Below, in pieces: positions 1 to 64,000 of a DNA stretch of 64,000 nucleotides. The notes under the pieces were generated by a model. That model made no database searches and had not been told where the DNA came from. It saw only the letters and a program-made list of their open reading frames with translations. Positions within the stretch are counted from its first letter, which is position 1, and each line of letters starts with the position of its first letter. Location of the stretch: NCBI GenBank assembly GCA_003697085.1, contig RFFU01000074.1, forward strand, positions 82,600 through 146,599. The letters run 5' to 3'. The DNA comes from Candidatus Hydrogenedentota bacterium (GTDB lineage Bacteria; UBA8481; J006). The translations under genes were made by a program, and so were the position numbers.

Positions 1-470
1 CGGTTTGGAAGGTTGTGAACGCGTTGTTGGGAGGGCGCAGTTCCTCGCGAATGTATATTCGGATCCGCCGGGAACGGGCCTTGGCGTATTCGGTCGGTTC
101 CTTCTTTCCCACACGCCGTCTCGGCTCTCACCTTGTGCTCTACGCCGCAACCCGACCGAAGGCCCTGGAAGAAGTTCGGACTCTTATGGATCATCTCTTC
201 GATAGGCCGCGTGAGGAGGAGGTGGCTCGGGCAAAGCGGCTTCTTCTCGGAGAATTCGATCTCGACCACGAACGCACCGAACGGCGGGTCTGGTATCGGG
301 GATGGTATGAGGCCTTGGGGAAGGGGTACCGTTTCGACACGGAATACCGCGAGAAGGTAAACGCGGTGACGGCCGATGATGTCGAACGTGTTTTGGAAAT
401 CTTGCGCCGAGAGAAACCGATCGAATATATTCTCGGGAAAATCGAGGAATCACGGAACGGAGAGCAATAG
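1..470 (+). CDS. C-terminal fragment of an M16-family (pitrilysin/insulinase-like) zinc peptidase; the 5' end lies outside the window
   Basis: The frame is open from base 3. A RERALAYSVGSF-type segment matches the conserved GLAYSV block of the M16 inactive/C-terminal domain. Stop is TAG at 468-470. Confidence 0.55.
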   Translation, partial: VWKVVNALLGGRSSSRMYIRIRRERALAYSVGSFFPTRRLGSHLVLYAATRPKALEEVRTLMDHLFDRPREEEVARAKRLLLGEFDLDHERTERRVWYRGWYEALGKGYRFDTEYREKVNAVTADDVERVLEILRREKPIEYILGKIEESRNGEQ

Positions 471-472
471 AG

Positions 473-1813
473 ATGAACGGGGAGCCGGGGAAGGCGAATG
501 CGGATTCGATGCGAAAGAGTATTGCTCCGGCGGGATGGAAAACGTTTCTCCGGAAATTCGCGGCTTGGTTTCTTCTCCTTTGCGTCCTTTATCTCCTTCG
601 CCATCTCTTTCCCGTGATCTTTCTGACCTTTATTCTCGGGTACATCGGCAATGGGATTGTCAAAAAAATCGAGCGCGTGATCCGGTATCGCCGGCTTTCC
701 TTGACCCTGATCTACTTTCTCTTTCTGGGATTGTTGATACTGATCGTCGGAACGGTTATTCCACGGATTTACGATGAAGCGCGAGCGCTGGCGCAACATT
801 ACATTACGGCTCCTTTGACCTCCTCAGCGGAGGCATCGGGACCTTCCGGAGATGTTACGGAGCCGCCTTCGACAATGCCGGAGCTTTCGATTCCAACGCC
901 TCCCCTCCTTTCCGCCGGAGGGAAAACCATTCCGGAAAGCGAGACCTTTGCGCTGGCGGAGTCGGTGGATACGAAGAGCCTTTCCCCGGAGGAGTGGGTC
1001 CTCGTCTCACGGGTCGGTGAGACATTGGACGAATACGGCCCGCGGATTCTTGGAGCGGAGGGCTACGCCAATTTCCGGAAATCCGAGGCCTTCAAACAGA
1101 TGCTGGGGAACGTCGAGGAGTGGTTATTGGCGCTCGTTCCGAAGATTGCGGAGAATGTCCGAGATTTCGCCAATGCGGTCTTAGGCCTGATCTTCCAGTT
1201 CTTTCTGGCGATTCTCTTCTCGTTCCTGATTCTGTGGGATCTCCAATGTCTCAAGGATATGGTTCGTGCGCTCGAACGCGGGCGGTTTTCCGGGTGGTAT
1301 GCCGAGGTGGCCCCGGGGATCGCCAGTTTCGCCGGAATGCTGGGACGCGCATTTGAGGCGCAATCGTTGATCGCCTTGGTAAACGCTCTTTTGACGACGG
1401 TGGGCTTCTTCTTCCTCGGGCTTCCTTCTCTCGAACTTCTCGCCGTCATCGTCTTTTTCTGCTCGTACGTTCCTGTTTTGGGAGTTATCCTTTCCACGCT
1501 TCCGGCCGTATTATTGGCGTTGAAGGTCGGGGGTGTGATGAAAGTGGTGTGGGTGATCGCAATCGTGCTGTTGGTGCACGCCGTCGAGGCGTACGGTCTC
1601 AATCCGCTTATTTACGGCCACCATATGCGGATGCATCCCGTCGTGGTTCTCGTTGTGCTCCTGATTGGAGAACATCTTTTCGGAATTTGGGGGCTTCTGT
1701 TGGCCGTTCCCGTGGCGGCGTGGATCGCGCAGTTGGTCACCGGAAATGGGGAGGAACGGGAACTTTTTGATGAGGGTGGAGGAGCGACCGAAGAAGCGGA
1801 GGGAGCCGGATGA
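473..1813 (+). CDS. AI-2E family transporter (UPF0118/PerM-like permease)
   Basis: Multi-TM protein of 446 aa. The C-terminal block NPLIYGHHMRMHPVVVLVVLLIGEHLFGIWGLLLAVPVAAWI is typical of AI-2E/YhhT-family permeases. Confidence 0.7.
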   Translation: MNGEPGKANADSMRKSIAPAGWKTFLRKFAAWFLLLCVLYLLRHLFPVIFLTFILGYIGNGIVKKIERVIRYRRLSLTLIYFLFLGLLILIVGTVIPRIYDEARALAQHYITAPLTSSAEASGPSGDVTEPPSTMPELSIPTPPLLSAGGKTIPESETFALAESVDTKSLSPEEWVLVSRVGETLDEYGPRILGAEGYANFRKSEAFKQMLGNVEEWLLALVPKIAENVRDFANAVLGLIFQFFLAILFSFLILWDLQCLKDMVRALERGRFSGWYAEVAPGIASFAGMLGRAFEAQSLIALVNALLTTVGFFFLGLPSLELLAVIVFFCSYVPVLGVILSTLPAVLLALKVGGVMKVVWVIAIVLLVHAVEAYGLNPLIYGHHMRMHPVVVLVVLLIGEHLFGIWGLLLAVPVAAWIAQLVTGNGEERELFDEGGGATEEAEGAG

Positions 1814-2208
1814 AGATCGATCTGGGAAAGCTCGAGAACCTGGCACGATTGATGGAGGAGAATGACCTCGTAGAGTTGGAGATCGAGGATGGCGAGACCA
1901 TGATGGCGTTGGAGCGGGAGGAGGGATCCGGCGCGTTGCGGCGGGGCGGCGCCCTCTCGGCGGGGATCGAGGAGGGGGACGGAAGCGTAACCGTGACATC
2001 GAGCCACGTGGGAGTCTTCACGCGTCACCGAAGCGCGGGGGAGAGCGTCGCGGCGGGAGATCTTCTCGGAGAAGTGAGAGTGATGGACGTGAAATATCGT
2101 GTTCTTTCGCCCGTGGCGGGAGTAATCGAGGAGGTTCTCGTGGAGGACGGGATCGGCGTCGAGTACGGTCAGGCGCTTTTTCGTATCACGCGGACGGAAC
2201 GGAATTAG
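1810..2208 (+). CDS. accB: biotin carboxyl carrier protein-like (AccB-like), with a non-canonical biotinylation motif
   Basis: 132 aa, directly upstream of accC and overlapping it by 4 nt. The C-terminal biotinyl/lipoyl-type hairpin GDLLGEVRVMDVKYRVLSPVAGVIEEVLVEDGIGVEYGQALFRI aligns with the AccB EAMKM region. The canonical AMKM is replaced by VMDVK. Confidence 0.6.
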   Translation: MKIDLGKLENLARLMEENDLVELEIEDGETMMALEREEGSGALRRGGALSAGIEEGDGSVTVTSSHVGVFTRHRSAGESVAAGDLLGEVRVMDVKYRVLSPVAGVIEEVLVEDGIGVEYGQALFRITRTERN

Positions 2209-2214
2209 AAACCG

Positions 2215-3558
2215 ATGTTTCGGAAGATTCTCGTGGCGAACCGCGGTGAGATTGCCGTGCGGATATTGCGGGCGTGCCGCGAACTGGGGATCGAGACGGT
2301 GGCGGTTCATTCCGACGTCGATGCCGATGCCTTTCACGTGAAGTTGGCCGACGAAAGTGTTTGCATCGGCCCCGCCGCGGTCCGCGAATCTTATTTGAAC
2401 ATTCCAGCAATTCTTTCCGCGGCGAAGATCACCGGTGCCGACGCCGTGCACCCGGGATACGGATTCCTGGCCGAGAACGACCGTTTCGCGGAGTTGACCG
2501 GTCACAGCGGCATCCGTTTCATCGGTCCGGCCGCCTCCGCCATTCGGACGATGGGAAACAAGAAAGAGGCGCGGAGGCACGTTGCTGCCGCCGGCGTGCC
2601 CGTCGTGCCCGGAATGGATATCTCTTCGGAGACGGATCCGAGGGAAGTGATCGAGAAGGTCGGCTTGCCGCTTATGATCAAGGCCGCCGCTGGCGGCGGC
2701 GGGAAGGGGATGCGGCTGGTGCGCGAGGCGGAAGACCTCCCGCGGGCCTTGTCCCGCGCCACGTCGGAGGCGATGGCGTCCTTCGGGAGTGGGGAAGTGT
2801 ATGCCGAACGGTATCTTGAGGGAGTGCATCACGTCGAGATTCAAGTTGCGGGGGATCGGTACGGGAATGTGATCCATCTGGGGGAGCGGGATTGTTCGAG
2901 TCAGCGGCGACACCAAAAACTCCTCGAGGAAGCCCCGTCCCCGGTCGTGACACCCGAACTGCGGCGCGCGATGGGGCAGGCGGCCGTCAGGGCGGCGCGC
3001 AGTGTCGATTACGATACCGTCGGGACCGTCGAGTTTCTTCTTCTTCCACCCGATGAATTCTACTTTCTCGAAATGAACACGCGGATTCAAGTCGAGCATT
3101 CGGTGACCGAGGAGTTGACGGGGGTCGATCTCGTCAAACTCCAGATCACGCTCGCCGCCGGAAACCGTCTCGAGATTCCCTCGTTCGACGAGATTCCGTC
3201 CCGTCACGTCCTGGAATGCCGCATCAATGCGGAAGATTATACGAAGGGATTTCTTCCGCGGGGGGGCACTATCCGGACTTTTCATCTCCCGGGCGGTCCC
3301 GGTATTCGGATCGATACGCACATCTATGCGGGCTATCGTATTCCGGTGAACTACGATTCCCTTTTGATGAAGATCATCGCGGTGGGGCATGATCGGAACG
3401 AGGCGATCGTGCGGATGCGCCGTGCCCTCGAGGAACTCGTCGTCGAAGGAGTTCCGACGACCGCTCCGTTTCACCTGCGCTTTTTGGAGGACGAAACGTT
3501 CCGGCAGGGCAAGGTCGATACCGGATACGTCGAGCGTTGGCTCGGGTCTATCCAATAA
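2215..3558 (+). CDS. accC: acetyl-CoA carboxylase biotin carboxylase subunit
   Basis: MFRKILVANRGEIAVRILRACRELGIETVAVHSD, an ATP-grasp glycine-rich loop, and the EMNTRIQVEHSVTE catalytic-region motif. Length is 447 aa. Confidence 0.95.
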   Translation: MFRKILVANRGEIAVRILRACRELGIETVAVHSDVDADAFHVKLADESVCIGPAAVRESYLNIPAILSAAKITGADAVHPGYGFLAENDRFAELTGHSGIRFIGPAASAIRTMGNKKEARRHVAAAGVPVVPGMDISSETDPREVIEKVGLPLMIKAAAGGGGKGMRLVREAEDLPRALSRATSEAMASFGSGEVYAERYLEGVHHVEIQVAGDRYGNVIHLGERDCSSQRRHQKLLEEAPSPVVTPELRRAMGQAAVRAARSVDYDTVGTVEFLLLPPDEFYFLEMNTRIQVEHSVTEELTGVDLVKLQITLAAGNRLEIPSFDEIPSRHVLECRINAEDYTKGFLPRGGTIRTFHLPGGPGIRIDTHIYAGYRIPVNYDSLLMKIIAVGHDRNEAIVRMRRALEELVVEGVPTTAPFHLRFLEDETFRQGKVDTGYVERWLGSIQ

Positions 3559-4223
3559 TCGCTCCCCGGGATGTCCGGGAGGCTCCGGAAGCCGTTCGAG
3601 AATTGCTTGACTTGAAGGTCCCGTTTCTCCAGATAAGGGGAGAGGAGCCGGCGGAGGTTTTGGCTGCGGCTCGAAGGATTCTGGAATGGCGGAAAGGATC
3701 GGGGCCGCGCCTCGTCATCAACGATTTTCTCGAGGTCGCGCAGGAGTTGGGAGCCGGACTTCACATCGGACAGGAGGACGGCGTCGATCCGAAAACGGCG
3801 AGGAAGCATTTGGGGCCCGAGGTGCCGTTGGGGTTCAGCACCCATTCGGTCGAGGAATTTCGGTCGGCGTTGAAAGAATACGGTTCGGTGCTCACGAGTC
3901 TTTCCCTTGGGCCGGTCTTCCCGACGCGTTCGAAACCGGACGCTCGTCCTCCTATCGGGATCGCACCGGTACGTGAGACGCGGAGAATGCTTGATCGTTT
4001 TTCCGGACCCGTTCCGGGGTTCCTTGTGGCGATCGGCGGAATCACATCCCACAACGCCGCCGATGTTTTCGCGGCGGGCGCCGATCTTGTTGCGGTCATC
4101 GGAGCCTTGCGGGACCACAGCGGTCTGCTTTCGAGGGATGTTCGAAAACGGATCGAGGAGTTTGAGGAGCGTGTTGGAGGAAAACTTCGTTCGATCACGA
4201 TCCGCTCCAGGACCGCCTCCTGA
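3537..4223 (+). CDS. thiE: thiamine-phosphate synthase (TMP-TENI family)
   Basis: 228 aa with the blocks LVINDFLEVAQELGAGLHIGQED, STHSVEEF, LGPVFPTRSK and VAIGGIT, characteristic of ThiE. It overlaps the end of accC. Confidence 0.7.
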   Translation: MARVYPIIAPRDVREAPEAVRELLDLKVPFLQIRGEEPAEVLAAARRILEWRKGSGPRLVINDFLEVAQELGAGLHIGQEDGVDPKTARKHLGPEVPLGFSTHSVEEFRSALKEYGSVLTSLSLGPVFPTRSKPDARPPIGIAPVRETRRMLDRFSGPVPGFLVAIGGITSHNAADVFAAGADLVAVIGALRDHSGLLSRDVRKRIEEFEERVGGKLRSITIRSRTAS

Positions 4224-4290
4224 AATCGCGGGGGAAAATCGGCTGTCGAAGAAGGCGAAATCCGTTAAGATGGATCCTTGGTGAACCGCA

Positions 4291-5472
4291 ATGACGGGAG
4301 AAAGAGTTTACGAAACGATCGTTATTGGAGGAGGTCCAGCGGGGGCGACGGCCGCGCGTCGACTGGCGCTGGCCGGCCGCCACACTCTTCTCATTGATGC
4401 AGCCCGCTTTCCACGCCCGAAAGCGTGTGGCGGAGGCCTTACAGGAAACGTGCAACGTTTTCTCGATTTTCCCATCGATTCCGTCGTCGAGAACGCCGTG
4501 ACGGAGACGCTCTGTATGTTTCGGGGGCGGAGGACGATTCTTCTCAAGCCCGTCGGGCTCAACGTCGCGATGGTGCGTCGAGACCTCTTCGACCATCTCC
4601 TCGTGAAAAAGGCTCTCGAAGCCGGCGCGAATCTCAAGGACGGCACGCGTGTCCGGCGGCTCGAGAGAAAGAACGACCGATGGAGAGTCGAAACGACGAA
4701 GGGAGCCTATGAGTCGCAGACGGTTATCGGGGCGGACGGCGCGGCGGGGCGGACGGGCGAAGCGGCGGGTTTGCGCCGGGAGAAACGCCTTGGAATCGCG
4801 CTCGACTGCGAGGTATCGGTTCCCCGCGAGCGGTTCGAGCGGTTCAAGAGGAGAGCGATATTCGATTTCGGCATCGTGCCTCGAGGGTACGGATGGTCGT
4901 TCCCCAAGGGAGATCGTTTCTCGATCGGTGTCGGAACGACGGAAAAGCATTTTCCGGAGGCGAGGGAGCACCTGAGGCTTTTGATCGCGCGGCACGAGTC
5001 GTTACGCGGCGCGAAGGTGTTGGATACCCGCGGCGCTCCGTTGCCGTTCTGGAAGGGGTTCGAACCTCTTGCGCGGCAAGGAGTTTTTCTTGTCGGAGAC
5101 GCGGCCGGGCTCGTCGATCCGCTTTCCGGCGAGGGGATCTCTTACGCGATCCGTTCCGGGATTTTGGCGGCGCGGTTCGTGGACGAAAAAATTTCGGGGG
5201 GGGCGAATGCGGAGGGGGGGTATACGGAAACCGTCGAGAAGGAGATTTCCCGGGGATTTGCCTTTGCGCTGAGGCTGGCGGAGATATTCTTCACGCATCC
5301 GCGGCTTTGTTATTTCATCGGAGTTCGTTCGATCAGCGTGAACAATGTCTTTGCACGGCTGATCTCCGGAGAAATCGATTACGCGCAACTCTACGAGGAA
5401 CTGGCGGCTTCGTTTCCCGGCCGCGTTTATCGCGCGCTCAAACCGGTTCTCAAGAGGTGGAAGGCAGCGTGA
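4291..5472 (+). CDS. geranylgeranyl reductase family FAD-dependent oxidoreductase
   Basis: N-terminal Rossmann fold YETIVIGGGPAGATAARRLALAG and the GG-reductase-type CGGGL motif. A GDAAG FAD-binding block is present. Confidence 0.8.
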   Translation: MTGERVYETIVIGGGPAGATAARRLALAGRHTLLIDAARFPRPKACGGGLTGNVQRFLDFPIDSVVENAVTETLCMFRGRRTILLKPVGLNVAMVRRDLFDHLLVKKALEAGANLKDGTRVRRLERKNDRWRVETTKGAYESQTVIGADGAAGRTGEAAGLRREKRLGIALDCEVSVPRERFERFKRRAIFDFGIVPRGYGWSFPKGDRFSIGVGTTEKHFPEAREHLRLLIARHESLRGAKVLDTRGAPLPFWKGFEPLARQGVFLVGDAAGLVDPLSGEGISYAIRSGILAARFVDEKISGGANAEGGYTETVEKEISRGFAFALRLAEIFFTHPRLCYFIGVRSISVNNVFARLISGEIDYAQLYEELAASFPGRVYRALKPVLKRWKAA

Positions 5473-5604
5473 GACCGGAACAGGTGGCGGTTCTCTTCCT
5501 CGTTCTGGCGGGTATCGCCGTGTTTCTCTTCTTTCTCTTCAATCAGGCATGGTTCGTTTCGGGAGCGCTCTTTTTCCTCGCCGGACTGATCGCTTTCGCG
5601 GCGA

Positions 5605-6030
5605 TTGGTTCGCGTCTGTCCTGACGAAATGACGGTTCCCGGTATCGATGTGTCCGACGCCGAGGCATGGCGGCGGCTTTATGCCGTTCCAACGGCCTTG
5701 CGCGTGGCGCTTATCGCTCAAGGAATATTGTTTCTGGTCTGGGGCCGGGCTTGGCGCCGCCGGCCTCCCTCCCCCGATTCCCTCATCGCGCTTCGGTTCC
5801 GTGTTTGCCGAGCGCTTCCGGAACTGCACGAGGCCGTTCATCGAAGGATGGGCAACTGGTTCCTTCTTCTTGGAATTTTTTTCCTGATCCCGTTTCCGAA
5901 TCTCGTCTGGACCTGGCGGGTTCAGATGCCGTTGATCGCGTTGGTGGGCGGCGCAGCGTTGTTGGAGACGTTACTCTGGGCGGAACGCAGAAAGAGAGAG
6001 GAGGAGAAAAAGCGTCTTAAGTCCTCCTAA
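5605..6030 (+). CDS. hypothetical small membrane protein
   Basis: 141-aa ORF with 3-4 hydrophobic segments and a Lys/Glu-rich tail. No recognisable family. A second possible 51-aa membrane ORF (GTG start near 5469) lies just upstream. Confidence 0.35.
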   Translation: MVRVCPDEMTVPGIDVSDAEAWRRLYAVPTALRVALIAQGILFLVWGRAWRRRPPSPDSLIALRFRVCRALPELHEAVHRRMGNWFLLLGIFFLIPFPNLVWTWRVQMPLIALVGGAALLETLLWAERRKREEEKKRLKSS

Positions 6031-6046
6031 CGGGAAAGGACGGCGA

Positions 6047-6868
6047 TTATGAGGAAGAAGGCGGCAGGGAGGAGGAGGTTTCGGCAGACGCGGTTTCTTC
6101 CGTGACGCCGCGCCTCCGCTGCCGAAGCGTCATCAGATGCCAGATAGGGCCGGAGATATAATAGAGGGTGCCGAGAACGAGCCACGTCTCGACGAACCGG
6201 TAGATGAGAAGGACGAAGACGAGCAGTACGAGCACCAGCGATCGAAAGGGCCGGGGCGTATCCGGGCGGAGAATTTTTCGGAGTGAGGGATAATCGATTG
6301 AACTCAGCATCAGGCAGGAGAAGAGGAAGAGGACGGTCACGACGACGCGGCGTTGCGGTTCATAGGAGAGGGAATCGAGCAGAAGCACGAAGCCGACGAT
6401 CATTCCCGCCGGAGCGGGTATCGGGGTTCCGCGGAAGTTGCGAGCGGCCTGCGGAGCGTCGAACGCGTTGTAGCGGGCCAGACGGAGCGCTCCGGCGACG
6501 ACGTAAAAGAGAGGAAAGATCCAGAAGGGATGGTTCCCGAGGTGAAACCGATAGATGACGAGAATCGCGGGAGCAACTCCGAAGGAGACGACGTCGGCGA
6601 GGGAGTCGATCTGTTTCCCGAAGGAGGAATCGTGTTTGATGAAGCGGGCCGTGGCCCCATCGAGAACGTCGGCGAACATTGCGGCGATGAGGAAGAGGCA
6701 AGCGGTTCGGAAATGTCCTTCAACGGAGAAGAGGATGGCGAGGAAGCCGCAGGAAAGGTTGGTTAGGGTCATCAGGGTCGGCACGAGGAAGATGCCGCGC
6801 CGTACTCGTTCGAGGCGTTCCCGGGAGCGGCGACTTCCGCGTCGCTTTCGCCGGAACGCCCGCGCCAT
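6047..6868 (-). CDS. pssA: CDP-diacylglycerol--serine O-phosphatidyltransferase (CDP-alcohol phosphatidyltransferase family)
   Basis: CDP-alcohol phosphatidyltransferase signature D-G-x2-A-R...G...D-x3-D, seen as FADVLDGATARF...GKQIDSLADVVSFGVAPA. Multiple TM segments. Confidence 0.85.
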   Translation of the reverse strand: MARAFRRKRRGSRRSRERLERVRRGIFLVPTLMTLTNLSCGFLAILFSVEGHFRTACLFLIAAMFADVLDGATARFIKHDSSFGKQIDSLADVVSFGVAPAILVIYRFHLGNHPFWIFPLFYVVAGALRLARYNAFDAPQAARNFRGTPIPAPAGMIVGFVLLLDSLSYEPQRRVVVTVLFLFSCLMLSSIDYPSLRKILRPDTPRPFRSLVLVLLVFVLLIYRFVETWLVLGTLYYISGPIWHLMTLRQRRRGVTEETASAETSSSLPPSSS

Positions 6869-6871
6869 CCG

Positions 6872-7624
6872 TTATTTCTCCGTCTTCGTGGTCTCTTCTT
6901 CGGAGGCCTTATCCTTTGCCCTTCCCGAGGCTTTCCGAGGAGCGCGGGTTCGCTTTCCCGCGCGTTTCCTGGGAACGGATTTCTTCGGCGGACTTTCCGC
7001 CAAAGCCGTGATTCCCGCCAGCGTTCGGTCGCCGATATCGACCATCAAGCGAAAATCACGGGGAAAATAGACATCGACCCGGGAACCGAAAAGGATGATT
7101 CCGAAACGTTCCCCTTGCCGCACAACATCCCCCGGCTCCGGCCGACAAACGATCTGGCGTGCGACGAGGCCGGCGACCTGACGCACCGCCGTCTTGAATT
7201 CCCCCTCGATTCCCAGCGTGGCGCGGCGGTTCTCCTCGGAGGCCCGATCGTCCCAAGCCGCCAGGAACGTTCCCTCGGAGCGCGACTTATGGATGACGGT
7301 ACCGTCCACGGGATTCCGATTCACATGGCAATCCGCGAGGCTCATAAAGATCGAGACGCGGCGCACGGGTTCGTTGAAGAATTCCGGTAGTTCGACTTCG
7401 TCGATTCGGATGATCTTACCGTCGGCCGGGGCCAAGACCCCGTTTTCGATTGGAATGATCATTCTGTCGGGATCCCGGAGGAACCATCCCAAGCCGGCGC
7501 TCAAAAGCGTGCCCAGCGTTCCAAGTCTGCGGAGGAAACGCGAGCCGGAGAGGAGGAAGACCAAGGACGCCACCGCGGTTCCAAAGACATAAGGCTGCCC
7601 TTCCCGGGCGATCGGGATTTTCAT
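6872..7624 (-). CDS. psd: phosphatidylserine decarboxylase proenzyme (short form)
   Basis: The GKIIRIDEV...HVNRNPVDGTV...FGSRVDVYFP blocks, including the GS-type self-cleavage region, match Psd. It sits 3 nt from pssA on the same strand, forming an operon. Confidence 0.8.
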   Translation of the reverse strand: MKIPIAREGQPYVFGTAVASLVFLLSGSRFLRRLGTLGTLLSAGLGWFLRDPDRMIIPIENGVLAPADGKIIRIDEVELPEFFNEPVRRVSIFMSLADCHVNRNPVDGTVIHKSRSEGTFLAAWDDRASEENRRATLGIEGEFKTAVRQVAGLVARQIVCRPEPGDVVRQGERFGIILFGSRVDVYFPRDFRLMVDIGDRTLAGITALAESPPKKSVPRKRAGKRTRAPRKASGRAKDKASEEETTKTEK

Positions 7625-7990
7625 CTTTCCTCGCTTTCCTCCCTGTCCGAACGGGATTTTTCCTGCTGTCGAACACTATATAGGACGACTATCTCGATGC
7701 AAGGAAAAAGGGGAAATGGAGAAAGGCGCAGTTTTGACTTGTAGGTAGGTTTGGACAGTCGCAAACGCCTTGGAACGGGTTCACGAGCCGTTGGAAATTC
7801 CCAGGGATGGACCTTGAGGTGTATGCCTCGGCGGGGTGGGACGGACGAGGGCATCCGCCCCCTCCACTGCTGATTCACCGATGGAGGTCCCGACGTCCTC
7901 GCCGGGATGAGCACGGAAGAGAAAAAGCGCGGTAGCGTCTTTTTCCGGCCCTACTCCTGCCTTCGCCCCCGTCCTTGATCCTTCTCCTTT

Positions 7991-8030
7991 TTGCCCTTGT
8001 GCTTGCCCTTGCCGCTGCCCTTGCCCTCCC
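7991..8030. repeat. degenerate hexanucleotide tandem repeat (GCCCTT-like, about 6 units) inside a 1.1-kb non-coding region
   Basis: The string tgcccttg tgcttg cccttg ccgctg cccttg ccctcc is visible directly in the sequence. Confidence 0.4.
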
Positions 8031-8710
8031 TGTTACGCTGGCCGGGTGACTACCTACAAAATAAAATCGCACCCGGGGAAGAGGACAAATTGTTGGCGGG
8101 ATGTTCAATTTCGTGAATAAGCCTTTTTCGGATCGGGTATCTTGTCCACAGGAGTGGTGCGCAGGTTCTCCACCCCTCGGATGCGAGGGCGGGCGAGGAC
8201 GCCCGGGCCTGGTGTCATTTCGAGGAGGGCGTGGACCGACACCTCCCCTGTCATTCCGAGAGAGGCGGCGCGGAGCGATGCCGAAGAGGAATCCCCAAAG
8301 ATCGTCAGCAACAACGTTATTTTCCCTCGCCCCGCCGGGGCCCCGCCTGCCGCGGCGCATCGCGGCGCAGGCAGGGAGGGCCGGGCTGATGAGGCGCCCC
8401 CGGCTGCAAGATACCTCGGGAAGGGATCCCCCACGGAGCCTATCCCGAGCGAATGCGAGGGATTCGAAATGACAAGAGAGACCCCGGCGGCGGTACCGAG
8501 GCATGCTCAGACGAGGGCGCGGAAAACGCGTGGCTTTTCCCGGAAGTGCAGGCATCTTGCCTGCAAGAACGGCTTCGTAAACGCTTCCCTTTCGGCAGCG
8601 TTCTTTCTTTCCCGTGACCGAGGGACCTAGTAGAGTCTGGGAAAGAAAAAGGAGCGTTTCGGCCTTCGGTATCGGCCGAGTCTTTTCGAGAAAGCAGGAA
8701 GGAGAGAGAA

Positions 8711-11254
8711 ATGGAACGGGACGGAATTAAGCGGAAACGTCGGTGGCGTGGAGTCGGTCGAACGAAAGGCGCGGGTTTGTGTACCATCGGGGATTCCACC
8801 GGGGTTTCGGCCTTGATTGTCTGTTTTCTGTTTGCGTTGAGTTTCCGGGCGTGCGCCCCCTTGTCGGCGAAGACCGAGGGAACAGCCGTGCCGGATTCCG
8901 GTTCGGCCGCCGCGCCTTCCAAAGAGGCGGGTCTTTCGTCCGCTGCGGGTTCCTTCTTCGGATGGATTCCCGTGCAATACGCGACGGCGGGGGTCGAGTC
9001 ATCGTTGGACTTGAAGCGGTTCCTTGCGGTCGGCTCGCAGGGAAGCCTTCGTGTAGAAAATGGTCCGGACTACAGAGCCTCGATCGATACGATGAACGGG
9101 GTTCTTCATCTTACTCCTTCGAAATACCGGCAGGGATTGCTCGAGATTCCGCTGATTTTCGAGAATGGCGGAGAAGAGAAGCGGACGGTAATCGAGTTTG
9201 TGGTGGTGCGCCGGGCCGCACACCGTTTTCGGTATGAACCGGGGCATAAGATTGATCGGGCCGTGGTGGCGGGTTCCTTCAACGGTTGGAATCAGGGGGC
9301 GACGGTCCTGGAGGATCCGGACGGAGACGGTATTTACGAAGCCGTGGTCTTTCTGGATCCGGGAACGTACCCGTACAAGTTTGTTGTCGATGGAAAATGG
9401 ATCCCGGACCCACGGAATCCCGACAAAGTCCCCGATGGTTTTGGAGGGTTCAACTCGGTTTTTACAGTAAAAGGCGGTCCCGCGGGCCCGCCGCCTTCCC
9501 TCTTTGCAGCCTTCAGGAACGAGAACGAGGTGGCGGTTCGTCTGATTCCCGGAAGCAGTCCTGTCACGGATGTCTCGGTCGTCGAGGAGGGACGAGAGGG
9601 GACGGTACGGAGGATCGATTTTGAACGCGTGGAGCAGGGAATTCGCATTCCACTCGAGAACCTCGACACCGCTTCCTGGGTGCGTGTCACGGCCGTTGAT
9701 GCGGCGGGACGGGTCGGGAACGTCGTTCGATTTCCCGTAACGGACTCTCCGCGTTTCGAATGGAAGGACGCAATCGTTTATTTTGCTTTCACCGATCGTT
9801 TTTCGAACGGCAAGAAGGAGAACGATCGGCCCGTGCCCGATTCGAGGGTCCTTCCGCCGGCCAATTTTCACGGTGGCGATTTCGAGGGGATCCGGCGGAA
9901 GATCGAGGAGGGATATTTCGATGAACTCGGAATCAATACGCTCTGGATCTCGCCGGTCAATCGCAATCCTGACGGCGCTTATCGAGAATACTTGGCACCG
10001 TACCGGTATTACACCGGTTACCATGGTTATTGGCCGGTTTCGCCGACGGAGGTCGATCCCCGTTTCGGCACTCTCGAGGAACTGCGCTCGCTCGTTGAAA
10101 CCGCTCATCGGCATGGAATCAGGGTCATCGCTGACCTGGTCCTCAATCACGTTCACAAGGAGCATCCGTGGTGGAAGAAGCATCGGGACTGGTTCGGAAG
10201 ATTGGAACTACCGGACGGGACACGGAACTTGCGCCGTTTTGACGAATACCCCTTTACGACATGGTTCGAGCCTTTCCTGCCGTCGTTCGATTTCGGAAAT
10301 CCCAATGCGGTCGCGGCTCTTCTCCGAAATACCCGTTACTGGCTGGAGGAAACGGATCTCGACGGCTTTCGACTCGATGCGGTGAAGCATATTCCGCGGG
10401 AGTTCTGGAACAGGTTTCGGGAGTATCTCCGCGCAACGGTGGAACGGCCGCGCGGGCGAAGACTCTTTCTTATCGGAGAGACCTTCCTGGATCGAGCGGG
10501 AATCGCCTCGTACGTCGGACCAAACCGGCTCGACGGTCAGTTCGACTTTCCGCTCTATGACGCTTTGGTTTCGACCTTCGCGATGCGAAAGACGGGGTTC
10601 AATCATCTGGAGAAGGCGTTGGAAGAGTCGGAACGCGTGTACGGGAAGGAGAGCACGATGGCTCCGCTTCTGGGCAACCACGACAAGGCGCGTTTTATGG
10701 CTTATGCCGACGGAGACCTGCCCGACCCGACGGAGTCGGACGAAGAGGAGGTGGGCTGGAAACGGCCGCCTCGGGTCGATCACGATACGGCTTACGGGCG
10801 GTTGAAGCAGGCCTTCGTCTTCTTGATGTCGATCGACGGGGCGCCGACGATCTATTACGGTGACGAGATCGGGATGACCGGCGCGGGAGACCCGGACAAC
10901 CGGCGGGATATGAGGTTTGGTTCCGCGGTGAAGCCGGAGGAAGAGGGTGTGAAAGAGACGGTTGCGTCTGTGGCGCGGGCGCGCCGAAAACATCCAGCCT
11001 TGCGTTACGGAAGTCGCCGGCCGATCATGGTGACGAAGGATTTCTATGCATTCGTGCGCGCGTGGTTCGAGGATCGGGCCTTGGCAGCCTTTAATCGAAC
11101 GGAGAAACCCGAGACGATCTCGGTGGAGAACGTTCCGGAGTTGCCGAACGGGGTTTACCGTGATGCGGTTTCGGGGCGCGTGGTGGAGCTGAAGGAAGGG
11201 GGCCGTTTTGTCGAGGTTCCTGCCGGTTCCGCCGTCCTTCTGGTTCGGGAATGA
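8711..11254 (+). CDS. secreted GH13-family alpha-amylase/pullulanase-like glycoside hydrolase with an N-terminal CBM48-like module
   Basis: GH13 conserved regions are GIRVIADLVLNHV, GFRLDAVKHI, LIGETF and LLGNHDKARF, plus IYYGDEIGM. An upstream CBM48/AMPK-beta-like block reads VAGSFNGWN...DPDGDGIYEAVVFLDPGTYPYKFVVDGKWIPDP. The N-terminus is hydrophobic and signal-like. Confidence 0.85.
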   Translation: MERDGIKRKRRWRGVGRTKGAGLCTIGDSTGVSALIVCFLFALSFRACAPLSAKTEGTAVPDSGSAAAPSKEAGLSSAAGSFFGWIPVQYATAGVESSLDLKRFLAVGSQGSLRVENGPDYRASIDTMNGVLHLTPSKYRQGLLEIPLIFENGGEEKRTVIEFVVVRRAAHRFRYEPGHKIDRAVVAGSFNGWNQGATVLEDPDGDGIYEAVVFLDPGTYPYKFVVDGKWIPDPRNPDKVPDGFGGFNSVFTVKGGPAGPPPSLFAAFRNENEVAVRLIPGSSPVTDVSVVEEGREGTVRRIDFERVEQGIRIPLENLDTASWVRVTAVDAAGRVGNVVRFPVTDSPRFEWKDAIVYFAFTDRFSNGKKENDRPVPDSRVLPPANFHGGDFEGIRRKIEEGYFDELGINTLWISPVNRNPDGAYREYLAPYRYYTGYHGYWPVSPTEVDPRFGTLEELRSLVETAHRHGIRVIADLVLNHVHKEHPWWKKHRDWFGRLELPDGTRNLRRFDEYPFTTWFEPFLPSFDFGNPNAVAALLRNTRYWLEETDLDGFRLDAVKHIPREFWNRFREYLRATVERPRGRRLFLIGETFLDRAGIASYVGPNRLDGQFDFPLYDALVSTFAMRKTGFNHLEKALEESERVYGKESTMAPLLGNHDKARFMAYADGDLPDPTESDEEEVGWKRPPRVDHDTAYGRLKQAFVFLMSIDGAPTIYYGDEIGMTGAGDPDNRRDMRFGSAVKPEEEGVKETVASVARARRKHPALRYGSRRPIMVTKDFYAFVRAWFEDRALAAFNRTEKPETISVENVPELPNGVYRDAVSGRVVELKEGGRFVEVPAGSAVLLVRE

Positions 11255-11269
11255 TCCGCGGCGGGAGAA

Positions 11270-11289
11270 CGCGGATTCTCCGGTCCGCG
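11270..11289. repeat. copy 1 of a dispersed palindromic hairpin motif (CGCGGAYTCTCCRRTCYGCG)
   Basis: cgcggatt-ctcc-ggtccgcg, 8-bp arms allowing G-U pairs, 16 nt after the amylase stop codon. Confidence 0.45.
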
Positions 11290-11347
11290 AACCAAGGGGC
11301 TGCTCTTCGCAGGTTGAAGAACCTGCGCCCCATCTCCATTTCGGCAT

Positions 11348-11371
11348 GGAGCGCGGACTCTCCAGTCTGCG
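11348..11371. repeat. copy 2 of the palindromic hairpin motif, with a GGAG 5' extension
   Basis: ggag-cgcggact-ctcc-agtctgcg. The string is identical to the copy at 28470 except for one loop base. Confidence 0.5.
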
Positions 11372-11530
11372 AATTGCCGTTCCGCTCGTTCACCCCACCA
11401 TCGATGCTCTACTGATGGAGGTCCCGGCGGCATTGCCGGGGCAAGCAAGGAAGGGGCAAAGGCAACGAAAATTCTTTCCTGGGAACGCACTCCTGCCTGC
11501 CGTTAGGCAGGCATCTCGCCTGAAGTGAAG

Positions 11531-11550
11531 CGCGGACTCTCAATGACGCG
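11531..11550. repeat. degenerate copy 3 of the motif
   Basis: cgcggactctcaatgacgcg shares the left arm and CTC loop start. The right arm has diverged. Confidence 0.3.
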
Positions 11551-11714
11551 AACCAACGTCCGGCAACGCTGATTTTTCGGCATCGGAGAAATTCTCATCT
11601 TTGTTCAAGTTGGAAAGAAAGGATGTCGATAGAAGGAAGAGAGGGAGAGACCGGGCTCTTTCGAAGAAGGGACACGGTCGAACCTGACAAACGTTTGAGG
11701 AAGTAGGGCGAGGA

Positions 11715-12560
11715 ATGGATCGAGGGCTATACACCGGAGCGTTGGCGATGCTGGCGCGGGTGACGGATACAGACGTCATTTCGAACAATCTGGCGAATCT
11801 CAATACCGTCGGATACAAGAGGGACACGACCGTCTATCGCGACTTTCCCTCGATTCTGGCTCACCGACTCCACGACGAAAAATTCTACACGCCTTTGCAC
11901 ATCTTCGATCGAGCCCCGTTCGTCGGGAGAATGGGGACGGGGGTTCAGGTGGACGATATCGTGACCGAGCATGATATTTCTCCATCGCTACGCCAGACTG
12001 ATCAGCCGCTGGACATGGCTCTGGAAGGGATTCCGGGGGTCAAGAGATCCTATGCCTTCTTCGAGATTATGACGCCGCAGGGGCTGCGTTATACCCGTGC
12101 CGGAAATTTCACCGTCAATGCGGACGGATATTTGGTGACACAGGACGGGGCTCAAGTCTTGGGAGAGAAAGGCCCCATCCAGATCAATCTTCAAAACGTC
12201 CGTTTTCAGCCCGATGGAACGATTCTTTACAACGCCCAGTACAACGGAACCGGCGTGAATATGTGGGAACAGCCGCGGGAGCTGGACAAATTGCGGATCG
12301 TCTCGTTCGAGAACGTCGGAGGACTGGAAAAGGTCGGATACACCTTCTTCAAGGCCACGAAGGAGTCCGGGCCTCCGCAGACGGTGCTCTTCGGAGTGAA
12401 ACTGCGGACGGGAATGCTGGAGGTGTCGAACGTGAATCCGGTTCGTGAGATGGTGGACTTGATCAAGTCTCAGAGGGCCTATGAAGCGGCCTCGAAGGTC
12501 ATCACCACGCACGACAATCTCCTCGGCCAGGCGATCAACAACGTCGGTCGTGTGGGATGA
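11715..12560 (+). CDS. flgG: flagellar basal-body rod/hook family protein (FlgG/FlgF-like)
   Basis: The N-terminal block ISNNLANLNTVGYKR and the C-terminal block EMVDLIKSQRAYEAASKVITTHDNLLGQAIN are the conserved termini of flagellar rod/hook proteins. Length is 281 aa. Confidence 0.8.
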   Translation: MDRGLYTGALAMLARVTDTDVISNNLANLNTVGYKRDTTVYRDFPSILAHRLHDEKFYTPLHIFDRAPFVGRMGTGVQVDDIVTEHDISPSLRQTDQPLDMALEGIPGVKRSYAFFEIMTPQGLRYTRAGNFTVNADGYLVTQDGAQVLGEKGPIQINLQNVRFQPDGTILYNAQYNGTGVNMWEQPRELDKLRIVSFENVGGLEKVGYTFFKATKESGPPQTVLFGVKLRTGMLEVSNVNPVREMVDLIKSQRAYEAASKVITTHDNLLGQAINNVGRVG

Positions 12561-12762
12561 CATTACCGTACGCGATGACATTCTTTTTCTTTTTCTGACC
12601 GGGGCGATGCCGACGGCGGGCAAGGAACAACGACGCGAACGGAGATTGGAATAGAATCGGTAAACACGCTCGTGCGCCGTGCCGATGGTAGCCCGAAGGA
12701 GAGCCGGGAGGGGGGCGCGTGCCGGTTTTGACGGCGGCGCGAGAGTTTGGTAAATTGCCGTT

Positions 12763-13143
12763 ATGCGATTTCTTCACACAATGATTCGGGTGCGGAATCT
12801 CGAGGCCTCGATCGAGTTCTATCGCTTGCTGGGGCTGGAACTGCGTCGGAAGAATGATTATCCGGGCGGGAAATTCACGCTCGCTTTTCTCGCGGCTCCG
12901 GACGAAGGGGGCGAGATCGAATTGACGTACAATTGGGATCGCGAGGAACCCTACGAATTGGGTGATGCCTGGGGGCACCTTGCCTTCGCCGTCGACGACA
13001 TCTATGCCACCTGCGCCGCGTTGAAGGAAAAAGGAGTCGAGATTACGCGCGAACCGGGACCAATGAAGCACGGAACGACGGTCATCGCTTTCTTGAAGGA
13101 TCCCGATGGCCATACAATCGAACTGATCGAAAAGCGTGATTGA
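12763..13143 (+). CDS. gloA: lactoylglutathione lyase (glyoxalase I)
   Basis: 126 aa. MRFLHTMIRVRNLEASIEFY...GHLAFAVDDIYATCAALKEKGVEITREPGPMKHGTTVIAFLKDPDGHTIELIE is a typical GloA sequence. Confidence 0.9.
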   Translation: MRFLHTMIRVRNLEASIEFYRLLGLELRRKNDYPGGKFTLAFLAAPDEGGEIELTYNWDREEPYELGDAWGHLAFAVDDIYATCAALKEKGVEITREPGPMKHGTTVIAFLKDPDGHTIELIEKRD

Positions 13144-13185
13144 GGTGAACGAAAGCGAAACTGAGCGGGACGGATTTTTCGAGAG

Positions 13186-13509
13186 ATGAAAGTGAAGAGG
13201 AAGAAGGATTCGAGGATTTACCGTATTTCCTATTCGAAGGATGGCGAAACCACGTGTGAAATTCATGCGCGCAATGTAAGAACTTCCGAGATATTCGGGT
13301 TCGTCGAGATATCGGAATTCGTGCAACCGAAGAAGACCTCGATCATCATTCGCCCCGATTCAGCGCGCGTGGAGGAGGAATTCCGCGGGGTCTTTCGAAC
13401 CTTAATTCCGATTCGAGATATTCGTCGAATCGACGTGCTTTCGGAGGAGGAGTTCGAGGTGGAGGCGGGGCCGTTGAAGGTGGTGGAATTCCGCGCGCGC
13501 GGAGGCTGA
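13186..13509 (+). CDS. hypothetical protein
   Basis: 107-aa ORF with an ATG start and reasonable charged/hydrophobic composition. No family recognised. Confidence 0.45.
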   Translation: MKVKRKKDSRIYRISYSKDGETTCEIHARNVRTSEIFGFVEISEFVQPKKTSIIIRPDSARVEEEFRGVFRTLIPIRDIRRIDVLSEEEFEVEAGPLKVVEFRARGG

Positions 13510-13639
13510 GACGAAGATTCCTGGAACCAAAGAAGAACCGGGTTCGGAAACGGAAAAACGCGGTGGAGCGATTCTAGAGAAGGAGAAACGTAAGGGCCTC
13601 CTTGGCCGGGGGCGCCGCGCTTTTGGGTTCTGGGGAGCG

Positions 13640-14719
13640 GTGCTGTTGGGTCTGGAGATCGGCGTGCGGCTTGCGGCCTCGGTTTCACCGACGGGCCCCG
13701 GGTTTTTCTTGAAACCTTCTCCACCGACTCCCGGCCTTCTTCACGTGAAGGACCCGGATTTGGAGTACCTTTTGTCCCCGGAAAGGGACCGTTCCGGGGG
13801 ATACGGTTTCGAAACCGCTCCGTTGAGGATTCTTTGCATCGGCAATTCCAATGTGTGGGGACAATACGTCCGTGAGGAAGAGAGTTTCCCTTATCGGCTT
13901 TATCAGATGTTAAGGGAAAGCGGCGTTCAGGCCTTCGTCGTGAACGCGGGTGTTCCGGGACATCGAGCGCGGAATATCCGCCGTCATCTCGAATACGAGT
14001 GGAAGAAGCGTTCCTACAATGTCGTGGTCTTCACCGCGGGCTGGAATGATCTTCACGCATCTGTTCTCACACCACGACTTCGTGCTCTGACCGCTCACGG
14101 CCCCCCTCCGGGCTGGATGGGGCGGATTGGGATTCTGCGTTTGGCGGACGGTCTGCTCGAACGGCTTCTCCCTCATCTCCTTGCACCCGACCGCTGGGAC
14201 GAAACGGTGCTGGATGCGGCGATGCTTGAGATCGAGAAGATCGTTCGTTTTTCACGCAATCGCGGAGCCCTCGTCCTCGCGGTCGATCTCCCGTGCAGTC
14301 TGGCTCCGGACGGAGGGAGCGAAGTCCACGGGAGCGCGGAACCGGTGGTGTATCCTCCCGTCCGGCGCTTCAGCCCCGCCGCCTACCGACGACTTTTCGA
14401 GGCGTTATCGCGTCGTTACCGCGAAACCTTGGAGAGGATGGGAGTTCCGATCGTGAAAAGCGGTCTCGAGTACGAAGTTCCGTGGAAAGAGAAAAAATTC
14501 CTTATTTTTGATCAATGCCATCCGAGCCGCGAGGGACATCGGCGCATCGCGGAAGCGATTCAGAAGGCTCTTACGGCGGGAAGGAGCGAGGTTCAGGGAT
14601 TGATGCCGAGCGTCGAGAGAGTCCGCTCCCAGCATTTGTCGGGCGGCGTTCGGAAGACGAGGGACGGATCGACTTCCGCCAGGAACCAGAAGCCGCCCGC
14701 CAATTCCGCTTCCAACTGA
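13640..14719 (+). CDS. SGNH/GDSL-family hydrolase
   Basis: Block I ILCIGNSNVWG (the Ser nucleophile in a GNS context), block III GWNDL, and block V DQCHPSREGH. The start is GTG and uncertain. The C-terminal ~50 aa are low-complexity and overlap the next gene on the opposite strand. Confidence 0.65.
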   Translation: MLLGLEIGVRLAASVSPTGPGFFLKPSPPTPGLLHVKDPDLEYLLSPERDRSGGYGFETAPLRILCIGNSNVWGQYVREEESFPYRLYQMLRESGVQAFVVNAGVPGHRARNIRRHLEYEWKKRSYNVVVFTAGWNDLHASVLTPRLRALTAHGPPPGWMGRIGILRLADGLLERLLPHLLAPDRWDETVLDAAMLEIEKIVRFSRNRGALVLAVDLPCSLAPDGGSEVHGSAEPVVYPPVRRFSPAAYRRLFEALSRRYRETLERMGVPIVKSGLEYEVPWKEKKFLIFDQCHPSREGHRRIAEAIQKALTAGRSEVQGLMPSVERVRSQHLSGGVRKTRDGSTSARNQKPPANSASN

Positions 14720-15129
14720 CGCGGCGCCCAGCCGGCGTAACCGAGAAAGATACGGTAGGAGCCGGCGGGTTCGAGAAAGAAGGCACGGACCGCCGCTGCA
14801 TCCGAGGAGAAGAGGATTCCGTTACCCAAATCCTTCGTCACCCCGGCCCCTCGGGCTCCGTCGTGAAGGCACCATACCGTGTCCCGTGCCACGGGGCCGC
14901 CTTCCCAAGCGTGTTCCGGGGCCGTTCCGCCGCCCCACGAGAGGTTCAACTTGCGTGCCATCTCCTGAAGTGTGATCCGAAGAGGGCGATTGATGATCAA
15001 ACCGAAAGCGCCGTCCTCGTCATGATGAACGATCAACACCACGGTCTCGCGGAAGTTCGGATCGATCAGATTGGGATGCGCGACCAACGCCATTCCCGTG
15101 CACCGAATTTCTTTTTCCGGATCCTTCAT
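14593..15129 (-). CDS. YqgE/AlgH family protein (UPF0301)
   Basis: ALVAHPNLIDPNFRETVVLIVHHDEDGAFGLIINRP and GGFWFLAEVDPSLVF are hallmark blocks of the YqgE/AlgH family. Start is taken at the internal MKDPEKE. Confidence 0.8.
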   Translation of the reverse strand: MKDPEKEIRCTGMALVAHPNLIDPNFRETVVLIVHHDEDGAFGLIINRPLRITLQEMARKLNLSWGGGTAPEHAWEGGPVARDTVWCLHDGARGAGVTKDLGNGILFSSDAAAVRAFFLEPAGSYRIFLGYAGWAPRQLEAELAGGFWFLAEVDPSLVFRTPPDKCWERTLSTLGINP

Positions 15130-15431
15130 GGCAACCTCGATTATAACACAGTGTCGCAAGGGAACGGAAGACGACGATCGTTTTTTGTAGGTGAAAAAGA
15201 TGAGCCTCGGTAAAATACGTTTCGCCTTCGCTTTCGTTCTTCGCTTCTCGTTTTTCGTCCGCCGCCAAATCCCAAAGAATGAACGTCAAGCGGAAGACGG
15301 CGGCGGTGGCGGCGGTTTCTCATCTCCGTTTGGTCTGTGTCGTTTTTTCTAGGCCGTTCGCGCAAGTCTGGTTAGGATGTCTCGAAACTGTCAAATTGGA
15401 AGAATGACACCTTTTTTGGAAGGGAAGGCGG

Positions 15432-15977
15432 ATGCGACGATTTCAACCGGTGGAGAGACGACATGCCTTGAGATTGGTCAACCACGGGGCGGTGATAATG
15501 GTGTCCACTGGAACGGGTTCGGAGGTCGCCTTGATGCCGGCTGCGTGGAATACGCCGCTCAGCCACGATCCTCCGCTTTTCGGTGTCGCGATCGGCGCCG
15601 GAAGGAGTACGCTTGAGATCGTTCGAGAGTACGGCGAAATGGTTATCAATCTTCCGGGAAAGGAACTTTTGGGTGCTGTTATGTTGAGCGGGAAAACCTC
15701 GTCGCGTGCCGTGGACAAATTCAAGGCGGCGGGACTGACGCGGCGTCCGTCGAGGAAACTGAATTCCCCCGGCATCGAGGAAGCGCGGGCGCATCTGGAA
15801 TGCCGCGTCGTCCGGGAATGTCCTCTCGGCGATCACGTTCTGGTCGTGGGAGAGGTCGTCTTCGCGGACGCGCTCGAAGGAACTTTTGGCGAAACCTGGC
15901 TTTCCTCCCCGGAGGGGATTCATCATCTGGGCGGCGCGGCGGTCTGTTTCACGGGGGAGAGAATCGAGGTAAGATAG
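15432..15977 (+). CDS. flavin reductase-like domain protein (NAD(P)H-flavin oxidoreductase family)
   Basis: 181 aa. VSTGTGSEVALMPAAWNTPLSHDPPLFGVAIG and ECRVVRECPLGDHVLVVGEVV match the flavin reductase / RutF-like fold. Confidence 0.75.
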   Translation: MRRFQPVERRHALRLVNHGAVIMVSTGTGSEVALMPAAWNTPLSHDPPLFGVAIGAGRSTLEIVREYGEMVINLPGKELLGAVMLSGKTSSRAVDKFKAAGLTRRPSRKLNSPGIEEARAHLECRVVRECPLGDHVLVVGEVVFADALEGTFGETWLSSPEGIHHLGGAAVCFTGERIEVR

Positions 15978-15987
15978 CAGGGCGGGC

Positions 15988-16401
15988 GTGCGCCGAGGAG
16001 GAGCGAGGCGAAGGAAAGGGGTAGAACGAATGGCGGCTGATACTCCGATCACTTCGGCGGCGGCTTCGACGAATGTCGTTCCGGATGGATCTAGGCGCGA
16101 GCCGACCGCGGAAGAACGGAAGGAAACGAAAGAGGAACAGGAAGAGGAGGCAAAAACCTGGGATTGGGAGGATCTTCTCGAGGAGGTTCGAAAGGCCAAC
16201 GAGCATTATCAGATACGAAAGATTCCGATTCGCCTCTCGCTTCACCGTCATTTCGGAAAGATTTATCTTCAGGTCGTGGACGACCGTCCGGACCGTCCGG
16301 GCCCGCGAAGGCACTTTCGCGTCGTCGAGGAGAAGGATTTCGAAGGGCTCCTGCGTGATGTCGCCGAGACGCACGGCCTGATCTTCGATGCCAGCGGTTG
16401 A
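15988..16401 (+). CDS. hypothetical acidic protein, possibly FlaG-like
   Basis: The C-terminal half IRLSLHRHFGKIYLQVVDD...RHFRVVEEKDFEGLLRDVAETHGLIFD resembles the FlaG family pattern (L.F..h...g...V.V.D..T.EVIR.IP.EE.L). The likely start is the internal ATG at 16030. Confidence 0.4.
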   Translation: MRRGGARRRKGVERMAADTPITSAAASTNVVPDGSRREPTAEERKETKEEQEEEAKTWDWEDLLEEVRKANEHYQIRKIPIRLSLHRHFGKIYLQVVDDRPDRPGPRRHFRVVEEKDFEGLLRDVAETHGLIFDASG

Positions 16402-16617
16402 AGGCGGTTTTGAGAGCGCGGGCATCCGACCCGCAAGAAGATCCGCCCCCGACCCGGCTGTCCCTGGGAACGCGGCATCCCACCTGCGGAAGGGGAGCGC
16501 TGGTTTTCCAACTGTTGTAAGGCTTGCGGTTTCGCGGCGACGAATTCCGGTGAAGGCCGAGGGATCGGTGAGGTCATTCTTGAGGCTGTTTCGACGAGAA
16601 GAGATGAGGGTAGGAAC

Positions 16618-17736
16618 GTGGAAGCATTCGTGATGCTGTGTCTTTTCGGGATCGCCTTTTACAACGGGGCGAATGACAACTTCAAGGGGGGCGCGACGCT
16701 TTTGGGGTCGCGGACGGCCGATTACCCGACGGTTCTCGGTTGGGTGACCTTGACGACCTTCGCGGGATCGGTGACGGCGTTTTTTCTCTCGCGGGGACTC
16801 CTGAAGGCTTTCTCGGGAGCGGGGTTCGTTCCGGCCGACGTTCTTCACGAACCGGGGTTCCTTGCGGCGACGGCGTTCGGTGCGGTCGCTACCTTGCTTG
16901 TGGCGACGAAGGCCGGGCTTCCCGTTTCGACGACCCATGGTCTTATCGGGGCGCTCGTCGGTGCCGGATTTGCTTTTGCGGGAAATGGTCTGGCCGTGGG
17001 CCGAATACTTCAGAAATTCCTTCTTCCTCTTCTGATAAGTCCGCTCTTGGCCGTGGCCGGGGCTCTTCTCGTCTATCCGATTTTGCGGCGAGTAAGGGGT
17101 TTGTTGGGCGTTGAGCGGGAATCGTGTATCTGTGTCGAGGGGAGGATGATTCCGGTGGGCGCGCGTTCGTTTCCGGAAGGGGAGGCCGCCGCCGTCGCCG
17201 TCGAAGGGACGGTGGTGCCGGCGATTTCCGCTTCGCGATCCGGTTGCGTGGAGCGATATACCGGACGTATTCTCGGTGTCTCGGCGCAGGGGGTTCTCTC
17301 CGTGATGCATTTTCTTTCGGCGGGCGCGCTTTCGTTCGCCCGAGGGCTCAACGATACACCCAAGAACGCGGCTCTGTTGCTCTCTATGGCGGTTCTTCCC
17401 GCACAACAAAGCCATCTCACGGTCGGGCTGCTTATTGCTCTGGGAGGAATTGTTTCCCCCCGGCGTGTCGCGGAGACCGTCTCGTGGAGAATCACCGAAA
17501 TGAATCCTGGCCAGGGATTCACGGCGAACAGCATCGCCGCCTTTCTCGTGATCGTCGCCTCGCGATGGGGAGTTCCCGTCTCTACGACCCACGTTTCCTG
17601 CGGAGCGCTCTTCGGAATAGGTACCGTGACGGGCCGAGCCGAGTGGAAGACGATCCGGGCGATCTTGGGAGCCTGGATCGGAACGCTGCCTCTGGCTGCG
17701 GTTCTTTCCTTTCTCTTCGCGAGTGTTCTGGGGTAG
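16618..17736 (+). CDS. pit: inorganic phosphate transporter, PiT family
   Basis: The duplicated PiT signature appears as GANDNFKGGATLLG/GLPVSTTHGLIGALVGAG and GLNDTPKN/GVPVSTTHVSCGALFGIG. About 10 TM segments. Confidence 0.9.
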   Translation: MEAFVMLCLFGIAFYNGANDNFKGGATLLGSRTADYPTVLGWVTLTTFAGSVTAFFLSRGLLKAFSGAGFVPADVLHEPGFLAATAFGAVATLLVATKAGLPVSTTHGLIGALVGAGFAFAGNGLAVGRILQKFLLPLLISPLLAVAGALLVYPILRRVRGLLGVERESCICVEGRMIPVGARSFPEGEAAAVAVEGTVVPAISASRSGCVERYTGRILGVSAQGVLSVMHFLSAGALSFARGLNDTPKNAALLLSMAVLPAQQSHLTVGLLIALGGIVSPRRVAETVSWRITEMNPGQGFTANSIAAFLVIVASRWGVPVSTTHVSCGALFGIGTVTGRAEWKTIRAILGAWIGTLPLAAVLSFLFASVLG

Positions 17737-17996
17737 GCCGCGAGGGGCTGCCGCGGTGGGCGGGAAAGGAAGAGAAAGAAGCAGGCGATCCTTTTGGCGC
17801 GCGGTTGAGGCCTTCAAGGAATGAAAGGCCGCCGCGAAAACCTCTTCGACAATCTCGGGGGCGTTGACCCTGGGAGAATCCGAAAAAACGGCGGGACCCG
17901 AAAGACGGCGGGAACGTTCATTCCACGAAAGGTTGCGAATCGGGGAAGGGGAACGCAAATTCGGTTTTCGTTGCTTCCGGACGGCGGAACGGTTCT

Positions 17997-19253
17997 TCAG
18001 GCGGCGCGGAGGATGACGATGTCCGGAACCTCGGCGAGAGAGATCGGTGCAATCGTTTCGGAATTCTTCCGCAGAACAACCGGTCGATACGGGAGGCGGG
18101 AATCCGCGGCGAGAACAACGGCGGTGGAGCCGTCCGAGAGGATGACATCGGAGCCGATCGGATAGAGACCGACGGCGCGGAGAAAGGCGGAGAGGATCGT
18201 TGGATCGAAGCGCTGTCCGCTTTCCGAAAGAATCTTCCGCATTGCCTCGTAGGGGCGAAGCGGCTTGCGGTGCGGCCGGGGGCTGGTGCGGCCGGCGAAA
18301 TAGTCGGCGACGGCGACGATCCGCGCGAAGACCGCGATGCCGTGACCTCGTTTTCCTCGCGGGTAGCCTTCTCCGTTCCAATGTTCGTGATGTTGGTAGG
18401 CGACAACCTCGGTCCAGAAAGCGGTTTCAGAGATCTGCGAAAGAATATCAGCGCCATGGAGAACGTGTTTTTGAATCTCGAGGCGTTCATTCAAGGGAAG
18501 ATGTTCGGCGCGCCGCCAGAGGCGCGGGCGGACTCGGATCATTCCGATATCGTGAAGGAGAGCAGCCTCGCAAAGGTCGCAAAGAGTTTTCTCGTCGTAC
18601 CCGAGTTCACAGCCGATCAGAACGCTGTAAAGCGCGGTGCGGAGGGCTTGATCAACGAGCTGATCGTCGTAGGAGCGCAGGACGAGCATCGCGGTGAAGA
18701 CGATCGGGTTTTCGGCTCCCGTGGAAACGAAATTCGAGATGAAATCGCGAAGCGAACAGAAATCGACCTGATTTCCTCCAGCGAAGCGGACGAACGCATC
18801 GCGGCAGACCTCGATGGCCTTTCGGCGGAGCGAGACGGCCTGGTACCAACAGCGGCGCAGGGTCTTCTCGTCTCGGGGGAGAGTCGGGATGCGTGAGCGG
18901 TGGTTTCGCACGACCGGTTCTTCTCCCACGCGAACCTTTTCGTCGATGCGGGAGGAGAGATTCCGAATCTCGGTCTCCGTGAAGGATCGAAGGCGAAGGA
19001 AGCGATGCCAATCGATGGGAGCGGGATCTCGTTCGATCGGATGCTCCGGATCGGCGAGGCGAAGGGCGGTGATTCCGTTGGAACGGAGGTGATGGAGACG
19101 GCGTTGTGTTAACACGGCTCCCGCGGGGAGAAGGATATTCCCCGAGGAATCGAAGACCGGTTCCGACAGGACGTCGCCGGGCTCGACCGAATCGATGGGA
19201 ACATTGTTTCGTATTCCGAGCACGCTCGCCCCTCCTCGAGGATCGATCCGCAA
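17997..19253 (-). CDS. HD-GYP domain phosphodiesterase (c-di-GMP hydrolase family)
   Basis: The HD motif reads LLHDIGM. The HHEHWNGEGYP block provides the GYP signature. The conserved VADYF region is also present. Confidence 0.85.
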   Translation of the reverse strand: MRIDPRGGASVLGIRNNVPIDSVEPGDVLSEPVFDSSGNILLPAGAVLTQRRLHHLRSNGITALRLADPEHPIERDPAPIDWHRFLRLRSFTETEIRNLSSRIDEKVRVGEEPVVRNHRSRIPTLPRDEKTLRRCWYQAVSLRRKAIEVCRDAFVRFAGGNQVDFCSLRDFISNFVSTGAENPIVFTAMLVLRSYDDQLVDQALRTALYSVLIGCELGYDEKTLCDLCEAALLHDIGMIRVRPRLWRRAEHLPLNERLEIQKHVLHGADILSQISETAFWTEVVAYQHHEHWNGEGYPRGKRGHGIAVFARIVAVADYFAGRTSPRPHRKPLRPYEAMRKILSESGQRFDPTILSAFLRAVGLYPIGSDVILSDGSTAVVLAADSRLPYRPVVLRKNSETIAPISLAEVPDIVILRAA

Positions 19254-19477
19254 TTTTCTCCTGCGGGTCGATAAAGAATTTATTGATGTGGATAATACTA
19301 TGTCAAGAAAAAATAAACAATATCAAGGGTGACGCGGGTATTTGAACCACGACATATAGGTGGCTATTTTTTATAAGTAGCCGTCCACGTAAGTGTCATA
19401 GGTGAAGTCAAGCGGTGGAATCTGATTTGGAGCCATTGCTTTCTTTTCGGACCAGTACTTTCTTCTCAAAGAGACAA

Positions 19478-22400
19478 TCAACGGATCACCATCAATTTTT
19501 TGATCATTCGCTCACCCGAGTCTGTTTCGATAACGATGAGATACATTCCGGAGGCAAGGGGCCGGCCGTCGTCGGAGCGGACATCCCAGTGGAGTCGTCC
19601 TTCGGCGGAATTCTTCTCGATACGGCTCACAATTTTTCCCGCGAGGTTGTAAACCGTGATGCGAGCCTGAGAAGTGAGGTTATCGAAGAGGACTCCCGAG
19701 GCGGGATCGGAGGAAGACCACGGGCGTCCGGTTCGATCGTTGTTATCGAAAGGGATATACGGGTTCGGATAAACAACGACATTATCGAGAGAGCCGGCGG
19801 CGTTGGTGGCGGCGAGGACGGCGAAGAGTGTGAAGTGCCGGATGGTCGCCGTCACCGTGTTGTGAACGGGATCGACGATCGAGGAGTTCTCTTTGATCCA
19901 GAGGTTTGAGCCTTCGTCGAAGTGATAGATGGCCAAGGCTGCTTCGAGGATATTCGAATCGCCGACTTGATCGTTCTCCGGATCCGTATCGGGGTACGGC
20001 AATGTCAGAGTCAAGGTTTTTTGAAACGAGCGTGCCCCATCCTCGCGGATCAACTTTCGAACAACCGCTTGAACGGGAACCGAGAGAGAGGTTCCCAAAG
20101 GTGCGGTGTCGGGGATATCAGCGAGAGAGATCATCCGAATCCAAACGGTGTCCGCAACGGCCCCGGAAGGAAGAGAAAGTATCGACGGGCCGAAATTTTC
20201 GACGAGAAGAATCGTTGCGGAGGAATCAGGAAAAATCCTTTGGCGCGTGGCGGGTTCTCCGGCCGTGGTGAGAAATCCATCGACGACGGAATCAGCGTTG
20301 GAGATGGAGACGAGAAGGGGGGCGGGGTTGGTATCGACCGTTCCGAAGAGATCGGTTCCGACGGCGCGCAACTCGTAAAGGCCATCGGGGAGTGAAGAGA
20401 CATCCCAGAGAAAACTCCAGAAGGGTCCCGTGGTGTCAGGATTGCTATTGTCGGGCGAGGAAGCCTTTACCCAGGTTCCATTGATCGGTCGGTATTCGAA
20501 ACGCACTTTGGTGATCGTATCCGAGAAACCTGCGCTGACGGAAACCGCGTTGCCGGAGAGGGAATAGGGAGCGAGGCCGGTTTCGGAGATCGTAACGAGC
20601 GAGGGCGATGTATCGAGCACGGTAACCGTCATCGAAAAAGAGTCGGAGTTTCCTTGCGCGTCGCGGAGGATCACGGAAAGGGAGGAGGTTCCTCCGGAAA
20701 CGGTGGTGTCGGTGACGAAGGTGAGGATCCAGGTCGTATCGGAATTCTTCGCCAGCGGGGTCGAAGCCCCCCCGCCCAGTGGAGTGAGGTCGATCAGAAT
20801 TTCAAAGACGCCGGTGGAATCCGTGGCGGAGACGGAGAAGGAAAGGGTGTTTGTTTCGCTGTTGGAAATGGAATTGGGAGAGACACGGCTGTCGAGGAGC
20901 AGCGGAGGGGTTGTATCGACGGCGGAGACAACGAAGAAACCGAAAACAGCGCTCGTATTGCCCGCGTTGTCTTCCGTGATAATCTCCCAGAACCAGGTAT
21001 CGGGTCGAAGGCGAACGAAGGTATCGGGTTTCAGAAAAACAGTATCAGCGGTCAAGGGGAGAGAGAAGGAGAGTTCGGTATCGATGAGAAGCCTATAATG
21101 TTTCAATCCGGAACCGGAATCGGCGGAAGGCGTCCAATCGAGGAAAGCGGGGGCGACGACGGTGGTCCCGCCCGTGGGGGTGAGAGGTTCAGGGAGCAAC
21201 GGAGGAAGAATGTCGGTTAAGAATCGCGAATCGCCGGCGACCGTCGTATTCCCACTCGCATCCGTTGCAATCACGCGCCAGAAGAATGTGTCGTTTGCAC
21301 CAGCGATCACGGTGACGTTCGTTTCCGCCAAGGTTGTGTCGATGGCGAACGGCGCGAAGAGGTCGGTGTCAACCAAAAGCCGGTAGGAGACGGAGGAGGA
21401 GTCGACCGCCTCGCTCCAGCGAAAGGTTATCTGAAGTTCACGAGTCTCCGCACCGTCGGAGGGAGAAAGGAGCAAGAAGGGACCGGGGGGGGTTGTGTCC
21501 GGCGGAAGCACGACAACGAAGCTTTCCGGCCCCTTTGTGTCGGTGTTGCCGGCCCCGTCGGTTACGATGACTCTCCAGAAATAGGTATCGGCCGCGAGAA
21601 GAAGTGTGGTGTCGGGCAGGGACTGAAAACCATCAAGGAGCGTCGATAATGGAGAAAAGGTGCCGACGGTATCCAATTGGAAGTGGTAAGTGAGGGAGGA
21701 GGAGAAGGAATCCGAGGCGGCGGACCATGTGAAGTCAACCGGGGAGAGCACGGATTCCCCGTTGGCAGGAGATGTGAGGGAGAGACCGGAGGGCGGGAGG
21801 GTATCGATGAGGAAGTACGAATCCCCCGCGGGAGTCGTGTTTCCGTTGATGTCCGTGGCGATCACCCGCCAGAGGTAAGAATCATTGGGGGAGAGTGTGA
21901 TGGTGAGGAACGTATCGGCGACCTTTGAATCGACGGCGTACGGAAACGACATATCGGTGTAGACGAGAACCGAATAGGAGACGGAATTAGAATCGAACGC
22001 ATCCGTCCAGCGAAGCGGGATCGTCGTCGCCGAGGTTTCCGTGCCATTTGTTGGAGCCGTCAGGGTGAAGGAATCGGGAGGGACGAGGTCGGCGGTTCCC
22101 ACGACGACGAAACTTTCCATAGTGGAGGCCGAAGTGTTCCCGGCGTCATCCACTGTAATAATCCTCCAAAACCACGTGTCCAGGGAAAGGGCGACGGTGG
22201 AGTCGACGGAGGTCTGAAAGCCGTCGAGAAAAGGGGCGAAAAAAAGGCCTGTGGTGTCGACCTGGAGTCGGTAGCCGGCAAGACCGGATGGTGTATCCGA
22301 AACCGCCGTCCATTGGAGCGGGACGGGAGAAAGAACAGAGGTACCCGCCGTGGGGGAAAGGAGGAGGGAGGACGGAGGAGGGAGGGTGTCGATGATCAAC

Positions 22401-25400
22401 AGAGAGGTGGTTGTCGTTGTGGTATTTCCGACGTTGTCGGAAACGAGAATTCTCCAGAAGAAGGTGTCGTTGGCGGCGAAGGTGAGGGTTCCCGTGGTAT
22501 TCCTCCCCGTGCTGGAATCATCGAGAAGGGAGAGGAAGGTTCCGGCGGTGTCGGTTTGGATACGATATTCCCCGACTCCCGTCAGAGTGTCACTTACGGC
22601 ATTCCAGGAGAAAACGAGTGAACGGGAGGAAGTTTCGGTCGGGTTGGTGGGGGTGACCACGCCGGGAGCCGGAGGCGGCTCCGTATCAACGATGATTCGG
22701 GAATCTCCGGAGGGCGTGGTGTTCCCGGCGTCATCGGCGGCGATCACCCGCCAATACCAGGTATCCGCCGCGGGGAAGACGAGGATTCCGGTTGTCGAGG
22801 AAGAGGTGGAGGAGTCGATCAGGTCGAGCGTGAAGACCGTGTCCCGGGCGGCCTGAAGCCGGTAGGTTACGACGGAAGAGATACTGTCAGCCGCGGCCGA
22901 CCACGTGAAGGTTATCGACGCGGACCGGGTTTCGAATTGGTCCGCGGGCAGAAGCGGTTTGGGAGCCGTCGGCGGTCCCGTATCGACGGTGAAAGAATCG
23001 AATGGTATCGGCCCCCCTGCGATATTTCCGAGGGAATCCGCCGCTTGAACCCGCCAGTAATAGACACCCTGGGGCAGCGGAGAAGCAAGAAGCGTTTGCG
23101 TGTCGGGAGGAGTGGTCGTTTCGGAAGCGAGAATCGTCGAGAAGGAAGACGAATCGGAAACAAGCAAGAGGTAGAAGGCCGTTCCGATACCGCCGTCCGA
23201 AGCACGGGACCAGGAAAAGGTCGGAGTCCGCGGGGCCAAGGCACCGCCGATCGGCGAGAGAGGAAGGACGGTATCCGGAGGCAAGGTGTCGGCGCGGAGA
23301 AGAATGAGCACGGAGTCGGAAGTTCCGGAGGTGTCATAGGCCGTGGCGACGACGATGGTGTCGGTTTTGTGCCGGAATTTGATGTGAAAGACGGCGGTGA
23401 AGGGCGAGGAAGCATCGGTTTGAAGCGGCGAATCGAAGGCTTGGGAAAAAGTAACCGAATCGGGATTCGGGGAGGTAAAGTCCACGGTGACCGTGAGTGT
23501 TTGTGTTTCGTTGGAGTACCAGACCGTGTCCCTACCGGTTGTTGTATCGAAGGACACCGGGGGGGAGATGCGGAGCGGCGTGTCGGAGGAAACGGTGAGG
23601 CTTGTGATGACCGGCGTCTCGACGACCGTCGCGGTGCTGCTGCTGTCTCCGGTCCATCGGATGTCGTCGAGATAAATGACCGCAGAGGCGGACGGATTGA
23701 CAAAGCGAAAGGATTGGACGAGGTGTCCCCAATCCATCGTCCCGTCCCCCCCGGCTCCGGAATTGATGGTGAAATCGCTTTTTCGGATTTGGAATCGCGT
23801 CCAAGAATCGGCTGTCGTGACGGTGACAATTTTCTCGGCGATATCGCCGGCCCCGAAGGTTCCATCGATCGCGCCGATCGTGAAACTGACCCCCGCGACA
23901 TTGGAACGTGCGAGGAATGTAAAGGTGTCGAAGGGATTCGCGTTCAGTGGGAAATCCTGGTCCTCCATCCAAACAACACCGAACCCTCCCCCCCCTCCGG
24001 ATTTCGTGTAGGTGATCTTCAGAGACATGTCACCCTCGCCGGCGGGGATATCATCGGCGAGCCGATCGATGGAGATGGCGTCCCCTCCGCCCGCCGCATA
24101 AGAAATCGGAGACTGGTGGCCGTCCCCGTAACGATTTCCATAGAGGATGAGGTCCCCGATCGTCAGAACTTCCGTGGGAGCGTTGCTCAATCCGGGTGCG
24201 GAGGCATCGATCGATACGGACTCGAGCTCCGTGTCCCACAGGGTCGTATAGGCGACTCCGCTTTCAAAAATGGGGGTCGACGTCCCAAGATGGACCGAGT
24301 TCGGGGACTGGGTGCCGTGTTCCGTGATGGTGATCGTGACATTTCCGGAATAAGAACGGTCAATTCTATTAGACGCGTCCAAGGCCCAGACTGAGACGAG
24401 GATCGTCTCTCCCGCCGCGGCAAAGTCCCGCGCCATGAGACGAAGATGCGTCGCCGCTGTGAAAACGGCGTAGGAATCACGAAAGGAGGACGTTACCGAA
24501 CGAGGGAAACGATTCGTACCGCTCGCATCAATGCCCACCACCCCGAACCACTCTTCCTGCATCCCATTGTCGGTGTACTGAGTATTCGTCCAGGAAACCG
24601 TATTGTCATGCGTCGAATTGTTTCCGGCTTTCCACCACTCATCGAGAAATTCGAAGGCCGTATGGGCTACAAGAATTCCTCCCGCGGAATCCTCGGCAAG
24701 ATTGGCGAAGATCTCATCGAGTTGCGGGTCGATTTCCGCTTTCTGCATCGCTTGGTCTTCGGAGGCGCTTCCCGTGTTGTAGGCATCGGCGCCGTGTTCC
24801 GAAATCCAAAAGGGCTTCGAAGAAAGCCCCGGATACGTGACCCAAAGCGTCGAGAATCCTCCCCCACGATAAATGTTGCCGCCCCAAATGTCCAGGTTGG
24901 TCATAGAGGCGTCGTCCGAGCCGACCCCCGGATCGCCCAGGTTCGCAATGTCACCGTTCGCGGATGCGACCGGATGAAAGGAATCCTCCGCTTTCAACTC
25001 GCCCGCGGCTTCGTTCAAAAGAGAATACCAACAACTCAAGGGATAACCGTCGTAGTTCTCTTCGTTTCCGAAACTCCAAAAGAGAAGTGCGGGATGCCCC
25101 TTGTGCTGTCGCATCATATTTCGGAGATGTTTCTTGAGAGTGGAGCGTGTCGAAGCATCACAGAAATCGGAACCCGCCGGCGGCAAGTAGTTCATTATGA
25201 CATAAAGTCCGTACGCCGAAGCAGAATCCATTACCAAATCCCGCGTTACGGGATGATAGGTTCGGATAACATCGGCATTGAACGATTTCAGCAACGGGAA
25301 GTCCACGGTATGCGTCCGTGTTCCGTCTTCTTCCCACGCATATCCGCCTCCTTCTCCCACCGGTGTCGAAGAATAGGCGAAACCATGAGCCGTGTAGGGA

Positions 25401-25543
25401 AGACCCTCAACGAGTAATTGGCGGCCGGCCGTGCTGACTTTCGTCGGACCGGCGAGACCGCTCGTTGAGAAAAAAACGGCAAGATTGAAGGAAAGAAGGA
25501 ATCGGAAGAGATGACGACCCCGAAATGCGGTGGATAGAATCAC
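19478..25543 (-). CDS. giant secreted multidomain protein (2021 aa): signal peptide, N-terminal clan GH-A (GH2-type TIM-barrel) glycosidase domain, about 10 tandem FN3/Ig-like ~90-aa repeats, and a C-terminal T9SS (FlgD-Ig-type) sorting domain
   Basis: N-terminal signal peptide. LLFWSFGNEENY (acid/base NE) and WISEHGADAYNTGS (GH2-type nucleophile context). Repeated modules end in TW/FWRVIA.D.AGN.S......F.VDT.PP. The C-terminus VVYPNPYIPFDN...ARITVYNLAGKIVSRI...GMYLIVIETDSGERMIKKLMVIR matches T9SS type-A CTDs. Confidence 0.9.
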   Translation of the reverse strand: MILSTAFRGRHLFRFLLSFNLAVFFSTSGLAGPTKVSTAGRQLLVEGLPYTAHGFAYSSTPVGEGGGYAWEEDGTRTHTVDFPLLKSFNADVIRTYHPVTRDLVMDSASAYGLYVIMNYLPPAGSDFCDASTRSTLKKHLRNMMRQHKGHPALLFWSFGNEENYDGYPLSCWYSLLNEAAGELKAEDSFHPVASANGDIANLGDPGVGSDDASMTNLDIWGGNIYRGGGFSTLWVTYPGLSSKPFWISEHGADAYNTGSASEDQAMQKAEIDPQLDEIFANLAEDSAGGILVAHTAFEFLDEWWKAGNNSTHDNTVSWTNTQYTDNGMQEEWFGVVGIDASGTNRFPRSVTSSFRDSYAVFTAATHLRLMARDFAAAGETILVSVWALDASNRIDRSYSGNVTITITEHGTQSPNSVHLGTSTPIFESGVAYTTLWDTELESVSIDASAPGLSNAPTEVLTIGDLILYGNRYGDGHQSPISYAAGGGDAISIDRLADDIPAGEGDMSLKITYTKSGGGGGFGVVWMEDQDFPLNANPFDTFTFLARSNVAGVSFTIGAIDGTFGAGDIAEKIVTVTTADSWTRFQIRKSDFTINSGAGGDGTMDWGHLVQSFRFVNPSASAVIYLDDIRWTGDSSSTATVVETPVITSLTVSSDTPLRISPPVSFDTTTGRDTVWYSNETQTLTVTVDFTSPNPDSVTFSQAFDSPLQTDASSPFTAVFHIKFRHKTDTIVVATAYDTSGTSDSVLILLRADTLPPDTVLPLSPIGGALAPRTPTFSWSRASDGGIGTAFYLLLVSDSSSFSTILASETTTPPDTQTLLASPLPQGVYYWRVQAADSLGNIAGGPIPFDSFTVDTGPPTAPKPLLPADQFETRSASITFTWSAAADSISSVVTYRLQAARDTVFTLDLIDSSTSSSTTGILVFPAADTWYWRVIAADDAGNTTPSGDSRIIVDTEPPPAPGVVTPTNPTETSSRSLVFSWNAVSDTLTGVGEYRIQTDTAGTFLSLLDDSSTGRNTTGTLTFAANDTFFWRILVSDNVGNTTTTTTSLLIIDTLPPPSSLLLSPTAGTSVLSPVPLQWTAVSDTPSGLAGYRLQVDTTGLFFAPFLDGFQTSVDSTVALSLDTWFWRIITVDDAGNTSASTMESFVVVGTADLVPPDSFTLTAPTNGTETSATTIPLRWTDAFDSNSVSYSVLVYTDMSFPYAVDSKVADTFLTITLSPNDSYLWRVIATDINGNTTPAGDSYFLIDTLPPSGLSLTSPANGESVLSPVDFTWSAASDSFSSSLTYHFQLDTVGTFSPLSTLLDGFQSLPDTTLLLAADTYFWRVIVTDGAGNTDTKGPESFVVVLPPDTTPPGPFLLLSPSDGAETRELQITFRWSEAVDSSSVSYRLLVDTDLFAPFAIDTTLAETNVTVIAGANDTFFWRVIATDASGNTTVAGDSRFLTDILPPLLPEPLTPTGGTTVVAPAFLDWTPSADSGSGLKHYRLLIDTELSFSLPLTADTVFLKPDTFVRLRPDTWFWEIITEDNAGNTSAVFGFFVVSAVDTTPPLLLDSRVSPNSISNSETNTLSFSVSATDSTGVFEILIDLTPLGGGASTPLAKNSDTTWILTFVTDTTVSGGTSSLSVILRDAQGNSDSFSMTVTVLDTSPSLVTISETGLAPYSLSGNAVSVSAGFSDTITKVRFEYRPINGTWVKASSPDNSNPDTTGPFWSFLWDVSSLPDGLYELRAVGTDLFGTVDTNPAPLLVSISNADSVVDGFLTTAGEPATRQRIFPDSSATILLVENFGPSILSLPSGAVADTVWIRMISLADIPDTAPLGTSLSVPVQAVVRKLIREDGARSFQKTLTLTLPYPDTDPENDQVGDSNILEAALAIYHFDEGSNLWIKENSSIVDPVHNTVTATIRHFTLFAVLAATNAAGSLDNVVVYPNPYIPFDNNDRTGRPWSSSDPASGVLFDNLTSQARITVYNLAGKIVSRIEKNSAEGRLHWDVRSDDGRPLASGMYLIVIETDSGERMIKKLMVIR
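21000..23650 (-). repeat. array of about 9-10 FN3-like ~90-aa protein repeats inside the 2021-aa gene (approximate bounds)
   Basis: Recurrent D.W(Y/F)WRV.A.D..GN.S (and similar) blocks with PP-terminated linkers are read in the translation. Confidence 0.6.
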
Positions 25544-25728
25544 GGGCGGGTGAACAATCTCAGGCTAGCGGTGCAGAGGCGATTCGGAGGAGGGAAAGGA
25601 CGCCGTTGAAGGCGGAGAGTCCTTCCCGTCCTTTCGCCATTAATTCTTTCGTGGTGACGGGCGGTCTTCCTCATATTTTCCTTCTCATCACTCCCCGACG
25701 CGCCGGCCAGGAATTCCCTCGAAAGAGG

Positions 25729-25752
25729 CGTGATATTGAACGTGATATTGAA
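25729..25752. promoter_or_regulatory. perfect tandem direct repeat 2 x CGTGATATTGAA, about 190 bp upstream of the giant minus-strand gene and about 600 bp upstream of msrAB
   Basis: cgtgatattgaacgtgatattgaa is seen directly. It sits in an 800-bp divergent intergenic region. Confidence 0.3.
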
Positions 25753-26353
25753 AAATGACGACTCATCTTTTCTGTAACAGACATGGAATATTATAGCAAA
25801 GGCGGCGCACCTATGCAACCGCTTGCACAATCGGCGTCGGTTTTCTTGAATTTGGTGTCTTGTGCCCTGCGAGCTCATCGTTCTTCCCCTCACCCCCCCC
25901 CCCTCTTTCCTCCTCCCTCCAGGTGGCTCACTGTGTACCTGCGCATTTCCCCCTTACATCTTTCCCTATTCCCCGGAGGTCTGTTCACCACAAGAGTTCA
26001 CAGAGAGCACGAAAGGCAAGGAAGGAGAAGGGAGGCAGCTTTTTCTCAAAGAAGGCTTTTCACCCATCAGGTGAAAATAAGGGTGAACTTCCCGTCTACC
26101 CCGTCTTCGCGTCAAATCCCGCCTCATTTCCGCTTTTTCTTTATTTCTTCTCTGTTTTCTTCTCTTGTGATCTCTCGTGTACTCTCGTGGTGAAATCTTC
26201 TTCGGGGATTCAGGTCTCCCTCGTCTTGAAAACGGATGGCGAAAGTGGTATTATTGGTTCGAATGGATGGGGGGGCGCGAAGGAGAAAGGAAAAATTTCG
26301 AATACCGGGAAGAGGCGGGAAGATTTCACAGGGCCGGAAGAAAGGAAAGGGAG

Positions 26354-27604
26354 ATGCACAAATCGCAAAACCGATGGATGGGACGGACTTTTCTTTCGGG
26401 TGCGTTTTTCCTTCTTCTTGTCGGAACGGTCTTTAGTCGTGGAGAGGCGGAAGCCGTGAAGGGAGACGCGGGAAAGGCGCCTTCGAGCGCCGATGCCGTG
26501 GAGCCCGAGACGGATTCCGATTCAGCGGAGGCGATCTTTGCCGGGGGGTGTTTCTGGTGCGTGGAAGCGGACTTCGAAAAATTGCCGGGAGTACGCGAGG
26601 CGATTTCAGGTTACACGGGAGGCAACGCTCCGAATCCGACTTACGAGCAGGTCTGTTCGGGAACGACGGGGCATTACGAGGCGGTGTTGGTGCGTTACGA
26701 TCCCGCGCGAGTCGGCTACAAGGAACTGGTCGAATATTTTCTAAAACACATCGACCCGACGGACGGAGGGGGGCAGTTTGCGGATCGAGGCGCTCAATAT
26801 CGACCGGCGATCTTTTACGGCACCGAGAGGGAGAAGGCCGAAGCGGAGGAGGCGCTGAACGCCCTGGCTCGTTCCGGCCTCTTTTCCGAACCTCCGGCCG
26901 TTGCGGTTCTTCCCGTAGCGCCGTTCTATCCCGCGGAGGAATATCACCAGGACTATTACAAGAAGAACCCGTTTCGATACCGGCGGTATCGGTATGGTTC
27001 AGGGCGGGAGGCGTTTCTCGAGAGTCAAGATTGGAGTCGCGTCAAATTCTCGGTGGAACGTGGGGGAGAAGAGAGGGAACGCGCCGGTGGACGGGAAGAA
27101 GCGGCGCGTGGAGAGGAGAAGCGGCGGCAGGGCCGAGCCGTTGGCGAATCGCGGGAGTGGTGGAGAAAGAAGCCGATTCCGCCGGACCAGGTGCTTCGGG
27201 AGCGCCTGACGCCGTTGCAGTACAAGGTCATTCGGAAGAACGGAACGGAGCCCCCCTTTCAGAACGAATACTGGAACCTCGATGCCGAAGGAATCTACGT
27301 GGATCGTGTTTCGGGCGAGCCGCTTTTCTCTTCACGCGACAAGTTTCATTCAGGGACGGGATGGCCGAGCTTCACGCGGCCTTTGGAGCCGCGGAACATC
27401 GTCGAACGAGAGGATCGAAGTCTTTTTCTGCGACGGACGGAGGTTCGGAGTCGATATGCCGACTCCCATCTCGGCCACGTCTTCCCGGACGGGCCGCCCC
27501 CGACCGGGTTACGTTACTGTATCAATTCGGCGGCTTTGCGATTCATTCCGAAGGATCGTCTGGCCGAACAGGGGTATGGGAAGTACCTAAAACTTTTCGA
27601 ATAG
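26354..27604 (+). CDS. msrAB: bifunctional peptide methionine sulfoxide reductase MsrA-MsrB fusion with an N-terminal signal peptide
   Basis: MsrA active site [11 protein letters not shown]...[15 protein letters not shown]. MsrB domain with RYCINSAAL and HLGHVFPDG after a Glu/Arg-rich linker. A hydrophobic leader follows the ATG at 26354. The ORF-track start at 26177 is probably too far upstream. Confidence 0.9.
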
Positions 27605-27615
27605 GCCAGTTTCGG

Positions 27616-28296
27616 TCATTTCATCGCGAAGGCGGGAGGGCTTCCGTCGGGGAGCCGGTAGATCGTCTCGTTGGGGTAAGCCATATTGAGTTCGTCGCGT
27701 GCAAGGCGTTCGATCGTGTGCGGGTCCCGCGTGAGGCGATCCACCTCGGTAGCAAGCGCATCGCGTTCGCGGCGAAGAGATTCAACGTGTTCTTCTTCCC
27801 GTGCGACGATGCCGGCGAGACGGTGGCGCGCAAGGTAGCCCGTGGGGGAGAAGAGGTAGAGATAGGTGCAGAGGAAGGAGGCGAGGAGCAGAAGCGATAC
27901 GATGAGCCGCCGACGTCGCGCGGGGGGAATGAGGGAGACGATGTCATAGAGGGAAAGGGAACGTTTTTGCGGGCGTCGGGGGGAAGGAGGTCGTCGTGAC
28001 GGCCGGTGTTCTCGAGACGTTTGCGTGCGGAACCCGGGAACACGGACGCGGGCGGCAACGCGCTGAAGGAGGGGGAGAAGAGCAAGAGGGGAGAGGATTT
28101 TCCGGAGGAGGAACGAGAGAATCGCGAGAAGGGGGCGAAGCGTGAGGAAAAACCATCCCGAGGTCTTTCGGCCGCGGTGCCTTCGGGGGCCTCGTTGCGG
28201 AACCGCGTGCAGACTTCGCGTTCGGGCACGAGGTCGGCTGGAGTTTTGAAGCCGCCGTGCGCAATTTCCAGAAACGATGTAACGAAACGAAGCCAT
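27616..28296 (-). CDS. ftsB: septum formation initiator family protein (FtsB/DivIC-like); N-terminal extent uncertain
   Basis: The C-terminal ~105 aa contain a TM segment (LIVSLLLLASFLCTYLYLF), a coiled coil, and DPHTIERLARDELNMAYPNETIYRL, matching the FtsB C-terminal block. The upstream 120 aa of the ORF are low-complexity Arg/Pro-rich. No internal ATG/GTG start is available. Confidence 0.55.
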   Translation of the reverse strand: MASFRYIVSGNCARRLQNSSRPRARTRSLHAVPQRGPRRHRGRKTSGWFFLTLRPLLAILSFLLRKILSPLALLPLLQRVAARVRVPGFRTQTSREHRPSRRPPSPRRPQKRSLSLYDIVSLIPPARRRRLIVSLLLLASFLCTYLYLFSPTGYLARHRLAGIVAREEEHVESLRRERDALATEVDRLTRDPHTIERLARDELNMAYPNETIYRLPDGSPPAFAMK

Positions 28297-28469
28297 ACAT
28301 TCCGGCTATCGGGAGCGGAAGCAGCCGACTTGAGAGAGGAAGACGTGAGAGAGCAGGCTTTTCAGAAATCGCCCGAACGAATTTTATACAAAACTACACA
28401 AACCTGCTTCGGTACCTTGATTTCAAAGCGAGAAACTGTCCTGGAGAACGAATCGTTCCGCCCGCAATT

Positions 28470-28493
28470 GGAGCGCGGACTCTCTAGTCTGCG
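28470..28493. repeat. copy 4 of the palindromic hairpin motif (ggag-cgcggact-ctct-agtctgcg)
   Basis: Near-identical to the copy at 11348. It is followed immediately by a 13-bp-stem hairpin at 28493..28524. Confidence 0.5.
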
Positions 28494-28614
28494 GGGCGCC
28501 GGTGGACGATCCGCCGGTCGCCCCTACAGAACCGGTGGGGGGGGCGACGGGGATCGCCGCGTCCGCGTGCCAGTGTCCCGCAGGTTAGGAACACAACTTC
28601 CGTTGGAGCGAACC

Positions 28615-29481
28615 TCAGACGACTCCCGTTTCGCCTATCGTTTCCGTTCCAGACGAGACGGCGACGGCGTCTTCGGTTCCGCCGGCTCCGCTCTCGTCCT
28701 GTTTGTTTCCGCTCTGAAGGCGTTCAAGAACGGATTTTCGGAATTCGTCTAGGAGATCGCCGATGATGTCCCGGGTGGCCGAGATGCGATTCTTCTTCTC
28801 GTCGGGGATTTCACCGTTGAAGTGTTTTCCAAGGATCTTTTTTGCTTTCGAAAACCCTTCGTCGATCGCCCCCTCGACGATTCCGAGAAACTTGTCGAGT
28901 GTGTCCTTCGACTCGCCGTCGTGAGCCTTCGAGAAGGCGTCGTAGAACTTCAACGCGAAATCCACGATCCGCTTCGCCGTTTTTTCCGGCGTGAACGGAT
29001 CCTCCTTTTCGGCGTGCTCGGTTTCCTTCGGCGCCTCCGCGGTCTCGATGTTTCTGAAGGCTTGTCTTATCTGCAACGTACTCTTTTCTTGAAGGATCAT
29101 CAGAGTCGTCCCGTCCCCCGGTTGTAACCCTCGGGAATTCCCGGTATCGAGGATGTCGCGGAGAGAGGGGGGGAGGGAATCGATGCCTTCGAAGGTTTCC
29201 TTGGTCGAAGAATCAGGATGATCCAGGGTATTCGGTTGTGCCTGCCGCACGATGCCTTTTCCGTTGGGATCGTAGAGAACCGCCAAGGTCCGTGAGTAAG
29301 TCGCTTCCAGGGATTGATAACCGGCCAGAGCCTGCATGATGCGCCCTCCTTGAAGTTTTGTGTCGCGGGAATCCTTTCCCGCCGCCAGTCTTCCTATCGG
29401 ACGTTTTTGAACAAACTTGAGCAAAAATGAAGAATTTTTTTCAAGGGAGGAAAAGACGAGGAAGGCCGGGGCCGGGATCAA
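28615..29481 (-). CDS. hypothetical protein
   Basis: 288-aa ORF. The C-terminal two thirds are helical-looking and Lys/Asp/Glu-rich (FALKFYDAFSKAHDGESKDTLDKFLGIVEGAIDEGF...). Start ambiguous (29481 or the internal ATG near 29337). No family recognised. Confidence 0.45.
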   Translation of the reverse strand: MIPAPAFLVFSSLEKNSSFLLKFVQKRPIGRLAAGKDSRDTKLQGGRIMQALAGYQSLEATYSRTLAVLYDPNGKGIVRQAQPNTLDHPDSSTKETFEGIDSLPPSLRDILDTGNSRGLQPGDGTTLMILQEKSTLQIRQAFRNIETAEAPKETEHAEKEDPFTPEKTAKRIVDFALKFYDAFSKAHDGESKDTLDKFLGIVEGAIDEGFSKAKKILGKHFNGEIPDEKKNRISATRDIIGDLLDEFRKSVLERLQSGNKQDESGAGGTEDAVAVSSGTETIGETGVV

Positions 29482-30470
29482 ATCTTTTCCGCGATGATTC
29501 TTGCCGTCAGGCGATGCCCTTCCTCGGTGGGATGCACGGGGTCGTTCATTACGAAAAGCGCCGCTCCGCCGTTCTCCTGAAACGGTTTCCAGAGATCGAT
29601 GACACGGACGCGCCGTCTTTCAAGAAAGCGGGTCAGAGTCCGTTGGGCTCCGGTATCGTCGCCCATAAACTGGGTTGCCAGAGGAAAGAAGACGACGGTC
29701 AAATCGAGATCATTTGTTCCGCAGTAGGCGGCCATTCGATCGAGGGTATCGAGCACGGCGTGATAGCGGGGTTCCTCGGGGCGGTACATATCCAGAACGC
29801 GCCGGCAGTACGGCGCATAGTCTCCGATGGGAGGTTTGCGATTCCGACGGATGAAGAGGGATTGCAGAAAGCGGCCGGTCCGAACGACGAGTCGGCTGCG
29901 GCGGAGGAAGACGCCGAGGGAGAATCGCGCCGGTTTCAGCGCTCCCCCCTCGTCTACGGCTCCCGGCGGGAGGATGTCGTTGAGGCAGAAACCGTAAACG
30001 ACGCTGTCGGGCTCGACGAGGGGCGAATCGAGTTGGAGGCTCCGGAAAACCTGTTCGACATTATAACCGGTTACGCCTCCATTGATCGCCTCGATCGGCT
30101 TTTTCGTTCGGGCGCGGAGTCGTTCGACGAGAGCGGGGTAAACGATGTCGTCATCGCGGGCTCCGTCCGTGATCGAATCCCCGATGAAAAGAACCCGCGG
30201 CCTGCCGGGTCTCTTCGGCCCGATCTCCGGCCCCCGGAATCCCAGCGAGTTGTAATGCACGTTCCAACCGGGCCGTTCGAGAGAGAAGGAAGGGATGTGA
30301 GCATAGATCAGGATCGGGTCGTCGATTTTTCGGATCGTCTTGACGGGGGCGGGAGTGATGACGCGAAGGACGATCTCGACGAGAAGAAGTGCGAAAAGGA
30401 GGCCGAGCGAAAGAAGAAGGATTCGGGCGGCGAGGCGATGAGAGGATGGGTGAACGGAATTCGCGCTCAC
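29478..30470 (-). CDS. SGNH/GDSL-family hydrolase with an N-terminal membrane anchor
   Basis: N-terminal TM ILLLSLGLLFALLLVEIVL. Block I is VLFIGDSITDGARDDD. DPVHPTEEGHRL matches the DxxH block V. Confidence 0.7.
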   Translation of the reverse strand: MSANSVHPSSHRLAARILLLSLGLLFALLLVEIVLRVITPAPVKTIRKIDDPILIYAHIPSFSLERPGWNVHYNSLGFRGPEIGPKRPGRPRVLFIGDSITDGARDDDIVYPALVERLRARTKKPIEAINGGVTGYNVEQVFRSLQLDSPLVEPDSVVYGFCLNDILPPGAVDEGGALKPARFSLGVFLRRSRLVVRTGRFLQSLFIRRNRKPPIGDYAPYCRRVLDMYRPEEPRYHAVLDTLDRMAAYCGTNDLDLTVVFFPLATQFMGDDTGAQRTLTRFLERRRVRVIDLWKPFQENGGAALFVMNDPVHPTEEGHRLTARIIAEKI

Positions 30471-30928
30471 GCGTGCCGAACCTGACTACCGGGAAGCAGC
30501 GTTTCGAGCGTGGCCGGGAGGTGTTCCACGAAACGGCGTATCTCGTCGCGCACGCGGCGGTAAACATCGAGCGCTTCTTGGTCCGTGTCGCAATCGAGGG
30601 CAAGGCGCGGAGGATCGTCGAAGGGTTGGTGGATCAGGCAGGGAGCATTTGGAAAGGCCGGGCAGAGATCGTGGGCCTTCCCGCAGACGGTCACGACGGC
30701 GTCGAAGGAGACGGGCCCGAGCTCCGCGATGGTCTTCGAACGATGGGAGGAGATGTCGATGCCGACTTCCTTCATGACTTGCACGGCGAAAGGGTTGAGG
30801 CCTTGCGCGACGAGCCCGGCGGACGCGACGTCATAGCGGTCGCCGAGGATGTGCCGCGCCCAGCCTTCGGCCATCTGGCTCCGGCAGGAATTTCCCGTGC
30901 AGAGAAAGAGGATTCTTTTCTTCGTCAC
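30467..30928 (-). CDS. arsC: arsenate reductase / low-molecular-weight protein-tyrosine phosphatase family (thioredoxin-coupled ArsC type)
   Basis: The P-loop CTGNSCRSQMAEGW is the CX5R LMW-PTP signature. Downstream Cys residues (VVTVCGKAHDLC) are typical of the Trx-coupled ArsC family. A GTG start at 30928 gives 153 aa. The longer ORF-track frame to 31201 has junk-like translation and contains the palindromic repeat. Confidence 0.8.
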   Translation of the reverse strand: MTKKRILFLCTGNSCRSQMAEGWARHILGDRYDVASAGLVAQGLNPFAVQVMKEVGIDISSHRSKTIAELGPVSFDAVVTVCGKAHDLCPAFPNAPCLIHQPFDDPPRLALDCDTDQEALDVYRRVRDEIRRFVEHLPATLETLLPGSQVRHA

Positions 30929-31098
30929 GCGCTCTCCTCCCAGTCCACTGGATTTTCCGTAAGGGAATTCCTTCGCGAAAGAGACTATACCGGAAAAGGA
31001 GAAGTCGCATTTCAAAAAAAGGGCGAGGGGGACAGGAAAGAGTAACGTAGATTTCCGGAGGGGATATGAGAATGAGGTTTCTCCATTCCGCCAGGGAG

Positions 31099-31118
31099 CG
31101 CGGATTCTCCAATCCGCG
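31099..31118. repeat. copy 5 of the palindromic hairpin motif (cgcggatt-ctcc-aatccgcg, perfect 8-bp arms), extendable to about 31092..31129
   Basis: Seen directly. It lies in the intergenic region between arsC (minus) and the YihY-family gene (plus). Confidence 0.5.
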
Positions 31119-31326
31119 GCGCTCCCAGGGATCGCACCGCTTGCAGGTCTTTTTGGAGGCAAGGATGCCAGCGATTCCATGTTGGAACAGCCGCGCTCCA
31201 CCTTCGCCGAGTTGAGGACGCCTCTTGCTCGCGGAAAAGGACTCGTTGAGGGCTTTTGCGTTCGGCCGGGCTCGGAAGGATTCGCGATTGCCCGGTATCG
31301 TGAGCGGAGATAGAGTCAGCAAACCG

Positions 31327-32226
31327 ATGCCGAAAGGGTTCGAAAAACGTCTTTGGCGATGGGTCGAGAACACGCGCGCGGTGGGAAAGCAGGTTCTTGA
31401 CGATCATCTCTTCGGACATGCCGCGGAGATTGCGTTCTATGAGTTAATCGCGCTCGTGCCGCTCTTCGGTCTTCTGATGCAGTTGGTCAGTCTTCTTCCA
31501 AGACAGGGCGTGATGGATCGAGTCCTGGAGGTAATGGCGAGGTACATTCCGGCGCAGGCCGTGACTCTGATCGAGAACTGGCTTTCCGTTCCCAGTGCCA
31601 CCGGGAAGGCCTCGCTTCTTTCGGCCGGCGCGGTTGTGATGATCTGGGTCGGCTCGGCCGCCGTCGGGGCCTTCGTCGACGCGCTCGACAAAATCTATCA
31701 CCTGGAAGGGCGGATCAAGAGGCCGTTCGTCCACCGGGCGACGGTGCGTGTCACCTTCACGCTCTTCGGCGGGCTCGCCTTGCTCGTCCTCGTCTTTCTC
31801 CAGATCGTTGTTCCTCCGCTCCTGGAGTTCTTCCTCGAGGCCTTCCGGCTTGAGGCGGCCTGGGCCTGGGCGTGGCATTTCGTCCGCGGCCCCGTCGTCC
31901 TTCTCGGGATGGTTCTAGGTCTTTGTTGTTTCTACCATTTTCTCGAGCCCTTGGGGCTGCGGTGGAGGGATCACTTGCCGGGCGCCTTTCTCGGGACGAT
32001 GCTCTTTCTCATCAGCTCGGCGCTCTTCAGTCTCTATGTCTCGAACGTGGCGAACTTCGACGCGGTTTATGGAGGAATGGGGGCGCTGGTTGTTTTCCTC
32101 TTCTGGTTGCAATTCCTCAACCTCTCCGTTTTAATCGGCGCCTCCTGGAACGCGCAGTCGTGTGGTTCGGGAAGCGTTCCGTTGGGGCCGCCGGACAGCC
32201 CTCCCCGTTACAAGCCTCCGGTGTGA
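31327..32226 (+). CDS. YihY/virulence factor BrkB family membrane protein
   Basis: 6-TM protein with the conserved YihY N-terminal block LFGHAAEIAFYELIALVPLF. The ATG at 31327 is preferred over the ORF-track start at 31225. Confidence 0.7.
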   Translation: MPKGFEKRLWRWVENTRAVGKQVLDDHLFGHAAEIAFYELIALVPLFGLLMQLVSLLPRQGVMDRVLEVMARYIPAQAVTLIENWLSVPSATGKASLLSAGAVVMIWVGSAAVGAFVDALDKIYHLEGRIKRPFVHRATVRVTFTLFGGLALLVLVFLQIVVPPLLEFFLEAFRLEAAWAWAWHFVRGPVVLLGMVLGLCCFYHFLEPLGLRWRDHLPGAFLGTMLFLISSALFSLYVSNVANFDAVYGGMGALVVFLFWLQFLNLSVLIGASWNAQSCGSGSVPLGPPDSPPRYKPPV

Positions 32227-32371
32227 TCGGAGGAAAGCGGAGAAGCCGGGGAAAAGGGTTTCGCCGGGTGGGGGGAAGAGGTGAAACCGGGGGGGGAAGA
32301 GAACGGAGAGAGCGGTGCCGGTGGAGAAATGTGTTTAGGGAAGCGAGGACGGGGGGGCGGGAGGAAGAAAA

Positions 32372-33874
32372 ATGACGGACATCTTGAAGAAACGCGGCGC
32401 GGGGATCCTTCTGCACCCGACCTCGTTGCCCGGGCCCTATGGAATCGGGGAGATGGGAGAGTTCGCGTACGGCTTTCTCGAATTTCTTTCGCGCGCGGGC
32501 CAGTCTTTCTGGCAGACGCTTCCCTTAGGCCCGACGAGTTACGGCGATTCTCCGTATCAATGTTTTTCCGCTTCGGCGGGTAATCCGCTCCTCATTTCAC
32601 TCCGGCGCCTTGTGGAGGAGGGACTTCTCGAGGAAAAAGATCTCGCGTCGGATCCGGGAGTCGAGGCGGCGGTCGATTACGGAACGGTTATCCCGTGGAA
32701 GACGACGGTCCTGCGGAGGGCCTTTGAGCGGTGGCGGGGGCGTGGCGGCGCGGAGAGCGAGGAGTTTCTCCGATTCCGATCCGAGCAAGGGGAGTGGCTT
32801 TCGGAGTACGCGCTGTTCATGGCGATCAAGGATTCGCAAGAAGGACGAAGTTGGGTCGAATGGCCGGAGGAGTACCGAAAGCGGGAGCCGGCGGCCTTGG
32901 AAGCGGCGCGGAGCGAATTGGAAACCGGAATCCTCTTCCACGAATTCCTGCAGCACCTCTTTTTCCGGCAATGGTCCGATCTTCGCCGGGCCGCGAATGA
33001 AAGAGGAATCCGGATCATTGGAGATGCTCCGATCTTCGTCGCGCTCGACAGCGCGGACGTTTGGAGCCGGCAGGACCTGTTCTATCTCGACGACGAAGGC
33101 CGGCCGACCGTTGTGGCGGGGGTTCCTCCCGACTATTTCAGCGAGACGGGGCAGCGTTGGGGAAATCCGTTGTATCGTTGGGACCGCCTGGCGGCGGAGG
33201 GGTTTCGCTGGTGGAAGCGGCGGATCGAGGTTCTGTTGAAGATGGTGGATGTGATCCGGATCGATCATTTTCGTGGATTCGAGGCGTACTGGGAGATTCC
33301 CGCGACGGAGCCGACTGCGGTGAAGGGAAACTGGGTCAAGGTTCCAGGCGAAACCCTCTTTGCGAGCCTGAGGGAGTTGGGTGAGGTTCCGGTCATCGCG
33401 GAGAACCTCGGTGTGATTACGGAAGAGGTGGAACAGTTGCGGCGAAGAGCCGGGTTTCCCGGGATGAGCGTTCTTCAGTTCGCCTTTGAGGGACGCGATC
33501 CGGAGAATCCCTTTCTTCCGCACAACTGTGATCCGGAGACGGTGGTGTACACCGGAACTCATGATAACGACACGACGCGGGGGTGGTTTTCGGGGTTGAG
33601 CGCGGAGGATCGGGAATGGTTTTGGCGATATTCCGGAGCGGCGGCGGGTGAAGAGCCGGAGTGGGAGATGATTCGATTGGCGCAAGGATCGGTGGCGCGC
33701 CAGGCGATCATTCCGATGCAGGATTATCTCGGCTTGGGAAGCGAAGCGCGTATGAACTATCCGGGACGGAAGGGGGGGAATTGGACGTGGCGGTGTCGGG
33801 CGGGCGCATTCTCGGAGGCGTTGGCGGACCGAATCCGAGAAATCACGCACCGATACGGGCGGCTGAATGGGTAA
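32372..33874 (+). CDS. malQ: 4-alpha-glucanotransferase (amylomaltase, GH77)
   Basis: GILLHPTSLPGPYGIGEMG at the N-terminus. GH77 catalytic blocks IIGDAPIFV, RIDHFRGF and PVIAENLG are present. 500 aa. Confidence 0.92.
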   Translation: MTDILKKRGAGILLHPTSLPGPYGIGEMGEFAYGFLEFLSRAGQSFWQTLPLGPTSYGDSPYQCFSASAGNPLLISLRRLVEEGLLEEKDLASDPGVEAAVDYGTVIPWKTTVLRRAFERWRGRGGAESEEFLRFRSEQGEWLSEYALFMAIKDSQEGRSWVEWPEEYRKREPAALEAARSELETGILFHEFLQHLFFRQWSDLRRAANERGIRIIGDAPIFVALDSADVWSRQDLFYLDDEGRPTVVAGVPPDYFSETGQRWGNPLYRWDRLAAEGFRWWKRRIEVLLKMVDVIRIDHFRGFEAYWEIPATEPTAVKGNWVKVPGETLFASLRELGEVPVIAENLGVITEEVEQLRRRAGFPGMSVLQFAFEGRDPENPFLPHNCDPETVVYTGTHDNDTTRGWFSGLSAEDREWFWRYSGAAAGEEPEWEMIRLAQGSVARQAIIPMQDYLGLGSEARMNYPGRKGGNWTWRCRAGAFSEALADRIREITHRYGRLNG

Positions 33875-34011
33875 AGTGACGGAAGGGGAGATTGTCATCA
33901 AGGAAAAGAAAACGAGATTGGTTCAATGCCTCAAAGTTGCTTCGAAGTTGCAGAATGATGGGAATTGGAATTTGGAGGAAGAATCGGGTATCTGGGAAGG
34001 TGGAGTCGGAG

Positions 34012-34317
34012 TCAGGGGTTTTTGAGTTTCTCCTCGACACTGCGGATTTTCGCTTCAATTGATTCGGCGCGGTCGGTGCGCGTTCCCACGCGGATCGTCG
34101 TTGAGATGCGGGGCACGCCCATTCTGTGAACGGCTTCGTGGCAGGCTTTGACGACGCGGAAGACCTCGTCCCACTCCCCTTCGATGTTGGTTCCGTATCC
34201 GTGAAGACGGTACGTCAGACCCGAATCGCGAATGATCCTTTCGCATTCGGCGACATATCTCGAAAGAGAGACACCGACACCGATCGGAACAACACAGAGA
34301 TCGACGATGACTTTCAT
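34012..34317 (-). CDS. MTH1187/YkoF family protein (UPF0045, thiamine/ligand-binding ACT-like)
   Basis: 101 aa. MKVIVDLCVVPIG...YVAECERIIRDSGLTYRLHGYGTNIEGEWDEVFRVVKACHEA matches the YkoF/MTH1187 family. Confidence 0.8.
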   Translation of the reverse strand: MKVIVDLCVVPIGVGVSLSRYVAECERIIRDSGLTYRLHGYGTNIEGEWDEVFRVVKACHEAVHRMGVPRISTTIRVGTRTDRAESIEAKIRSVEEKLKNP

Positions 34318-34390
34318 AGAATATATTTTCTCACCTTTCCTCCCGGTAAAAAAGAAAAAAGAAGATATTCACTTTCGAAAAACGCCTTGT

Positions 34391-35413
34391 TCAGAATGTC
34401 GTGTCCCTTTGTATGAGCGATACCGGAAGGACATAATGGTATCGGCGGATTTTTTTACCGGCGATTATTTTGAGAAGAAGATCCGCGGCTTTATAGCCCA
34501 TTTGCCACGCAGGAACCCGGATGGTCGTTAATCCGATCGCCTGAGTGTAACGCCAACTCACATCGTTGTAGCCGACGATTCCGGCTTCTCCAGGAACGGA
34601 AAGGCCCGCCTCGGAAAGGATTTCCAGGAGAGGAAGTGCGAACTCGTCGATCGAAAGAAAAAAACCGGCGGTATGGGATTTCCTTTTGAGAATATTCCGG
34701 AGTTTCTGTAACGGGGCTTTACCCGATTCATCGACATTGACGAAAATGACCGGTTGAGGATCAAGTCCCTTTTGAAATCCGGCCAATTTTTGTTTTTGGC
34801 TGTAACTCGAAGAAAGAGAGAGAAAATAGTATTTTTCATAACGCCCCCGCTTCAGTACGCGTGCTGCTTGTATTCCTCCATCAAAGGCGTCGGCCATGAC
34901 AGAGGGAACCATGTCAAGAGAATCGTTGCGGAAATTGACGAACACGAACGGAAAAGACCGGGAGATTAATTGGCGCAGTTCACCGGGTTTTATTCTTTCT
35001 CCGAAAAATAGTCCCCCGTCGACCCGGCCTTCCCGGATCGCTCGAAGATAATTCGGGGTCTTATCAAGACGGGAAGTATTTTCTAGAGTGGAAGCAAGTT
35101 GAACGTAATAATTGGATTTTTCCAGTAAATGGGCCGCACCCGAAAGAACCAACGAATGGTACGGCGCCGCTGCTGAGTAAAGTTCGTCGCTTACGAAGAG
35201 AATGTTGGACGTTCTGCTCATTACCAGACCGCGGGCGGCCGCGTTGGGGTAATAGTGATTCGCTTTACAAACCTCAAGAACCCTTTTTCTCGTCTTGGGA
35301 GCAAACGGTACCTTTTTGTCTGGATCGTTGAGAATGCGCGAAACGGTCGAAATGGAAACTCCCGCTCTTTTTGCGATCTCTTTGATTCCTACACGCGTTC
35401 TCGATTGCCCCAT
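34391..35413 (-). CDS. LacI family transcriptional regulator
   Basis: N-terminal HTH IKEIAKRAGVSISTVSRILN followed by a periplasmic-binding-protein-like sugar-binding domain. 340 aa. Confidence 0.9.
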   Translation of the reverse strand: MGQSRTRVGIKEIAKRAGVSISTVSRILNDPDKKVPFAPKTRKRVLEVCKANHYYPNAAARGLVMSRTSNILFVSDELYSAAAPYHSLVLSGAAHLLEKSNYYVQLASTLENTSRLDKTPNYLRAIREGRVDGGLFFGERIKPGELRQLISRSFPFVFVNFRNDSLDMVPSVMADAFDGGIQAARVLKRGRYEKYYFLSLSSSYSQKQKLAGFQKGLDPQPVIFVNVDESGKAPLQKLRNILKRKSHTAGFFLSIDEFALPLLEILSEAGLSVPGEAGIVGYNDVSWRYTQAIGLTTIRVPAWQMGYKAADLLLKIIAGKKIRRYHYVLPVSLIQRDTTF

Positions 35414-35463
35414 AGTCTCATCCTGGTTCTCACCGCTATATCTTCAAACCTCATCATTCAAAA

Positions 35464-35476
35464 TGCAACGTTTGCA
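35464..35476. promoter_or_regulatory. candidate LacI-family operator (TGCAACGTTTGCA, near-palindrome with a CG centre)
   Basis: It lies 50 bp upstream of the LacI-family gene start, in the divergent region shared with the ABC transporter operon. It fits the LacI/GalR/CcpA operator consensus TGnAAnCGnTTnCA except for one missing base in the left half. Confidence 0.4.
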
Positions 35477-35867
35477 CTTTTTTGAGGATTGACGTGTTCC
35501 GGGTCCTTTCCGGCCCTTCGAACCGCAGTGTTTTCAAGGCGGAACACACAAAAATCCCCATTGCAACAATCTTTAATAGTAAGATGAGAGAAAAACAAGA
35601 AAAAAATGAAATTTAGGGAAGAACCAGGAAGGGAGGGCGATGTGACGCGGAACGATTCTCCTCTCATTTGATTTCACGGCGTTGAGGAGCCGGGATTCTC
35701 GATGACAGAAGATCGGGAAGGCCGCGCGGTGGCGTGCCGTTACAAAAAGAAATGATTCTGGCCGATATCCGAGACATTGAATAATATTTTTAGAGGAATT
35801 AAAACGTGCCAAGTAAAAAATACTGGAAGAGGTTCAGGTAAACGAATAAAATCACGGTGAGAGGGAA

Positions 35868-38531
35868 ATGGAACCCGGCGAGGACGTAAATTTAGGGAAC
35901 GAGCGTTGGCGCGCGTGGCAGATTCTGGGGTGGATCGGAATTGCTTTGGTAGCCTGTATTGTACTTCTCTTTGGTTCCCATAAAGAAACCGTTGTGGAGA
36001 AGGGCGTTGTCCTTCACTTGAAGGAACGTCCCGAGTTTAGTTACGACAATTTGGAAGTCCGCGCGGAAAAAGCGGTTTTTAAGGAGTTCATTAGAAGACA
36101 TCCGGAAATTACGCTTCGGAATACCTCGGACCTAAAGGTGCCGAATACGCCGAGCACCGAGCTGCTTTCCATCGCCGGCAACATCGCACCGGATGTCTTT
36201 CGCGTCTCCTTTTCCCAGATGCGGAGTTATATTGAAGAGGGCTTTGTCGCCGATATTACTGATGATTTGGACACGGAATATCGCAGGAATATCCCGGAGA
36301 AGATATGGAAGATTGCGGAGAAGGAGGGGCGCTATTACGGAATTCCCGCGGAGTATATGAACGCAGGATTGATTTACAACAAACAACTCGTTGCGGAAGC
36401 CGGGTTGGATCCTGAAAAGCCTCCCCAAACATGGGAGGAACTCTTTTATTGGGCGCAAGTGTTGACGGATCGGGACAAGATTATGCATTGGGGGGATAAA
36501 ACTTTGGTTGGGCGATGGGGACTGGGTTGGCTGCTGGGGGAAGCGATCGAAGATCGAAATTTTACGACGACGGCGGGAGAATTTTTCGCGAATTTGGTGT
36601 GGCAATATGGCGGAAAAATGGCTGTCGAAAAGGACGGGAAATACAGGGTGTCCTATGCCTCACCCGCCGGAAAAAAAGCTCTGGATCTGATCTGGAAATT
36701 CAAATGGGCACACTGGTTCAAGGATGAACAGGGCCGCGTTATTACGTTGCGGGATGCCTCCGGAAATGTGGTGGTGACCCGGGACCAGTTTGAAAAACTC
36801 GCCGCCCGTGGACCGTACAGAGACGAATACGGCCAAAAGTGGGATTTGCGAAAATTGGATTCGGAAAGAAGAATTATTCGCGGCGTGATCAATGGTAGCG
36901 CTTCCGGCGAAGAGGCCTTAGGAGGAACGAGTCGAGGGTTCGTGCTCTTTGCCGTGGGCGCCGAACGCTGCGCAATGGCGATCGGCTATCCGCGTAGAAA
37001 TTTGGTCAAAATGGTCCAAGGATACGGCCATAAGGACCTCTATGGTTTCGCCCCTTTGCCCGTCGTCAAAGGGGGAAGGCCTGCTAACATGGTTCGCGGT
37101 TTTGTTTATGCCGTGAATGCTCAGATTCGGGATCCGAAGATTCGAAAGGCGGCCGTAGAGTACATCAAATTCCTCTGCTCTGAAGAAGCGAATCGAATGC
37201 GGACGGAACAGTACCTCGCGGAGGACTGGGGTATCCTTGTCCGACCGGATTGGCTTAGAAAATTCGGGTACAACGATGTCTATGAACAGATTCCAAAGGA
37301 ATGGCGGGAGTCCTATCAAAAGATGATGGCGCATTCCCGTTTGGCTCCGCTCTTTGGAAAATACGCCCAAATCCAGTCGAACGAGCTCAAAGAACCGCTC
37401 CAAAGGATTCTGTTGGCGGATGCGGAAAAGCCGGATTTGATGCGGTTGTTGAAAACTTCCGAAAAACGGGCCAATACGATGGTGTTGGGAATGCGCGATC
37501 CAAAGGATATGGCCCGGAAACGACGGATCGCGATAATTGTGCTTTCGTTGGCCGTGTTGGTAATCGGCTTTATCGTTGTTCGGTATTTGAGAGAGCTGAC
37601 TCAGGCCTATTCTTCGGACACGGGGCCGGCCGCCGTCAGCGGCCGGAAAGGGGGGTGGACACATCACGTCGGAGCATGGATTTTCTTGATTCCGGCAGTT
37701 CTGACTATACTTCTTTTTCAGTACTATCCACTCCTTCGCGGCTCGGCGATGGCATTTTATGATTGGAAACTCCTGGGGCCGAAAACTTTTGTAGGACTCG
37801 ATAATTTTATCGAGGCCTTCAGCCAACCGCTCTTTTATAAGGTGGTCAAGAATACTTTGTATTACGTCGGGCTTACAATGTCCCTTGGATTTGTTGCACC
37901 GGTGATTCTCGCTATTCTCCTCGCGGAGGTCCCCAAGGGGAAGATATTCTTTCGTGTCATTTACTATATCCCGTACGTGACGACTGGGCTGGTTATTCTT
38001 TTTCTCTGGAAGATGCTTTACTATCCGGGAGAGAGCGGCTTTCTGAATACGTTGTTGGCCCATTTCGGTCTGGGCCCCTATCGCTGGCTTGAGGATCCGA
38101 AACTTGCGATGATTTGTGTTGTACTTCCGGGAATTTGGGCCGGTGCCGGTGCCGGATCGATAATTTATCTTGCAGCTCTTGCAGGAATCCCTGAAGAAGT
38201 TTATGAAGCAGCGGATCTTGACGGGGCCGGAGTCTTTGACAAGATCATCAAGATTACAATTCCGTTTCTCAAACCTTTGTTGATTATTAATTTCGTCGGG
38301 GCGTTTATCGGGGCGTTTCACGCGTCCGCCAACATATTAATGATGACAGGAGGAGGTCCGCTTAATGCAACGAATGTTTTGGGAACGGAGATTTTCATTA
38401 AATCGTTTATCTATTTGAAGTTTGGTTATGCTACCGCGCTCGCCTGGATCCTCGGAGCGTTCCTTATCGGATTTACACTGCAGCAACTAAAGATTATGAA
38501 GAATCTCGAATATCGTACGACGGGGAAATAG
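35868..38531 (+). CDS. carbohydrate ABC transporter component: fusion of a solute-binding protein domain with a MalF/UgpA-type permease
   Basis: N-terminal TM anchor, then an extracytoplasmic SBP-like domain of about 500 aa (family-1 SBP-like). A TM segment (IAIIVLSLAVLVIGFIVV) is followed by a 6-TM permease with the EAA loop EAADLDGAGVFDKIIKITIPFLKP. The 887-aa ORF is continuous. Confidence 0.8.
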   Translation: MEPGEDVNLGNERWRAWQILGWIGIALVACIVLLFGSHKETVVEKGVVLHLKERPEFSYDNLEVRAEKAVFKEFIRRHPEITLRNTSDLKVPNTPSTELLSIAGNIAPDVFRVSFSQMRSYIEEGFVADITDDLDTEYRRNIPEKIWKIAEKEGRYYGIPAEYMNAGLIYNKQLVAEAGLDPEKPPQTWEELFYWAQVLTDRDKIMHWGDKTLVGRWGLGWLLGEAIEDRNFTTTAGEFFANLVWQYGGKMAVEKDGKYRVSYASPAGKKALDLIWKFKWAHWFKDEQGRVITLRDASGNVVVTRDQFEKLAARGPYRDEYGQKWDLRKLDSERRIIRGVINGSASGEEALGGTSRGFVLFAVGAERCAMAIGYPRRNLVKMVQGYGHKDLYGFAPLPVVKGGRPANMVRGFVYAVNAQIRDPKIRKAAVEYIKFLCSEEANRMRTEQYLAEDWGILVRPDWLRKFGYNDVYEQIPKEWRESYQKMMAHSRLAPLFGKYAQIQSNELKEPLQRILLADAEKPDLMRLLKTSEKRANTMVLGMRDPKDMARKRRIAIIVLSLAVLVIGFIVVRYLRELTQAYSSDTGPAAVSGRKGGWTHHVGAWIFLIPAVLTILLFQYYPLLRGSAMAFYDWKLLGPKTFVGLDNFIEAFSQPLFYKVVKNTLYYVGLTMSLGFVAPVILAILLAEVPKGKIFFRVIYYIPYVTTGLVILFLWKMLYYPGESGFLNTLLAHFGLGPYRWLEDPKLAMICVVLPGIWAGAGAGSIIYLAALAGIPEEVYEAADLDGAGVFDKIIKITIPFLKPLLIINFVGAFIGAFHASANILMMTGGGPLNATNVLGTEIFIKSFIYLKFGYATALAWILGAFLIGFTLQQLKIMKNLEYRTTGK

Positions 38532-38535
38532 AGCG

Positions 38536-40854
38536 ATGCCAATCATTGCCAAGGTCGGCCGGAAGGATATCGGGGTTCGCTTTACGATTCTTGCCATTTA
38601 CCTGCTGTTGATCTTGGGAGGGATTACGATGGTGTATCCCTTCCTCCTAATGGTGAAAATTTCAATTTCATCCAAAATGGACAATGATGATTATGGATTG
38701 CCCCGCTTTCTTTACGATGAAAACCTCCTGATGGCGAAATACTTGAATGAAAGGCATTCCTACTGGACTGGGCCGATGGCGTTACGTTACCACCGTGACT
38801 ACGGCATCTGGAAAGATCTGATAACTCCTGTAGCTCAAAAAGTGTATCCGCTGGATGACTCCACCCGCGTTGATCGGATTCGAAAAGCTGCGGAAAAATT
38901 GAAAAACGATTTGGAGGCACGGATTCATCCGAAAGACCAAAGGTTGATTACCGCGAAAAACCTGATACTGAGTCATCTTCAACGTATTTTGGCGAGAAAA
39001 ACGCCTTATGACGACCCTCTTCTCACTCGGCTCTTTGAAAGAAATTATGTGGAATTGGGGGAAAGGCTGGGCGAAATAAGGGATCCGAAACATTCGTCCG
39101 TTCTCCGGATTATTCGAAAGGATATCAAGAATCTCGAAGCGTTACGTTCCCCGAAATTCGATCTGAATGACAAGAAGGTGATGGCGGATGTTCAACGGTT
39201 GGGAATTGAGTGGCTGAATTATAAAAAGACGCTTCCGTTGGAATTGAAACAAGTGAATTTTATGAACTACAGTAACAATGGGAAAAACCAACGGGCGTTT
39301 CAGGAGTTTGTTAAGAAAAAATACGGAGGGGATATTTCGAGGGTAAATCGAATTTACGAGGACGGTGTCACCTATTTTTCGGAAATTCTTGCCCCTCATG
39401 GAGGCAGTATCTTTGGTGTGGTCCGTTCTCGTTATTCTGCGAAGGATCGAGATTGGATCGCGTTTAATAAAACGTTGAAGGAAGAGGAATTCTGTGTCCG
39501 TTACTGGGAGGGAAATGAAGCGCGTTGGGGGGAATTTTTTGCCGATCAAGTGAAACGTTATGCCCTGAAAAATGCTCCGGAGAAGTACCATCGATGGGAG
39601 GCCTATTTCAATACGGAGTACAGCGTGGAAGCCATCAACGATATTTTGGGGACCTCTTTTATTCAGGCAAGTTGTCTCTCGCTTCCACTCCCTGACAAAG
39701 GATTGCTGAAAAATAGAGTCGTTCGCGGTATATGGAAAAGGTTTCTTCTGGAAAATCGGGAAAATCTCAATTTCCTCAGGATCAACGTTACAAAGAAACT
39801 TCAGGAGCGGTTTTCGGAATATCTTCAAAAAAAATATGGAACCGTCTCGCGGCTTAATCGGGTATTGTCCCGGGAATTGTCAGAGGGGGGGACGAAGTTT
39901 CGGAGGTTTGAAGATTATGAATTGGCCGCCAATCGCCCGTTGGAGACGATGGCGATGCGGAGAGATTGGGATGAATTTGTGCGGACTCAGTGTCCTATTG
40001 AATATATTCAATATTATTCCTACGAGGCGCGGTGGCGGGACTACCTGAGACAAAAATACGCGAAGATTGAGAACTTCAATAAAACTCTTAAAACACGGCG
40101 TTACCGGTCGTTCTCAGAGGTTCCAGCCCCCTTTGCAGAATATGACCTCTATGATTATCTCAAGCATAGAAAAGGGTTGCGTTGGCGTTTTGTATGGGCG
40201 AATTATCGGTATGCCTTGGATCGCCTCTTCTTTAATGGAAGGGCGGCCTATAATACTCTTGTCCTCGTGGCCTTATCCCTGTTTACTGCGCTGACGGTGA
40301 ATCCGCTTGCGGCTTATGCACTTTCGAGATTTCGTTTGAGTTACGCCCATAAAGTTCTCCTTTTCTTTTTGGCGACGATGGCGTTTCCCCCCGAGGTGAC
40401 GATGATTCCGAATTTCCTTTTGATAAAAGAATTGGGCCTCCTGAACTCGTACGCGGCTCTCGTGCTTCCCGGGATGGCGAATGGCTTTTCAATCTTTCTT
40501 CTGAAAGGGTTCTTTGACAGTATTCCGTTGAGTTTGTATGAGGCGGCAGAGCTTGATGGGGCCAACAATTTTCAAATGTTTTATAAAATCACACTTCCCT
40601 TGTCGAAACCTGTCTTGGCCGTCATTGCGTTGAACACGTTCATGTATGTCTACGGAAGCTACCTGTGGGCGTTGCTGATTTGTCCGGCCAGAAAATTTTG
40701 GACGATTATGGTTTTTGTTACACAATTTCAACAGGTGCAACTTCCTCATCAAACAATGGCGGCGTTGGTCCTGGCTGCATTGCCCCCCTTGATTGTCTTT
40801 GTGCTTTGCCAAAAGGTGATTATGCGCGGGATTGTCATTCCCCAGTCGAAGTGA
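38536..40854 (+). CDS. carbohydrate ABC transporter permease (MalG/UgpE-type) with a ~480-aa periplasmic insertion after TM1
   Basis: The C-terminal 270 aa are a canonical permease with the EAA motif YEAAELDGANNFQMFYKITLP. The N-terminal TM FTILAIYLLLILGGITMVYPFLLMV is followed by a long helical, Trp/Tyr/Arg-rich domain that is not recognisable. Confidence 0.8.
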   Translation: MPIIAKVGRKDIGVRFTILAIYLLLILGGITMVYPFLLMVKISISSKMDNDDYGLPRFLYDENLLMAKYLNERHSYWTGPMALRYHRDYGIWKDLITPVAQKVYPLDDSTRVDRIRKAAEKLKNDLEARIHPKDQRLITAKNLILSHLQRILARKTPYDDPLLTRLFERNYVELGERLGEIRDPKHSSVLRIIRKDIKNLEALRSPKFDLNDKKVMADVQRLGIEWLNYKKTLPLELKQVNFMNYSNNGKNQRAFQEFVKKKYGGDISRVNRIYEDGVTYFSEILAPHGGSIFGVVRSRYSAKDRDWIAFNKTLKEEEFCVRYWEGNEARWGEFFADQVKRYALKNAPEKYHRWEAYFNTEYSVEAINDILGTSFIQASCLSLPLPDKGLLKNRVVRGIWKRFLLENRENLNFLRINVTKKLQERFSEYLQKKYGTVSRLNRVLSRELSEGGTKFRRFEDYELAANRPLETMAMRRDWDEFVRTQCPIEYIQYYSYEARWRDYLRQKYAKIENFNKTLKTRRYRSFSEVPAPFAEYDLYDYLKHRKGLRWRFVWANYRYALDRLFFNGRAAYNTLVLVALSLFTALTVNPLAAYALSRFRLSYAHKVLLFFLATMAFPPEVTMIPNFLLIKELGLLNSYAALVLPGMANGFSIFLLKGFFDSIPLSLYEAAELDGANNFQMFYKITLPLSKPVLAVIALNTFMYVYGSYLWALLICPARKFWTIMVFVTQFQQVQLPHQTMAALVLAALPPLIVFVLCQKVIMRGIVIPQSK

Positions 40855-40924
40855 TCGCCGGAACATAAACGAATACAACTTTCGAGGGGAAAAGGGGGAT
40901 TTTTTGAAAAAAAAGGAGGAAACG

Positions 40925-42004
40925 ATGGTTTCGGAAAATAGGTCTTTTATGGAAAACCTGGCTGTCTTGAAAAGGGCAAGAACCCGTTCCATCAGTCCAG
41001 AGAATTTTTCCGGGGAGAAAGGAAAGGGCGGAATGGCCACGGAAGGAACGGGTAAAGAATGTGCACGTGATTTAGGACAGGGCTGGAAGATATCACCGAG
41101 TGTTGTGATTGGTTCGGGGACCACGTTTGTGTTGGCCGAAATAGAAGGTCCCGGGGTGATTCAGCAGATTTGGCTTACGCCAACCGGGAATTGGCGCCAT
41201 CAAATCCTCCGGATTTTCTGGGATGATCAAGAAGTTCCGTCGGTTGAATCGCCCGTGGGGGATTTTTTCGCTATGGGGTGGGGGAGATTCGCCCCGATTT
41301 CCTCGTTGGCTGTCTGTGTTAATCCGGGAAGTGCCTTCAATTGTTATTGGGCGATGCCATTTCGAAGGAAATGTCGCATTACTTTGGAGAATATTTCGGA
41401 GGAGGATGTTGTTCTTTATTATCAGATTAACTATTCATTGGAGGATGTTTCCGAAGAGTGCGCGTACTTTCATGCGCAGTTTCGTCGCACGAATCCCCTG
41501 CCCTATAAACAGGTTTATACCATTTTAGACGGTGTCCGCGGCCGCGGACATTATGTGGGGACTTATATGGCCTGGGGTGTCAATAACAATGGATGGTGGG
41601 GGGAAGGGGAGATTAAGTTTTATTTGGACGGGGACGGGAAATTTCCAACGATTTGCGGAACCGGAACGGAGGACTACTTTTGCGGTTCCTATAATTTTGA
41701 AAACCGTGAGACGAAACAGTACCAGGAGTTTTCGACACCTTATTCCGGCTTGCACCAGGTAATTCGTCCCGACGGCGTCTATCAGTCTCAAACGCGTTTT
41801 GGGCTCTATCGCTGGCATCTTGTTGATCCGATCCGTTTTGAACAGGATCTGCAGGTTACCATACAAGCGTTGGGATGGCGAGGAACATCGGGGCGTTACC
41901 TTCCGCTCCAGGATGATATCGCTTCCGTGGCGTATTGGTATCAGACTTTACCGACGGCTCCTTTTCCGAGACTCCCAGACAAAGATTACCTGGAGGTGAT
42001 ATGA
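40925..42004 (+). CDS. DUF2961 family protein (glycoside hydrolase family GH172-like)
   Basis: About 360 aa with a beta-rich composition. Blocks GPGVIQQIWLT, YYQINY and GTGTEDYF are recalled from DUF2961/GH172 proteins. The ATG at 40925 is preferred over the ORF-track start at 40832. Confidence 0.55.
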   Translation: MVSENRSFMENLAVLKRARTRSISPENFSGEKGKGGMATEGTGKECARDLGQGWKISPSVVIGSGTTFVLAEIEGPGVIQQIWLTPTGNWRHQILRIFWDDQEVPSVESPVGDFFAMGWGRFAPISSLAVCVNPGSAFNCYWAMPFRRKCRITLENISEEDVVLYYQINYSLEDVSEECAYFHAQFRRTNPLPYKQVYTILDGVRGRGHYVGTYMAWGVNNNGWWGEGEIKFYLDGDGKFPTICGTGTEDYFCGSYNFENRETKQYQEFSTPYSGLHQVIRPDGVYQSQTRFGLYRWHLVDPIRFEQDLQVTIQALGWRGTSGRYLPLQDDIASVAYWYQTLPTAPFPRLPDKDYLEVI

Positions 42005-42007
42005 ACC

Positions 42008-44227
42008 TTGAGGGCGGGCTCGGCCTATCCAAGTAGAGAAGAACACGGAAGTCCGGAGGCGATTGTTCTCGAAGACGAACGATTGACGTTCCTTGCGGCG
42101 ATTCCGTCACTTGGGGAAGAACCACCCCATTTTGTTCGCGGGGAAGAGGAGGGGTGGAAGAATTTGAGGTTTGCCTGGGATCTCCGGGAGCCCGTGCAAC
42201 AAGATTCACTGGAGGTCGTGTTTACGCTTCAGGGATTGATAAAGTTTTTCCGGGGCGCCGCATCTTGTCCCGTGTGACGGAAACTGTATTCCCCGCGAAG
42301 TGTTTCGGTCTCCAGCACTTATTGCGGGGGACGGGACGGCCATCGTAGCGCTTGTGCCGGATTTGCAGGTCTGTGAACGATATCCCTTGCGGCCGTGGTT
42401 TCTCGATGTGGATGCTTCCGAGCAGAAGTTTGTATTTGGGATTTCCCGAGCGGAAACTGAGGGGCATGTGGGCTTTCGGAAGGTAGGGGGCACGGTATTC
42501 CCGAAGGGGAGAACGGAAATCGGCTTTTATTGGAGGGGATTTCGTGTCAAAGAAGGCATTAAAGACCCTTGGGAAGCGGTAAGCCGGTTTTTATGGCGGA
42601 AATATGGCCGGCCTCTTTTTCAACAGGGCCAACCGTCTAAGATTCCGTTGGACCGCTATGTTGAAACGGCGTACGGGTGGGCCTTTAACCGGTGGGAAAA
42701 GATCGTTTGGCGGGAATTTCAAATGGGAGAAACAAAGGTCGGAGCCTGTCGCCTGATCGTCACCGCAAGCGATTCGCCGAATTCACCGGGAAAACGTCCT
42801 TCGTGGGAGAAAGATTCGATCTGGAATCAAGCGTGGTTCAGCTCATTGCGGAGCGCATCGGGACTTTACCGGTATGCGCGCCGTACCGGCAATGTGGCTT
42901 TGAAGGAAAGAGCATGTATGACGAAGGAATTGGCGCTTTCGGCCCCTCAGAGGGCGGAGGGAATCTTTCCTTCCGTGTTTCTGGCGAGTGATCGATATTC
43001 CGAAGACGGAGTGCAATCGTGGGAGGAGGGGCGCTGGAGTAATTCGGATCGGGTCCCCGCTGAGCGCGGAATAACCAGGGAATGGTATCATGTATTGGAC
43101 ACCTCATGGACGGCTTTACAGGTGGTGCGATGGTACCGGGAATTGGAAGGAGATGAACGACTGCTCCGATATGCAAAACGGTATGCGGATTTCCCACTTG
43201 AGCGTCAAGAGGAGAAGGGCTTTTTTCCGGCTTGGTTGCATCCTGAAACTCTCGAACCAGCAAAGATTCTTTTCGAATCGCCGGAAACGTCGTTGAGTGT
43301 AACTTTCCTTTTGGAGTTGGCCGATCAGAAAACTGGGAGGGGTGAAGCCTATCGGAAGGCGGCGCTAAAAGGGATGGATGCCGTGATCGATGAAATTATT
43401 CCGGACGGTCGCTGGGAAGATTTTGAAACATATTGGTCCTGCAGTCCTTTTGGAAGAGAAGAATATTATGGTAAAAAGATCGAGCGTAGTGGAATGTATA
43501 AGCAGTGAAATTTGTCGATGTACTGGACAGCGGAAGCGTTGTTGAAGTGCTTTCGCGCTACCGGGGAAAAGAAGTATCTTCTCTGGGGGGAAAGAACAAT
43601 TCACGAACTGAGTATGACACAGCAGATTTGGCAACCTCCCTTTGTTGCTGTTCCGACGTTGGGAGGCTTTGGAGTGATGAACTTTGACGGAGAATGGAAT
43701 GATGCTCGCCAGAGTCTCTTTGCGGAGTTGTTTCTCGATTACTATCGGGTGACAGGAGAGGCGGAATTGTTTGAAAGAGGCGTGGCCGCCTTAAAGGCCG
43801 GATTCATCATGATGTACTGTCCAGAGAATCCCGCGGTGAAAAAATGTATGAAAAAGCCCATCCATTTTTTGGAAGAGAAGATTACGGTTTTATGATGGAA
43901 AATTTCGGACATTTTGGAATCTTGACCCCTCCTGAAAAGGGCATCGGAAATTTTACTCTTTACGATTGGGGACCGGGTTCTGCATGTAAGGCGTGGTGTC
44001 GAATCAGAGACCATTATGGGGATGCCTACGTGGACCTCGGACGCAATCGTGCCTTTGGTATTAATTCTGTATCGGTAGATCTGGATAAGAGAAATATTTT
44101 GGTCCGTGATGCTTCTGTTGGGACCGACGGGCGGTCGCGCGATATCAAGGTCGTTTTCAGCGATGGAAAGGAGAGAAACATTGAATTGCCTCGGGAAGGA
44201 AAAGTAGAAATTCCAAAGGCGATTTAA
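42008..44227 (+). pseudogene. disrupted ~740-aa putative glycosidase-like gene: pieces in frames 2, 0, 0 and 2, joined by two homopolymer-associated frameshifts and one in-frame TGA
   Basis: ORFs 42008..42277, 42300..43508 (open from 42243), 43512..43895 and 43844..44227 read as one continuous protein-like sequence. Junctions are at the T5 run near 42245-42249, at an in-frame TGA at 43506-43508 (aag cag TGA aat), and at the A6 run near 43839-43844. Confidence 0.55.
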
Positions 44228-44789
44228 AAATTGGCCGAGAGTGTGGAATAACCGAACGGTTTATCAGCCTGGAAGGGAGGCGATCGGAGGAGAGAGGGCG
44301 GCGGGGGTCGGAAGCGCGTGTCAGAATACAAGGATAAGCGGAAGAGAGGGCTGTAAATACAGGTGCTTTTTCAATGAGATCGTTTTTCGACGATAAAGCA
44401 AAAGCGGCAGTACGGGCGGCCGGAAGAAAAGAGAAGAAGGAAGGCACGGGGGCGAAGAGGGGGTCGGATTCAGTGTAAGCAGGCTTGAAAATTACGGCTC
44501 TTGTGCGGCAAAGCAAAATAATCTTTACATTAGAACGATTTAAATATTAGATAAAGAATATTTGTGTGGGCAACCGAGAGACGACGGGGTCCCCCCAAGG
44601 CCCCGTATTTTGGGAAGGAACCACTGGGCAAGGAGGGGAAGCGCGGCCGGGCGCTATACGGGGGAGGTTTTGCAAAGCGGATGCGGTTCCGCGCCTCGCG
44701 CGGGTGCCGGCAGAACGTGGGACTGGAAAGGTGTATCTGCGGGACGGTCTGTAAAGCGGCTGGCGTCGATTGATGAAAAGGAGGATGGG

Positions 44790-46253
44790 ATGGTGAAAAG
44801 CGGGATTAAGGTCGGGATATTGACGTTTGGTGACGGGCGGGATTTTTTGGCGGAACCATTGCGTGAGGTCAACGAGCATTTTCTGAGACAACTTTCGCGG
44901 AGGTTGGAGGATTCCGGACACGAAGTTATCACCGGCACCGAGGTCATCTGGCGGAATGAAATCGCCGTTCGTGAGGCGAAGCGGATGGCGGCGGCCGATG
45001 TTGACGTCGTCATTTACAATTATTCCGTCTGGGCATGGCCGCAGTATGCGCGGTTGGCCGCGCAGTTTCTCCCGCAGCCTGTGATACTCTTTTCGAATGT
45101 GAATCCTGAAAAACCGGGTTTGGTCGCCATGCTTGCGCACGCGGGGTCTTTGGATCAGGTGGGGATTTCGTTCTGCAAATTATTTGGTGACATAATGCAG
45201 AACGAGGTTCTTGAGGCTGTCAACAGGAAGATTAACGCCATTGCCGCGAAGACGCGTTTGAGGGGAAAGACATTCGCGCTGATCGGTGGGCGTTCCCTGG
45301 GGATCGACACGACGGTTTCGGATCCGGCTCTTTGGATGAAACTGTTTGGTATTGATGTGGATCACGTCGACCAGTTTGAGGTTTACCGGCGTGCGGAGGA
45401 GGAGTGTCGGAAAGGGGAGCGTGTAAATGCGGCTCTGGACTATTTGAAAAAGAAGGTACGAAAGATTCATTGGACGAAGCCGGATGCACAGATGAGGCTG
45501 ACCGAGGACCTTCTTCGGAAGCAGTTGGGAATGTATTACGCCGTTTACGATCTCTGTGAGGAGTTCAATTACGACTTCTGCGGTATCAAAGGCCAAAGGG
45601 AGATGACGGAGCATTACGCAACCGCCGATGTGGCGGAGGCCTTTTTGAACGATCCGTATGGTCCTGAGGGGGAGCCAAAGCGAGTGATCGTCTGTTCCAC
45701 GGAAGCGGATATGGACGCGGCATTGACGATGCAGGTTCTGCATCACCTTTCGGGAACGCCGGTGCTTTTCGCCGACGTCCGACATTATCACCAGGACGTG
45801 GGTGTGTGGGATCTCTGCAACTCCGGGCAGCATGCGACCTACTTTGCAGGTAAGTCTTTTGATCCGGAGGTCAACCTGGCGAAGACGGAGTTTCGACCGG
45901 AAGGGTTTTACTTTCCCGCCGGCGGCGCCGCCGTCTTCCATATCGCCCATCCCGGGAAGATGACCTTGGCTCGGTTGACGCGGGGGGGGGACACGAATCG
46001 GTATCGGATGACCTTTTTCACGGGCGAGTGCAAGGACTTCGGCGAGGAGAAGAATATGGCCCTGGCCGAAGGAGTTCAGGACAATTGGCCGCATGCATTT
46101 TTGGAATTTTCCTGTTCGATGCGGGAGTTTATTGACAATTTTCACTGCAATCATATTCACGCGGTATACGGCGATTATCGTGAAGAATTGCGTGAGTTCT
46201 GTCGTTGCTCCGGTATCGAAGCCGTCGAATTGGGCCTCTCCGGAAAGAAATGA
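44790..46253 (+). CDS. L-fucose isomerase family sugar isomerase (FucI/D-arabinose isomerase-like, short form)
   Basis: GILTFGDGRD (compare FucI GIRPVIDGRR) and LFADVRHYHQDVGVWDLCNSG (compare FucI VFADVRTYW). 487 aa from the ATG at 44790, with an AAGGAGG RBS 5-13 nt upstream. The ORF-track frame extends upstream with junk-like translation. Confidence 0.75.
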   Translation: MVKSGIKVGILTFGDGRDFLAEPLREVNEHFLRQLSRRLEDSGHEVITGTEVIWRNEIAVREAKRMAAADVDVVIYNYSVWAWPQYARLAAQFLPQPVILFSNVNPEKPGLVAMLAHAGSLDQVGISFCKLFGDIMQNEVLEAVNRKINAIAAKTRLRGKTFALIGGRSLGIDTTVSDPALWMKLFGIDVDHVDQFEVYRRAEEECRKGERVNAALDYLKKKVRKIHWTKPDAQMRLTEDLLRKQLGMYYAVYDLCEEFNYDFCGIKGQREMTEHYATADVAEAFLNDPYGPEGEPKRVIVCSTEADMDAALTMQVLHHLSGTPVLFADVRHYHQDVGVWDLCNSGQHATYFAGKSFDPEVNLAKTEFRPEGFYFPAGGAAVFHIAHPGKMTLARLTRGGDTNRYRMTFFTGECKDFGEEKNMALAEGVQDNWPHAFLEFSCSMREFIDNFHCNHIHAVYGDYREELREFCRCSGIEAVELGLSGKK

Positions 46254-46268
46254 GGAGGATTGAAAGGA

Positions 46269-47930
46269 ATGAGTGAGCCTGTCTTCAGCATAGGAGTTGA
46301 TTACGGGACAAACGCGGTTCGCGTTTTGGTGGTGCGGTGCGATACAGGCGAGGAAATCGGTGCAGCGGTCTACGATTACAAGCATGGTGAAAAGGGGATA
46401 TTGGCGGGGAAAGGGGAAATGCACCTGGCGCGTCAGAGTCCCCGTGATTATATCGACGGACTGAACGAGGCCTTGGGGAAGGCTCTGGCTCAGGCAGATG
46501 GCGCCGAGGCCTTTTCCAGAGAGCGGATCGTCGGTATCGGCGTTTCTGCTACAGCAAGTACTCCGGTGCCCGTGGACAGAGAGGCTGTTCCTTTGGGTGT
46601 ACGGGACGAGTTTCAAGAGGATTTGTCAGCGCAAGCCTGGCTCTGGAAGGACCACACCAGTATAGCGGAGGCGGAGGAGATAGTAGAGGTTGTCAAAAAG
46701 AAGGAATTACCGTATCTGAAATTTTACAGCGGCTTGATGTCTCCGGAGTGGTTTTGGCCGAAGGCGTTGAAGTTTATTCGGTCGGCACCGGAAGTGGTCC
46801 GGAAGGCCACCGCGGCTTGGTTGGAATTGACAGATCTGGTACCGGCTTACCTCACCGGGGTGTCGGTTGCTGATGATGTCGTTCGGGGAATCTGCTCCGC
46901 CGGCTTCAAAGGAATGTACTCAGAAGAGTGGGGAGGGTATCCGCCTAAGGATTTTTTGAAGAACTTTTCGGAAGAAGTGGCGCGATTGGCAGGGAGAAGT
47001 CCGGTTTTCAAGGGCCCTGGGGAGAGTGTCGGATCGTTATCGGATGAGATGGCCTCACGGTACGGATTATCCCGAAAGGTGCAGGTCAGTGCGGGAATCA
47101 TCGATGCTCATTCCGGCGCCTTGGGAAGCGGAGTCGGAGAACGCTCCCTGGTCAGTGTTATGGGGACTTCCTCGTGTAACATCGGTTTGATTCCTTACGA
47201 GCGGTATCGCGGACCGATTCCGGGAATTTCCGGCGTCATCAAAGACGGTGTTGTTCCGGGGATGTATGCTGTTGAATCGGGTCAGGGAGCGGTTGGTGAT
47301 ATCTTTGCTTGGTTTGTCGAACGGATCCTCGGCGGAAGGTGCAGTCACGAAGAACTTACCGAACGGGCGCGGAATATGGGACCCGGTGAGACGGGATTGG
47401 TGGCTCTGGATTGGCACAACGGAAATCGCAATGTTCTGATGGATATGGAATTATCCGGGTTGATCGTCGGACTGCGGCTGGATACGACTGTGGAGCAGAT
47501 CTACCGGGCTTTGATTGAAGCAACGGCTTTCGGGCTGAGGACGATCATCGAGCGAAAAAAGGAATACGGCTATGAAGTGGAGAATTTGATAGCGTGTGGT
47601 GGGATCGCCAAAAAAAACGACCTGGTGTGCCGGATCTACGCGGATGTTCTTGGAGTTCCTGTTCACGTGGCCGGATCGAGCGAGGCGTGTGCGTTGGGGG
47701 CAGCCGTCTGCGGCGCTGTAGCCGGGGGTGCGTTTCAAAGCTTATCGGCCGCTCAGGAGAAGATGGTCCCGAAGGCGCGAGGAAGTTTTGAACCGAATCT
47801 TGGACAAAGGGGAATCTGGGATGAGGTGTATGGGATTTATCGCGATCGTTACGAACATTATTCACGCGGCGGCGGCGGCGGAGACATCATGAAGTCTCTT
47901 TTGGCACTGCGTGACGAAGCGCAAGCGTAA
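46269..47930 (+). CDS. araB: ribulokinase (FGGY carbohydrate kinase family, AraB-type)
   Basis: FSIGVDYGTNAVRVLVVRCDTGEEIGAAVYDY and LWKDHTSIAEAEEI parallel E. coli AraB [23 protein letters not shown] and LWKDHTAVEEAEEI. 553 aa. AGGAGG RBS upstream of the ATG at 46269. Confidence 0.85.
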   Translation: MSEPVFSIGVDYGTNAVRVLVVRCDTGEEIGAAVYDYKHGEKGILAGKGEMHLARQSPRDYIDGLNEALGKALAQADGAEAFSRERIVGIGVSATASTPVPVDREAVPLGVRDEFQEDLSAQAWLWKDHTSIAEAEEIVEVVKKKELPYLKFYSGLMSPEWFWPKALKFIRSAPEVVRKATAAWLELTDLVPAYLTGVSVADDVVRGICSAGFKGMYSEEWGGYPPKDFLKNFSEEVARLAGRSPVFKGPGESVGSLSDEMASRYGLSRKVQVSAGIIDAHSGALGSGVGERSLVSVMGTSSCNIGLIPYERYRGPIPGISGVIKDGVVPGMYAVESGQGAVGDIFAWFVERILGGRCSHEELTERARNMGPGETGLVALDWHNGNRNVLMDMELSGLIVGLRLDTTVEQIYRALIEATAFGLRTIIERKKEYGYEVENLIACGGIAKKNDLVCRIYADVLGVPVHVAGSSEACALGAAVCGAVAGGAFQSLSAAQEKMVPKARGSFEPNLGQRGIWDEVYGIYRDRYEHYSRGGGGGDIMKSLLALRDEAQA

Positions 47931-48438
47931 TCGGTGGAGATTTAATCAATGGAAAAAGAAACCATGAAGAACACCGGAACGCGTTCCATTGTGAGACCTT
48001 TTGCTCGGCCCAGAGATGAAGATAAGAAAGATGTGGGTGGTGTCTTGAGGGGGAAGAGTAGGGGTCGGGAGATCGGCGTGAAAGGCGGATCCGAACGGTG
48101 TTTGAGATGACGTGTTTTTACAAAAATAGAAGAGAAGCAAAAGGCGAAAAAGGGAATCATCCGAAATGATATCGAGGAAGGATTAAGAATAAAGAATTTT
48201 TTTGGTGTTCGGAGAACCGATGCGCGAATATTTTCGGAGAACATCCGGCCTCTTCGAGGTCCCGTTCCGCCGTCGATACCGGGTCGTATCGATTTGGAGC
48301 AGCCCCCAGCCCAAGGAGCAACCGGATGTCCGCTCGTTCGACAGCGTTTCGTGAGGGTCAGGGCGTATACATTGCGTGTACGGTTTATTTAGAGATGTAT
48401 AAATAAATGCTTTTAATGAGACTTGAAATTTCGGTTGA

Positions 48439-51400
48439 ATGATGTTAATCTTTTTATTTAAGATGGTGAAAAAGAGAAAAAGAGCAACACCTGCTTTTAT
48501 AAGTACCTGGTGTTGGCCGTGCGCCCTGGTGTCCTTTCTTCTCGGAAACTTGATTTTTGGTGTCGCGCCTCCGGCTCGTGCCGCGATAGAAGTCTTCAAT
48601 ATTACGCCGACGATTGTGAAGGCGGGAAGCGGGGCGCCGATAATTATTTCGGGGCAGAATTTTTCCTCGACAACGCCGGTGAAAATCGGTGACAAACCTG
48701 TGTCCCCGGTGGTGTATCTCAATTCGCATACGCTCAAGGTCTCGGTACCGACCTCGCTTGACTCAGGTGTCTATTCGATTACGGTGGGTTCGGGGGCGGA
48801 TTCCGCGACGCTCGTGAATCCGCGGCTCCACGTGCTTTCTTTCGCGGCGGAGGTGGCCTATATCGCCGGAGGGAACGACACCCTGGCTGTCGTCAACCTT
48901 GATGACGGCTCGATCATTACGACCGTGTCGATGCCGGGAATCCTTGGAGGTTCCAACCAGCTTCCTGTTGGAATGGCGGCCGCCCCGGACGGAAACAAGA
49001 TTTTTATCGCCTCCTTTGATGGGGCGTTTCCCAGAAAAATTTACGTGTTTTCGACCGTTTCGAATACTATTGTGGATGAGATTTCCGTCAGTGATCCGGT
49101 TCGGATCCGTATGTTTCCGGGGGGAGAAACATTGGCGGTCATCAGTAATGATCCACCGAATAATGTTCACTTCTTTCGGTTGTCGGATACGACGGAAGTG
49201 TACAGTGGCGGGAGCGTCAGCTGGAACGGCACCGATCTGGCGATGCATCCATCCGGAAAGTACTTTTATGCCATCTATTCAAGTGGAAGCTATATTTCTG
49301 TCATTGATGCCAGGGATGGAACGACGGTGGACAGCATCTCTGTTACTTACAGTGGTGTCGGACCGCATTTCTTGACGATCTCGCCGACGGGGGATTCTCT
49401 GTATGTCAGTTTTTCGGAACAGAATGCGTTCGCGGCGGTGGGGCTAACCGACACGGGGATGATTCGAGGAGACACCGCGGTGATTCCGAAGGCGACGGGG
49501 GTGATGAACAATGCCGTGATGGTAATGAATCTGGATGGAACAAAGCTCTTTTATGGCGGGAATCGGGTTGCGTCGTATGGGGTTACGAATCTAAAGACGG
49601 GAGTCGCGTCGACGATTACAGGAACTTGGAATAATACGAATGGATCTGCAAGGAGTTCCGATGGTCAATACATCTGGGCGACGAATTATTCGACGGAAAC
49701 ATTGAACAAGATTCGAATTTCGGATGATGTCGAGGAAAGTACGATAGACATCACGTCGGCAGGGGGGATCGGAGGGATGGGAATTCTTACGCTGCCGCGA
49801 GTGATTCCGATGAACGATTCGATGATACCGTATATTCAATCGGTATCGCTTTATGTTCCCGTAGGCGGCGAAGTGACGATCAACGGTTTTTTTGACAGTG
49901 CGTCACACTATGGTTTCACCTCCACGGATACGGTTTGGATTGGAGGAATTCCGGTGGAGACAATGACGGTTCTCGGCCAAACTCTGATCAAGGCGACGTT
50001 ACCGTCGTCGATCCCCGCTGATACAGTGGTGGATGTTCTGGTCAAGAATGTCGTTTCGGGCATGACGTCCGATTCTCTTGGGTTTCAACCTCAGGATACG
50101 GTGACGGTGACCGGGCCGGCGCCGACGATTACGGCGATCGTTCCTGACAGCGGTTATTCTGGGGCCGTTACGCCGGTGACCATCACGGGGACCAACTTTG
50201 ATCCGGTGTTGACAAAAGCCTATATTGAAGGAACGGAACTGGCGAACGTAACCTATGTGTCACCAACGCAACTTACAGCGGAGATTCCCAATGGACAAAG
50301 TCCAGGAGTGCACAACATCAGTGTGGCGAACTATCCGGTAAATGAACAGTGGGATACGCTGTGGAACGCCTTTACGGTCAATCAGACACAGATGGAAATT
50401 TCCGGAGCGCTTCCAAGAAATCCCGTGCTCAAAGGCGACTCCTTTTGGATGTGGATCTACGGTTCAGGTTTCGACACGTCCATGGTTCCGACGGTTACAC
50501 TCGGAGGGGTCGCGCTGAGTCGAGTCAAAGTCCCAAATACCAAGGTGATCACGGCTTTTTATGACGGTGTAACGCCGCTGGCTACGGGATGGAACAACGT
50601 GACCGTGAGTTATGGGGCGTTTCCAGATAGTCAGGCGCAGTTGGTTAATGCTGTCGAGGTTTTCGACAGCGGCGCACAGTACATTTATCTGCTTCCTTAC
50701 CTCGATGCTTCCTCCGATTCCCTGTATGTTGTCGATGTCGCCAAGAATGAAGTTGTCGACACCATAGAAGTAGGAAATGTCGGCTTTGATGGAGCGTTGG
50801 ACATTTCTCCGGACGGAGAATATTTGTTGGTTACGGCGTCCGATGGAAAGACCTTGAAGGTCGTTCGCTTGTCGGACAATACAATTGTTTCAACGAAAAC
50901 GTTTTCACAAGTTGTCACGTGCGGGGTCTTTTCGCAGGATGGTTCGGCTGTTTACGTAGGGTACGCTCCTGTTTCGGCTTCCGCCGCGATCAATAAATAT
51001 TCCTTTCCTGGTTTCTCCCTCTTGAAATCCTATCCGACGTCGGGGTCGGTTCTGGACTTTGTGGCAATCTCCCCGTTGGAAGATTATGCTGCTTATGGTC
51101 GGAAATGGGATCCCACGATGAAACTGATGGATTTATCCACGGGAGCCGAGACGATACTGGCGGGAACATATGTCAACGGTTCGGACCGGGATATTTATTT
51201 TTCTCCGGACGGATCGAAACTCTATGTTACCAGTGTTAACGGGGGAGCGACGACGGATTCGCTCGTCGTCGTCGATGTGGCGACAAACACCGTCCTTTAT
51301 GATACGCTTCTTCCTGTGTTGACGGGGGGACAGAACGGCGCCTACAGCCTCGTGTTTCATCCATCAGGCGACACCTACTTTGTGTCCTCTTTCGGCGGCT

Positions 51401-54400
51401 TTATAGCCTTCGATGCAGCGACAAACAGGTTGCTGGATTCCGCCGCCCTCGGTTCACAATCAGGTGGGATCGATATTCTTCCGGACGGAACACGCGTCTA
51501 CCAAGGGGTATCATCGTGGTCCGGATGGGATGGTTGGATTTACGCACCGGTGACCTATCCGGGGGGAAATGTTTCCTTGGGGACCCCCGTTCACACGGGA
51601 ATCCCGGGTGATATTCGTGTTATCCCCAGGGGGGTGAAATATGTCTTTCGCGGCTTGGTACCGCCGCATCTTACGATTGCTTCTCCGGACAGTGGAATAG
51701 AAAATGAAACGCAGACGATTACGTTATACGGAAGCGATTTTTCTCCTACACCGACAGTATATTTCGGGGGAGTGGTCTCTTCTTCCGTTACCTATGTAAG
51801 CTCGACGGAGTTGACGGTCGTAGCCCCCGCATTAACGGCAGGTACCTATGCTATTCGCATTGTCAATCCGGATCTGGGTGAAAGTACGAAAGACAGCGCG
51901 TACACTGTTTATCCCGCTGCGGCTTTCGTTCCGGACACGGCCTTTGGCAGTTTTTACAAGGATCCTTCCCTAAGGGATTCCGTAAGCCTCTTCGTGCCGG
52001 GTGATACGGTGTATTTTCAAGTGGGGGATACGAACCCCAATACGAATGCGGCGCGGCAGGAAACGTTGACGGTGGTGATCATCACGGCAGAAGGGGACAG
52101 CGCATCCCTCCTACTCTATGAGGATGGGGTCTCTTCGGAGACGTTTACCAGCGAAACCACACCTCTCTTTATCACGGACGATGCGGGGATCGGGGTGAAC
52201 GGGACGGACACCTACCTTTACGCAGTGTCTGGGGACACATTTTTTGTTATTTACTCGGATCCCCAGGACACCTCGGATACCTTCTTCTTGGTCGCGATGG
52301 TTCTTTCAGGGGCATCGGTCGGCGTTGTTTCTCTTGACAACGGTCAATACAGCCTCGATTCAACCGTAACGGCCACGGTAATCGACACCGACCAGAACAA
52401 GAACGCGGTACTGGCGGAGACGGTGACAGTTCGGTTGGTGTCGGAGGTCGGAAACGACACGGAATGGCTTATTTTGACGGAGACAGGGAACAACACCAAT
52501 GTTTTTGACAACAGTGGTGCTCCGGTTGCGCTTTCGGATACGACGGGGGCCGATTCGGGTTACGACGGAATTTTGAGGGTCGGGGGGGCGGACACGATCC
52601 ACCTTTTTTACGCGGATCAGTCCGGTAATATTGAAACTTCGGCGGTGACTGTCCCGCGGCAAACCGCTTCTTCGGTCGCATTTGCTTTATCGGAGTACCG
52701 TATTGACTCTTCCGTCACGGTTACGGTGACGGACCCGGACGAGAATCTGAATCCGACGGTAAAGGATCAAGTCCTGGTTTTCTTAACGGAGTTATCGACA
52801 GGTGATACGGAAACGGTGACGTTGACGGAGACGATGGACACGTCGGGAGTCTTTGTCTCGGTGGCAGGTGTCTTTCTTTCTGACACCTACGGGGCGGATT
52901 CGGGCCAGGACGGCGTTCTTCTCTGTGGAGATGCCGATTCGATTCAGGTTCTGTACTGGGATCGAAATTTTTCGGCTGCGGCAGACACGGCGGTGGATAC
53001 GACGAGTGTCTTTTTCAACTCCGGAGCGGGGACCGTGACGTTCATGGCTGTTAATGAGGAACTGGCTATAGGAAGCGAATCCATCGTTATTGTTGTATAT
53101 GATAGAGATGGGAACAAAAATCCGCGCCTCCAGGACAGTGTCTATGTTGAAGTAACCGTTGACGGGACAGCACGGGACACCGAACACCTTGTTCTTTACG
53201 AAACGGGAGATACGACGGCGACGTTTTCGGATTCGGTGGTCGGCTTGGTGTCGCCGCTGAAATCCCAAGAAAACGAAACAGGGACAGCCGACAACGGAAT
53301 CGTCGAGTGGTTGGTTGGAGATATTTTGCGTGTCACATATAGAGATTCCGACGGCGTCAGCCCAGCGGTTCAAGATACGGTTACAGGGGTTTCGTCGGCC
53401 TCGATCGGAAGTTTTTTTGGGATCAAGCTCGTGTACGAACTGGACTCCGCGGTCCTGATCGGTCTCTCGGATACGGATCAAAATCGGAATCTTTCCGCAT
53501 CCGAGACTGTCGAAGTTGTCGTCTTCGATGAGTCGTCGAATGATACCGAGATCGTTGTCCTGACAGAACGTGGAGTAGATTCCTGGTTGTTTGATAACAG
53601 CGGATCGTTGTTGAAATTATCAGACACCTCCGGCGGCGTAGTAGAGAATGATGGAATTCTTTTGGTAGGTGTGGGTGACACGATCCATTTCCGTTACCAG
53701 GATCAATCAGGTTTAATCGATACAACGACGACGACATTATCCCGGCAGACGCTTGCTTCGGTGTCCTTTTCGGTTTCGGAGTATCGAATTGATTCACGAG
53801 TGGTGGGAATAACCGTTTCGGATGCGGACGAGAATTTGTCCCCGCGCCGGAAAGATGTTGTAAAAGTTCTCCTGCGCAGCAATCTTTCCGGCGATACGGA
53901 ATATGTGCTTTTGGAAGAGACGACGGAGACGTCGGGTGTCTTTGTCGACACTGCCGGAGGCGTTCGTCTTTCCGACACGACGGGAAGGCTCTCTCCGTGG
54001 GACGGCGTGATTCTGGCGGGAGCGCCGGACAGCATCACCGTTACTTACGTTGATGAAAACAATGACGCCCTCGCGGACAGTGCCGTCGATAGTGTGACGG
54101 TTCTTTTTTATCCTGGTGCTGCGTCTGTAATCATTGATTCTTCCAACGGAGTCATTCAGACAGGTGCGGAATCTCTGGTGATTTTCGTCTTCGACAGGGA
54201 TCAAAATGCCGATCCGACGGTTCGGGACACGGTATTTGTTCTGGTGACGTTGGATACGCGTTATGCGGACACGGAATATCTTATTCTTCGCGAGACAGCA
54301 GAGACCTCCGGGATTTTCTCGGATTCCATTGCAGGGATCGTTAGGGCTCTGAGCACTGAGAATAATGCTGTTGGAACAGTAAACGACGGCGTTCTGCAGA

Positions 54401-57400
54401 CGATTCTTTTTGATACGATTGTAGTAATTTACAGCGATTCCGATGGAGTCAGTAGCGCTGCTTTTGCAACGATTCGGACGGTAGAACCGATTGTGGCCTC
54501 CCCGTCGTCGATCTCTTTTGGGCTTTCCGCCTATGCTTTGGATTCGTCCCTGACGGTGATTTTGATCGACACCGACCAAAACAGAACGCCGTTTGCTGTG
54601 GAAACCTCAGCAGTGGTTCTCATGGATACCGAAACAAACGATTCGCTTGTGTTGTACCTTACGGAAGCTAATGCCAATAATTCAACTTTCGCTGGAGGTG
54701 CCGTTGATCTTTCCGATACGCTTTCCGGCAGCGGCCGTTTGTTGGTGGGAATGCTCGATCAGGTGATCGTTCAGTATGACGACGGGGACGCGCCGGGCGC
54801 GGGTACAGACTCTTCAACGGCCGTAATGACGATTCTCTTTACAGCTTCAAACGGGGCACTGAACCTTGCAGCGGATACGGTTACACCGGGAGGTACGGGT
54901 CTTTTGGTGACGGTTGAAGATCGTGACAGAAATATGGATCCTGTTTCTCCTGATACGTTAGAGGTGACGTTGAGGACGGTCATACCTGCTCCGGACACAG
55001 AAGTTCTCATCCTAACAGAGACGACGGATACATCGGGGATGTTTACCGGGACGCAATACGTGTCGGATACCACGGGGGCAGGCGTTGGAGACGGGATCTT
55101 GTTAGGACGGGTCGGGGAAACAATCTGGATTCTGTATAGTGATACGAGAGAAGGGCAAACGGATAGCGCCGAGGCAACGGTTCTTATAGAACCTGTCGAG
55201 GAAAGTTCACGGACAGCATTTGATACGGCGGTTTATCTTCAAGATTCGTTCGCCACGGTATTCGTTACCGATGCGGACCAAGACATAGATCCATTTTCTC
55301 CTGACACCGTATTGATTACCTTGAGCAACGGAGTTTTAGGCGCGGAAACGGAAATAGTTGTTTTGACGGAGACAACGGATTCAAGCGGGATCTTTTCGGG
55401 AACGGCGGTTATTTCGTCGAATGTTCTCGATTCCGTTGCCGGAAACGGAAGGCTTTTTGCGGGAGTCGGGGATTCGATTGTGGCGTTTTATACTGATCCG
55501 ACGCGACAGAGTGATACATCGGTGGATACGGCCCTTGTGTTAGCCGTTCCAAGTGTTTCAACGGTGATTCTGGACGATTTGGGGTATGCTTGGGATTCCG
55601 CAGTGACCGTAACAGTGGTGGATACGGATCAGAATCGGAATCGTAATCTTCAAGAAACAGTGACCGTAATCGTATCCGACACAGAAACGAATGATAGTGT
55701 TGTTATTGTGTTGACCGAGTCGGGAGTTAACAGTTCGCTTTTCACGTCGTCGGCTTTGCGGCTTTCGGACACGGCGGGGGGGGAGAGCACGCTTTTGGCC
55801 GGGGCGGGAGATTTATTTAGTGTTGAGTATGAAGACAGGGATTTCCCCGGGATCGGAAATGATACTTCTTTTGGAATAGCCACGGTGCTTTTTATCCCGT
55901 CGTCCGGCACTTTGTCGCTTGCTTCAGACACTGTATCTCCGGGGGCGACCGTTGTGGTGACCGTTGCGGATGCTGATGAAAACATGGATCCTTTGGTCCG
56001 CGATACTCTTGAGGTCATTCTCGTAACCACTGTTCCGGGGGATGATACGGAAATCTTAGAATTGACTGAGACGACGGAGACCTCCGGGATCTTTGCCAAC
56101 GGAAACGGCCAGTGGGTGTCGGATACGACGGGAGCAGGGGTTGGGGACGGTATTCTCCTCGGGCGTATCGGATCGCAAATCCGGGTCGTGTATTCGGATA
56201 CGAGGAACGGCCAGAATGATCGTTCGGAAACAACGGTAACGATTGAAGTAGTGCGAAGTTCGGCGGTCCTGACGTTCGATTTGAGTAAATATACCCCGGA
56301 TACTCCCGTTCGGATCACTGTGACCGATTTCGATCAGAATTTGAATTCTTTTGCAACGGAAACGGTATTTGTGATTCTTGAAAATTTGAACGTGGCGTCG
56401 GAAACGGAAATTTATGAATTGAGAGAAACAACGGAATCGAGCGGAATCTTCCTTGGGACCGCCTCCCTTTCCGATACACCAACGGATTCGGGAGTTTATG
56501 GGGACGGCGTTTTGTATGCGGAACCGGGTCATTTGATTCGAGCGATGTATCAGGATTCCGTCGCGGCGAGCGATACGGCAGCGGAAACGGCCGCAGTGGT
56601 GTCACGGGTTCCCCCTACGGCCAGCACGATCCAGCTTGATAGTACCGACTATCGATTGACAGAGCGTTTTACGATAACGGTTACGGATCCGGATGAGAAT
56701 CAAAAAGGATGGGTTGTGGATCAGGTGACGGTGAGGGTGGTATCAAATGGACCTTTGGCGGATACGGAGACGTTTACTTTGACGGAACAGAGCCCCAATG
56801 CCGGGATATTTGTTTCGAATCCGATAGACCTTTCTGATACCAATACGACTGAGGGGGATGGTATCCTTGGAATAACGGTCGGGGCAACACTGACGGCGTC
56901 CTATGTTGATAAGGATGACGCGACGGATTCGGCCAGTGTTCAGGCCACAGCTGTAGCGGTGTTGACACATTCCATTTCAGAATTTGTGGATCAGGGGGGA
57001 GTCGCGAGATCATCCTTCATAATGGGAACGGACACGATTCAAATCCGGGTTGTCGATGCCAACCAGAATAAAAACTCCTTGGCGATCGAGACGATCAATC
57101 TCGGACCTGTTTTTACTTCCGCCTCCGGTGATGCAAATTCCGTGACGCTCACCGAAAGTGATTCCGCCAGTGGAATATTCTTATCGCAGGAATTTTCGAT
57201 GGATACGGGGGCCAATGCTGATAACGCCGTTGTGAGTGTCGACACCTCTTTGGAGCAGATCACATTTGTGTATACGGATCCTGATGATCCGGCCGATACT
57301 TCCATGATTTCGGCGCAGGTGGTGTTCGCTATCCCGCCGATAGCCGCTTTGAAGTTTGAAGCCGTTCCGGGAAATGGAGGGACCACGGTGATCAACATCT

Positions 57401-58419
57401 ATCCTTTGACTTCGGCTGGTGATACTTCTGTGAGTTATGATGGAGCGCAGGTGCTGGCGACGCAGAAAAATTTTGGGACGGCAACAGGAGGCCTGCTGGA
57501 TACGGGAGGTTTCATCTCAAATGGGAAGGTTGCAGTAGGGTATGACAAGATTGAAAATGCGCGCCTCTATCTCGCGATCACGATACAAGGAACGCTTTTT
57601 AATGGCGTCGTGAATCTTTCGGATCGACCGAATGGAAAGGTTGATTTTGTATCTCAAATGGAAACGGGGGGCGTATTCTTGGTTTTGAACGTGGACTCGC
57701 GCATTACAAGCGGGGTCGATTCCTTTTCCATCGTTGGAAATTCCGGGTTCAATGACTCGCAGTTAATATATATTCAAACGGGAGATACGCTTTTGGAGCA
57801 GATCCCGGGCCGGGTCTTACTGCGAAAGGTATCGGGTGGGGAAGTCCTTCCGGAATTTTCCGTATTGGCGATAAGAGATTCTGGAATTCAGATTCATGAA
57901 TTCTCAGATACCCCCTTGGTTGTTCGCATCTACTATCCGGATGCCGACAACGACGGATACGTCGATACCACGGCAGGAAAGGTTTTGGAAAAGAGTCTGC
58001 TGATGTACTCTATGGAGGAATCGGAGACGGGGGCTCGGCGTTGGACGCGCGTTGAAGGAGCGCGAGTGAATGCAGAGGAAAATTTCGTCGAGGCGACAGT
58101 ATATCATTTGACACTCTTTACTCTTGTAGGAGGAACGGCGACGAAGTCGCTGTCTTCATTCATCGTATATCCGAATCCGTTTCGTCCGAAATTGGGGCAC
58201 AAGAGTGTTATCTTCGATAATCTTCCTTCGGGGGCGACGGTGCAGATTTATACGATTTCCGGTGATTTGGTCGACGAAAAGGTGGTCCCTGCGGGGAGTA
58301 ATCGTTTGCAATGGGACGGACGCAACGCCTTCGGCCGACTCGTTGTTAGTGGGGTTTATATCTATCGGATCTCCACAACGAGTGAGAGTAAAGTAGGAAA
58401 GTTATTCGTGATTCGGTGA
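48439..58419 (+). CDS. giant secreted adhesin-like protein (3326 aa): signal peptide, IPT/TIG domains, YVTN-type beta-propeller repeats, about 15 tandem ~110-aa DxDxNxN repeats, a conserved pre-CTD module, and a T9SS (FlgD-Ig-type) C-terminal sorting domain
   Basis: The ORF is continuous. N-terminal signal and TM-like segment. IPT-like IEVFNITPTIVKAGSGAPIIISGQNFS and ITAIVPDSGYSGAVTPVTITGTNFD. YVTN-like repeats (AVVNLDDGSIITTV..., IYVFSTVSNTIVDEISV). The C-terminus IVYPNPFRPKLGHKSVIFDNLPSGATVQIYTISGDLV...GVYIYRISTTSESKVGKLFVIR matches T9SS type-A CTDs. Confidence 0.92.
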   Translation: MMLIFLFKMVKKRKRATPAFISTWCWPCALVSFLLGNLIFGVAPPARAAIEVFNITPTIVKAGSGAPIIISGQNFSSTTPVKIGDKPVSPVVYLNSHTLKVSVPTSLDSGVYSITVGSGADSATLVNPRLHVLSFAAEVAYIAGGNDTLAVVNLDDGSIITTVSMPGILGGSNQLPVGMAAAPDGNKIFIASFDGAFPRKIYVFSTVSNTIVDEISVSDPVRIRMFPGGETLAVISNDPPNNVHFFRLSDTTEVYSGGSVSWNGTDLAMHPSGKYFYAIYSSGSYISVIDARDGTTVDSISVTYSGVGPHFLTISPTGDSLYVSFSEQNAFAAVGLTDTGMIRGDTAVIPKATGVMNNAVMVMNLDGTKLFYGGNRVASYGVTNLKTGVASTITGTWNNTNGSARSSDGQYIWATNYSTETLNKIRISDDVEESTIDITSAGGIGGMGILTLPRVIPMNDSMIPYIQSVSLYVPVGGEVTINGFFDSASHYGFTSTDTVWIGGIPVETMTVLGQTLIKATLPSSIPADTVVDVLVKNVVSGMTSDSLGFQPQDTVTVTGPAPTITAIVPDSGYSGAVTPVTITGTNFDPVLTKAYIEGTELANVTYVSPTQLTAEIPNGQSPGVHNISVANYPVNEQWDTLWNAFTVNQTQMEISGALPRNPVLKGDSFWMWIYGSGFDTSMVPTVTLGGVALSRVKVPNTKVITAFYDGVTPLATGWNNVTVSYGAFPDSQAQLVNAVEVFDSGAQYIYLLPYLDASSDSLYVVDVAKNEVVDTIEVGNVGFDGALDISPDGEYLLVTASDGKTLKVVRLSDNTIVSTKTFSQVVTCGVFSQDGSAVYVGYAPVSASAAINKYSFPGFSLLKSYPTSGSVLDFVAISPLEDYAAYGRKWDPTMKLMDLSTGAETILAGTYVNGSDRDIYFSPDGSKLYVTSVNGGATTDSLVVVDVATNTVLYDTLLPVLTGGQNGAYSLVFHPSGDTYFVSSFGGFIAFDAATNRLLDSAALGSQSGGIDILPDGTRVYQGVSSWSGWDGWIYAPVTYPGGNVSLGTPVHTGIPGDIRVIPRGVKYVFRGLVPPHLTIASPDSGIENETQTITLYGSDFSPTPTVYFGGVVSSSVTYVSSTELTVVAPALTAGTYAIRIVNPDLGESTKDSAYTVYPAAAFVPDTAFGSFYKDPSLRDSVSLFVPGDTVYFQVGDTNPNTNAARQETLTVVIITAEGDSASLLLYEDGVSSETFTSETTPLFITDDAGIGVNGTDTYLYAVSGDTFFVIYSDPQDTSDTFFLVAMVLSGASVGVVSLDNGQYSLDSTVTATVIDTDQNKNAVLAETVTVRLVSEVGNDTEWLILTETGNNTNVFDNSGAPVALSDTTGADSGYDGILRVGGADTIHLFYADQSGNIETSAVTVPRQTASSVAFALSEYRIDSSVTVTVTDPDENLNPTVKDQVLVFLTELSTGDTETVTLTETMDTSGVFVSVAGVFLSDTYGADSGQDGVLLCGDADSIQVLYWDRNFSAAADTAVDTTSVFFNSGAGTVTFMAVNEELAIGSESIVIVVYDRDGNKNPRLQDSVYVEVTVDGTARDTEHLVLYETGDTTATFSDSVVGLVSPLKSQENETGTADNGIVEWLVGDILRVTYRDSDGVSPAVQDTVTGVSSASIGSFFGIKLVYELDSAVLIGLSDTDQNRNLSASETVEVVVFDESSNDTEIVVLTERGVDSWLFDNSGSLLKLSDTSGGVVENDGILLVGVGDTIHFRYQDQSGLIDTTTTTLSRQTLASVSFSVSEYRIDSRVVGITVSDADENLSPRRKDVVKVLLRSNLSGDTEYVLLEETTETSGVFVDTAGGVRLSDTTGRLSPWDGVILAGAPDSITVTYVDENNDALADSAVDSVTVLFYPGAASVIIDSSNGVIQTGAESLVIFVFDRDQNADPTVRDTVFVLVTLDTRYADTEYLILRETAETSGIFSDSIAGIVRALSTENNAVGTVNDGVLQTILFDTIVVIYSDSDGVSSAAFATIRTVEPIVASPSSISFGLSAYALDSSLTVILIDTDQNRTPFAVETSAVVLMDTETNDSLVLYLTEANANNSTFAGGAVDLSDTLSGSGRLLVGMLDQVIVQYDDGDAPGAGTDSSTAVMTILFTASNGALNLAADTVTPGGTGLLVTVEDRDRNMDPVSPDTLEVTLRTVIPAPDTEVLILTETTDTSGMFTGTQYVSDTTGAGVGDGILLGRVGETIWILYSDTREGQTDSAEATVLIEPVEESSRTAFDTAVYLQDSFATVFVTDADQDIDPFSPDTVLITLSNGVLGAETEIVVLTETTDSSGIFSGTAVISSNVLDSVAGNGRLFAGVGDSIVAFYTDPTRQSDTSVDTALVLAVPSVSTVILDDLGYAWDSAVTVTVVDTDQNRNRNLQETVTVIVSDTETNDSVVIVLTESGVNSSLFTSSALRLSDTAGGESTLLAGAGDLFSVEYEDRDFPGIGNDTSFGIATVLFIPSSGTLSLASDTVSPGATVVVTVADADENMDPLVRDTLEVILVTTVPGDDTEILELTETTETSGIFANGNGQWVSDTTGAGVGDGILLGRIGSQIRVVYSDTRNGQNDRSETTVTIEVVRSSAVLTFDLSKYTPDTPVRITVTDFDQNLNSFATETVFVILENLNVASETEIYELRETTESSGIFLGTASLSDTPTDSGVYGDGVLYAEPGHLIRAMYQDSVAASDTAAETAAVVSRVPPTASTIQLDSTDYRLTERFTITVTDPDENQKGWVVDQVTVRVVSNGPLADTETFTLTEQSPNAGIFVSNPIDLSDTNTTEGDGILGITVGATLTASYVDKDDATDSASVQATAVAVLTHSISEFVDQGGVARSSFIMGTDTIQIRVVDANQNKNSLAIETINLGPVFTSASGDANSVTLTESDSASGIFLSQEFSMDTGANADNAVVSVDTSLEQITFVYTDPDDPADTSMISAQVVFAIPPIAALKFEAVPGNGGTTVINIYPLTSAGDTSVSYDGAQVLATQKNFGTATGGLLDTGGFISNGKVAVGYDKIENARLYLAITIQGTLFNGVVNLSDRPNGKVDFVSQMETGGVFLVLNVDSRITSGVDSFSIVGNSGFNDSQLIYIQTGDTLLEQIPGRVLLRKVSGGEVLPEFSVLAIRDSGIQIHEFSDTPLVVRIYYPDADNDGYVDTTAGKVLEKSLLMYSMEESETGARRWTRVEGARVNAEENFVEATVYHLTLFTLVGGTATKSLSSFIVYPNPFRPKLGHKSVIFDNLPSGATVQIYTISGDLVDEKVVPAGSNRLQWDGRNAFGRLVVSGVYIYRISTTSESKVGKLFVIR
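51970..57300 (+). repeat. array of about 15 tandem ~110-aa protein repeats (approximate bounds) with the signature [VI]x[DT]xDxNxN...DTExxxLTETxxxSGxF...LSDTxG...DG[IV]L...GDxIxxxYxD
   Basis: The repeat units are read directly in the translation (e.g. IDSSVTVTVTDPDENLNPTVKDQVLVFLTELSTGDTETVTLTETMDTSGVFVSVAGVFLSDTYGADSGQDGVLLCGDADSIQVLYWD). Units are divergent at the DNA level. Confidence 0.7.
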
Positions 58420-59588
58420 TGGAGAACATGGCAACAAGAAACAAACGGATGCTGCTTTCGGCGTTATTATTCCTTTTGATGTTAATATCAGCGACGGGAG
58501 GAGCCGGCCCGGCGAAGGCCTTGACCCCCGATCCTCTGGCAGGGACATCCGGGGTTCAGTTTTTGAATTTCGGGCGCGGCCCGCAGATTATCGCGCTGGG
58601 AGAGAGCTACAATGCGCGTGTATTAGGAGCGGCCGGAATATTTGGGAATCCCGCGTCGATTAGTTTTGCTCAAGACGCTGAAATGATGTTCAGTTTTAAC
58701 CGAATGATAGCGGACATAAATCACAGTCTCTTTTCTTATGTCTCGCCGAATATGATCCATGATCGCTATTCTTTCGCCCTGGGCGCAATTTATACATCGT
58801 TCGGTCGTATTACTGCTCGGGATGCAACAGGGTTCGAACTGGGAAGGAAGCAAGCGTATTCGGCAGCGGTGTTGGCGACAATCTCCGCGAAGTATAATGA
58901 ACATTTTTCGGCGGCCGTTACGTTCAAGGGGATTGGAGAGAGGATCGCGGATGTATACGGGACGGGAATCGCTTTTGACGGAGGCATATATTTCCGGAAC
59001 GTGTTGATTCCGAATCTCGATTTCGGTGCATCGGTGCAAAACATCGGACCTGGTTTGACATTCGACAAAGAAAGCACGCCGTTAACACTGATTTACGGCG
59101 GGGGCTTTTCCTACCGGCCGCCGCGGATCCCGTTGCGCATTTCTCTGGATTTTCAAAAACCTCGCGATGAGAAAACCTCCGCCATGCTGGGGGCGGAGTG
59201 GGACGTGAGGAATCTTCTTTACCTTCGTGGTGGGTGGCGGGAGCGTAGTGGCGCGCGAAGCCATTTTTCGGCCGGAATGGGAATCAGGGTCAATAACGTG
59301 GTTCTGGATTATTCGTATGTCAGGTCGGAGTTTTTAGGCAATACACACAGCATTGCGCTCCGGTATGAGTTTTGGCCGAAGAAGCATTCAGGGGAATCCA
59401 AAAGATACCGTACGGTGGAAAAGGCGGGAAAATATGTGACCGTTGAAGAATCGCCTGGTTCGAGAAGTAATAACTCCGAAAAAACGGAAAAGTCGGTTTC
59501 GAAAAAGGAATCGACCGGAAATGAAAAAACGTCGGCACCGACGCCGCAAAAAACTCCCAGCGAGGGCGAGGATCTATTGGAATTCTGA
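58416..59588 (+). CDS. outer-membrane beta-barrel protein translationally coupled to the giant T9SS cargo gene (PorP/SprF- or PorV-like position); Lys/Glu/Ser-rich C-terminal tail
   Basis: The ATG at 58419 overlaps the upstream TGA stop (TGATG). N-terminal signal peptide LLSALLFLLMLISATGGAGPAKA. Alternating amphipathic beta-strand pattern. The barrel ends in the aromatic-terminal strand HSIALRYEF, followed by a ~70-aa low-complexity tail. Confidence 0.65.
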   Translation: MMENMATRNKRMLLSALLFLLMLISATGGAGPAKALTPDPLAGTSGVQFLNFGRGPQIIALGESYNARVLGAAGIFGNPASISFAQDAEMMFSFNRMIADINHSLFSYVSPNMIHDRYSFALGAIYTSFGRITARDATGFELGRKQAYSAAVLATISAKYNEHFSAAVTFKGIGERIADVYGTGIAFDGGIYFRNVLIPNLDFGASVQNIGPGLTFDKESTPLTLIYGGGFSYRPPRIPLRISLDFQKPRDEKTSAMLGAEWDVRNLLYLRGGWRERSGARSHFSAGMGIRVNNVVLDYSYVRSEFLGNTHSIALRYEFWPKKHSGESKRYRTVEKAGKYVTVEESPGSRSNNSEKTEKSVSKKESTGNEKTSAPTPQKTPSEGEDLLEF

Positions 59589-59592
59589 AAAG

Positions 59593-59621
59593 CGGCTGAT
59601 TAAAACATTTGAAATCAGCCG
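59593..59621 (+). terminator. hairpin downstream of the cargo/OMP gene pair (cggctgat-N13-atcagccg)
   Basis: 8-bp perfect stem seen directly, 5 nt after the stop at 59588. There is no canonical U-tract, so it is weak as an intrinsic terminator. Confidence 0.25.
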
Positions 59622-59692
59622 ATCAATCGAAAAAATACCGGTATCCTTTTTGGGAAAAGAGAAGAAATCATTCATCAAAGGGAGATTAAAGA

Positions 59693-61939
59693 GTGTCGGC
59701 TCGAAACCGTCGGAGCAAGTCCGTTTCATTTCATTCTTCAAATCTTGGAAAAAAGGATTTACAGCTCTTCGGTGACAGTGTCCGCGGACAGGTGACTTTG
59801 CTTGAGGGGGATATCTTCCGCATTTTTCTTTGGAAGAACGAAGAGGATGAACAAAAGAAAAGCGTTGTTCTTAAGCAGGGCGGGTTAGGAACTTTCGATC
59901 TTCGGCGTGAAAACGACTCCCTTTTCTTGTCGGGAAATTCTGAAAGGTCTTTGAGGATTGATCTGAAGCCGTTTTCCTGGGATTGGGACGGTGTGAGGGG
60001 GGGGATAAAGCTGTTTCAGGATGAACGGACCGGCCAAGGTTTGGTTATGGTTTTGGAAGAAGGGAGCGGGCGGCGTTACTATGGTTTGGGGGAACGCGTA
60101 GGGCGTTTGAATAAAAAGGGGCGCATTTGGACGAATTGGAACACCGATCCAAAGAGGGGGGTGCGTTTGAACACGGATCCGTTATACCAATCACATCCTT
60201 TTTTGATTGGTGTGGAAGAGAAGCGGGCGTTCGGGCTTTATCTGGACGAGTCATGGGAAACGAGATTTGACTTAGCCGCCTCTTCCGGAGGGCGGTCGAA
60301 GATTGCAACATGTGGTCCGACATTCGATCTCTATTTGATTCCAGGCCCGTCGATCAAGGAAGTTGTGAGGAGATTTACGACGTTGAGCGGCAAGGCTCCG
60401 CTTCCTCCGCTTTGGGCGTTCGGTTATCACCAATGTCGTTGGGGATATAAAAGCGAAAAGTTTGTCGGAAGAGTGGTGCAGCAGTTTCGAAAATATCAGA
60501 TTCCTTTGGAGTCGATATGGTTGGATATTGATTATATGAGGGGTTATCGGGTGTTTTCATTCGATGAGAGGAAATTTCCGGATCCAAAAAGGATGATAAA
60601 ACGTATGCGGGATCAGAATATTCGCACAGTGGTGATCGTTGATCCGGGAGTGAAATTCGATAAACGGTGGCCTGTCTTCAAGGAGGGCTTGGAGAAAGAG
60701 GCATTCTTGAAGAAGATGAACGGGGAAATTTATGTCGGGAAAGTGTGGCCTGGTAATACGGTGTTTCCGGATTTTTCAAGGGACGACGTGAGAAAATGGT
60801 GGGGGGAGAAGCATCGATTTTATCTGAAAAACGGGGTCGCAGGGATATGGAATGATATGAACGAGCCGACTTCCTTTTCCGGACCGGAGAATTCAGTTCC
60901 CTTTGATACGCTGCATTCTTCCGGAACGACACATGCGAAACTTCATAACCTCTATGGTTATTATATGAATCAGGCCTGTTTTGAAGCCTTGAAAAGAGCG
61001 CGGCCACGAACGAGACCGTTTATCTTGACCAGAAGTGGATTTTCCGGGGTCCAAAAATTCGCGTGGGTGTGGACGGGAGATAATAGAAGCGATTGGAAAC
61101 ACCTTTCGATGTCAATTCCAATGCTGTTGAACCTCGGGCTCTCGGGTGTTCCTTTTGTAGGGGCGGATATCGGCGGTTTCGGGGGTGATTGCGACGGAGA
61201 GCTGTTTGCCCGATGGATGTGGTTGGGGGCGTTTTATCCTTTTATGAGAAACCATTCGTCGACGGGGACCATTCGACAAGAACCGTGGTGTTTTGGAAGA
61301 AAAATTCTCCGAATTGCTCGAGACGCCATTCGATTTCGGTATCGTCTCCTTCCGTATCTTTATACCGTCGCTGAAGAAGCGTGCCGAACGGGAATCCCCG
61401 TTTTGCGTCCGCTCTGTTTGGAATATCCGGACGACGAGAAATGTGCAGAGATAGAGGACGAGTTCCTATTGGGGAATGATCTCCTTGTAGCGCCGGCGCT
61501 GAAGAAAAATCAGAAATGGCGTCGTGTTTATCTGCCGGAGGGCCAATGGGAAGATTTTTGGAGCGGAAGCCGCTATCTTGGACAAAAGTCCATTCGGGTC
61601 GATACGCCGTTGGAATCGATTCCGCTGTTTCTTCGGGCAGGAGCGGCTGTTCCGCTTACCGAAGCATCACTTAACACAAAAAGGGCTGTTTGGAAACCTC
61701 TGATCTGGCGGGTGTCCTTGGCGGAGAGGGTAACGGGGCGGGTGTACGAGGACGAAGGAGAAGGTTTTAAAAAAGGCAGAGTTCGAAAGATCCGCGGTTC
61801 ATTTCGGAAAGGGACTTTGAAATTGACACAAGGAAAGAGTGGGACGACCGGAAAGGTGTTTGTCCTCATCGGTTCGGGGAAACGTTATCCTCTGGGAGGA
61901 AGGAGCCTTGTATTAAGGATACGAGAGAAGAAGATATAG
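59693..61939 (+). CDS. GH31 family alpha-glucosidase
   Basis: GH31 blocks WLDIDYM (catalytic nucleophile region), GIWNDMNEP, and FILTRSGFSGVQKFAWVWTGDN (acid/base region). 748 aa. Confidence 0.88.
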   Translation: MSARNRRSKSVSFHSSNLGKKDLQLFGDSVRGQVTLLEGDIFRIFLWKNEEDEQKKSVVLKQGGLGTFDLRRENDSLFLSGNSERSLRIDLKPFSWDWDGVRGGIKLFQDERTGQGLVMVLEEGSGRRYYGLGERVGRLNKKGRIWTNWNTDPKRGVRLNTDPLYQSHPFLIGVEEKRAFGLYLDESWETRFDLAASSGGRSKIATCGPTFDLYLIPGPSIKEVVRRFTTLSGKAPLPPLWAFGYHQCRWGYKSEKFVGRVVQQFRKYQIPLESIWLDIDYMRGYRVFSFDERKFPDPKRMIKRMRDQNIRTVVIVDPGVKFDKRWPVFKEGLEKEAFLKKMNGEIYVGKVWPGNTVFPDFSRDDVRKWWGEKHRFYLKNGVAGIWNDMNEPTSFSGPENSVPFDTLHSSGTTHAKLHNLYGYYMNQACFEALKRARPRTRPFILTRSGFSGVQKFAWVWTGDNRSDWKHLSMSIPMLLNLGLSGVPFVGADIGGFGGDCDGELFARWMWLGAFYPFMRNHSSTGTIRQEPWCFGRKILRIARDAIRFRYRLLPYLYTVAEEACRTGIPVLRPLCLEYPDDEKCAEIEDEFLLGNDLLVAPALKKNQKWRRVYLPEGQWEDFWSGSRYLGQKSIRVDTPLESIPLFLRAGAAVPLTEASLNTKRAVWKPLIWRVSLAERVTGRVYEDEGEGFKKGRVRKIRGSFRKGTLKLTQGKSGTTGKVFVLIGSGKRYPLGGRSLVLRIREKKI

Positions 61940-61999
61940 GGGGCCGCATGGAGGAAGGCGTACAATAAAAACAAGAAGCGAAAGGAGGAAGGGAGAAAA

Positions 62000-62644
62000 G
62001 TGTTATTGGAACATGGAACAAAGTTGCTGTTCATCGGAGATTCTATTACGGATGCAGGACGAGACCGGGAATGGGGAAATGGGGGATTGGGAAATGGTTA
62101 TGTTATGTTTGTTGATGCCCTGTTGGCGGTTCTGTATCCGGAGAGGCGGATAAAGGTGGTTAACCGTGGTGTGAGCGGCGACCGGATCACGGATCTTCGA
62201 AAACGTTGGAAAACGGACGTTCTGGATGAGAGGCCGGATTGGTTGACGGTGATGATCGGAATCAACGATGTGTGGAGGCAATTCGATTGGGCCGAAGAGG
62301 AACTTAACACACGGGAGGAGTTCAAGGAGATCTATTTATCCCTTTTGGAACAGCTAAGAGGAGAGATGAAAGGCATTATCCTGATGAGCCCTTTTTATCT
62401 GGAAAAAAATCGAGAAGAACCGATGCGGAAAATGATGGATGATTATGGGAGCGCCGTCAAAGAGGTTGCCGAGGAAACGGGAGCGCTTTTTATTGATACA
62501 CAACGCGAGTTCGACGAACTGTTAACCGTTCGACCGACACAAGCCGTGTCTTATGACAGAATTCACCCCTTTCCGGTCGGACATATGATTCTGGCAAAGA
62601 GTTTCCTGAGGGCGATTGGTGCAGAAGGAAATAAGAAGGTGTGA
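62000..62644 (+). CDS. SGNH/GDSL-family hydrolase (cytoplasmic type; GTG start)
   Basis: KLLFIGDSITDAGRD is block I. GVSGDR is block II. IGINDVW is block III. RIHPFPVGH matches the DxxH block V. AGGAAGGGAG RBS upstream of the GTG at 62000. Confidence 0.75.
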   Translation: MLLEHGTKLLFIGDSITDAGRDREWGNGGLGNGYVMFVDALLAVLYPERRIKVVNRGVSGDRITDLRKRWKTDVLDERPDWLTVMIGINDVWRQFDWAEEELNTREEFKEIYLSLLEQLRGEMKGIILMSPFYLEKNREEPMRKMMDDYGSAVKEVAEETGALFIDTQREFDELLTVRPTQAVSYDRIHPFPVGHMILAKSFLRAIGAEGNKKV

Positions 62645-62783
62645 ACGGTATTGTCTCTGTTCGGGAATGAATTTTGCAGGACGAAAGAGGTGATGACTCG
62701 AGACAGAGGAAGTGTGGAAGGCGATTTCAACCAAAATTAGGTGAGGGTCTTAAACGGCAGAATTGGAGTTGAAGGGTGTTGTA

Positions 62784-64000
62784 ATGGAAAGAATATCGGA
62801 TTTTAACAAACAGGACGGGGTGGGAAAGTCAAGGGGGTTTGGAATGTCCGGGAGATGGGAAAGGCCGGGAACGGAACGGATTTTTGGAGAAAGGGGGAGA
62901 GGATTTCCGGCAATCGTCGCAGCGGTGATATGTTTTGTCGTCTTCACGGTGTGGTCTCCCGTTTATGCGGATTGTTTTATTTTTAGGGAGAAGATGCCGG
63001 ACCAATTGGTGCTGGAGGGCATGGAATTAGCGGAGAACAAGGAGGAAGCCTTTCAGGGAGAAAATTGTCTTATGGCGCAAGGGACGAAAGAGGAGCCGCC
63101 CGAAATTCTTTTCCAGCCCTGTGACATTTCTCATGCGAAAGCGATAAGATTTTTCATCAAAACTCTCGGTACGGAGCCGCTTCCATCCATCGTGATTGAA
63201 AGTTTTTCCGGAAAAAACAGTGATGTTTTGGATTTGAATGATTTTCGATCGGAAACGGGGAGGGGGGGGGGATACGTCGAAATAAGCATTCCGATATCTG
63301 CTTTTCAACGGCGGGGAGAGGACATCTCTTCGGTGAAAGGACTGAAATTTCTCCCGGCGACGGATTTTCAAATTTTTTTTCTCGATGACATTGAAATAAA
63401 GGGAGAGGTAAGGAAGGACGCGGAAAGCGAAGCGCGGACCTTTGGCGGGCCGACTCGTCGGCCTTGGAAGAAGGACGTCTCGGAGAGCGAGCAGGAGCAA
63501 ATGCAAGGGGGAGAAGGGGTGGGTGACGGAGAAGAGGTGGATTCTTCGCGGGGTGACTCTCTCGAGAAAGGTTTGAATCAGAATAAAGCGAAAGAGGAAG
63601 AGGAGGCTCCGCCGCCGGGTGTGCCGGCGAAGGGGGACAAGTGGGTTCTAATAAAGTACCGGCAATTGGTTCAGGTGCAAACGGCGAACAATGACGTTCT
63701 GGTTCTGGTATTCCGCGACAACGGGATGAATGATCCCCCCCCGCAGGATGCGAATGCCTACACGATAAACGGGGAAGCACCTCCGGTTGTCGGCCGGTAT
63801 TCGGCGCCGATTTTTGAGGGGCCGAATGTTGATTGGAAAACCCAGCGCTATCCGGTGATCGTGATGCATCGCATGTATCTTCCCTTGCCGAATAAGCAGA
63901 TGCTTGAGGAGGGAAAGACGTATCATATTACCTATCCGGGGGGAGAAACGACTATCGTCTTTTCATCGCGAACGGTTTTGTGTGAGTCGATAAAGGTTAA
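62784..64000 (+). CDS. hypothetical secreted/membrane-anchored protein, 3' truncated by the window end (not in the supplied ORF track because there is no in-window stop)
   Basis: The frame is open from the ATG at 62784 to the window end (>=405 codons). A hydrophobic anchor FPAIVAAVICFVVFTVWSPVYA is followed by domains of non-repetitive, protein-like composition. The frame is preserved across G10 (63262-63271) and C8 (63735-63742) homopolymers. Competing minus-strand ORFs (63027..63506, 63157..63780) translate to Pro/Arg/Ser-rich junk. Confidence 0.6.
   Translation, partial: MERISDFNKQDGVGKSRGFGMSGRWERPGTERIFGERGRGFPAIVAAVICFVVFTVWSPVYADCFIFREKMPDQLVLEGMELAENKEEAFQGENCLMAQGTKEEPPEILFQPCDISHAKAIRFFIKTLGTEPLPSIVIESFSGKNSDVLDLNDFRSETGRGGGYVEISIPISAFQRRGEDISSVKGLKFLPATDFQIFFLDDIEIKGEVRKDAESEARTFGGPTRRPWKKDVSESEQEQMQGGEGVGDGEEVDSSRGDSLEKGLNQNKAKEEEEAPPPGVPAKGDKWVLIKYRQLVQVQTANNDVLVLVFRDNGMNDPPPQDANAYTINGEAPPVVGRYSAPIFEGPNVDWKTQRYPVIVMHRMYLPLPNKQMLEEGKTYHITYPGGETTIVFSSRTVLCESIKV

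Follow-up and report, generated by a model that had tools for sequence, protein, structure and literature searches.

The stretch of DNA analysed here, 64,000 nucleotides from a Candidatus Hydrogenedentota bacterium (the window), contains five copies of the motif (GGAG)CGCGGAYTCTCYNRTCYGCG, all of which lie on the + strand and are distributed over three intergenic regions. The genes bordering these regions were assigned with Pfam. The first region is the 460-nt spacer between two co-directional genes, those for an alpha-amylase (8711-11254, +) and for a FlgF/G-family rod protein (flgF-like; 11715-12560, +), and holds copies 1-3. The second region, with copy 4, is located between the genes for a DivIC/FtsB-like protein (27616-28296, −) and a DUF5610 protein (28615-29481, −), the former being preceded by the gene for MsrAB (26177-27604, +). 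Beyond the DUF5610 gene are the genes for a GDSL lipase (29478-30470, −) and an LMWPc/ArsC-type phosphatase. The latter gene is contained in a long ORF (30467-31201, −), and its true start is probably near 30928, because the LMWPc/ArsC domain begins at residue 97 of this ORF. The third region, with copy 5, separates it from the gene for a BrkB/YihY protein (31225-32226, +). Because the DivIC/FtsB-like, DUF5610 and LMWPc/ArsC-like genes are on the − strand and the BrkB/YihY-like gene is on the + strand, copy 4 is antisense to both of its neighbours, and copy 5 is situated in a divergent promoter region. According to this gene map, all five copies are intergenic, and the intergenic share of the window is approximately 10.6%. 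A Logan contig of 7.4 kb (L115) is 99.99% identical to the window at 8047-15412.

Repeat family and its copies

The first-pass annotation of this DNA reported five copies of a palindromic motif in three intergenic regions, and these copies are confirmed at the same positions by reading of the sequence (11100-11900, 28300-28700 and 30950-31300), by a pattern search and by a repeat finder. When the strict pattern is searched for in the window with up to two mismatches, as that annotation proposed, four matches (11270, 11352, 28474 and 31099) are found, all of them intergenic, whereas 0.03 are expected, and none of 100 dinucleotide-preserving shuffles of the window reaches four matches. The repeat finder, which is blind to the pattern, recovers the same five sequences as one family (D4), with identities of 76-100% to the copy at 11347. 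A sixth copy is not found on either strand of the window by a fuzzy search allowing up to 6 substitutions over 24 nt. The copies are confined to the first 32 kb of the window, with none between 32 and 64 kb, and those in the amylase-flgF spacer are spaced by 82 and 179 nt. The repeat is a real, non-random family of an ordinary kind.

Copy 1 (GGAG-aa-CGCGGATT-CTCC-GGTCCGCG, 11264-11289) is located inside a larger nested palindrome (11256-11289), and its stem begins 16 nt past the stop codon of the amylase gene (TGA, 11252-11254). Copy 2 (GGAG-CGCGGACT-CTCC-AGTCTGCG, 11348-11371) contains one G·T wobble, which pairs on the + strand only. Copy 3 (GAAG-CGCGGACT-CTCA-ATGACGCG, 11527-11550) is decayed, most of its 3' arm being gone. 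Copy 4 (GGAG-CGCGGACT-CTCT-AGTCTGCG, 28470-28493) differs from copy 2 at one of 24 positions, in agreement with the 23 identical nucleotides noted earlier. Copy 5 (GGAG-CGCGGATT-CTCC-AATCCGCG, 31095-31118) has a double foot that extends it to 31094-31126, in which GGGAGCGC (31094-31101) pairs with GCGCTCCC (31119-31126). Copies 2, 4 and 5 have no related flanking sequence outside the core of 24-25 nt. The 3' flanks of the copies read GAACC, GAATT, GGGGC and GCGCT, and a 3' flank of AACCAA is common to copies 1 and 3.

Hairpin structure, tag and strand

Four of the five copies form an intact hairpin with an 8-bp stem (G·T pairs allowed) and a 4-nt CTCC or CTCT loop. The earlier description of an 8-bp stem in every copy is thus valid for four copies and not for copy 3, which retains about four pairs and folds no better than shuffled sequence. 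Four of the five copies likewise have the paired basal stem of at least 7 nt and the loop of 2-5 nt that are characteristic of a canonical REP. A GGAG tetranucleotide is present 0-2 nt on the 5' side of the stem in four copies, abutting it in three and separated from it by 2 nt in copy 1; the decayed copy has GAAG instead. The position of this tag is that of the canonical REP tag (5' GT[AG]G, 0-2 nt from the foot), but the tetranucleotide itself, GGAG or GAAG, is a different one.

The differences between the stems of the copies are compensatory (ACT/AGT versus ATT/AAT) or else are G·T wobbles that pair on the + strand only. The predicted folding energies are −11.4 to −14.0 kcal/mol on the + strand as compared with −8.4 to −9.5 kcal/mol on the − strand, so that the + strand is better by 2-5 kcal/mol. 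For copy 2 the two values are −14.0 and −9.2 kcal/mol, and the − strand fold of copy 4 is weak (−9.5 kcal/mol). Copy 1 gives −11.4 kcal/mol on the + strand as a simple hairpin, and its extended fold gives −19.8 kcal/mol on the + strand and −25.7 kcal/mol, with a z-score of −4.0, on the − strand. The fold of copy 5 has an energy of −23.1 kcal/mol (z-score −2.1). A single-strand hairpin element is favoured over a duplex protein-binding site, because the stems are compensatory, the G·T wobbles pair on the + strand only and an unpaired, asymmetric 5' tetranucleotide is conserved. Regular inverted pairs, as in BIMEs or REPINs, are not formed in the window; the copies have a single orientation, with merely overlapping or partial inverted arms at copies 1 and 5.

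The GC skew is positive throughout the window (+0.07 to +0.30), and all five copies are therefore on the G-rich strand. The G-rich strand corresponds to the lagging-strand template, on which Y1 transposases act. The placement of the copies fits the action of such an enzyme on this template, although the three independent loci are too few for significance. The GGAG tag and the CTCC loop are exactly complementary. In copy 1, GGAGAA pairs with TTCUCC within the larger palindrome, and this pairing may have arisen from inverted copies that overlap or may hint at self-recognition between guide and target.

No covariance model of Rfam 15 reaches its gathering threshold, either in the window or in the 11 related loci that were searched, and a permissive search of 7000-12500 with E values up to 1 gives noise only. 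A tRNA-like or anticodon-arm hairpin was considered and dropped, since position 37 would be C and ARAGORN makes no call at any copy. A literature search with the motif string matches only unrelated primer sequences.

Other tagged hairpins

The amylase-flgF spacer contains, in addition to the three D4 copies, a hairpin that belongs to another repeat (D6). The D6 copy in this spacer (11393-11461, +) is 69 nt long and 72% identical to its partner at 7859-7927 (+), which was identified by the repeat finder, and includes the hairpin GGAG-GTCCCGGCG-GCAT-TGCCGGGGC (11417-11442, +), with a folding energy of −20.9 kcal/mol. A further GGAG-tagged hairpin (7838-7865, −) adjoins the partner copy, and both of these are located upstream of the amylase gene in a stretch of about 1.1 kb (7625-8710) without a credible gene. 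The window contains 15 sites at which GGAG is followed by a hairpin, as compared with 6.6 in block shuffles, and six intergenic sites account for this excess. The presence of several REP types in one genome and the clustering of REPs in particular spacers have both been described (PMC3733652). The possibility that the 460-nt spacer contains a decayed transposase (RAYT) pseudogene was rejected, as there is no HMM match and no protein similarity to the adjoining junk ORF.

The flgF promoter and related loci

The flgF-like gene has a sigma-28 (FliA)-like promoter, TCAAGTT-N13-GTCGATAG, at 11605-11632 on the + strand. This box is downstream of all three copies, 55 nt from the last one, and the flgF start codon follows after about 83 nt. 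Related loci with 65-72% FlgF identity (L116, L117/L118, L142, L143 and L144), together with their flanks, amount to about 75 kb. A box of the sigma-28 type is found upstream of flgF in all of these relatives, for example as CTCAAGTTT-N11-GCCGAAGA in L116 and L117 and as TAAACGTTT-N11-GCCGATAG in L143. No copy of the motif is found in the 75 kb at up to 5 mismatches, and hairpins of this type with a CTCC loop are likewise absent from it. Because the relatives keep the sigma-28-like box and do not have the hairpins, the conserved control element of flgF is separate from the hairpins, and from this sequence comparison the hairpins appear to be lineage-specific additions upstream of the flgF promoter. 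Neither sigma-70-like promoters nor terminators consisting of a hairpin and a T-run are found in 11000-12000. In another Hydrogenedentota MAG (L016), one similar hairpin is located 14 nt past a stop codon.

The same hairpin in other genomes

The 20-mer without its tag was searched for in 185,579 species genomes (596 Gb), and at least 115 matches at about 114 loci were listed, most of them single chance matches. A back-of-envelope estimate with uniform base composition gives a chance expectation of about 140 for this untagged 20-mer in 596 Gb. The number of matches listed is close to this value, so that these matches serve as a control set. Among the 115 matches listed, the commonest 4-nt prefixes are GTGG (5), GTAG (5) and GGAG (4), with a binomial p of about 1e-10 against 3/256; these top three are exactly the REP guide tetranucleotides and the variant of the window. 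This enrichment shows that a subset of the matches represents a real family with the REP guide tag, in which GGAG is a co-occurring variant. The longest ORF covering the motif has a median of 153 codons for the tagged matches as compared with 350 codons for the untagged ones.

When GKAG followed by the motif is searched for in metagenomes, 22 loci are found; the tagged motif has no match in viral contigs. The same hairpin with GTAG/GTGG or GGAG is intergenic in WOR-3/Stahlbacteria, Acidobacteriaceae, Verrucomicrobia and one unclassified MAG. Multiple or tandem copies are present on single contigs (L123, L125, L133 and L136), and inverted pairs of the same hairpin are found in WOR-3 and acidobacterial contigs; such pairs are present in L120 and L140, and GGAG-tagged pairs in the WOR-3/Stahlbacteria loci L064, L078, L122 and L128. 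The presence of a RAYT gene between the arms of the inverted pair in L120 was rejected, as the ORFs at that site are unrelated. WOR-3 MAGs hold both the GTAG and the GGAG version; in MAG095, a copy of each version is present, the two being on different contigs. Two loci (L110 and L137) have a sequence identical to copy 5 of the window. In WOR-3 the hairpin also occurs within longer conserved units, and in two CPR genomes (L061 and L086) it is followed by a T-run.

The tagged loci in other genomes adjoin further tagged hairpins, in which the CTCC/CTCT loop is the same and the stems are different. In an alignment of 26 hairpins, seven of the eight pairs show double changes; these hairpins were chosen for pairing, so that the percentage paired is circular and is not an independent proof of the structure. 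As far as can be judged from the aligned sequences, many stem variants share one plan of tag and loop.

Association with a transposase gene

One unclassified MAG (L096) contains a 231-aa ORF that matches PF01797 (Y1_Tnp) with 38.7 bits. This ORF holds the motif in frame, where it codes for PRGLSSPR, between the HUH motif (PDHMHVLV) and the region of SDLMQSIKG and the tyrosine, and a second copy of the motif begins 9 nt past its stop codon. Its homologues, which are mostly from Patescibacteria, are named 'REP element-mobilizing transposase RayT' and retain the peptide Q[RS]GLSSPR. In their DNA, the linker forms two hairpins with compensatory and largely synonymous changes (GGACT/AGTCC, GGGCT/AGCCC, CACGCT/AGCGTG and CACGTT/AACGTG), which are often bracketed by CACAG...CTGTG. 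REPs in frame and 'double foot' REPs are known traits of subclass 2.4 tnpA-REP (PMC6006769). Hairpins in frame within RAYT genes are thus not new, but the case of L096 ties this particular hairpin to RAYT biology. The link is provided by one MAG of a different lineage, in which the copies are tagged with CCCG and CCAG and not with G[GT]AG.

In the window, a Y1 or RAYT gene is detected neither by tblastn with the L096 RAYT nor by the family HMM on a six-frame translation. A Pfam search of about 50 ORFs, which are essentially all the sizeable ones, finds no transposase in the window, and TnpB and inverted terminal pairs are also not found there.

Discussion

The five sequences are probably REP-type repetitive extragenic palindromes with a GGAG tag, for which we estimate a probability of roughly 0.65. 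The anatomy of the hairpins, their strand specificity and their extragenic and lineage-specific distribution are established by the results described above. The comparison with other genomes further shows that this hairpin exists elsewhere with canonical tags and in arrangements like those of REPs, and that it is physically associated with one RAYT gene family. Of the options put forward by the first-pass annotation, that of a REP-like repeat is supported by the following features: the tag and the hairpin anatomy, the strand-specific G·T pairs, the extragenic and lineage-specific positions, the GTAG-tagged twins and the link with a Y1 transposase of the RAYT type. The repeat is REP-like and not a canonical GTAG REP, because its GGAG tag departs from GT[AG]G, the window lacks a RAYT gene and only five copies are present in 64 kb.

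By analogy with characterised REP/RAYT and IS200/IS605 systems, the repeat would have been mobilised in this organism by a Y1 HUH transposase (RAYT/TnpA-REP) that is encoded elsewhere in the genome or has since been lost. At the replication fork, where the lagging-strand template is single-stranded, the transposase would recognise the hairpin in its folded form together with the tag, and would cut and rejoin the hairpin element. Copies would thereby build up in non-essential intergenic DNA; the copy at 11527-11550 has already decayed. Those copies that are transcribed would add a stable stem-loop to the RNA, and copy 1, for example, could protect the 3' end of the amylase mRNA.

The positions of some copies would also suit stem-loops that are selected in the host RNA and are not transposed, such as 3'-end stabilisers, terminators without a U-tract or attenuators. 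Copy 1 and the copy of L016 are located 16 and 14 nt past stop codons, the G·T wobbles of the + strand suit RNA pairing, REPs are reported to stabilise mRNA and to terminate transcription, and the hairpin precedes a T-run in the CPR genomes L061 and L086. However, no hairpin with a T-run is found in 11000-12000, copy 4 is antisense to both neighbours and its − strand fold reaches only −9.5 kcal/mol, and a 3' end would not be expected at copy 5, since the genes on either side of it start divergently. Moreover, copy 3 is decayed, the relatives do not have copies, and a simple terminator would have no use for an unpaired 5' tag that is conserved. Selected host RNA elements are therefore an unlikely explanation, and such a function is compatible with a REP origin rather than an alternative to it. 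The proposal of small attenuator hairpins is not supported, given the missing T-run and an orientation to the flanking genes that is inconsistent. Still less likely is that the copies are remnants or ends of another kind of small mobile element, for example the termini of a MITE or solo subterminal hairpins of the IS200/IS605 type. The AACCAA flank shared by copies 1 and 3, the 69-nt D6 repeat in the same spacer and the longer conserved units around the WOR-3 hairpin agree with such an origin, but similarity among copies 2, 4 and 5 ends with the core of 24-25 nt, and no transposase, TnpB or inverted terminal pair is present in the window.

The least probable explanation by far is an operator in the form of an 8-4-8 dyad, to which a dimeric transcription factor would bind and so control flgF, ftsB and yihY/arsC jointly. 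This explanation was suggested by the near-perfect dyad symmetry, by the three copies upstream of flgF and by the one copy in a divergent promoter region. Nevertheless, the duplex symmetry is broken exactly where a G·T pair preserves the single-strand hairpin, the stems co-vary so that the bases of the half-sites are not conserved, and the conserved tag is asymmetric. The orthologous flgF promoters of five related loci have no such site and have a sigma-28-like box, and the same sequence recurs in phyla and in contexts that are unrelated. The window has a single regulator gene, which is of the LacI type (34391-35413) and is far from every copy. The idea that three clustered copies regulate an orphan flagellar gene is not supported either, as the relatives do without the copies and the conserved promoter is downstream of them. 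A dedicated regulatory site for flgF, ftsB or yihY is not supported.

With the five sequences read as REP-like repeats, a wider scheme can be proposed, although it is doubtful at present. REPs are usually described as species-specific. The copies in the window might represent the Hydrogenedentota branch of a REP superfamily that extends across phyla and has spread with RAYTs similar to those of subclass 2.4. In its proposed plan, the CTCC loop would be conserved and the stem variable, with co-varying pairs, behind a tag of the form G[GT]AG/GTGG. The CTCC loops could then be a preferred target for cleavage or insertion by the GGAG variant, because GGAG is complementary to the CTCC loop, in analogy with the pairing between guide and target in IS200/IS605 elements. 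Such a preference would explain the interleaved palindrome of copy 1 and the double foot of copy 5.

The present assignment removes a false regulatory lead, since annotation of the hairpins as a flagellar operator or a riboswitch-like element is to be avoided. It adds a REP-like family to the candidate phylum Hydrogenedentota, in which none has been described. In other phyla, the GGAG variant and GTAG coexist as tags of one identical hairpin, which bears on how the guide tetranucleotide is read by RAYTs. It is unusual for a REP hairpin to be nearly identical in several phyla, and this could serve to trace the horizontal spread of REPtrons. For genome annotation, the repeat is otherwise an ordinary feature, and what is mildly unusual is its GGAG tag together with this near-identity across phyla.

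Comparison with known systems

The closest comparison is with the GTAG-REPs and REPtrons, such as the REP-BIME of E. coli with TnpA-REP (YafM), the SMAG elements of Stenotrophomonas and the REPINs of Pseudomonas (PMC3733652, PMC2817692, PMC6006769). In these elements and in the repeat of the window alike, a short hairpin rich in G+C (stem 6-9 bp, loop 2-5 nt) carries an unpaired tetranucleotide at its 5' foot, and the dimensions of the repeat agree with the stem and loop limits used for REP detection in PMC6006769. The repeat also resembles them in its G·T pairs, which are frequent in REP stems (Di Nocera et al. 2013, PMC3733652), and in its distribution, as the copies are lineage-specific and lie outside genes, often directly 3' of an ORF, and sometimes share a spacer with other REP types. 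Unlike the GTAG-REPs, the repeat has the tag GGAG; the published degenerate tags are GYAG, GYRG, GTRG, GTMG and GTGG, none of which has G at position 2 (PMC3733652). The window further differs in having five copies of one orientation, no regular dimers, whereas many REP families are mostly dimers (PMC3733652), and no RAYT gene. The phyla from which GTAG-REPs have been described do not include that of the host, Hydrogenedentota.

The similarity to subclass 2.4 tnpA-REP (PMC6006769) is that the Y1_Tnp gene of L096 has the identical hairpin both in frame and directly after it, and that the paired internal hairpins of its homologues have a 5' tag and a 3' complement (CACAG...CTGTG), comparable with the double foot of copy 5. 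The difference is that this association with a gene is found in other lineages, the homologues being annotated as Patescibacteria, and not in the genome of the window, and that the subclass of those RAYTs is putative. In IS200/IS605 elements (IS608 and ISDra2), a hairpin is likewise combined with a 4-nt guide at its foot and the lagging-strand template is used, and the copies in the window are on the G-rich strand. These copies are, however, solitary 24-nt units, without a transposase between paired ends and without a pair of left and right ends. The CGTC-tagged REPs and the RPE of Rickettsia (PMC3733652) are also short tagged palindromes dispersed in intergenic DNA, but they have no association with a transposase, and the tag in the window is related to GTAG and not to CGTC.

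Hairpin sequences around the flgF-like gene

The first hairpin copy in the amylase-flgF spacer is enclosed by an interleaved palindrome at 11256-11289 (CCGCGG / GGGAGAA / CGCGGA / TTCTCC / TCCGCG), which is separated from the amylase stop codon by a single base and in which the GGAG tag of this copy pairs with its loop. The minus strand of this palindrome folds with -25.7 kcal/mol (z -4.0). The palindrome may consist of inverted copies that overlap, or of alternative hairpins that exclude one another. Further into the spacer, a short GGGGCAAAGGCAACGAAAA stretch is present at 11445-11470, on the side corresponding to that of a (GGCAAAA)n tandem array located upstream of flgF in a relative (L144, about 4690-4760).

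The hairpin cluster is located at the upstream junction of the flgF-like gene (11715-12560), which is an orphan in the window, with the amylase gene on one side and glyoxalase/DUF1820 on the other. In the relatives represented by L116, L117, L142 and L143, the genes are arranged in an operon, flgF-flgG-flgA-flgH-flgI-rod-binding, that adjoins recR. The flgF-like gene was probably relocated together with its own promoter, because a conserved sigma-28-like promoter is retained at 11605-11632.

Other regions of the window

The stretch of about 1.1 kb that precedes the amylase gene (7625-8710) contains no credible gene; a 226-aa ORF on the minus strand of this region is R/P/G-rich and was rejected as junk. 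This region contains the repeat D6, GGAG-tagged hairpins and further G+C-rich palindromes, such as GTCATTCCGAGAGAGGCGGCGCGGAGCGATGCCGAAGAGGAATCC near 8249, and gives no match to Rfam. ARAGORN reports a 'tRNA-???' with a 2-base anticodon at 5006-5078, within the FAD-oxidoreductase ORF (4291-5472), but this call is probably a false positive, because Rfam finds no tRNA there.

The G+C content of the window falls from about 0.59 to about 0.50 beyond 34 kb. The region at 34000-64000 contains no hairpin copy. It carries genes for a regulator of the LacI type, DUF2961, fucose isomerase and an FGGY kinase, together with fused SBP/permease ABC genes, and it encodes a protein of 3326 aa that contains internal repeats of ~350 nt (families D1, D2, D5, D7 and D8).

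Similar hairpins in other genomes

The hairpin CGCGGACTCTCTTGTCCGCG is present in another Hydrogenedentota MAG, EC_MBin.53 (L016 2677-2696, minus strand), 14 nt past the TAA stop codon of a 474-aa ORF. It is preceded by CAGGAT, not by GGAG, and may be a related REP within this phylum. In two A+T-rich CPR genomes (L061 and L086), a similar untagged hairpin shares the CGCGGAT stem arm and TCTC-type loop with those of the window, pairs imperfectly and is immediately followed by a T-run (CGCGGATTCTCCAGTCCGCGgtttttt). This arrangement resembles that of an intrinsic terminator.

In Patescibacteria-type MAGs, RAYT (PF01797) genes (L096 5121-5816, minus strand; L145 10001-10588; L148 9116-9715; L149 10001-10537; L150 8118-8639) contain two hairpins that lie in frame in the segment separating the HUH motif from the Tyr motif: an inverted hairpin whose loop is GGAG and a direct one whose loop is CTCC/TTCC. 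L150 carries two Y1_Tnp genes, 475 nt apart. The in-frame hairpins, which encode Q[RS]GLSSPR-like peptides, are maintained via compensatory synonymous changes, and agree with the published trait of subclass 2.4 (PMC6006769).

Follow-up and report, generated by a model that had tools for sequence, protein, structure and literature searches.

The window (the 64-kb stretch of DNA analysed here) contains one open reading frame of 2021 codons plus a stop codon at 19478-25543, with a GTG start, as seen in the ORF list and its translation. The original prediction described a single 2021-aa ORF at this position, which stands, and the gene can now be assigned to the minus strand. The protein is already deposited in GenBank as RMH57027.1, annotated "T9SS C-terminal target domain-containing protein", and belongs to a MAG of Candidatus Hydrogenedentota, a little-studied, uncultured phylum; the source habitat of the MAG is a hot-spring iron mat. 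A Logan contig from SRR7905022, an independent assembly of the Jinata hot-spring metagenome, is 99.98% identical in DNA sequence over positions 15388-26199 of the window. The 2021-aa gene is real. An automatic gene call (P0128) starts at aa 80. We rejected this start, as family conservation in the homolog alignment begins at about aa 34. The long ORF is favoured because the full-length orthologs P0129 and P0130 have hydrophobic leaders at their N-termini and align with the protein from about aa 30. The features of the gene, and of two further genes in the window, are as follows:

19478..25543, minus strand: whole gene, 2021 codons and stop codon
25448..25543, minus strand: putative signal peptide, aa 1-32, probably cleaved after GLA near aa 31 (sequence features, ortholog leaders)
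24419..25447, minus strand: clan GH-A (beta/alpha)8 catalytic barrel, aa 33-375 (GH matches, motifs, model)
24134..24418, minus strand: beta-module Ig-A, aa 376-470 (weak Big_1 match, E = 0.11; beta-strands in a low-confidence model)
23594..24133, minus strand: all-beta module X, aa 471-650 (AF2 pLDDT about 51, all-beta; conservation)
23279..23593, minus strand: beta-module Ig-B, aa 651-755 (all-beta in a low-confidence model)
20924..23278, minus strand: eight FN3-like tandem repeats R1-R8, aa 756-1540 (motif spacing, alignment, phmmer, Pfam)
20594..20923, minus strand: bacterial Ig-like domain Big_13, aa 1541-1650 (Pfam PF19077, 36.5 bits, cutoff 27)
20264..20593, minus strand: Ig-like module, aa 1651-1760 (weak, sub-threshold Pfam Big_7 match, E = 0.005)
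19769..20263, minus strand: pre-CTD module, aa 1761-1925, of which the last ~90 aa have a counterpart in the 3326-aa protein (BLASTP, phmmer)
19481..19768, minus strand: T9SS type A C-terminal sorting domain (CTD), FlgD-Ig-like, aa 1926-2021
48439..58419, plus strand: second CTD-bearing giant, 3326 aa, with TIG domains, a beta-propeller and S-layer-like repeats; pre-CTD module and CTD shared with the 2021-aa protein
58416..59588, plus strand: PorV/PorQ-family outer-membrane beta-barrel gene (NCBIfam NF033709, 136.1 bits, cutoff 90)

The N-terminus, MILSTAFRGRHLFRFLLSFNLAVFFSTSGLA followed by GP, reads by eye like a Sec signal with n-, h- and c-regions: the n-region is positive, the hydrophobic core has 17 aa, and a site resembling A-x-A follows. 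Together with the leaders of P0129 and P0130, this layout agrees with the signal peptide proposed earlier. The catalytic barrel starts at aa 33, immediately after the signal, as the original prediction had it. Pfam Glyco_hydro_2_C (PF02836) matches aa 80-268 with 28.4 bits (cutoff 21), a weak and partial match that covers positions 40-229 of the 302 in the profile. Structure prediction of aa 31-450 with AlphaFold gives pLDDT >90 across the barrel (AF2 barrel model, pLDDT 86.7). All three motifs named in the original prediction were located in the translation: WSFGNEENY at aa 156-164, the LacZ-like nucleophile context ISEHGADAYNTGS at aa 247-259, and KKLMVIR at aa 2015-2021, directly before the stop codon. 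The predicted acid/base is E161 in GNE (codon 25061-25063) and the predicted nucleophile is E249 in SEHG (codon 24797-24799). These residues align with E132 and E224 of LaGH157 when the family profile is compared with the PDB, and correspond to the GH-A pair on beta4 (NE) and beta7 (E). Across 55 homologs the catalytic N-E and E vary little or not at all, and both full-length orthologs keep them. DEWWK (aa 301-305) and EEWFG (aa 330-334), two motifs of the family, are also present in the barrel.

The head, which we take as the barrel, Ig-A and module X, is 57-64% identical to the orthologs in a per-domain comparison, against 37-56% for the stalk. Module X is the most conserved part of the protein (60-64%), and Ig-A (58-61%) is on par with the barrel. 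Module X may be a carbohydrate-binding module. It has no match in Pfam and none in the PDB by profile search, so a CBM identity was not obtained, and as a query in a metagenome scan it retrieved zero relatives. An AlphaFold model of aa 376-760 built from three sequences only reached a pLDDT of 51, too low for a fold search. Ig-B has no family match in Pfam, and the pre-CTD module, called Ig-like in the original prediction, has none in Pfam or, by profile search, in the PDB.

The stalk contains a block of eight tandem repeats of 96-101 aa (about 98 aa), flanked by five or six further beta-modules. A phmmer search with one repeat as query returns exactly eight copies (i-E 3.5e-6 to 8e-23). Pairwise identities among R1-R8 are 22-52%, and each repeat contains the motif [YWF][YWFL]W[RE][VI]. 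The alignment and the identity matrix separate two subtypes, R4, R6 and R8 on the one hand and R5 and R7 on the other. The repeats match Pfam Ig_Rha78A_N (35.5 bits, cutoff 27.4) and fall below threshold for SusE (23.4 bits, cutoff 25.2). They are FN3-like E-set modules. Of the "~10 FN3 repeats" proposed earlier, the FN3-like tandem stalk holds, but the count is eight and Pfam fn3 (PF00041) has no match in the 2021-aa protein; the ortholog P0129 attains fn3 at the whole-protein level with 46.3 bits.

At the C-terminus, TIGR04183 matches aa 1952-2019 with 35.5 bits (cutoff 23) and PF18962 matches with 28.2-29.8 bits (cutoff 27), which bears out the T9SS-type CTD of the original prediction. Its claim that the final ~200 aa are homologous to the 3326-aa protein is likewise correct: BLASTP gives 35% identity over 199 aa (E = 2e-25), and phmmer also finds the match. 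The PorV/PorQ-family gene lies directly after the gene for this second protein and is the sole T9SS-associated component that we found in the window. PorK/L/M/N, Sov/SprA and PorU were not found among the ORFs of the 64 kb, which counts against the explanation we prefer. The same applies to the literature searched, where T9SS and Hydrogenedentes are not mentioned together. Candidatus Hydrogenedentota belongs to the FCB group in the NCBI placement, and T9SS occurs in this group. PorV-family genes adjoin four of the barrel homologs, and many homologs consist of the barrel and a FlgD_ig-type CTD alone. Like T9SS type A cargo of Bacteroidota such as gingipains and Flavobacterium ChiA-type glycanases, the protein is a large multi-domain hydrolase with a putative Sec signal (by eye), a TIGR04183 match and a PorV-family gene nearby. 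It differs in its host, Candidatus Hydrogenedentota, in the lack of core T9SS genes in the 64-kb window and in that members of its family are often paired with a PorV-family gene of their own. Sorting domains of the T9SS type and genes of the PorV family appear to be in use in Candidatus Hydrogenedentota, to which a well-delimited, giant stalked glycosidase (predicted) is added here.

The family to which the barrel belongs comprises ~1100 clusters at 50% identity, which Pfam and NCBIfam label only as "GH2 TIM barrel", and it includes no characterised enzyme as far as our searches show. The family profile matches several GH families in the PDB, namely GH158(Pro) (6e-30), LaGH157 (2e-25), GH2 (3e-22) and GH72 (2e-17). 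The match to LaGH157 extends over the full length and includes the DxWWK and EEWxG motifs. A single-sequence PDB search ranks GH2 beta-glucuronidases first (4e-7) and does not pick up GH157; we count both observations against our preferred explanation. The "GH2-type" assignment of the original prediction survives for the barrel fold and the motifs, but not for the rest of the GH2 architecture: GH2_N (PF02837), the N-terminal sugar-binding domain, and the GH2 Ig domain (PF00703) have no match at E <= 1. The barrel lies outside GH2 in the family sense, in an uncharacterised family neighbouring GH2, GH157, GH158 and GH72. It appears to be a separate family of barrels, stand-alone or fused, about as near to GH157, GH158 and GH72 as to GH2.

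Comparison with the four neighbours gives the following picture. GH157, represented by LaGH157 of Labilibaculum antarcticum (PDB 9FZ9/9G4N/9G5G) and BcellWH2_01931, is ~18% identical to the protein; its examples are Bacteroidota lipoproteins in SusC/D loci, whereas the present protein is a 2021-aa T9SS-CTD protein of Hydrogenedentota with no SusC/D nearby. GH158, represented by BuGH158 (PDB 6PAL) and GH158(Pro) (PDB 9ORO), consists of endo-beta-1,3-glucanases with 17-21% identity, and the match stops short of the C-terminal third of our barrel, where DEWWK and EEWFG are located. GH2 enzymes (beta-glucuronidase, beta-galacturonidase, LacZ) are multi-domain, while here the barrel is N-terminal and both GH2 accessory domains are missing; unlike the exo-acting GH2 enzymes, the protein probably acts in endo mode on polymers. 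The GH72 fungal beta-1,3-glucanosyltransferases (Gas2, Gel4) are eukaryotic, GPI-anchored and often equipped with a Cys-rich CBM43, and their Pfam model PF03198 is unmatched. The protein is best described as GH157/GH158-like, possibly beta-1,3-glucan-active, rather than as GH2 proper.

In Bacteroides cellulosilyticus, GH157 works at the cell surface as an endo-beta-1,3-glucanase (PMC10229575), and LaGH157 carrying the E224A mutation has been crystallised together with laminaritriose. Beta-1,3-glucans are the substrates of three of the four characterised families closest to the barrel, and a LacI/TonB-receptor/GH3/GH16 locus contains the homolog P0021; for these two reasons beta-1,3-glucan is our best guess for the substrate, and the earlier statement that the substrate cannot be inferred was too pessimistic. 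The enzyme would act in endo mode on a laminarin- or curdlan-type beta-1,3-glucan, as GH157 and GH158 do, an assignment that we make tentatively and at somewhat below even odds. Two further gene contexts speak for the preferred explanation: the homolog P0004 lies downstream of an ABC sugar-uptake operon, and the ortholog P0129 has as neighbours a canonical GH2 with all three GH2 domains and an ABC sugar transporter. The heterogeneity of contexts across family members counts against it, as does the lack of beta-glucan-specific partner genes in the 64-kb window, whose GH genes are instead GH13, GH77 and GH31, plus DUF2961.

We favour, with a probability of roughly 0.7 for the reading as a whole, a T9SS-exported, stalked clan GH-A retaining beta-glycosidase whose likeliest substrate is a beta-1,3-glucan. 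The secreted or surface polysaccharide-active enzyme on a long stalk that was originally envisaged is supported. Neither of the two observations named in advance as refuting it has come up: the barrel has significant GH matches, and the window contains the T9SS-associated PorV/PorQ-family gene. The putative Sec signal peptide would direct the protein to the periplasm, where the type A CTD would be recognised by the type IX (Por-type) pathway and carried across the outer membrane with a PorV-family shuttle. The CTD would then be cleaved as in Bacteroidota, and the protein released or fixed to the surface through its C-terminal end. If it is anchored, a stalk of some tens of nanometres, made of the eight FN3-like repeats and of four to five further beta-modules, would keep the N-terminal catalytic head off the cell. 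Fold, motifs and conservation are the basis for reading this head as a retaining beta-glycosidase of clan GH-A, in which E161 would serve as acid/base and E249 as nucleophile. Its substrate would most likely be beta-1,3-glucan, attacked in endo mode, or otherwise another beta-linked glycan.

Another polymer would leave export, clan and retaining beta-glycanase activity unchanged: beta-mannan, beta-1,4- or mixed-linkage glucan, beta-galactan or an exopolysaccharide of the microbial mat. We regard this as possible, on the unlikely side, as a GH157 laminarinase is the top structural match and the sole full-length profile match with DxWWK and EEWxG, beta-1,3-glucans are also substrates of GH158 and GH72, and the homolog P0021 adjoins GH16 and GH3. 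A role in matrix remodelling under c-di-GMP-linked control instead of nutrient harvest, either as a GH72-like transglycosylase or as a PslG/PelA-like hydrolase of the cell's own exopolysaccharide, is improbable: the three orthologs do not share their gene neighbours, polysaccharide-synthesis genes are absent nearby, the HD-GYP gene has promoter-like sites that are seemingly its own, and GH72 is the farthest of the four neighbouring families. A genuine GH2 exo-glycosidase of the beta-galactosidase, beta-glucuronidase or beta-mannosidase type, after loss of its N-terminal domains, is more improbable still, even though GH2_C is the only catalytic Pfam model above threshold, GH2 beta-galactosidases accompany the beta-glucuronidases at the top of the single-sequence PDB search, and there are weak LacZ-type NCBIfam matches. 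A protein of this length, with a repeat stalk and a C-terminal region in common with the S-layer-resembling 3326-aa protein, could also be a structural adhesin or S-layer-like protein with a dead barrel, a reading that is barely plausible given that both catalytic glutamates and all family-invariant residues are preserved here and in the orthologs of ~50% overall identity, and that the head is more conserved than the rest of the protein.

A broader proposal extends the preferred glucanase reading to the whole family, which would then be an unclassified GH family of ~1100 clusters, sister to GH157/GH158, active on beta-1,3-glucan and exported by T9SS-like routes outside Bacteroidota (in Hydrogenedentota, Elusimicrobiota and others), often with a dedicated adjacent PorV/PorQ-family barrel. 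We consider this conceivable and rather doubtful. The family is a sensible place to look for new beta-1,3-glucanases, possibly thermotolerant ones, given the source. Current understanding is not overturned; the protein is an ordinary instance of the stalked secreted glycosidases already recognised as a type. Two other ORFs near the gene are spurious. Both lack a family match; in the 117-aa ORF upstream (25540-25893) the composition is Arg-rich nonsense, and the 810-aa ORF (15949-18381) contradicts the gene calls for HD_5 and PHO4.

The catalytic barrel of the 2021-residue protein RMH57027.1 is, we conclude, a predicted clan GH-A retaining glycosidase whose family is roughly equidistant from GH157, GH158, GH2 and GH72. 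Pfam matches Glyco_hydro_2_C at residues 80-268 (28.4 bits, cutoff 21) and finds no GH2_N or GH2 Ig domain in the protein, so the original assignment as "GH2-type" stands for the barrel fold and motifs but not for GH2 architecture. A homolog search gives 203 relatives, with a top identity of only 42%, most of them 300-650 residues long and carrying precomputed Pfam labels for GH2_C and/or GH72. Rescanning of nine relatives gives weak and about equal matches to GH2_C, GH72 and sometimes GH5, as fits a clan GH-A family without its own Pfam model. An exhaustive HMMER search puts the family at 1108 clusters with E <= 1e-10, of which 223 reach E <= 1e-30, and the barrel occurs in many architectures. 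In a 55-sequence alignment (protein numbering) E161 is invariant, N160 and E249 are nearly invariant, and conservation is complete or almost complete at D301-E302-W303-W304-K305 and at E331.

The original prediction proposed structure prediction of the barrel as a check, and the AlphaFold model built with this alignment has a mean pLDDT of 86.7, with values above 90 across the barrel. Comparisons with solved structures are listed by family.

Matches of the barrel to solved structures (first figure, family profile searched against the PDB; second figure)
GH157 (LaGH157, 9FZ9): 2e-25, full length, DxWWK and EEWxG motifs included; 31.8 (318 residues aligned)
GH158 (GH158(Pro) 9ORO; BuGH158 6PAL): 6e-30 (beta2-beta7 only) and 8e-21; 27.9 and 26.0
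GH2 (beta-glucuronidase; beta-galacturonidase 6NCW): 3e-22; 29.9
GH5 mannanases: no first figure; about 26
GH72 (Gel4 8PE1; Gas2 2W61): 2e-17 (Gel4); 25.0 (Gel4) and 25.7 (Gas2)

We conclude that GH157 is the structurally nearest family, judging from the model. Residues E132 and E224 of LaGH157, whose E224A mutant was crystallised with laminaritriose, align with the catalytic glutamates of the barrel family. A single-sequence search of the PDB has GH2 beta-glucuronidases as its top matches (4e-7), and GH157 is not listed among its matches. The family is uncharacterised and neighbours GH157 and GH158.

GH157 and GH158 are endo-beta-1,3-glucanases, and GH72 enzymes are beta-1,3-glucanosyltransferases. 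For B. cellulosilyticus, GH157 has been established as a laminarinase-type enzyme at the surface (PMC10229575). One barrel homolog, P0021, has a LacI gene on one side and a GH16 gene on the other, with a TonB-dependent receptor and a GH3 alongside, and its locus is laid out like one for beta-glucan utilisation:

L087:1-12643: GH3, TonB-dependent receptor (two calls), LacI, barrel homolog, hypothetical protein (379 residues), GH16 (XgeA-like)

An ABC sugar-uptake operon precedes homolog P0004, a canonical GH2 and an ABC sugar transporter flank the full-length ortholog P0129, and the remaining homolog contexts are uninformative. The window encodes alpha-glucan enzymes (GH13+CBM48, GH77 and GH31), DUF2961 and sugar transporters, and no beta-glucan-specific partner genes were found in it. 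We infer beta-1,3-glucan as a tentative substrate, with a probability of about 0.35-0.4; that the enzyme acts on another beta-glycan instead is only slightly less probable.

The sorting domain at the C-terminus scores 35.5 with TIGR04183 (cutoff 23) and 28-30 with PF18962 (cutoff 27), as had been read from the sequence. The last 199 residues share 35% identity (E = 2e-25) with the C-terminus of the 3326-residue protein at 48439-58419, which bears out the homology claimed for the final ~200 residues; these two are the only CTD proteins among the ORFs of the window. The larger protein also has TIG domains, a beta-propeller and Kustd1514-type S-layer-like repeats. Directly after it, and overlapping its stop by 4 bases, lies a PorV/PorQ-family gene:

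58416-59588, plus strand: PorV/PorQ-family gene, NF033709 136 bits (cutoff 90)

This pair (48439-59588, plus strand) has the appearance of a cargo with its own dedicated shuttle. Pfam and NCBIfam scans detect no further T9SS components in the other ORFs of the window, and the core translocon is not seen there. A PorV-family gene is also the immediate neighbour of four barrel homologs:

PorV/PorQ-family neighbours of barrel homologs, ~300-320 residues (NF033709, cutoff 90)
L001:11569-12531, beside P0013: 91 bits
L091:9419-10333, beside P0018: 83 bits
L090:5751-6710, beside P0004: 87 bits
L003:3098-4009, beside P0001: 207 bits

Many homologs consist of nothing but the barrel and a FlgD_ig-type CTD, which together with the PorV neighbours links the barrel family to a PorV-dependent route. 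The pairing of cargo and PorV recurs outside Bacteroidota. The four loci are unrelated and metagenomic or from MAGs, and the cluster of P0001 includes an Elusimicrobiota protein.

Three all-beta modules (residues 376-755), poorly modelled by AlphaFold and without a family or PDB match, separate the barrel from exactly eight tandem repeats of 96-101 residues (residues 756-1540). A motif scan, an alignment of the repeats and a phmmer search with a single repeat as query agree on this number, rather than the ~10 FN3 repeats first counted. Pairwise identity is 22-52%, and subtypes alternate (R4, R6 and R8 versus R5 and R7). Ig_Rha78A_N matches the repeats above its threshold and SusE falls narrowly short; Pfam fn3 does not match them, and does match ortholog P0129. 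Next come a Big_13 domain (36.5 bits), a module weakly resembling Big_7, and a pre-CTD module that has no Pfam or PDB match. The whole architecture is common to two metagenomic proteins, P0129 (2021 residues, 50% identity) and P0130 (2035 residues, 49%). Identity peaks in the head (barrel 57-59%, the Ig-A module at residues 376-470 58-61%, module X at residues 471-650 60-64%) and is lower in the stalk (37-56%), consistent with a functional head carried by a spacer.

The gene is one unbroken ORF (19478-25543) with a GTG start in the ORF list, in line with the single ORF claimed, and all motifs originally quoted are found (residues 156-164, 247-259 and 2015-2021). What was originally observed is confirmed, with three corrections: the minus strand, the eight repeats, and FN3-like repeats that fall below the Pfam fn3 model. 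The original interpretation is supported and refined to a T9SS-CTD multidomain glycosidase. The putative signal peptide combines a positive n-region with a hydrophobic core of 17 residues and a GLA|GP site, and hydrophobic leaders also begin both full-length orthologs. The first 60 codons hold no alternative start codon, and family conservation starts at about residue 34. The start at residue 80 in an automatic call from another assembly (P0128) was rejected because it would remove the first barrel strands.

By exact-sequence look-up, the window proteins are GenBank RMH57010 to RMH57048; they are encoded on a contig of 199,724 bp in a Candidatus Hydrogenedentota MAG, and NCBI taxonomy puts this phylum in the FCB group. 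The glycosidase already has a GenBank entry, under-annotated, as "T9SS C-terminal target domain-containing protein". Run SRR7905022, from sediment of the Jinata hot-spring source pool in Japan (PMC12501874; PMC10762115), yields an independent Logan assembly with a contig 99.98% identical to 15388-26199; an assembly artefact is therefore ruled out as the origin of this long gene with its repeats.

In two of the three orthologous loci, c-di-GMP signalling genes are neighbours of the glycosidase gene (in the window an HD-GYP-type HD_5 protein downstream at 17997-19253, minus strand; beside P0130 GGDEF and PilZ, L006:14753-16294). This may reflect coincidence or a regulatory tie to the surface or to biofilm. 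Two ORFs without family matches are probably spurious. One (15949-18381, minus strand) overlaps the HD_5 gene and a PHO4-type ORF (16618-17736, plus strand), both as called on the identical Logan contig; the other (25540-25893, minus strand) conflicts with better-supported genes, and its composition is Arg-rich and nonsense-like. At 35868-40854 (plus strand) lie two ABC-transporter permease genes of unusual length, one (887 residues) fusing a solute-binding domain (SBP_bac_1) to BPD_transp_1 and the other (772 residues) a GH42-like segment to a permease, near a LacI gene, DUF2961 (GH172-like), a fucose-isomerase-like gene and an FGGY kinase. Besides T9SS-type cargo, this genome codes for flagellar parts, as a FlgG-like gene of the flagellar rod/hook family at 11715-12560 (plus strand) shows.

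Follow-up and report, generated by a model that had tools for sequence, protein, structure and literature searches.

What kind of transporter is encoded by two adjacent permease genes, when one of them is joined to a binding-protein-like domain and the other is enlarged by hundreds of periplasmic residues? This question is raised by positions 35868-40854 of the 64-kb stretch of DNA analysed here (the window), which belongs to a metagenome-assembled genome of a Hydrogenedentota bacterium. Two open-reading frames, adjacent on the plus strand and 4 nt apart, occupy exactly this interval (Table 1), and they encode a real, unusual sugar ABC importer, with the receptor built into one permease and a helical repeat array in the other. 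The features of a CUT1-type importer are present: two different BPD_transp_1 subunits side by side, an EAA motif in each, and a MalE-like binding domain. Taken as a whole, the pair is probably best explained as encoding the membrane components of a type I ABC importer of the carbohydrate family (CUT1-like) that carries its own receptor.

Table 1 Features of the importer locus and its neighbours (nucleotide positions in the window; aa, residues of the encoded protein)
Feature	Position	Strand	Evidence
LacI-family transcriptional regulator, divergent, probable operon regulator	34391..35413	-	Pfam LacI + Peripla_BP_3
Protein 1, 887 aa, binding domain + UgpA/MalF-type permease	35868..38531	+	ORF; Pfam; identical protein in NCBI MAG and Logan assemblies
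N-terminal hydrophobic segment, aa ~1-37, signal peptide or signal anchor	35868..35978	+	hydropathy peak aa 14-43; AF2 helix 10-35
Periplasmic MalE-type oligosaccharide-binding domain (predicted), aa ~47-540	36006..37487	+	AF2 model; Foldseek
Extra linker TM helix, aa ~553-573	37524..37586	+	hydropathy maximum 2.93; AF2 helix 545-582
UgpA/MalF-type 6-TM permease core	37635..38531	+	NCBIfam UgpA; Pfam BPD_transp_1; EAA motif
Protein 2, 772 aa, UgpE/MalG-type permease, expanded first periplasmic loop	38536..40854	+	ORF; Pfam; NCBIfam; homologues, 556 clusters
TM1 of protein 2, aa ~17-40	38584..38655	+	hydropathy; conserved MVYPFLLM motif
Periplasmic insert, all-helical repeat domain (predicted), aa ~45-570	38668..40245	+	
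Lineage-specific helical sub-insert, aa ~95-240	38818..39255	+	gapped in P0030-P0032; AF2 helices of low to moderate confidence
Repeat module 1, aa 242-340, contains FQEFVKKKYGGDISRVN	39259..39555	+	module HMM E 1.6e-12
Repeat module 2, aa 343-418, degenerate	39562..39789	+	module HMM E 5e-3 only, weak
Repeat module 3, aa 413-497, contains FSEYLQKKYGTVSRLN	39772..40026	+	module HMM E 7.5e-13; PDB profile match, GH42 residues ~153-224
Repeat module 4, aa 487-573, contains WRDYLRQKYAKIENFN	39994..40254	+	module HMM E 2.2e-11; site of Pfam GH42 match
UgpE/MalG-type core, TM2-TM6	40252..40854	+	Pfam; NCBIfam; EAA motif
Cytoplasmic GH172 enzyme, 359 aa, probable exo-alpha-D-arabinofuranosidase, same operon	40926..42004	+	Pfam DUF2961, 323 bits; ExoMA1
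Hypothetical protein, 402 aa	42300..43508	+	no Pfam, NCBIfam or PDB sequence match
L-fucose/D-arabinose-isomerase-family protein, 487 aa	44790..46253	+	Pfam Fucose_iso_N1/N2/C; start from Logan gene call
Ribulokinase, FGGY family	46269..47930	+	NCBIfam NF003154, 552 bits (cut-off 428); Logan gene call

A binding protein fused to a permease

Pfam SBP_bac_1 (72 bits) and SBP_bac_8 were recognized above their gathering scores in the N-terminal part of protein 1, BPD_transp_1 at residues 679-867 (44.8 bits; gathering score, 26.4), and residues 604-877 matched positions 15-288 of the 295 in the NCBIfam UgpA profile. These Pfam and NCBIfam matches bear out the initial annotation of the locus, which had described a binding-protein-like domain of about 500 aa fused in-frame to a MalF-type permease bearing the motif EAADLDGAG; the coupling motif, EAADLDGA, lies at 38205-38228. 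The best NCBIfam similarities of protein 1 were to UgpA, GlcT and MalF, all below the equivalog cut-offs, and neither NCBIfam profile nor hydropathy gave any P2-like insertion.

The AF2 model of the binding domain (pLDDT 75.9, pTM 0.72; residues 293-356 form a low-confidence sub-insert) was matched by Foldseek to the oligosaccharide-binding proteins 5ci5, 5f7v, 5ysf and 7bvt (E = 1e-18 to 1e-15, TMt about 0.75), and the MalE domain of Bdellovibrio (6ffl) was also among the matches. As modelled, the domain has the complete, ordinary fold of MalE-type oligosaccharide-binding proteins and is not the uncharacterised domain it had been taken for.

Ahead of it, the N-terminal TM anchor of the initial annotation was found as a hydrophobic segment, but instead of anchoring the protein it may be a signal peptide that is cleaved off, since homologues mostly start with classical signal peptides. 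Behind it, the linker helix aligned in all 12 fusion homologues compared end to end. The topology obtained from hydropathy and flanking charges (N-terminal segment, extra TM helix and an N-in, six-helix core) is consistent with an extracytoplasmic binding domain. One feature was unexpected: a conserved basic cluster, ARKRR, stands just before the linker helix on the predicted periplasmic side, contrary to the positive-inside rule.

A helical repeat array in the second permease

BPD_transp_1 matched protein 2 at residues 604-765 only (53 bits; gathering score, 26.4). UgpE/MalG similarity extends over residues 572-767, with UgpE, MalG and GlcU as the best NCBIfam profiles, all below the equivalog cut-offs, and the coupling motif, EAAELDGA, lies at 40540-40563. 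Hydropathy places the next TM helix after TM1, which is preceded by a basic N-terminus, predicted to be cytoplasmic, at residues ~573-596. The TM1-TM2 loop is thus about 525 aa, or some 480 aa longer than an ordinary P1 loop, in agreement with the periplasmic insert of about 480 aa noted at first. This insert had been called Trp/Tyr/Arg-rich, which is right for Arg (10.6%) and Tyr (6.7%) but not for Trp (just 2.3%); Lys is also high (8.2%).

The AF2 model of the insert, built from a five-sequence alignment, is all-helical with moderate confidence (pLDDT 63). The insert is a tandem array of a helical module of about 75 aa, present in four copies here and in two to nine in relatives, and three of the four were detected by the module HMM at E = 1e-11 to 1e-12. 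Apart from the window protein, only its closest relative (P0029) has the helical sub-insert. The module consensus, F..WL...YG.I..LN..W, spans about 60-75 aa and is matched by the PDB sequences of GH42 beta-galactosidases (E = 4e-7 to 2e-5); Pfam Glyco_hydro_42 was recognized at residues 496-533 of protein 2 (30.8 bits, profile 150-191). By these sequence matches, the module is homologous to a non-catalytic segment, residues ~153-218, of these enzymes.

We found the insert domain described neither by a Pfam or NCBIfam model nor by a solved structure or a paper, and it resembles no carbohydrate-binding module and no known lectin fold. The early description of a helical domain of unrecognised family is therefore right as to the helices of the AF2 model and as to the lack of a curated domain covering the insert, but the relation of the module to GH42 residues ~153-218 qualifies the rest. 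In short, profile searches and structure prediction gave a known MalE-type fold for the first of the two extra regions and repeats without a curated domain model for the second. The repeat module could become a domain-family entry of its own, the definition of which would end the flagging of such permeases as GH42 'beta-galactosidase'.

Distribution of the two-gene module

The word-indexed homologue search was too insensitive for this family: the insert alone retrieved only five proteins, and a profile of five sequences retrieved only the query. An exhaustive HMMER search was needed for the family to become visible, and in it the insert profile matched 556 protein clusters at E ≤ 1e-3 (142 of them at E ≤ 1e-30), the majority of the matches starting at residue ~44. 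The names of the matched clusters are generic, for example 'multiple sugar transport system permease'. Loci of this design number about 500 or more in species-representative genomes, where at least 506 were confirmed by a search with full-length alignment, and again about 500 or more in metagenomes. The hosts among the species-representative genomes belong to the PVC phyla, Armatimonadota, Cloacimonadota and Firestonebacteria.

Of 83 expanded permeases, at least 58 have a fusion directly upstream; conversely, an expanded permease comes next in 45 of the 64 fusions whose downstream sequence is long enough. Solitary fusions and solitary expanded permeases also occur, and in at least one locus (L041) the expanded permease accompanies an unfused SBP and a separate permease. 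Because of L041 and the solitary members, the insert need not strictly have a fused receptor.

Judged from these homologues, the two-gene module is conserved and widespread and is not peculiar to the source genome. The departure from the canonical set of an SBP, two permeases and an ATPase, pointed out in the initial annotation, holds, yet it is shared by hundreds of uncultured bacteria, the orthologous fused systems having been found in numbers in two collections (genomes and metagenomes). The expanded permease is not described in the literature found by searches on this design in PVC bacteria and on SBP-permease and SBP-TMD fusions, and the design has apparently never been studied before. 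Lentisphaerota, Kiritimatiellia, Verrucomicrobiota, Planctomycetota, Armatimonadota and allied phyla are major polysaccharide degraders whose uptake machinery is little known, and the pair is apparently a common sugar-uptake system of these and related uncultured phyla.

The ATPase

No ABC ATPase is encoded within the 64 kb: in a six-frame motif scan, Walker A and the LSGGQ signature never occurred together in one ORF, which extends to the whole window the early remark that no nucleotide-binding subunit lies nearby. The paired genes of relatives also usually have no ATPase close to them, and an ATPase encoded elsewhere is the norm for the fusion/expanded-permease family. One relative (L011) has the gene of a MalK-type ATPase, with the domains ABC_tran, OB_MalK and TOBE_2, just downstream, which supports the shared MsmK-like ATPase proposed earlier. 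Since both subunits retain the EAA coupling helix, a MalK/MsmK-type ATPase dimer would have to drive the pair, and we infer that it is encoded elsewhere in the source genome.

A proposed mechanism and its alternatives

In the mechanism that we propose, protein 1 would be exported by its N-terminal signal peptide or anchor and display a complete MalE-type oligosaccharide-binding domain in the periplasm; the extra TM helix would return the chain to the cytoplasm, where the standard six-helix UgpA/MalF-type core begins, so that the receptor would be tethered 1:1 to the translocator. Protein 2 would supply the UgpE/MalG-type core, with its first periplasmic loop replaced by an all-helical domain of about 525 aa made of four tandem modules of ~75 aa and the lineage-specific helical bundle. 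We tentatively place this helical domain next to the tethered binding domain, which it would guide or serve as a docking cradle, by analogy with E. coli, in which the MalG P1 and MalF P2 loops contact the N-lobe of MalE (PMC6906923).

Instead of a docking cradle, the helical array might be a glycan-binding or guiding module, or a periplasm-spanning stalk, that catches long oligosaccharides, or touches the wall or outer membrane, and passes them on to the tethered receptor. The abundance of Arg, Lys and Tyr in the domain and the variation from two to nine modules among relatives, as expected of an extensible array, would suit this reading, as would the concentration of the family in polysaccharide-degrading PVC phyla, where its loci often adjoin glycoside hydrolases (GH172 here, GH94 in L003), and the occurrence of the expanded permease with an unfused SBP. 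However, no resemblance to a carbohydrate-binding module or known lectin fold speaks for it, and we know of no sugar binding by the homologous GH42 segment; we consider it rather unlikely. Less likely still, and a speculation, is that the receptor and the repeat array form a new periplasmic 'head' on the MalFG-type importers of PVC-group and allied bacteria, in which an array of two to nine modules binds or threads long oligosaccharides and the halves might assemble combinatorially. Such assembly is conceivable because the genes of many fusions and of some expanded permeases are solitary; if it occurs, several receptor-permease fusions that differ in specificity might share a single expanded permease and a single ATPase.

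A further reading takes the insert for a periplasmic GH42-like beta-galactosidase inside the permease, which would cleave as well as import its substrate. The homologous segment of these enzymes (1kwg, 9ta3) lies between the two catalytic glutamates, and the insert has only this non-catalytic stretch (profile positions ~148-213; PDB ~153-224), every repeat matching it anew, with no catalytic domain or residues, the catalytic Glu141 and Glu312 of the Thermus enzyme being outside it (PMC4016535). The model of the insert is all-helical, without a (beta/alpha)8 barrel. We therefore rejected the GH42 identity, and an enzymatic insert is very improbable.

Equally improbable is that the pair is a membrane sensor rather than a transporter, its tethered binding domain signalling sugar availability. 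The cluster does lack an ATPase, and some solitary members adjoin a GGDEF or cyclase gene (L109, L117), but both subunits keep the EAA coupling motif and a full permease core, L011 has an adjacent MalK-type ATPase, there is no output domain, and the operon context is catabolic.

Finally, there is next to no chance that a sequencing or assembly error deleted a stop codon between separate binding-protein and permease genes, although the source is a metagenome-assembled genome and L041 does carry such separate genes: run SRR7905022, as assembled independently in Logan, gives the identical 887-aa protein, and full-length fusions of 800-1200 aa, found at well over 100 independent loci in many phyla, can be aligned over their whole length, down to an extra, dedicated TM helix that would be sensible only in a fusion. 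Because the fusion recurs in the independent assembly and in dozens of homologous loci, the missed stop codon, named in the initial annotation as what could overturn its reading, is excluded, and on the sequences at hand the artefact is already refuted.

Comparison with known importers

The architecture is unusual, as first claimed, but SBP-permease fusions have published precedents, one of them in the maltose family (PMC6906923; PMC3971661). In the maltose/maltodextrin transporter of Bdellovibrio bacteriovorus, MalE is fused to MalF (PMC6906923); both systems are MalFGK2-like CUT1 transporters with the binding domain N-terminal to the MalF-type subunit and a 1:1 ratio of receptor to translocator. 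However, the window protein has a short, 6-TM core of the UgpA type without a MalF-P2 loop, and its substrate is probably other than maltose/maltodextrin. No expanded MalG-type partner is reported for Bdellovibrio in the literature found.

SBD-TMD fusions also work in other ABC importers (PMC3971661; PMC11065425). In OpuA and GlnPQ of Lactococcus lactis, as here, receptor and permease are covalently joined, with the ATPase as a subunit of its own (PMC11065425; PMC3971661). However, these belong to compatible-solute and amino-acid families and have homodimeric TMDs with two or four receptors, whereas the window encodes a MalF/MalG-type heterodimer with a single receptor and a second subunit bearing a different large periplasmic domain.

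The E. coli maltose transporter likewise has a large periplasmic domain on a permease subunit that engages the binding protein, and the loop expanded here corresponds to MalG P1, which cross-links to the MalE N-lobe. However, MalF-P2 is an Ig-like domain of about 180 aa between TM3 and TM4 of MalF, whereas the domain in the window is an all-helical tandem repeat of 375-525 aa between TM1 and TM2 of the MalG-type subunit; a MalF-P2-type domain was rejected on these grounds. What is known of the mechanism of ABC importers comes from systems whose receptors are free or lipid-anchored and from OpuA and GlnPQ, two models with fused receptors. The pair would add a third design, in the well-studied maltose-type family, with a single receptor tethered to a heterodimeric translocator and a partner that bears a structurally uncharacterised domain of 375-525 aa.

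Operon context and probable cargo

The divergent LacI-family protein, whose RbsR/CcpA-like NCBIfam similarity is below the equivalog cut-offs, is by its position the probable regulator of the operon and would act as a repressor. Scans for promoters and terminators gave no more than expected from shuffled sequence, the regulatory region contained no inverted repeat, and a search for the LacI-operator consensus was not significant.

The GH172 enzyme is 60% identical to ExoMA1 (8ic8) over 351 columns (E = 9e-139). Its gene starts at an ATG at 40926 behind AAGGAGG, without a signal peptide, and is called identically in the Logan assembly. From its sequence, the protein is probably an intracellular exo-alpha-D-arabinofuranosidase; by its PDB matches, the family also includes alpha-D-fructofuranosidases (7v1v). 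The PDB matches of the isomerase-family protein were L-fucose isomerases and the D-arabinose isomerase 3a9r, and its NCBIfam score was far below the FucI equivalog cut-off.

Because the operon has an ExoMA1-like GH172 enzyme, a FucI-like isomerase and a ribulokinase, alpha-D-arabinofuranosyl oligosaccharides are a candidate cargo, for which we judge the chances to be about even. After import, they would be cleaved in the cytoplasm to D-arabinose by the GH172 enzyme, and this would be converted to D-ribulose-5-phosphate by the isomerase and the ribulokinase. If the cargo is right, this member of the Hydrogenedentota would live on D-arabinofuranosyl glycans, which are unusual as a substrate and known mainly from the cell walls of mycobacteria.

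A D-arabinan locus of Microbacterium arabinogalactanolyticum has an ABC transporter, an intracellular GH172 enzyme, an isomerase and a kinase, with D-ribulose-5-phosphate as the proposed product (PMC10509167). It resembles the window in its sugar ABC importer, its GH172 enzyme (60% identical to that of the window), its isomerase and its kinase. However, it belongs to Actinobacteria rather than Hydrogenedentota, it is described with a separate SBP gene (MIAR_33310), and its D-arabinan enzymes, the endo-D-arabinanase of GH183 (DUF4185) and the exo-beta-D-arabinofuranosidase of GH116, were not recognized among the window proteins scanned, namely the neighbouring proteins, a part of the window ORFs. 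Elsewhere, the window also encodes a hypothetical protein (58416-59588) and a beta-propeller protein of 3326 aa.

Domain organization of the two proteins

Two ORFs separated by a 4-nt gap were found on the same strand, exactly where the initial annotation had placed an atypical carbohydrate ABC importer (the table lists these and other features). The SBP-permease fusion proposed for protein 1 is borne out: its N-terminal half matches Pfam SBP_bac_1 and SBP_bac_8, its C-terminus matches BPD_transp_1, and residues 604–877 cover the UgpA profile (NCBIfam) almost entirely. Protein 2 is indeed a MalG-type permease, with BPD_transp_1 and UgpE/MalG matches (Pfam, NCBIfam) confined to residue ~572 onward, and the EAA coupling motif is present in both proteins. 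An assembly artefact was rejected as the source of the fusion, which is conserved across loci and is encoded identically in a second, independent assembly (Logan).

Hydropathy shows, in protein 1, a hydrophobic segment near the N-terminus (~17–37), a strong TM segment (~553–573) and then a 6-TM core. Joining a domain in the periplasm to a 6-TM core of N-in topology requires precisely one additional TM helix, and this linker helix is aligned across all 12 fusions compared (alignment A5). The longer N-terminal hydrophobic segment could be a cleaved signal or an anchor, because many homologues start with textbook signal peptides. Directly before the linker helix, a basic cluster (ARKRR, aa 548–552; 37509–37523; A5 columns ~820–830) is conserved in 12/12 aligned fusions and is predicted to face the periplasm, against the positive-inside rule. 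In protein 2, TM1 lies at ~17–40 and the following TM not before ~573, so that the expanded first periplasmic loop claimed earlier comprises ~525 residues; an N-in topology fits the basic N-terminus and a basic stretch past TM2.

The AlphaFold2 (AF2) model of protein 1 residues 1–600 (22-sequence alignment; pLDDT 75.9, pTM 0.72) consists of a helix (10–35), an alpha/beta two-lobe domain (47–540) with one disordered sub-insert (293–356), and a long helix (545–582). In a Foldseek search of the PDB, it matched full-length oligosaccharide-binding proteins (E = 1e-18 to 1e-15; target-normalised TM-score ~0.75), whose ligands include cycloalternan, sophoro-oligosaccharides, maltose, and manno-, cello- and arabino-oligosaccharides, and the Bdellovibrio MalE domain (6ffl) was among them. 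The domain formerly called uncharacterised is instead a normal, complete SBP. Some other fusions carry CxxC...CxxC-containing (zinc-ribbon-like) insertions in the binding domain, absent from protein 1.

Features of the window and of related loci (L-numbers)
Feature	Location	Strand	Remarks
Protein 1 gene	35868-38531	+	887 aa
Protein 2 gene	38536-40854	+	772 aa; 4 nt past protein 1 gene
Modules in protein 2 (module HMM)	aa 242-340; 343-418 (weak); 413-497; 487-573
402-aa ORF	42300-43508	+	between GH172 and isomerase genes
GH77 4-alpha-glucanotransferase (MalQ-type)	32372-33874	+	just upstream of lacI-like gene, higher-GC part
3326-aa protein	48439-58419	+	TIG domains, beta-propeller matches, weak T9SS-type C-terminal sorting domain
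Hypothetical protein	58416-59588
GH31 enzyme	59693-61939
GDSL hydrolase	62000-62644
Orphan expanded permeases	L060 9998-11887; L076 9998-11884; L073 4844-6739
CxxC-bearing fusions	L008 7379-9922; L010 7206-9956; L036 1490-4360		A5 columns ~430-590

A GH42-related tandem module

The insert of protein 2 is all-helical in an AF2 model of moderate confidence (5 sequences; pLDDT 63), and Foldseek revealed no structural relative of the whole domain (best E = 2.5). A profile of five inserts matched GH42 beta-galactosidases in the PDB solely over their residues ~153–224 (9ta3, E = 4e-7; 1kwg, E = 8e-6) and, more weakly, the equivalent segment in a few other TIM-barrel glycosidases. The GH42 catalytic residues, Glu141 and Glu312 (PMC4016535), flank this segment and lie outside it, and thus the insert is not a glycosidase. 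The shared segment accounts for the Pfam Glyco_hydro_42 matches of expanded permeases, which exceed the gathering score of 21 in protein 2 (30.8 bits) and in L001 8421–10298 (43.4 bits). Automatic pipelines could mislabel these permeases as beta-galactosidases, although the shared segment is only ~60 aa long and non-catalytic.

With the recurring motif F..[FY]L..KYG.[IV]..LN as its basis and one round of iteration, an HMM detected four modules in protein 2 (see table) and 2–9 modules (mode 4–5) in all 154 family representatives examined. Of the earlier description of the insert as an unrecognised family, it holds that the domain has no model in Pfam or NCBIfam, whereas the HMM resolves it into a tandem array of a GH42-related module. 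Residues ~95–240 form an additional helical stretch found solely in protein 2 and its closest relative. Every ORF of the window and of 83 related loci was screened, and the module is confined to expanded permeases there; one protein of 1115 aa from the profile search below (P0173), with neither permease nor SBP domain, matches it at residues ~863–981, and the module may thus occur outside the permease context.

Distribution and gene pairing

Fused systems homologous to this one, sought as the initial annotation advised, were found across many loci and phyla. At the 50% identity level, an exhaustive search with the insert profile yielded 556 cluster representatives with E ≤ 1e-3, 142 of them with E ≤ 1e-30; the majority are 620–640 aa long and are matched from residue ~44. 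Across 122 complete representatives, the median start of the permease core is residue 437 (5–95% range, 381–615); with a start at 570, protein 2 is a long variant. With one genome scanned for each species, at least 506 loci were confirmed. The best 80 of these belong mostly to Victivallales/Lentisphaeria, Kiritimatiellia, Verrucomicrobiota, Planctomycetota and Armatimonadota, joined by Firestonebacteria, Cloacimonadota and a small number of other groups, and several genomes have two loci.

Immediately upstream of the expanded permease, a fusion (800–1215 aa) is present in at least 58 of 83 cases, the rest being mostly contig ends or cases in which the distance rule failed. Conversely, when metagenomes were scanned with the fusion as seed, an expanded permease follows 45 of the 64 fusions with enough downstream sequence (modules detected in 44 of the 45), and the remaining 19 (~30%) lack a partner permease over 6 kb. 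Such solo fusions (L100, L105, L107–L110, L112–L114, L117, L124, L127, L131, L145, L149, L150, L161 and L163) have unrelated neighbours (GGDEF, ClpB-like, M48 peptidase, PLP enzyme), and three orphan expanded permeases adjoin housekeeping genes, a CCA-adding enzyme or gyrB lying beside some of the expanded permeases encoded alone. The two halves may come together in trans or be used by more than one system. In L041 (7976–11988), an SBP (423 aa) and a MalF-type permease (304 aa) are unfused and precede an expanded MalG-type permease (621 aa), so the insert is not strictly tied to receptor fusion.

Proposed mechanism

As had been noted for the cluster, an ATPase gene is lacking: no ORF with Walker A and ABC signature exists in any frame of the whole 64-kb window. 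ATPase-like ORFs are also rare around related loci; in L011, the product of the gene directly downstream is an ATPase of the MalK type, in which ABC_tran, OB_MalK and TOBE_2 domains are present. The sharing of one ATPase among sugar ABC systems is a well-known arrangement, and a MalK/MsmK-type dimer encoded elsewhere would energise the transporter.

The analysis shows the order of the domains, the conserved pairing of the genes, coupling motifs kept in both proteins and the MalK-type ATPase beside one relative, and the predicted topology is consistent. Proteins 1 and 2 would pair as a MalFG-like heterodimer, with the receptor presumably tethered in a 1:1 ratio with the translocator, a parallel to the MalE-MalF fusion of Bdellovibrio (PMC6906923). 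Two loops of the E. coli system, P1 of MalG and P2 of MalF, grip the N-lobe of MalE (PMC6906923), whereas the MalF-type core here has no P2-like loop; we therefore tentatively favour a docking cradle as the possible role of the expanded P1 loop. The main alternative, a glycan-binding or glycan-guiding array, is rather improbable, and enzyme and sensor roles are both unlikely.

Fusions of receptor and permease have been described before, both generally (PMC3971661) and for OpuA (PMC11065425) and, within the maltose family, for Bdellovibrio (PMC6906923). We found no account, in the literature or in Pfam/NCBIfam, of a MalG-type P1 loop built as a 375–525-aa array of a GH42-derived module, nor, in the literature, of its regular association with a fused receptor or its wide spread in the PVC group and neighbouring phyla; database names of expanded permeases are generic. 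The importer is well suited to structural and mechanistic work and offers a useful annotation fix, and leaves the accepted working of ABC importers standing.

Operon and surroundings

The operon comprises a divergent LacI-type regulator, proteins 1 and 2, GH172, a 402-aa hypothetical protein (no matches in Pfam, NCBIfam or PDB sequences), a FucI/D-arabinose-isomerase family member and a ribulokinase. The GH172 gene starts at ATG 40926, preceded by an AAGGAGG ribosome-binding site, and its product, in which no signal peptide was found, is 60% identical (351 aligned columns; E = 9e-139) to 8ic8 (ExoMA1), an intracellular exo-alpha-D-arabinofuranosidase of Microbacterium arabinogalactanolyticum (PMC10509167). 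The operon content fits the scheme proposed for Microbacterium, in which D-arabino-oligosaccharides imported by an ABC system are converted by intracellular GH172, isomerase and kinase to D-ribulose-5-phosphate (PMC10509167), and no L-ribulose-5-phosphate epimerase is recognisable in the operon. These features point, with about even probability, to alpha-D-arabinofuranosyl oligosaccharides as the cargo; however, the GH172 family also includes alpha-D-fructofuranosidases. No endo-arabinanase was recognised among the neighbouring proteins scanned. A near-palindrome resembling a LacI-family operator (TGCAACGTTTGCA, 35464–35476) is situated upstream of both the lacI-like gene (by ~50 nt) and the transporter (by ~390 nt); a scan of the window with the LacI-operator consensus was not significant.

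The G+C content drops from ~0.58–0.60 upstream to ~0.46–0.54 from ~34 kb to the window end (boundary 32001–34000/34001–36000). Since this junction is present in the independent Logan assembly, it is not a chimeric join, and the lower-G+C part may represent an island for carbohydrate utilisation that was acquired. The gene for the 3326-aa protein follows the operon directly and, with the next three genes, could provide the extracellular components of the same system for glycan utilisation. The GH77 gene is probably unrelated to the operon.

Follow-up and report, generated by a model that had tools for sequence, protein, structure and literature searches.

The window analysed here is a 64-kb stretch of DNA from a Candidatus Hydrogenedentota MAG. 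Within it we observed a one-strand gene cluster (35868-47930, forward strand), placed inside a 30-kb stretch of lower G+C, with the gene of a LacI-family repressor (34391..35413, reverse strand) transcribed divergently upstream. A separately assembled Logan contig represents the same locus with 99.984% identity, three mismatches (33643, 34462 and 38649) and zero gaps. The repressor contains the Pfam domains LacI and Peripla_BP_3 and scored under every NCBIfam equivalog cut-off; judging from its position, it is likely the regulator of the operon. A sequence-only reading had proposed a GH172-like gene, a disrupted gene, a FucI-family isomerase and an AraB-type kinase at 40925-47930, downstream of a sugar ABC importer. 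All four elements were found, exactly where predicted or within a few bases, and the importer genes were located at 35868-38531 and 38536-40854.

The first importer gene (35868..38531, forward strand) encodes an 887-aa subunit with an N-terminal TM anchor, an extracytoplasmic SBP_bac_1 domain (residues 68-210) and a MalF/UgpA-type permease domain (BPD_transp_1 at 679-867 in Pfam; UgpA/MalF-like at 604-877 in NCBIfam). Its hydropathy places a TM at residues 19-37, followed by about six TMs from residue 554 on. The second (38536..40854, forward strand) encodes a 772-aa subunit composed of TM1 (16-34), an all-alpha extracytoplasmic repeat insert of about 530 aa and a MalG/UgpE-type permease domain (BPD_transp_1 at 604-765 and UgpE/MalG-like at 573-767; Pfam/NCBIfam). 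The insert was helical throughout in an AF2 model (pLDDT 76.5), and a fold search of the PDB returned nothing for it at E<1. This unusual two-gene importer pair was also present in two other loci (L168 and L169).

An AGGAGG ribosome-binding site precedes the GH172 gene (40925..42004, forward strand), which encodes a 359-aa protein with no signal peptide. In Pfam the protein covered the full DUF2961 profile (PF11175, 1-235 of 235; E=1.3e-96) at 323 bits, where 27 is the cut-off; precomputed annotation also gave the GH172_1st, GH172_dom and GH172_2nd domains. More than GH172-like, the protein is closely homologous over its full length to ExoMA1, a biochemically and structurally characterised enzyme (PDB 8IC8, 'Exo-alpha-D-arabinofuranosidase'; E=5.8e-139, residues 10-358 against 5-353), with 60.3% identity end to end over 350 columns. 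Scores were 466 bits to ExoMA1, 148 bits to alphaFFase1 and 115 bits to DgGH172c. The GH172 family also holds alpha-D-fructofuranosidases such as alphaFFase1, in which E270 is the acid/base and E291 the nucleophile (PMC8605356). Residue E227 of the window protein (in WWGEG) aligns with this acid/base, and E249-D250 (in GTGTEDYF) align with the nucleophile and D292. N257 (...FCGSYN) is the equivalent of ExoMA1 Asn253 (...FGGAWN), which replaces Gly299 of alphaFFase1 and blocks the 1-hydroxymethyl group of fructofuranose; ExoMA1 acts specifically on alpha-D-Araf and shows no activity on pNP-alpha-L-Araf (PMC10509167). Counting against the same specificity here, one Trp of the -1 subsite (alphaFFase1 W298, ExoMA1 W252) is replaced by Tyr. 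The specificity Asn is also not fixed in the clade, since the nearest GH172 relatives among those found (52-71% identity) carry Gly at this position. We regard the product as a candidate exo-alpha-D-arabinofuranosidase that would act in the cytoplasm. A 2026 preprint on GH172 made no mention of isomerase, clades, phylogeny, subfamilies or 'Planctomycet-'.

Three nucleotides past the GH172 stop begins a pseudogene (42008..44227, forward strand) from an uncharacterised family of about 730 aa, with a beta-sandwich, an (alpha/alpha)6 barrel and a C-terminal beta domain. It reads as three pieces, from 42008 to about 42229, from 42255/42300 to 43508, and from 43512, in the same frame as the second piece, to the end at 44227. 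The disruption suspected earlier consists of two frameshifts and one TGA. The first frameshift lies at 42229..42255 (forward strand, as are all three lesions), where homologue residues 15-61 run to 42229 in one frame and residues 70-606 start from 42255 in another. The in-frame TGA (43506..43508) occupies a column filled by Asn (13) or Cys (11) in 24 homologues. The second frameshift (43835..43856) falls in a stretch rich in A/T homopolymers, with residues 70-606 ending at 43856 and residues 600-719 starting at 43835 in another frame. The gene has also lost 21 of 188 family-invariant residues (11%). Recoding of the TGA, as selenocysteine or as any other amino acid, was rejected, as neighbouring genes stop at TGA, two frameshifts are present besides, and the homologous column holds Asn or Cys. 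Sequencing error is an unlikely source of the lesions; the separate Logan assembly repeats them while differing at three other sites, and the loss of invariant residues is additional to them.

With its pieces joined, the pseudogene product matched more than 1,600 intact proteins (710-790 aa) at 50-55% identity across 93-99% of the joined sequence. The family was observed in at least 511 species of Chloroflexota, Hydrogenedentota, Planctomycetota, Acidobacteriota, Gemmatimonadota and Verrucomicrobiota. The pseudogene fragments had no match in a Pfam scan and no sequence match among PDB chains at E<=1, while an intact homologue reached 25.8 bits for GH88, under the cut-off of 26.6, and passed for no Pfam family. 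Foldseek of a family model against the PDB gave weak, generic (alpha/alpha)6 matches (query-normalised TM-score <=0.37). The nearest folds were those of GH76 alpha-1,6-mannanases, GH88 and AGE-family epimerases, a likeness in fold only (sequence identity 9-14%), and by sequence membership the family lies outside GH76, GH88 and GH116. A GH172 gene was found within 10 kb of a family member in 20 of 80 loci, and this linkage is the most novel lead of the locus.

A 562-bp non-coding spacer (44228..44789) separates the pseudogene from the isomerase gene. No ORF within it has homologues, and an Rfam scan returned nothing there or anywhere else in the window. An internal promoter within the spacer is possible; a scan for consensus promoters and terminators over 33800-48600 gave fewer sites than shuffled sequence and was uninformative. 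The isomerase gene itself (44790..46253, forward strand) encodes a 487-aa aldose-ketose isomerase of the FucI superfamily, with Pfam Fucose_iso N1, N2 and C domains at 71, 54 and 122 bits, each over its cut-off. It fell under the FucI equivalog cut-offs (NF008220, 88 bits against 775; TIGR01089, 76 against 850). Its PDB matches were L-fucose and D-arabinose isomerases only, and the top match of the family profile was the D-arabinose isomerase 3A9R (1.4e-24). The invariant residues E305 and D329 align with the catalytic FucI E337 and D361, and a C-terminal N454-H455-x-H457 motif with the metal His, invariant in the clade, aligns with the NH motif of 3A9R. AraA gave no family match in NCBIfam or Pfam (E<=0.001) and no PDB chain (E<=0.01; profile E<=0.001), and the protein did not group with L-arabinose isomerases, in agreement with its earlier placement in the FucI family and not AraA. 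The catalytic Glu and Asp and the C-terminal His motif are shared with Escherichia coli FucI and the Bacillus pallidus D-arabinose isomerase (1FUI, 3A9R), but at 487 aa the window protein lacks about 100 of their 591-595 residues, resembles them only weakly, and has its place in a separate clade. That clade is highly conserved (more than 2,700 homologues, 63-72% identical across phyla), and the nearest metagenome relative is 72% identical. By these comparisons the window protein is a member of a short FucI-superfamily clade, neither AraA nor a FucI equivalog. FucI enzymes act on D-arabinose too, FucI being the classical D-arabinose isomerase, and we propose this activity for the window protein. 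We know of no characterised member of the short clade, and literature searches on 'COG2407' and on D-arabinose isomerase with D-ribulokinase yielded nothing useful about it.

The last gene of the cluster (46269..47930, forward strand) encodes a 553-aa FGGY ribulokinase, with its start likely at 46269 and not 46260 (Logan gene call and an AGGAGG site). It was over the cut-off of NF003154 'ribulokinase' (552 bits against 428), under that of TIGR01234 (479 against 583) and far under those of FucK (61 against 471) and XylB (133 against 380). The NF003154 score and the top PDB match, ribulokinase 3QDK (322 bits), agree with the AraB type assigned earlier. Like AraB (3QDK, NF003154) it is a full-length FGGY kinase, but it departs from AraB in having no linkage to araA or araD and in falling under TIGR01234, and the substrate that we propose is D-ribulose, giving D-ribulose-5-phosphate as product. 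E. coli AraB reportedly phosphorylates D- and L-ribulose with similar efficiency. Counting against this proposal, AraB-type kinases serve the L-arabinose pathway, and the isomerase-adjacent kinases of L150, L024 and L115 pass the TIGR01234 L-ribulokinase cut-off. A search of the window for an AraD/class II aldolase or epimerase, by Pfam on every large ORF and by tblastn with E. coli AraD, found none, as the sequence-only reading had noted. As a check of the query, the AraD sequence scored 527 bits against 1JDI. No AraD/FucA homologue was present in 166 related loci, and the surroundings of 82 isomerase genes and of 80 members of the pseudogene family showed none. This absence leaves no gap in a route from D-arabinose through D-ribulose to D-ribulose-5-phosphate, since the last compound is already a pentose phosphate intermediate; Shimokawa et al. 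(2023, PMC10509167) drew the same route for the D-arabinan locus of Microbacterium.

Comparable arrangements were observed in other genomes. A Phycisphaerales MAG locus (L085) contains, in order, an SBP, two permeases, a GH172, an isomerase (67% identity) and an FGGY kinase. The GH172-then-isomerase arrangement is repeated in L097 and L102, and L149/L150 carry a GH172 (71% identity) with an isomerase and an AraB-type kinase. The L085 kinase is a TIGR01315 pentulose kinase (643 bits against 409), from a family whose characterised members we take to be D-ribulokinases; its presence in place of the AraB type points to ribulose as the shared intermediate. Across the 82 isomerase loci, the recurrent neighbours were FGGY kinases (22), BPD_transp_2 (13) and ABC_tran (9) of ribose-type ABC transporters, GH172 (6-7), BNR_2 (6) and SorC regulators (4). 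With an adjacent kinase in only about one quarter of the loci and a GH172 in fewer than one tenth, these counts weigh against the D-arabinose reading, and because so few loci show either gene the short FucI clade may be without a single function.

Enzymes that degrade D-arabinan were identified only in 2023, in an actinobacterium (PMC10509167) and in one gut member of the Bacteroidota (PMC10115798). The Microbacterium arabinogalactanolyticum locus encodes GH172, GH116, GH183, an ABC transporter and, for the path to D-ribulose-5-phosphate, 'a putative isomerase and kinase'; the families of the latter two are not stated in the text (PMC10509167). It shares with the window a CUT1-type sugar ABC importer, a cytoplasmic GH172, and the isomerase and kinase, so that an importer, a candidate exo-alpha-D-arabinofuranosidase, an isomerase and a kinase co-occur here as in a D-arabinan locus. 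It differs in having four GH183 endo-D-arabinanases and a GH116 exo-beta-D-arabinofuranosidase, whereas the window has none of these, holds a pseudogene of an unrelated (alpha/alpha)6 family, has fused or expanded transporter subunits and, unlike the Microbacterium locus, comes from a host in a candidate phylum of Gram-negative type. When Dysgonomonas gadei grew on D-arabinan, no carbohydrate-active protein was more abundant than 'a predicted fucose isomerase' from its D-arabinan PUL (Al-Jourani et al. 2023, PMC10115798). The pairing of GH172 with a fucose-isomerase-type protein is common to the window and PUL42, although the latter is a Bacteroidota SusC/D-type PUL with three GH172, GH183 genes and a putative GH116. 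The window GH172 scored only 115 bits to D. gadei DgGH172c, while DgGH172a falls in one clade with ExoMA1 (phylogeny of PMC10509167).

The observed family assignments, catalytic residues, lesions and synteny are best explained by an operon that probably serves the use of alpha-D-arabinofuranosyl oligosaccharides under LacI control; from homology and synteny, we infer which substrate each step uses and which way the flux runs. The binding-protein-dependent ABC importer (35868-40854), with its ATPase gene elsewhere, would import short D-arabinofuranose-containing oligosaccharides. In the cytoplasm, the signal-less GH172 (40925-42004) would act as a retaining enzyme that releases terminal alpha-linked D-arabinofuranose. 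D-Arabinose would become D-ribulose through the short FucI-type isomerase (44790-46253), and the AraB-type kinase (46269-47930) would convert this to D-ribulose-5-phosphate, which would need neither an epimerase nor an aldolase to enter the pentose phosphate pathway. Between GH172 and isomerase lies the gene, dead in this genome, of what was probably a second, uncharacterised (alpha/alpha)6 enzyme, a frequent companion of GH172. Pfam scans of the large ORFs of the 64-kb window gave no match to GH183 (DUF4185), and no GH116 subfamily 4 exo-beta-D-arabinofuranosidase was found in the window, the sole candidate (42008-44227) being without a match to ExoMA2 (8IC6/8IC7). The absence of both GH183 and GH116, companions of GH172 in both published D-arabinan loci, counts against the D-arabinofuranose reading. 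Because the window lacks an endo-D-arabinanase and a beta-D-arabinofuranosidase, the host looks like a consumer of imported alpha-D-arabinofuranosyl oligosaccharides rather than a polymer degrader. The earlier suggestion of uptake and catabolism of an arabinofuranose-containing oligosaccharide is thus supported by homology and synteny, while its 'D-arabinan-like' character holds only in this narrow sense.

Other readings of the cluster were weighed against the D-arabinofuranose reading. An L-arabinose route would use the FucI-like protein as a non-orthologous L-arabinose isomerase and the kinase to form L-ribulose-5-phosphate, with AraD elsewhere and the GH172 acting on an L-arabinose-containing or unrelated glycoside. 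The AraB type of the kinase, the L-ribulokinase scores of clade-paired kinases elsewhere and the NCBI name of the isomerase clade ('L-fucose/L-arabinose isomerase family protein') favour it. Genes for ara functions are usually clustered, yet AraD and FucA are missing from the window and from both sets of related loci. The isomerase has no sequence similarity to AraA at the thresholds given above, a TIGR01315 pentulose kinase substitutes for the AraB type in L085, and the adjacent GH172 is close to an enzyme that is inactive on pNP-alpha-L-Araf (PMC10509167), which together make this route unlikely. We consider it improbable to a similar degree that the substrate is another sugar, either one with the same C2-C4 configuration (L-fucofuranosides, L-galactofuranosides) or another pentose (D-lyxose, D-ribose, D-xylose), leading to a different ketose phosphate. 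FucI-type active sites take L-fucose and D-arabinose alike, the isomerase clade often adjoins ribose-type ABC transporters, once with RbsD/FucU and with no glycosidase at all, and GH172 genes occur in Planctomycetota fucoidan loci (PMC11685898). Against these points, the kinase is far under the FucK and XylB cut-offs, the FucA required for L-fuculose use is absent, and a ribulokinase suits a pentulose with a free primary C5-OH.

Use of alpha-D-fructofuranosides or difructose dianhydrides, with the GH172 acting as alphaFFase1 does (PMC8605356) and the isomerase and kinase forming a separate monosaccharide pathway that is merely adjacent, appears very unlikely. The small Gly of the nearest GH172 relatives found would permit Fruf binding, but the window enzyme has Asn like the Araf-specific ExoMA1 (PMC10509167), and its score to ExoMA1 exceeds that to alphaFFase1 (466 and 148 bits). 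Fructose would also require a fructokinase, of which none is present, and would not require an isomerase and ribulokinase, and the GH172-isomerase-kinase order is repeated in another phylum. The dead middle gene, with its three lesions and lost invariant residues, and the location in lower-G+C DNA could finally suggest a decaying remnant that is non-functional or unexpressed. The flanking genes are all intact and full length relative to homologues, with strong ribosome-binding sites and catalytic residues kept, and the isomerase is still 72% identical to its L087 relative, leaving decay of the whole operon hardly credible.

D-Arabinofuranose is the rare mirror-image form of arabinose and a unit of mycobacterial and corynebacterial cell-wall arabinan. 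The operon is a further example, in a new phylum, of a kind of gene cluster first described in 2023, and the system itself is not new. Its cassette of uptake, cleavage, isomerase and kinase in Hydrogenedentota and Phycisphaerales would add uncultured phyla from sludge, sediment and soil to the range of this catabolism, and suggests that these groups scavenge the necromass of acid-fast bacteria. Two targets with thousands of homologues and no assigned function emerge from the locus, the short FucI-clade isomerase and the GH172-linked (alpha/alpha)6 family. One possibility is that the latter stands in, without orthology, for the GH116 exo-beta-D-arabinofuranosidase and removes furanosyl caps that are beta-linked or otherwise resistant to GH172. 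A joint reading, in which this family is an unclassified glycoside hydrolase family partnering GH172 and the short FucI clade is the main D-arabinose isomerase in many uncultured phyla, is tentative and rather doubtful as a whole. If the clade does hold that role, D-arabinose would be a commoner environmental carbon source than has been assumed.

Our ORF and family scans of the window placed a gene cluster on the forward strand at 35868-47930, with a LacI-family gene (34391-35413, from the family scans) diverging from it on the opposite strand. The GH172 gene (40925-42004), preceded by a strong ribosome-binding site, encodes a 359-aa protein that lacks a signal peptide. Its product matched Pfam DUF2961 (E=1.3e-96) and aligned end to end with PDB 8IC8 at 60.3% identity (5.8e-139), bearing out the GH172-like assignment of the sequence-only reading. 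This structure is ExoMA1 of Microbacterium arabinogalactanolyticum, an intracellular exo-alpha-D-arabinofuranosidase that acts specifically on alpha-D-Araf and whose fructofuranosidase activity is only weak (PMC10509167). Scores to the other solved members were far lower (alphaFFase1, 148 bits; BACUNI_00161, 130; DgGH172c, 115). The catalytic residues of alphaFFase1, acid/base Glu270 and nucleophile Glu291 (PMC8605356), aligned with E227 and E249, and its Asp292 with D250. ExoMA1 carries Asn253 in place of alphaFFase1 Gly299, where it obstructs the hydroxymethyl group of fructofuranose (PMC10509167), and the equivalent residue in the window is N257. Two caveats apply: the position held by Trp298 in alphaFFase1 and Trp252 in ExoMA1 is Tyr256 here, and the nearest relatives in our locus sets (52-71% identity; L149:6810-7973, L150:8036-9199, L054:5812-7047, L041:9136-10695) have Gly at the specificity-Asn position. 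Judged from these alignments, the clade possibly has a broader specificity. The copy in locus L149 has a signal peptide, and the clade therefore includes secreted members.

The next gene (42008-44227) starts 3 nt past the GH172 stop and is now readable in three pieces, with one frameshift between 42229 and 42255, an in-frame TGA at 43506-43508 and a second frameshift between 43835 and 43856, which confirms the disruption suspected earlier. More than 1,600 intact proteins (710-790 aa, annotated as hypothetical throughout) share 50-55% identity with its joined translation over 93-99% of the length. We consider it a genuine pseudogene because neighbouring genes end normally in TGA, homologues have Asn or Cys at the TGA column, 21 of the 188 residues invariant across 24 homologues are altered, and a Logan contig (SRR7905022) contains identical lesions. 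In the AlphaFold model of an intact homologue, P0001 (pLDDT 85.5, pTM 0.91), an (alpha/alpha)6 barrel is flanked by a beta-sandwich at the N-terminus and a beta domain at the C-terminus; the predicted fold is AGE-like.

The family of the pseudogene was observed in at least 511 GTDB species from many phyla. A GH172 gene lay within 10 kb in 20 of the 80 fetched loci (18 of 59 among loci of at least 12 kb), an apparent enrichment that is argued from the small genome share of 20 kb rather than from a genome-wide baseline. In several lineages the two genes sit side by side, overlapping by 4 nt in locus L054 and separated by 15 nt in L050, ~130 nt in L036 and 3 nt in the window; the family members at L054:3344-5815 and L050:9821-12142 are intact. 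Three loci of this family (L024, L050, L073) also contain a clustered FucI-family isomerase, and in L024 a kinase of AraB type and an ABC transporter of ribose type are present as well. GH127-like genes recur as immediate neighbours of the family (4 of 120 neighbours, 80 loci). A GH127-like gene (beta-L-arabinofuranosidase / aceric-acid-hydrolase-like) was also observed beside a GH172-isomerase-kinase cassette (L085:11281-13734). The 562-bp spacer between pseudogene and isomerase (44228-44789) contains purine-rich runs; it matched no Rfam family, and a promoter consensus could not be recognised convincingly. An internal promoter within it may sustain expression of the isomerase and kinase despite the dead upstream gene.

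The isomerase (44790-46253, 487 aa) contains all three FucI Pfam domains, while scoring 88 bits against the NCBIfam FucI model (cut-off 775). Its PDB matches were solely L-fucose and D-arabinose isomerases, and the best match of its family profile was 3A9R, a D-arabinose isomerase (1.4e-24); AraA was absent from the PDB matches of both, in agreement with the earlier placement in the FucI family rather than AraA. FucI Glu337 and Asp361 align with the clade-invariant E305 and D329, and a C-terminal N-H-x-H motif is likewise invariant. This short FucI clade of ~485-aa proteins is tightly conserved, with more than 2,700 database members and 63-72% identity across Sumerlaeota, Phycisphaerae, Acidobacteriota and others, and our search for a characterised member found none. 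The kinase (46269-47930) scored 552 bits against the NF003154 ribulokinase model, above the cut-off of 428, and 479 bits against TIGR01234, under the cut-off of 583. It fell far under the XylB, FucK and TIGR01315 cut-offs, and its top structure match was the Bacillus halodurans ribulokinase 3QDK; this fits an FGGY ribulokinase of AraB type, as first read. E. coli AraB takes D-ribulose almost as well as L-ribulose.

We examined 82 isomerase loci (80 metagenome loci and two by exact look-up), and an FGGY kinase was observed in 22, mostly directly downstream. Among 134 proteins within ~2.2 kb of the isomerase, components of ribose-type ABC transporters were commonest (BPD_transp_2, 13; ABC_tran, 9), and further families included GH172 (6), BNR_2 (6), Peptidase_M55 (4) and SorC regulators (4). 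A Phycisphaerales locus (L085) has the order SBP, permease, permease, GH172, isomerase, FGGY kinase, GH127-like, GH38, and corresponds to the cassette of the window except that its transporter is conventional. Its kinase (L085:9470-11134) is a TIGR01315 pentulose kinase, a non-orthologous displacement inside one conserved cassette; where the isomerase clade is paired with a kinase, the latter is mostly of the AraB type (e.g. L150:12032-13705, L024:1268-2959, L115:11439-13076). In 6-7 loci the isomerase is preceded, at a distance of 18-199 bp, by a sialidase-like beta-propeller of ~414 aa (BNR_2; e.g. L115:8698-9942), which matched DUF4185 very weakly (E=0.009) and may be another glycosidase supplying the same isomerase.

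The importer is of an unusual type. One subunit (35868-38531, 887 aa) is a single chain in which a TM anchor and a sugar-binding domain are joined to a MalF-type permease, and the other (38536-40854) is a MalG-type permease with a ~530-aa all-helical repeat insert between TM1 and TM2. The insert was modelled by AF2 at pLDDT 76.5, and a fold search against the PDB returned no match at E<1. The locus lacks an ATPase gene for the importer. For the long-loop permease, our searches recovered only 32 homologues. The same gene pair was observed in other metagenomic organisms (L168:5522-9992, L169:5539-10295), where it adjoins different glycosidases, including GH38, GH20 and GH130 in L169.

At ~34,000 the G+C content drops from ~0.59 to ~0.50, and it does not recover over the last 30 kb of the window; this stretch may be an acquired island. 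The separately assembled Logan contig spans 32945-52004 at 99.984% identity without gaps, with three mismatches, all outside the genes of interest. The G+C junction is present in this independent contig, and there is therefore no obvious assembly chimera. The low-G+C stretch contains the cluster, a giant surface protein, a GH31 enzyme (59693-61939) and a GDSL esterase. The predicted surface protein (48439-58419, forward strand; 3,326 aa, TIG domains and beta-propellers) lies directly 3' of the kinase gene, and its capture of substrate polymer is conceivable. A second giant predicted surface protein (19478-25543, reverse strand; 2,021 aa) has a weak GH2 TIM-barrel match and Ig-like domains, and both have a weak Por_Secre_tail/FlgD_ig-like sorting domain at the C-terminus. 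The window also encodes a GH13 alpha-amylase with a glycogen-binding module (8711-11254), a GH77 4-alpha-glucanotransferase (32372-33874) and a 390-aa ORF without a Pfam match (58416-59588).

The simplest reading of the cluster, and on sequence grounds probably the right one, is a four-step route in which alpha-D-arabinofuranosyl oligosaccharides would be imported, D-arabinose would be released in the cytoplasm by the GH172 enzyme, the FucI-type isomerase would convert it to D-ribulose, and the ribulokinase would yield D-ribulose-5-phosphate. D-arabinose needs an isomerase and a kinase without an aldolase or epimerase, a set on which L-arabinose and L-fucose cannot run. A search with E. coli AraD found no class II aldolase/epimerase (AraD, FucA) in the window, as first noted, or in the 166 related loci; the query was checked against 1JDI (527 bits) and also picks up FucA. 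The ExoMA1-like GH172, the FucI-type isomerase, the ribulokinase and the lack of AraD/FucA support the proposed uptake and catabolism of an arabinofuranose-containing oligosaccharide.

An L-arabinose route appears unlikely, given the absence of AraD from the window and all 166 loci, the D-specificity of ExoMA1 and the kinase displacement in L085. A fructofuranoside route is very unlikely; the specificity Asn (N257), the score gap from ExoMA1 to alphaFFase1 and the conserved association with an isomerase and a kinase of pentose type all argue against it. That the cluster acts on another sugar of related configuration is, like the L-arabinose route, improbable.

The D-arabinofuranoside route has precedent, as Shimokawa et al. 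proposed the same D-arabinose to D-ribulose-5-P scheme for the Microbacterium locus (PMC10509167), and Al-Jourani et al. found that the top carbohydrate-active protein in D. gadei on D-arabinan was a predicted fucose isomerase encoded in the D-arabinan PUL (PMC10115798). Unlike these published loci, the window contains neither a GH183 endo-arabinanase nor a GH116 beta-arabinofuranosidase, has instead the inactivated gene of an uncharacterised enzyme, and has an unusual transporter. Since GH183 and GH116 are absent, the organism, judged from the 64-kb window, appears to consume oligosaccharides that have already been released rather than to degrade the polymer; the earlier suggestion of a D-arabinan-like substrate thus stands for oligosaccharide use and not for polymer degradation. 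Sequence comparison supports the cluster as a reduced form, in a new phylum (Hydrogenedentota), of a D-arabinofuranoside utilisation locus type known since 2023, and the newer leads come from the (alpha/alpha)6 family associated with GH172 and from the short FucI clade, which is uncharacterised.
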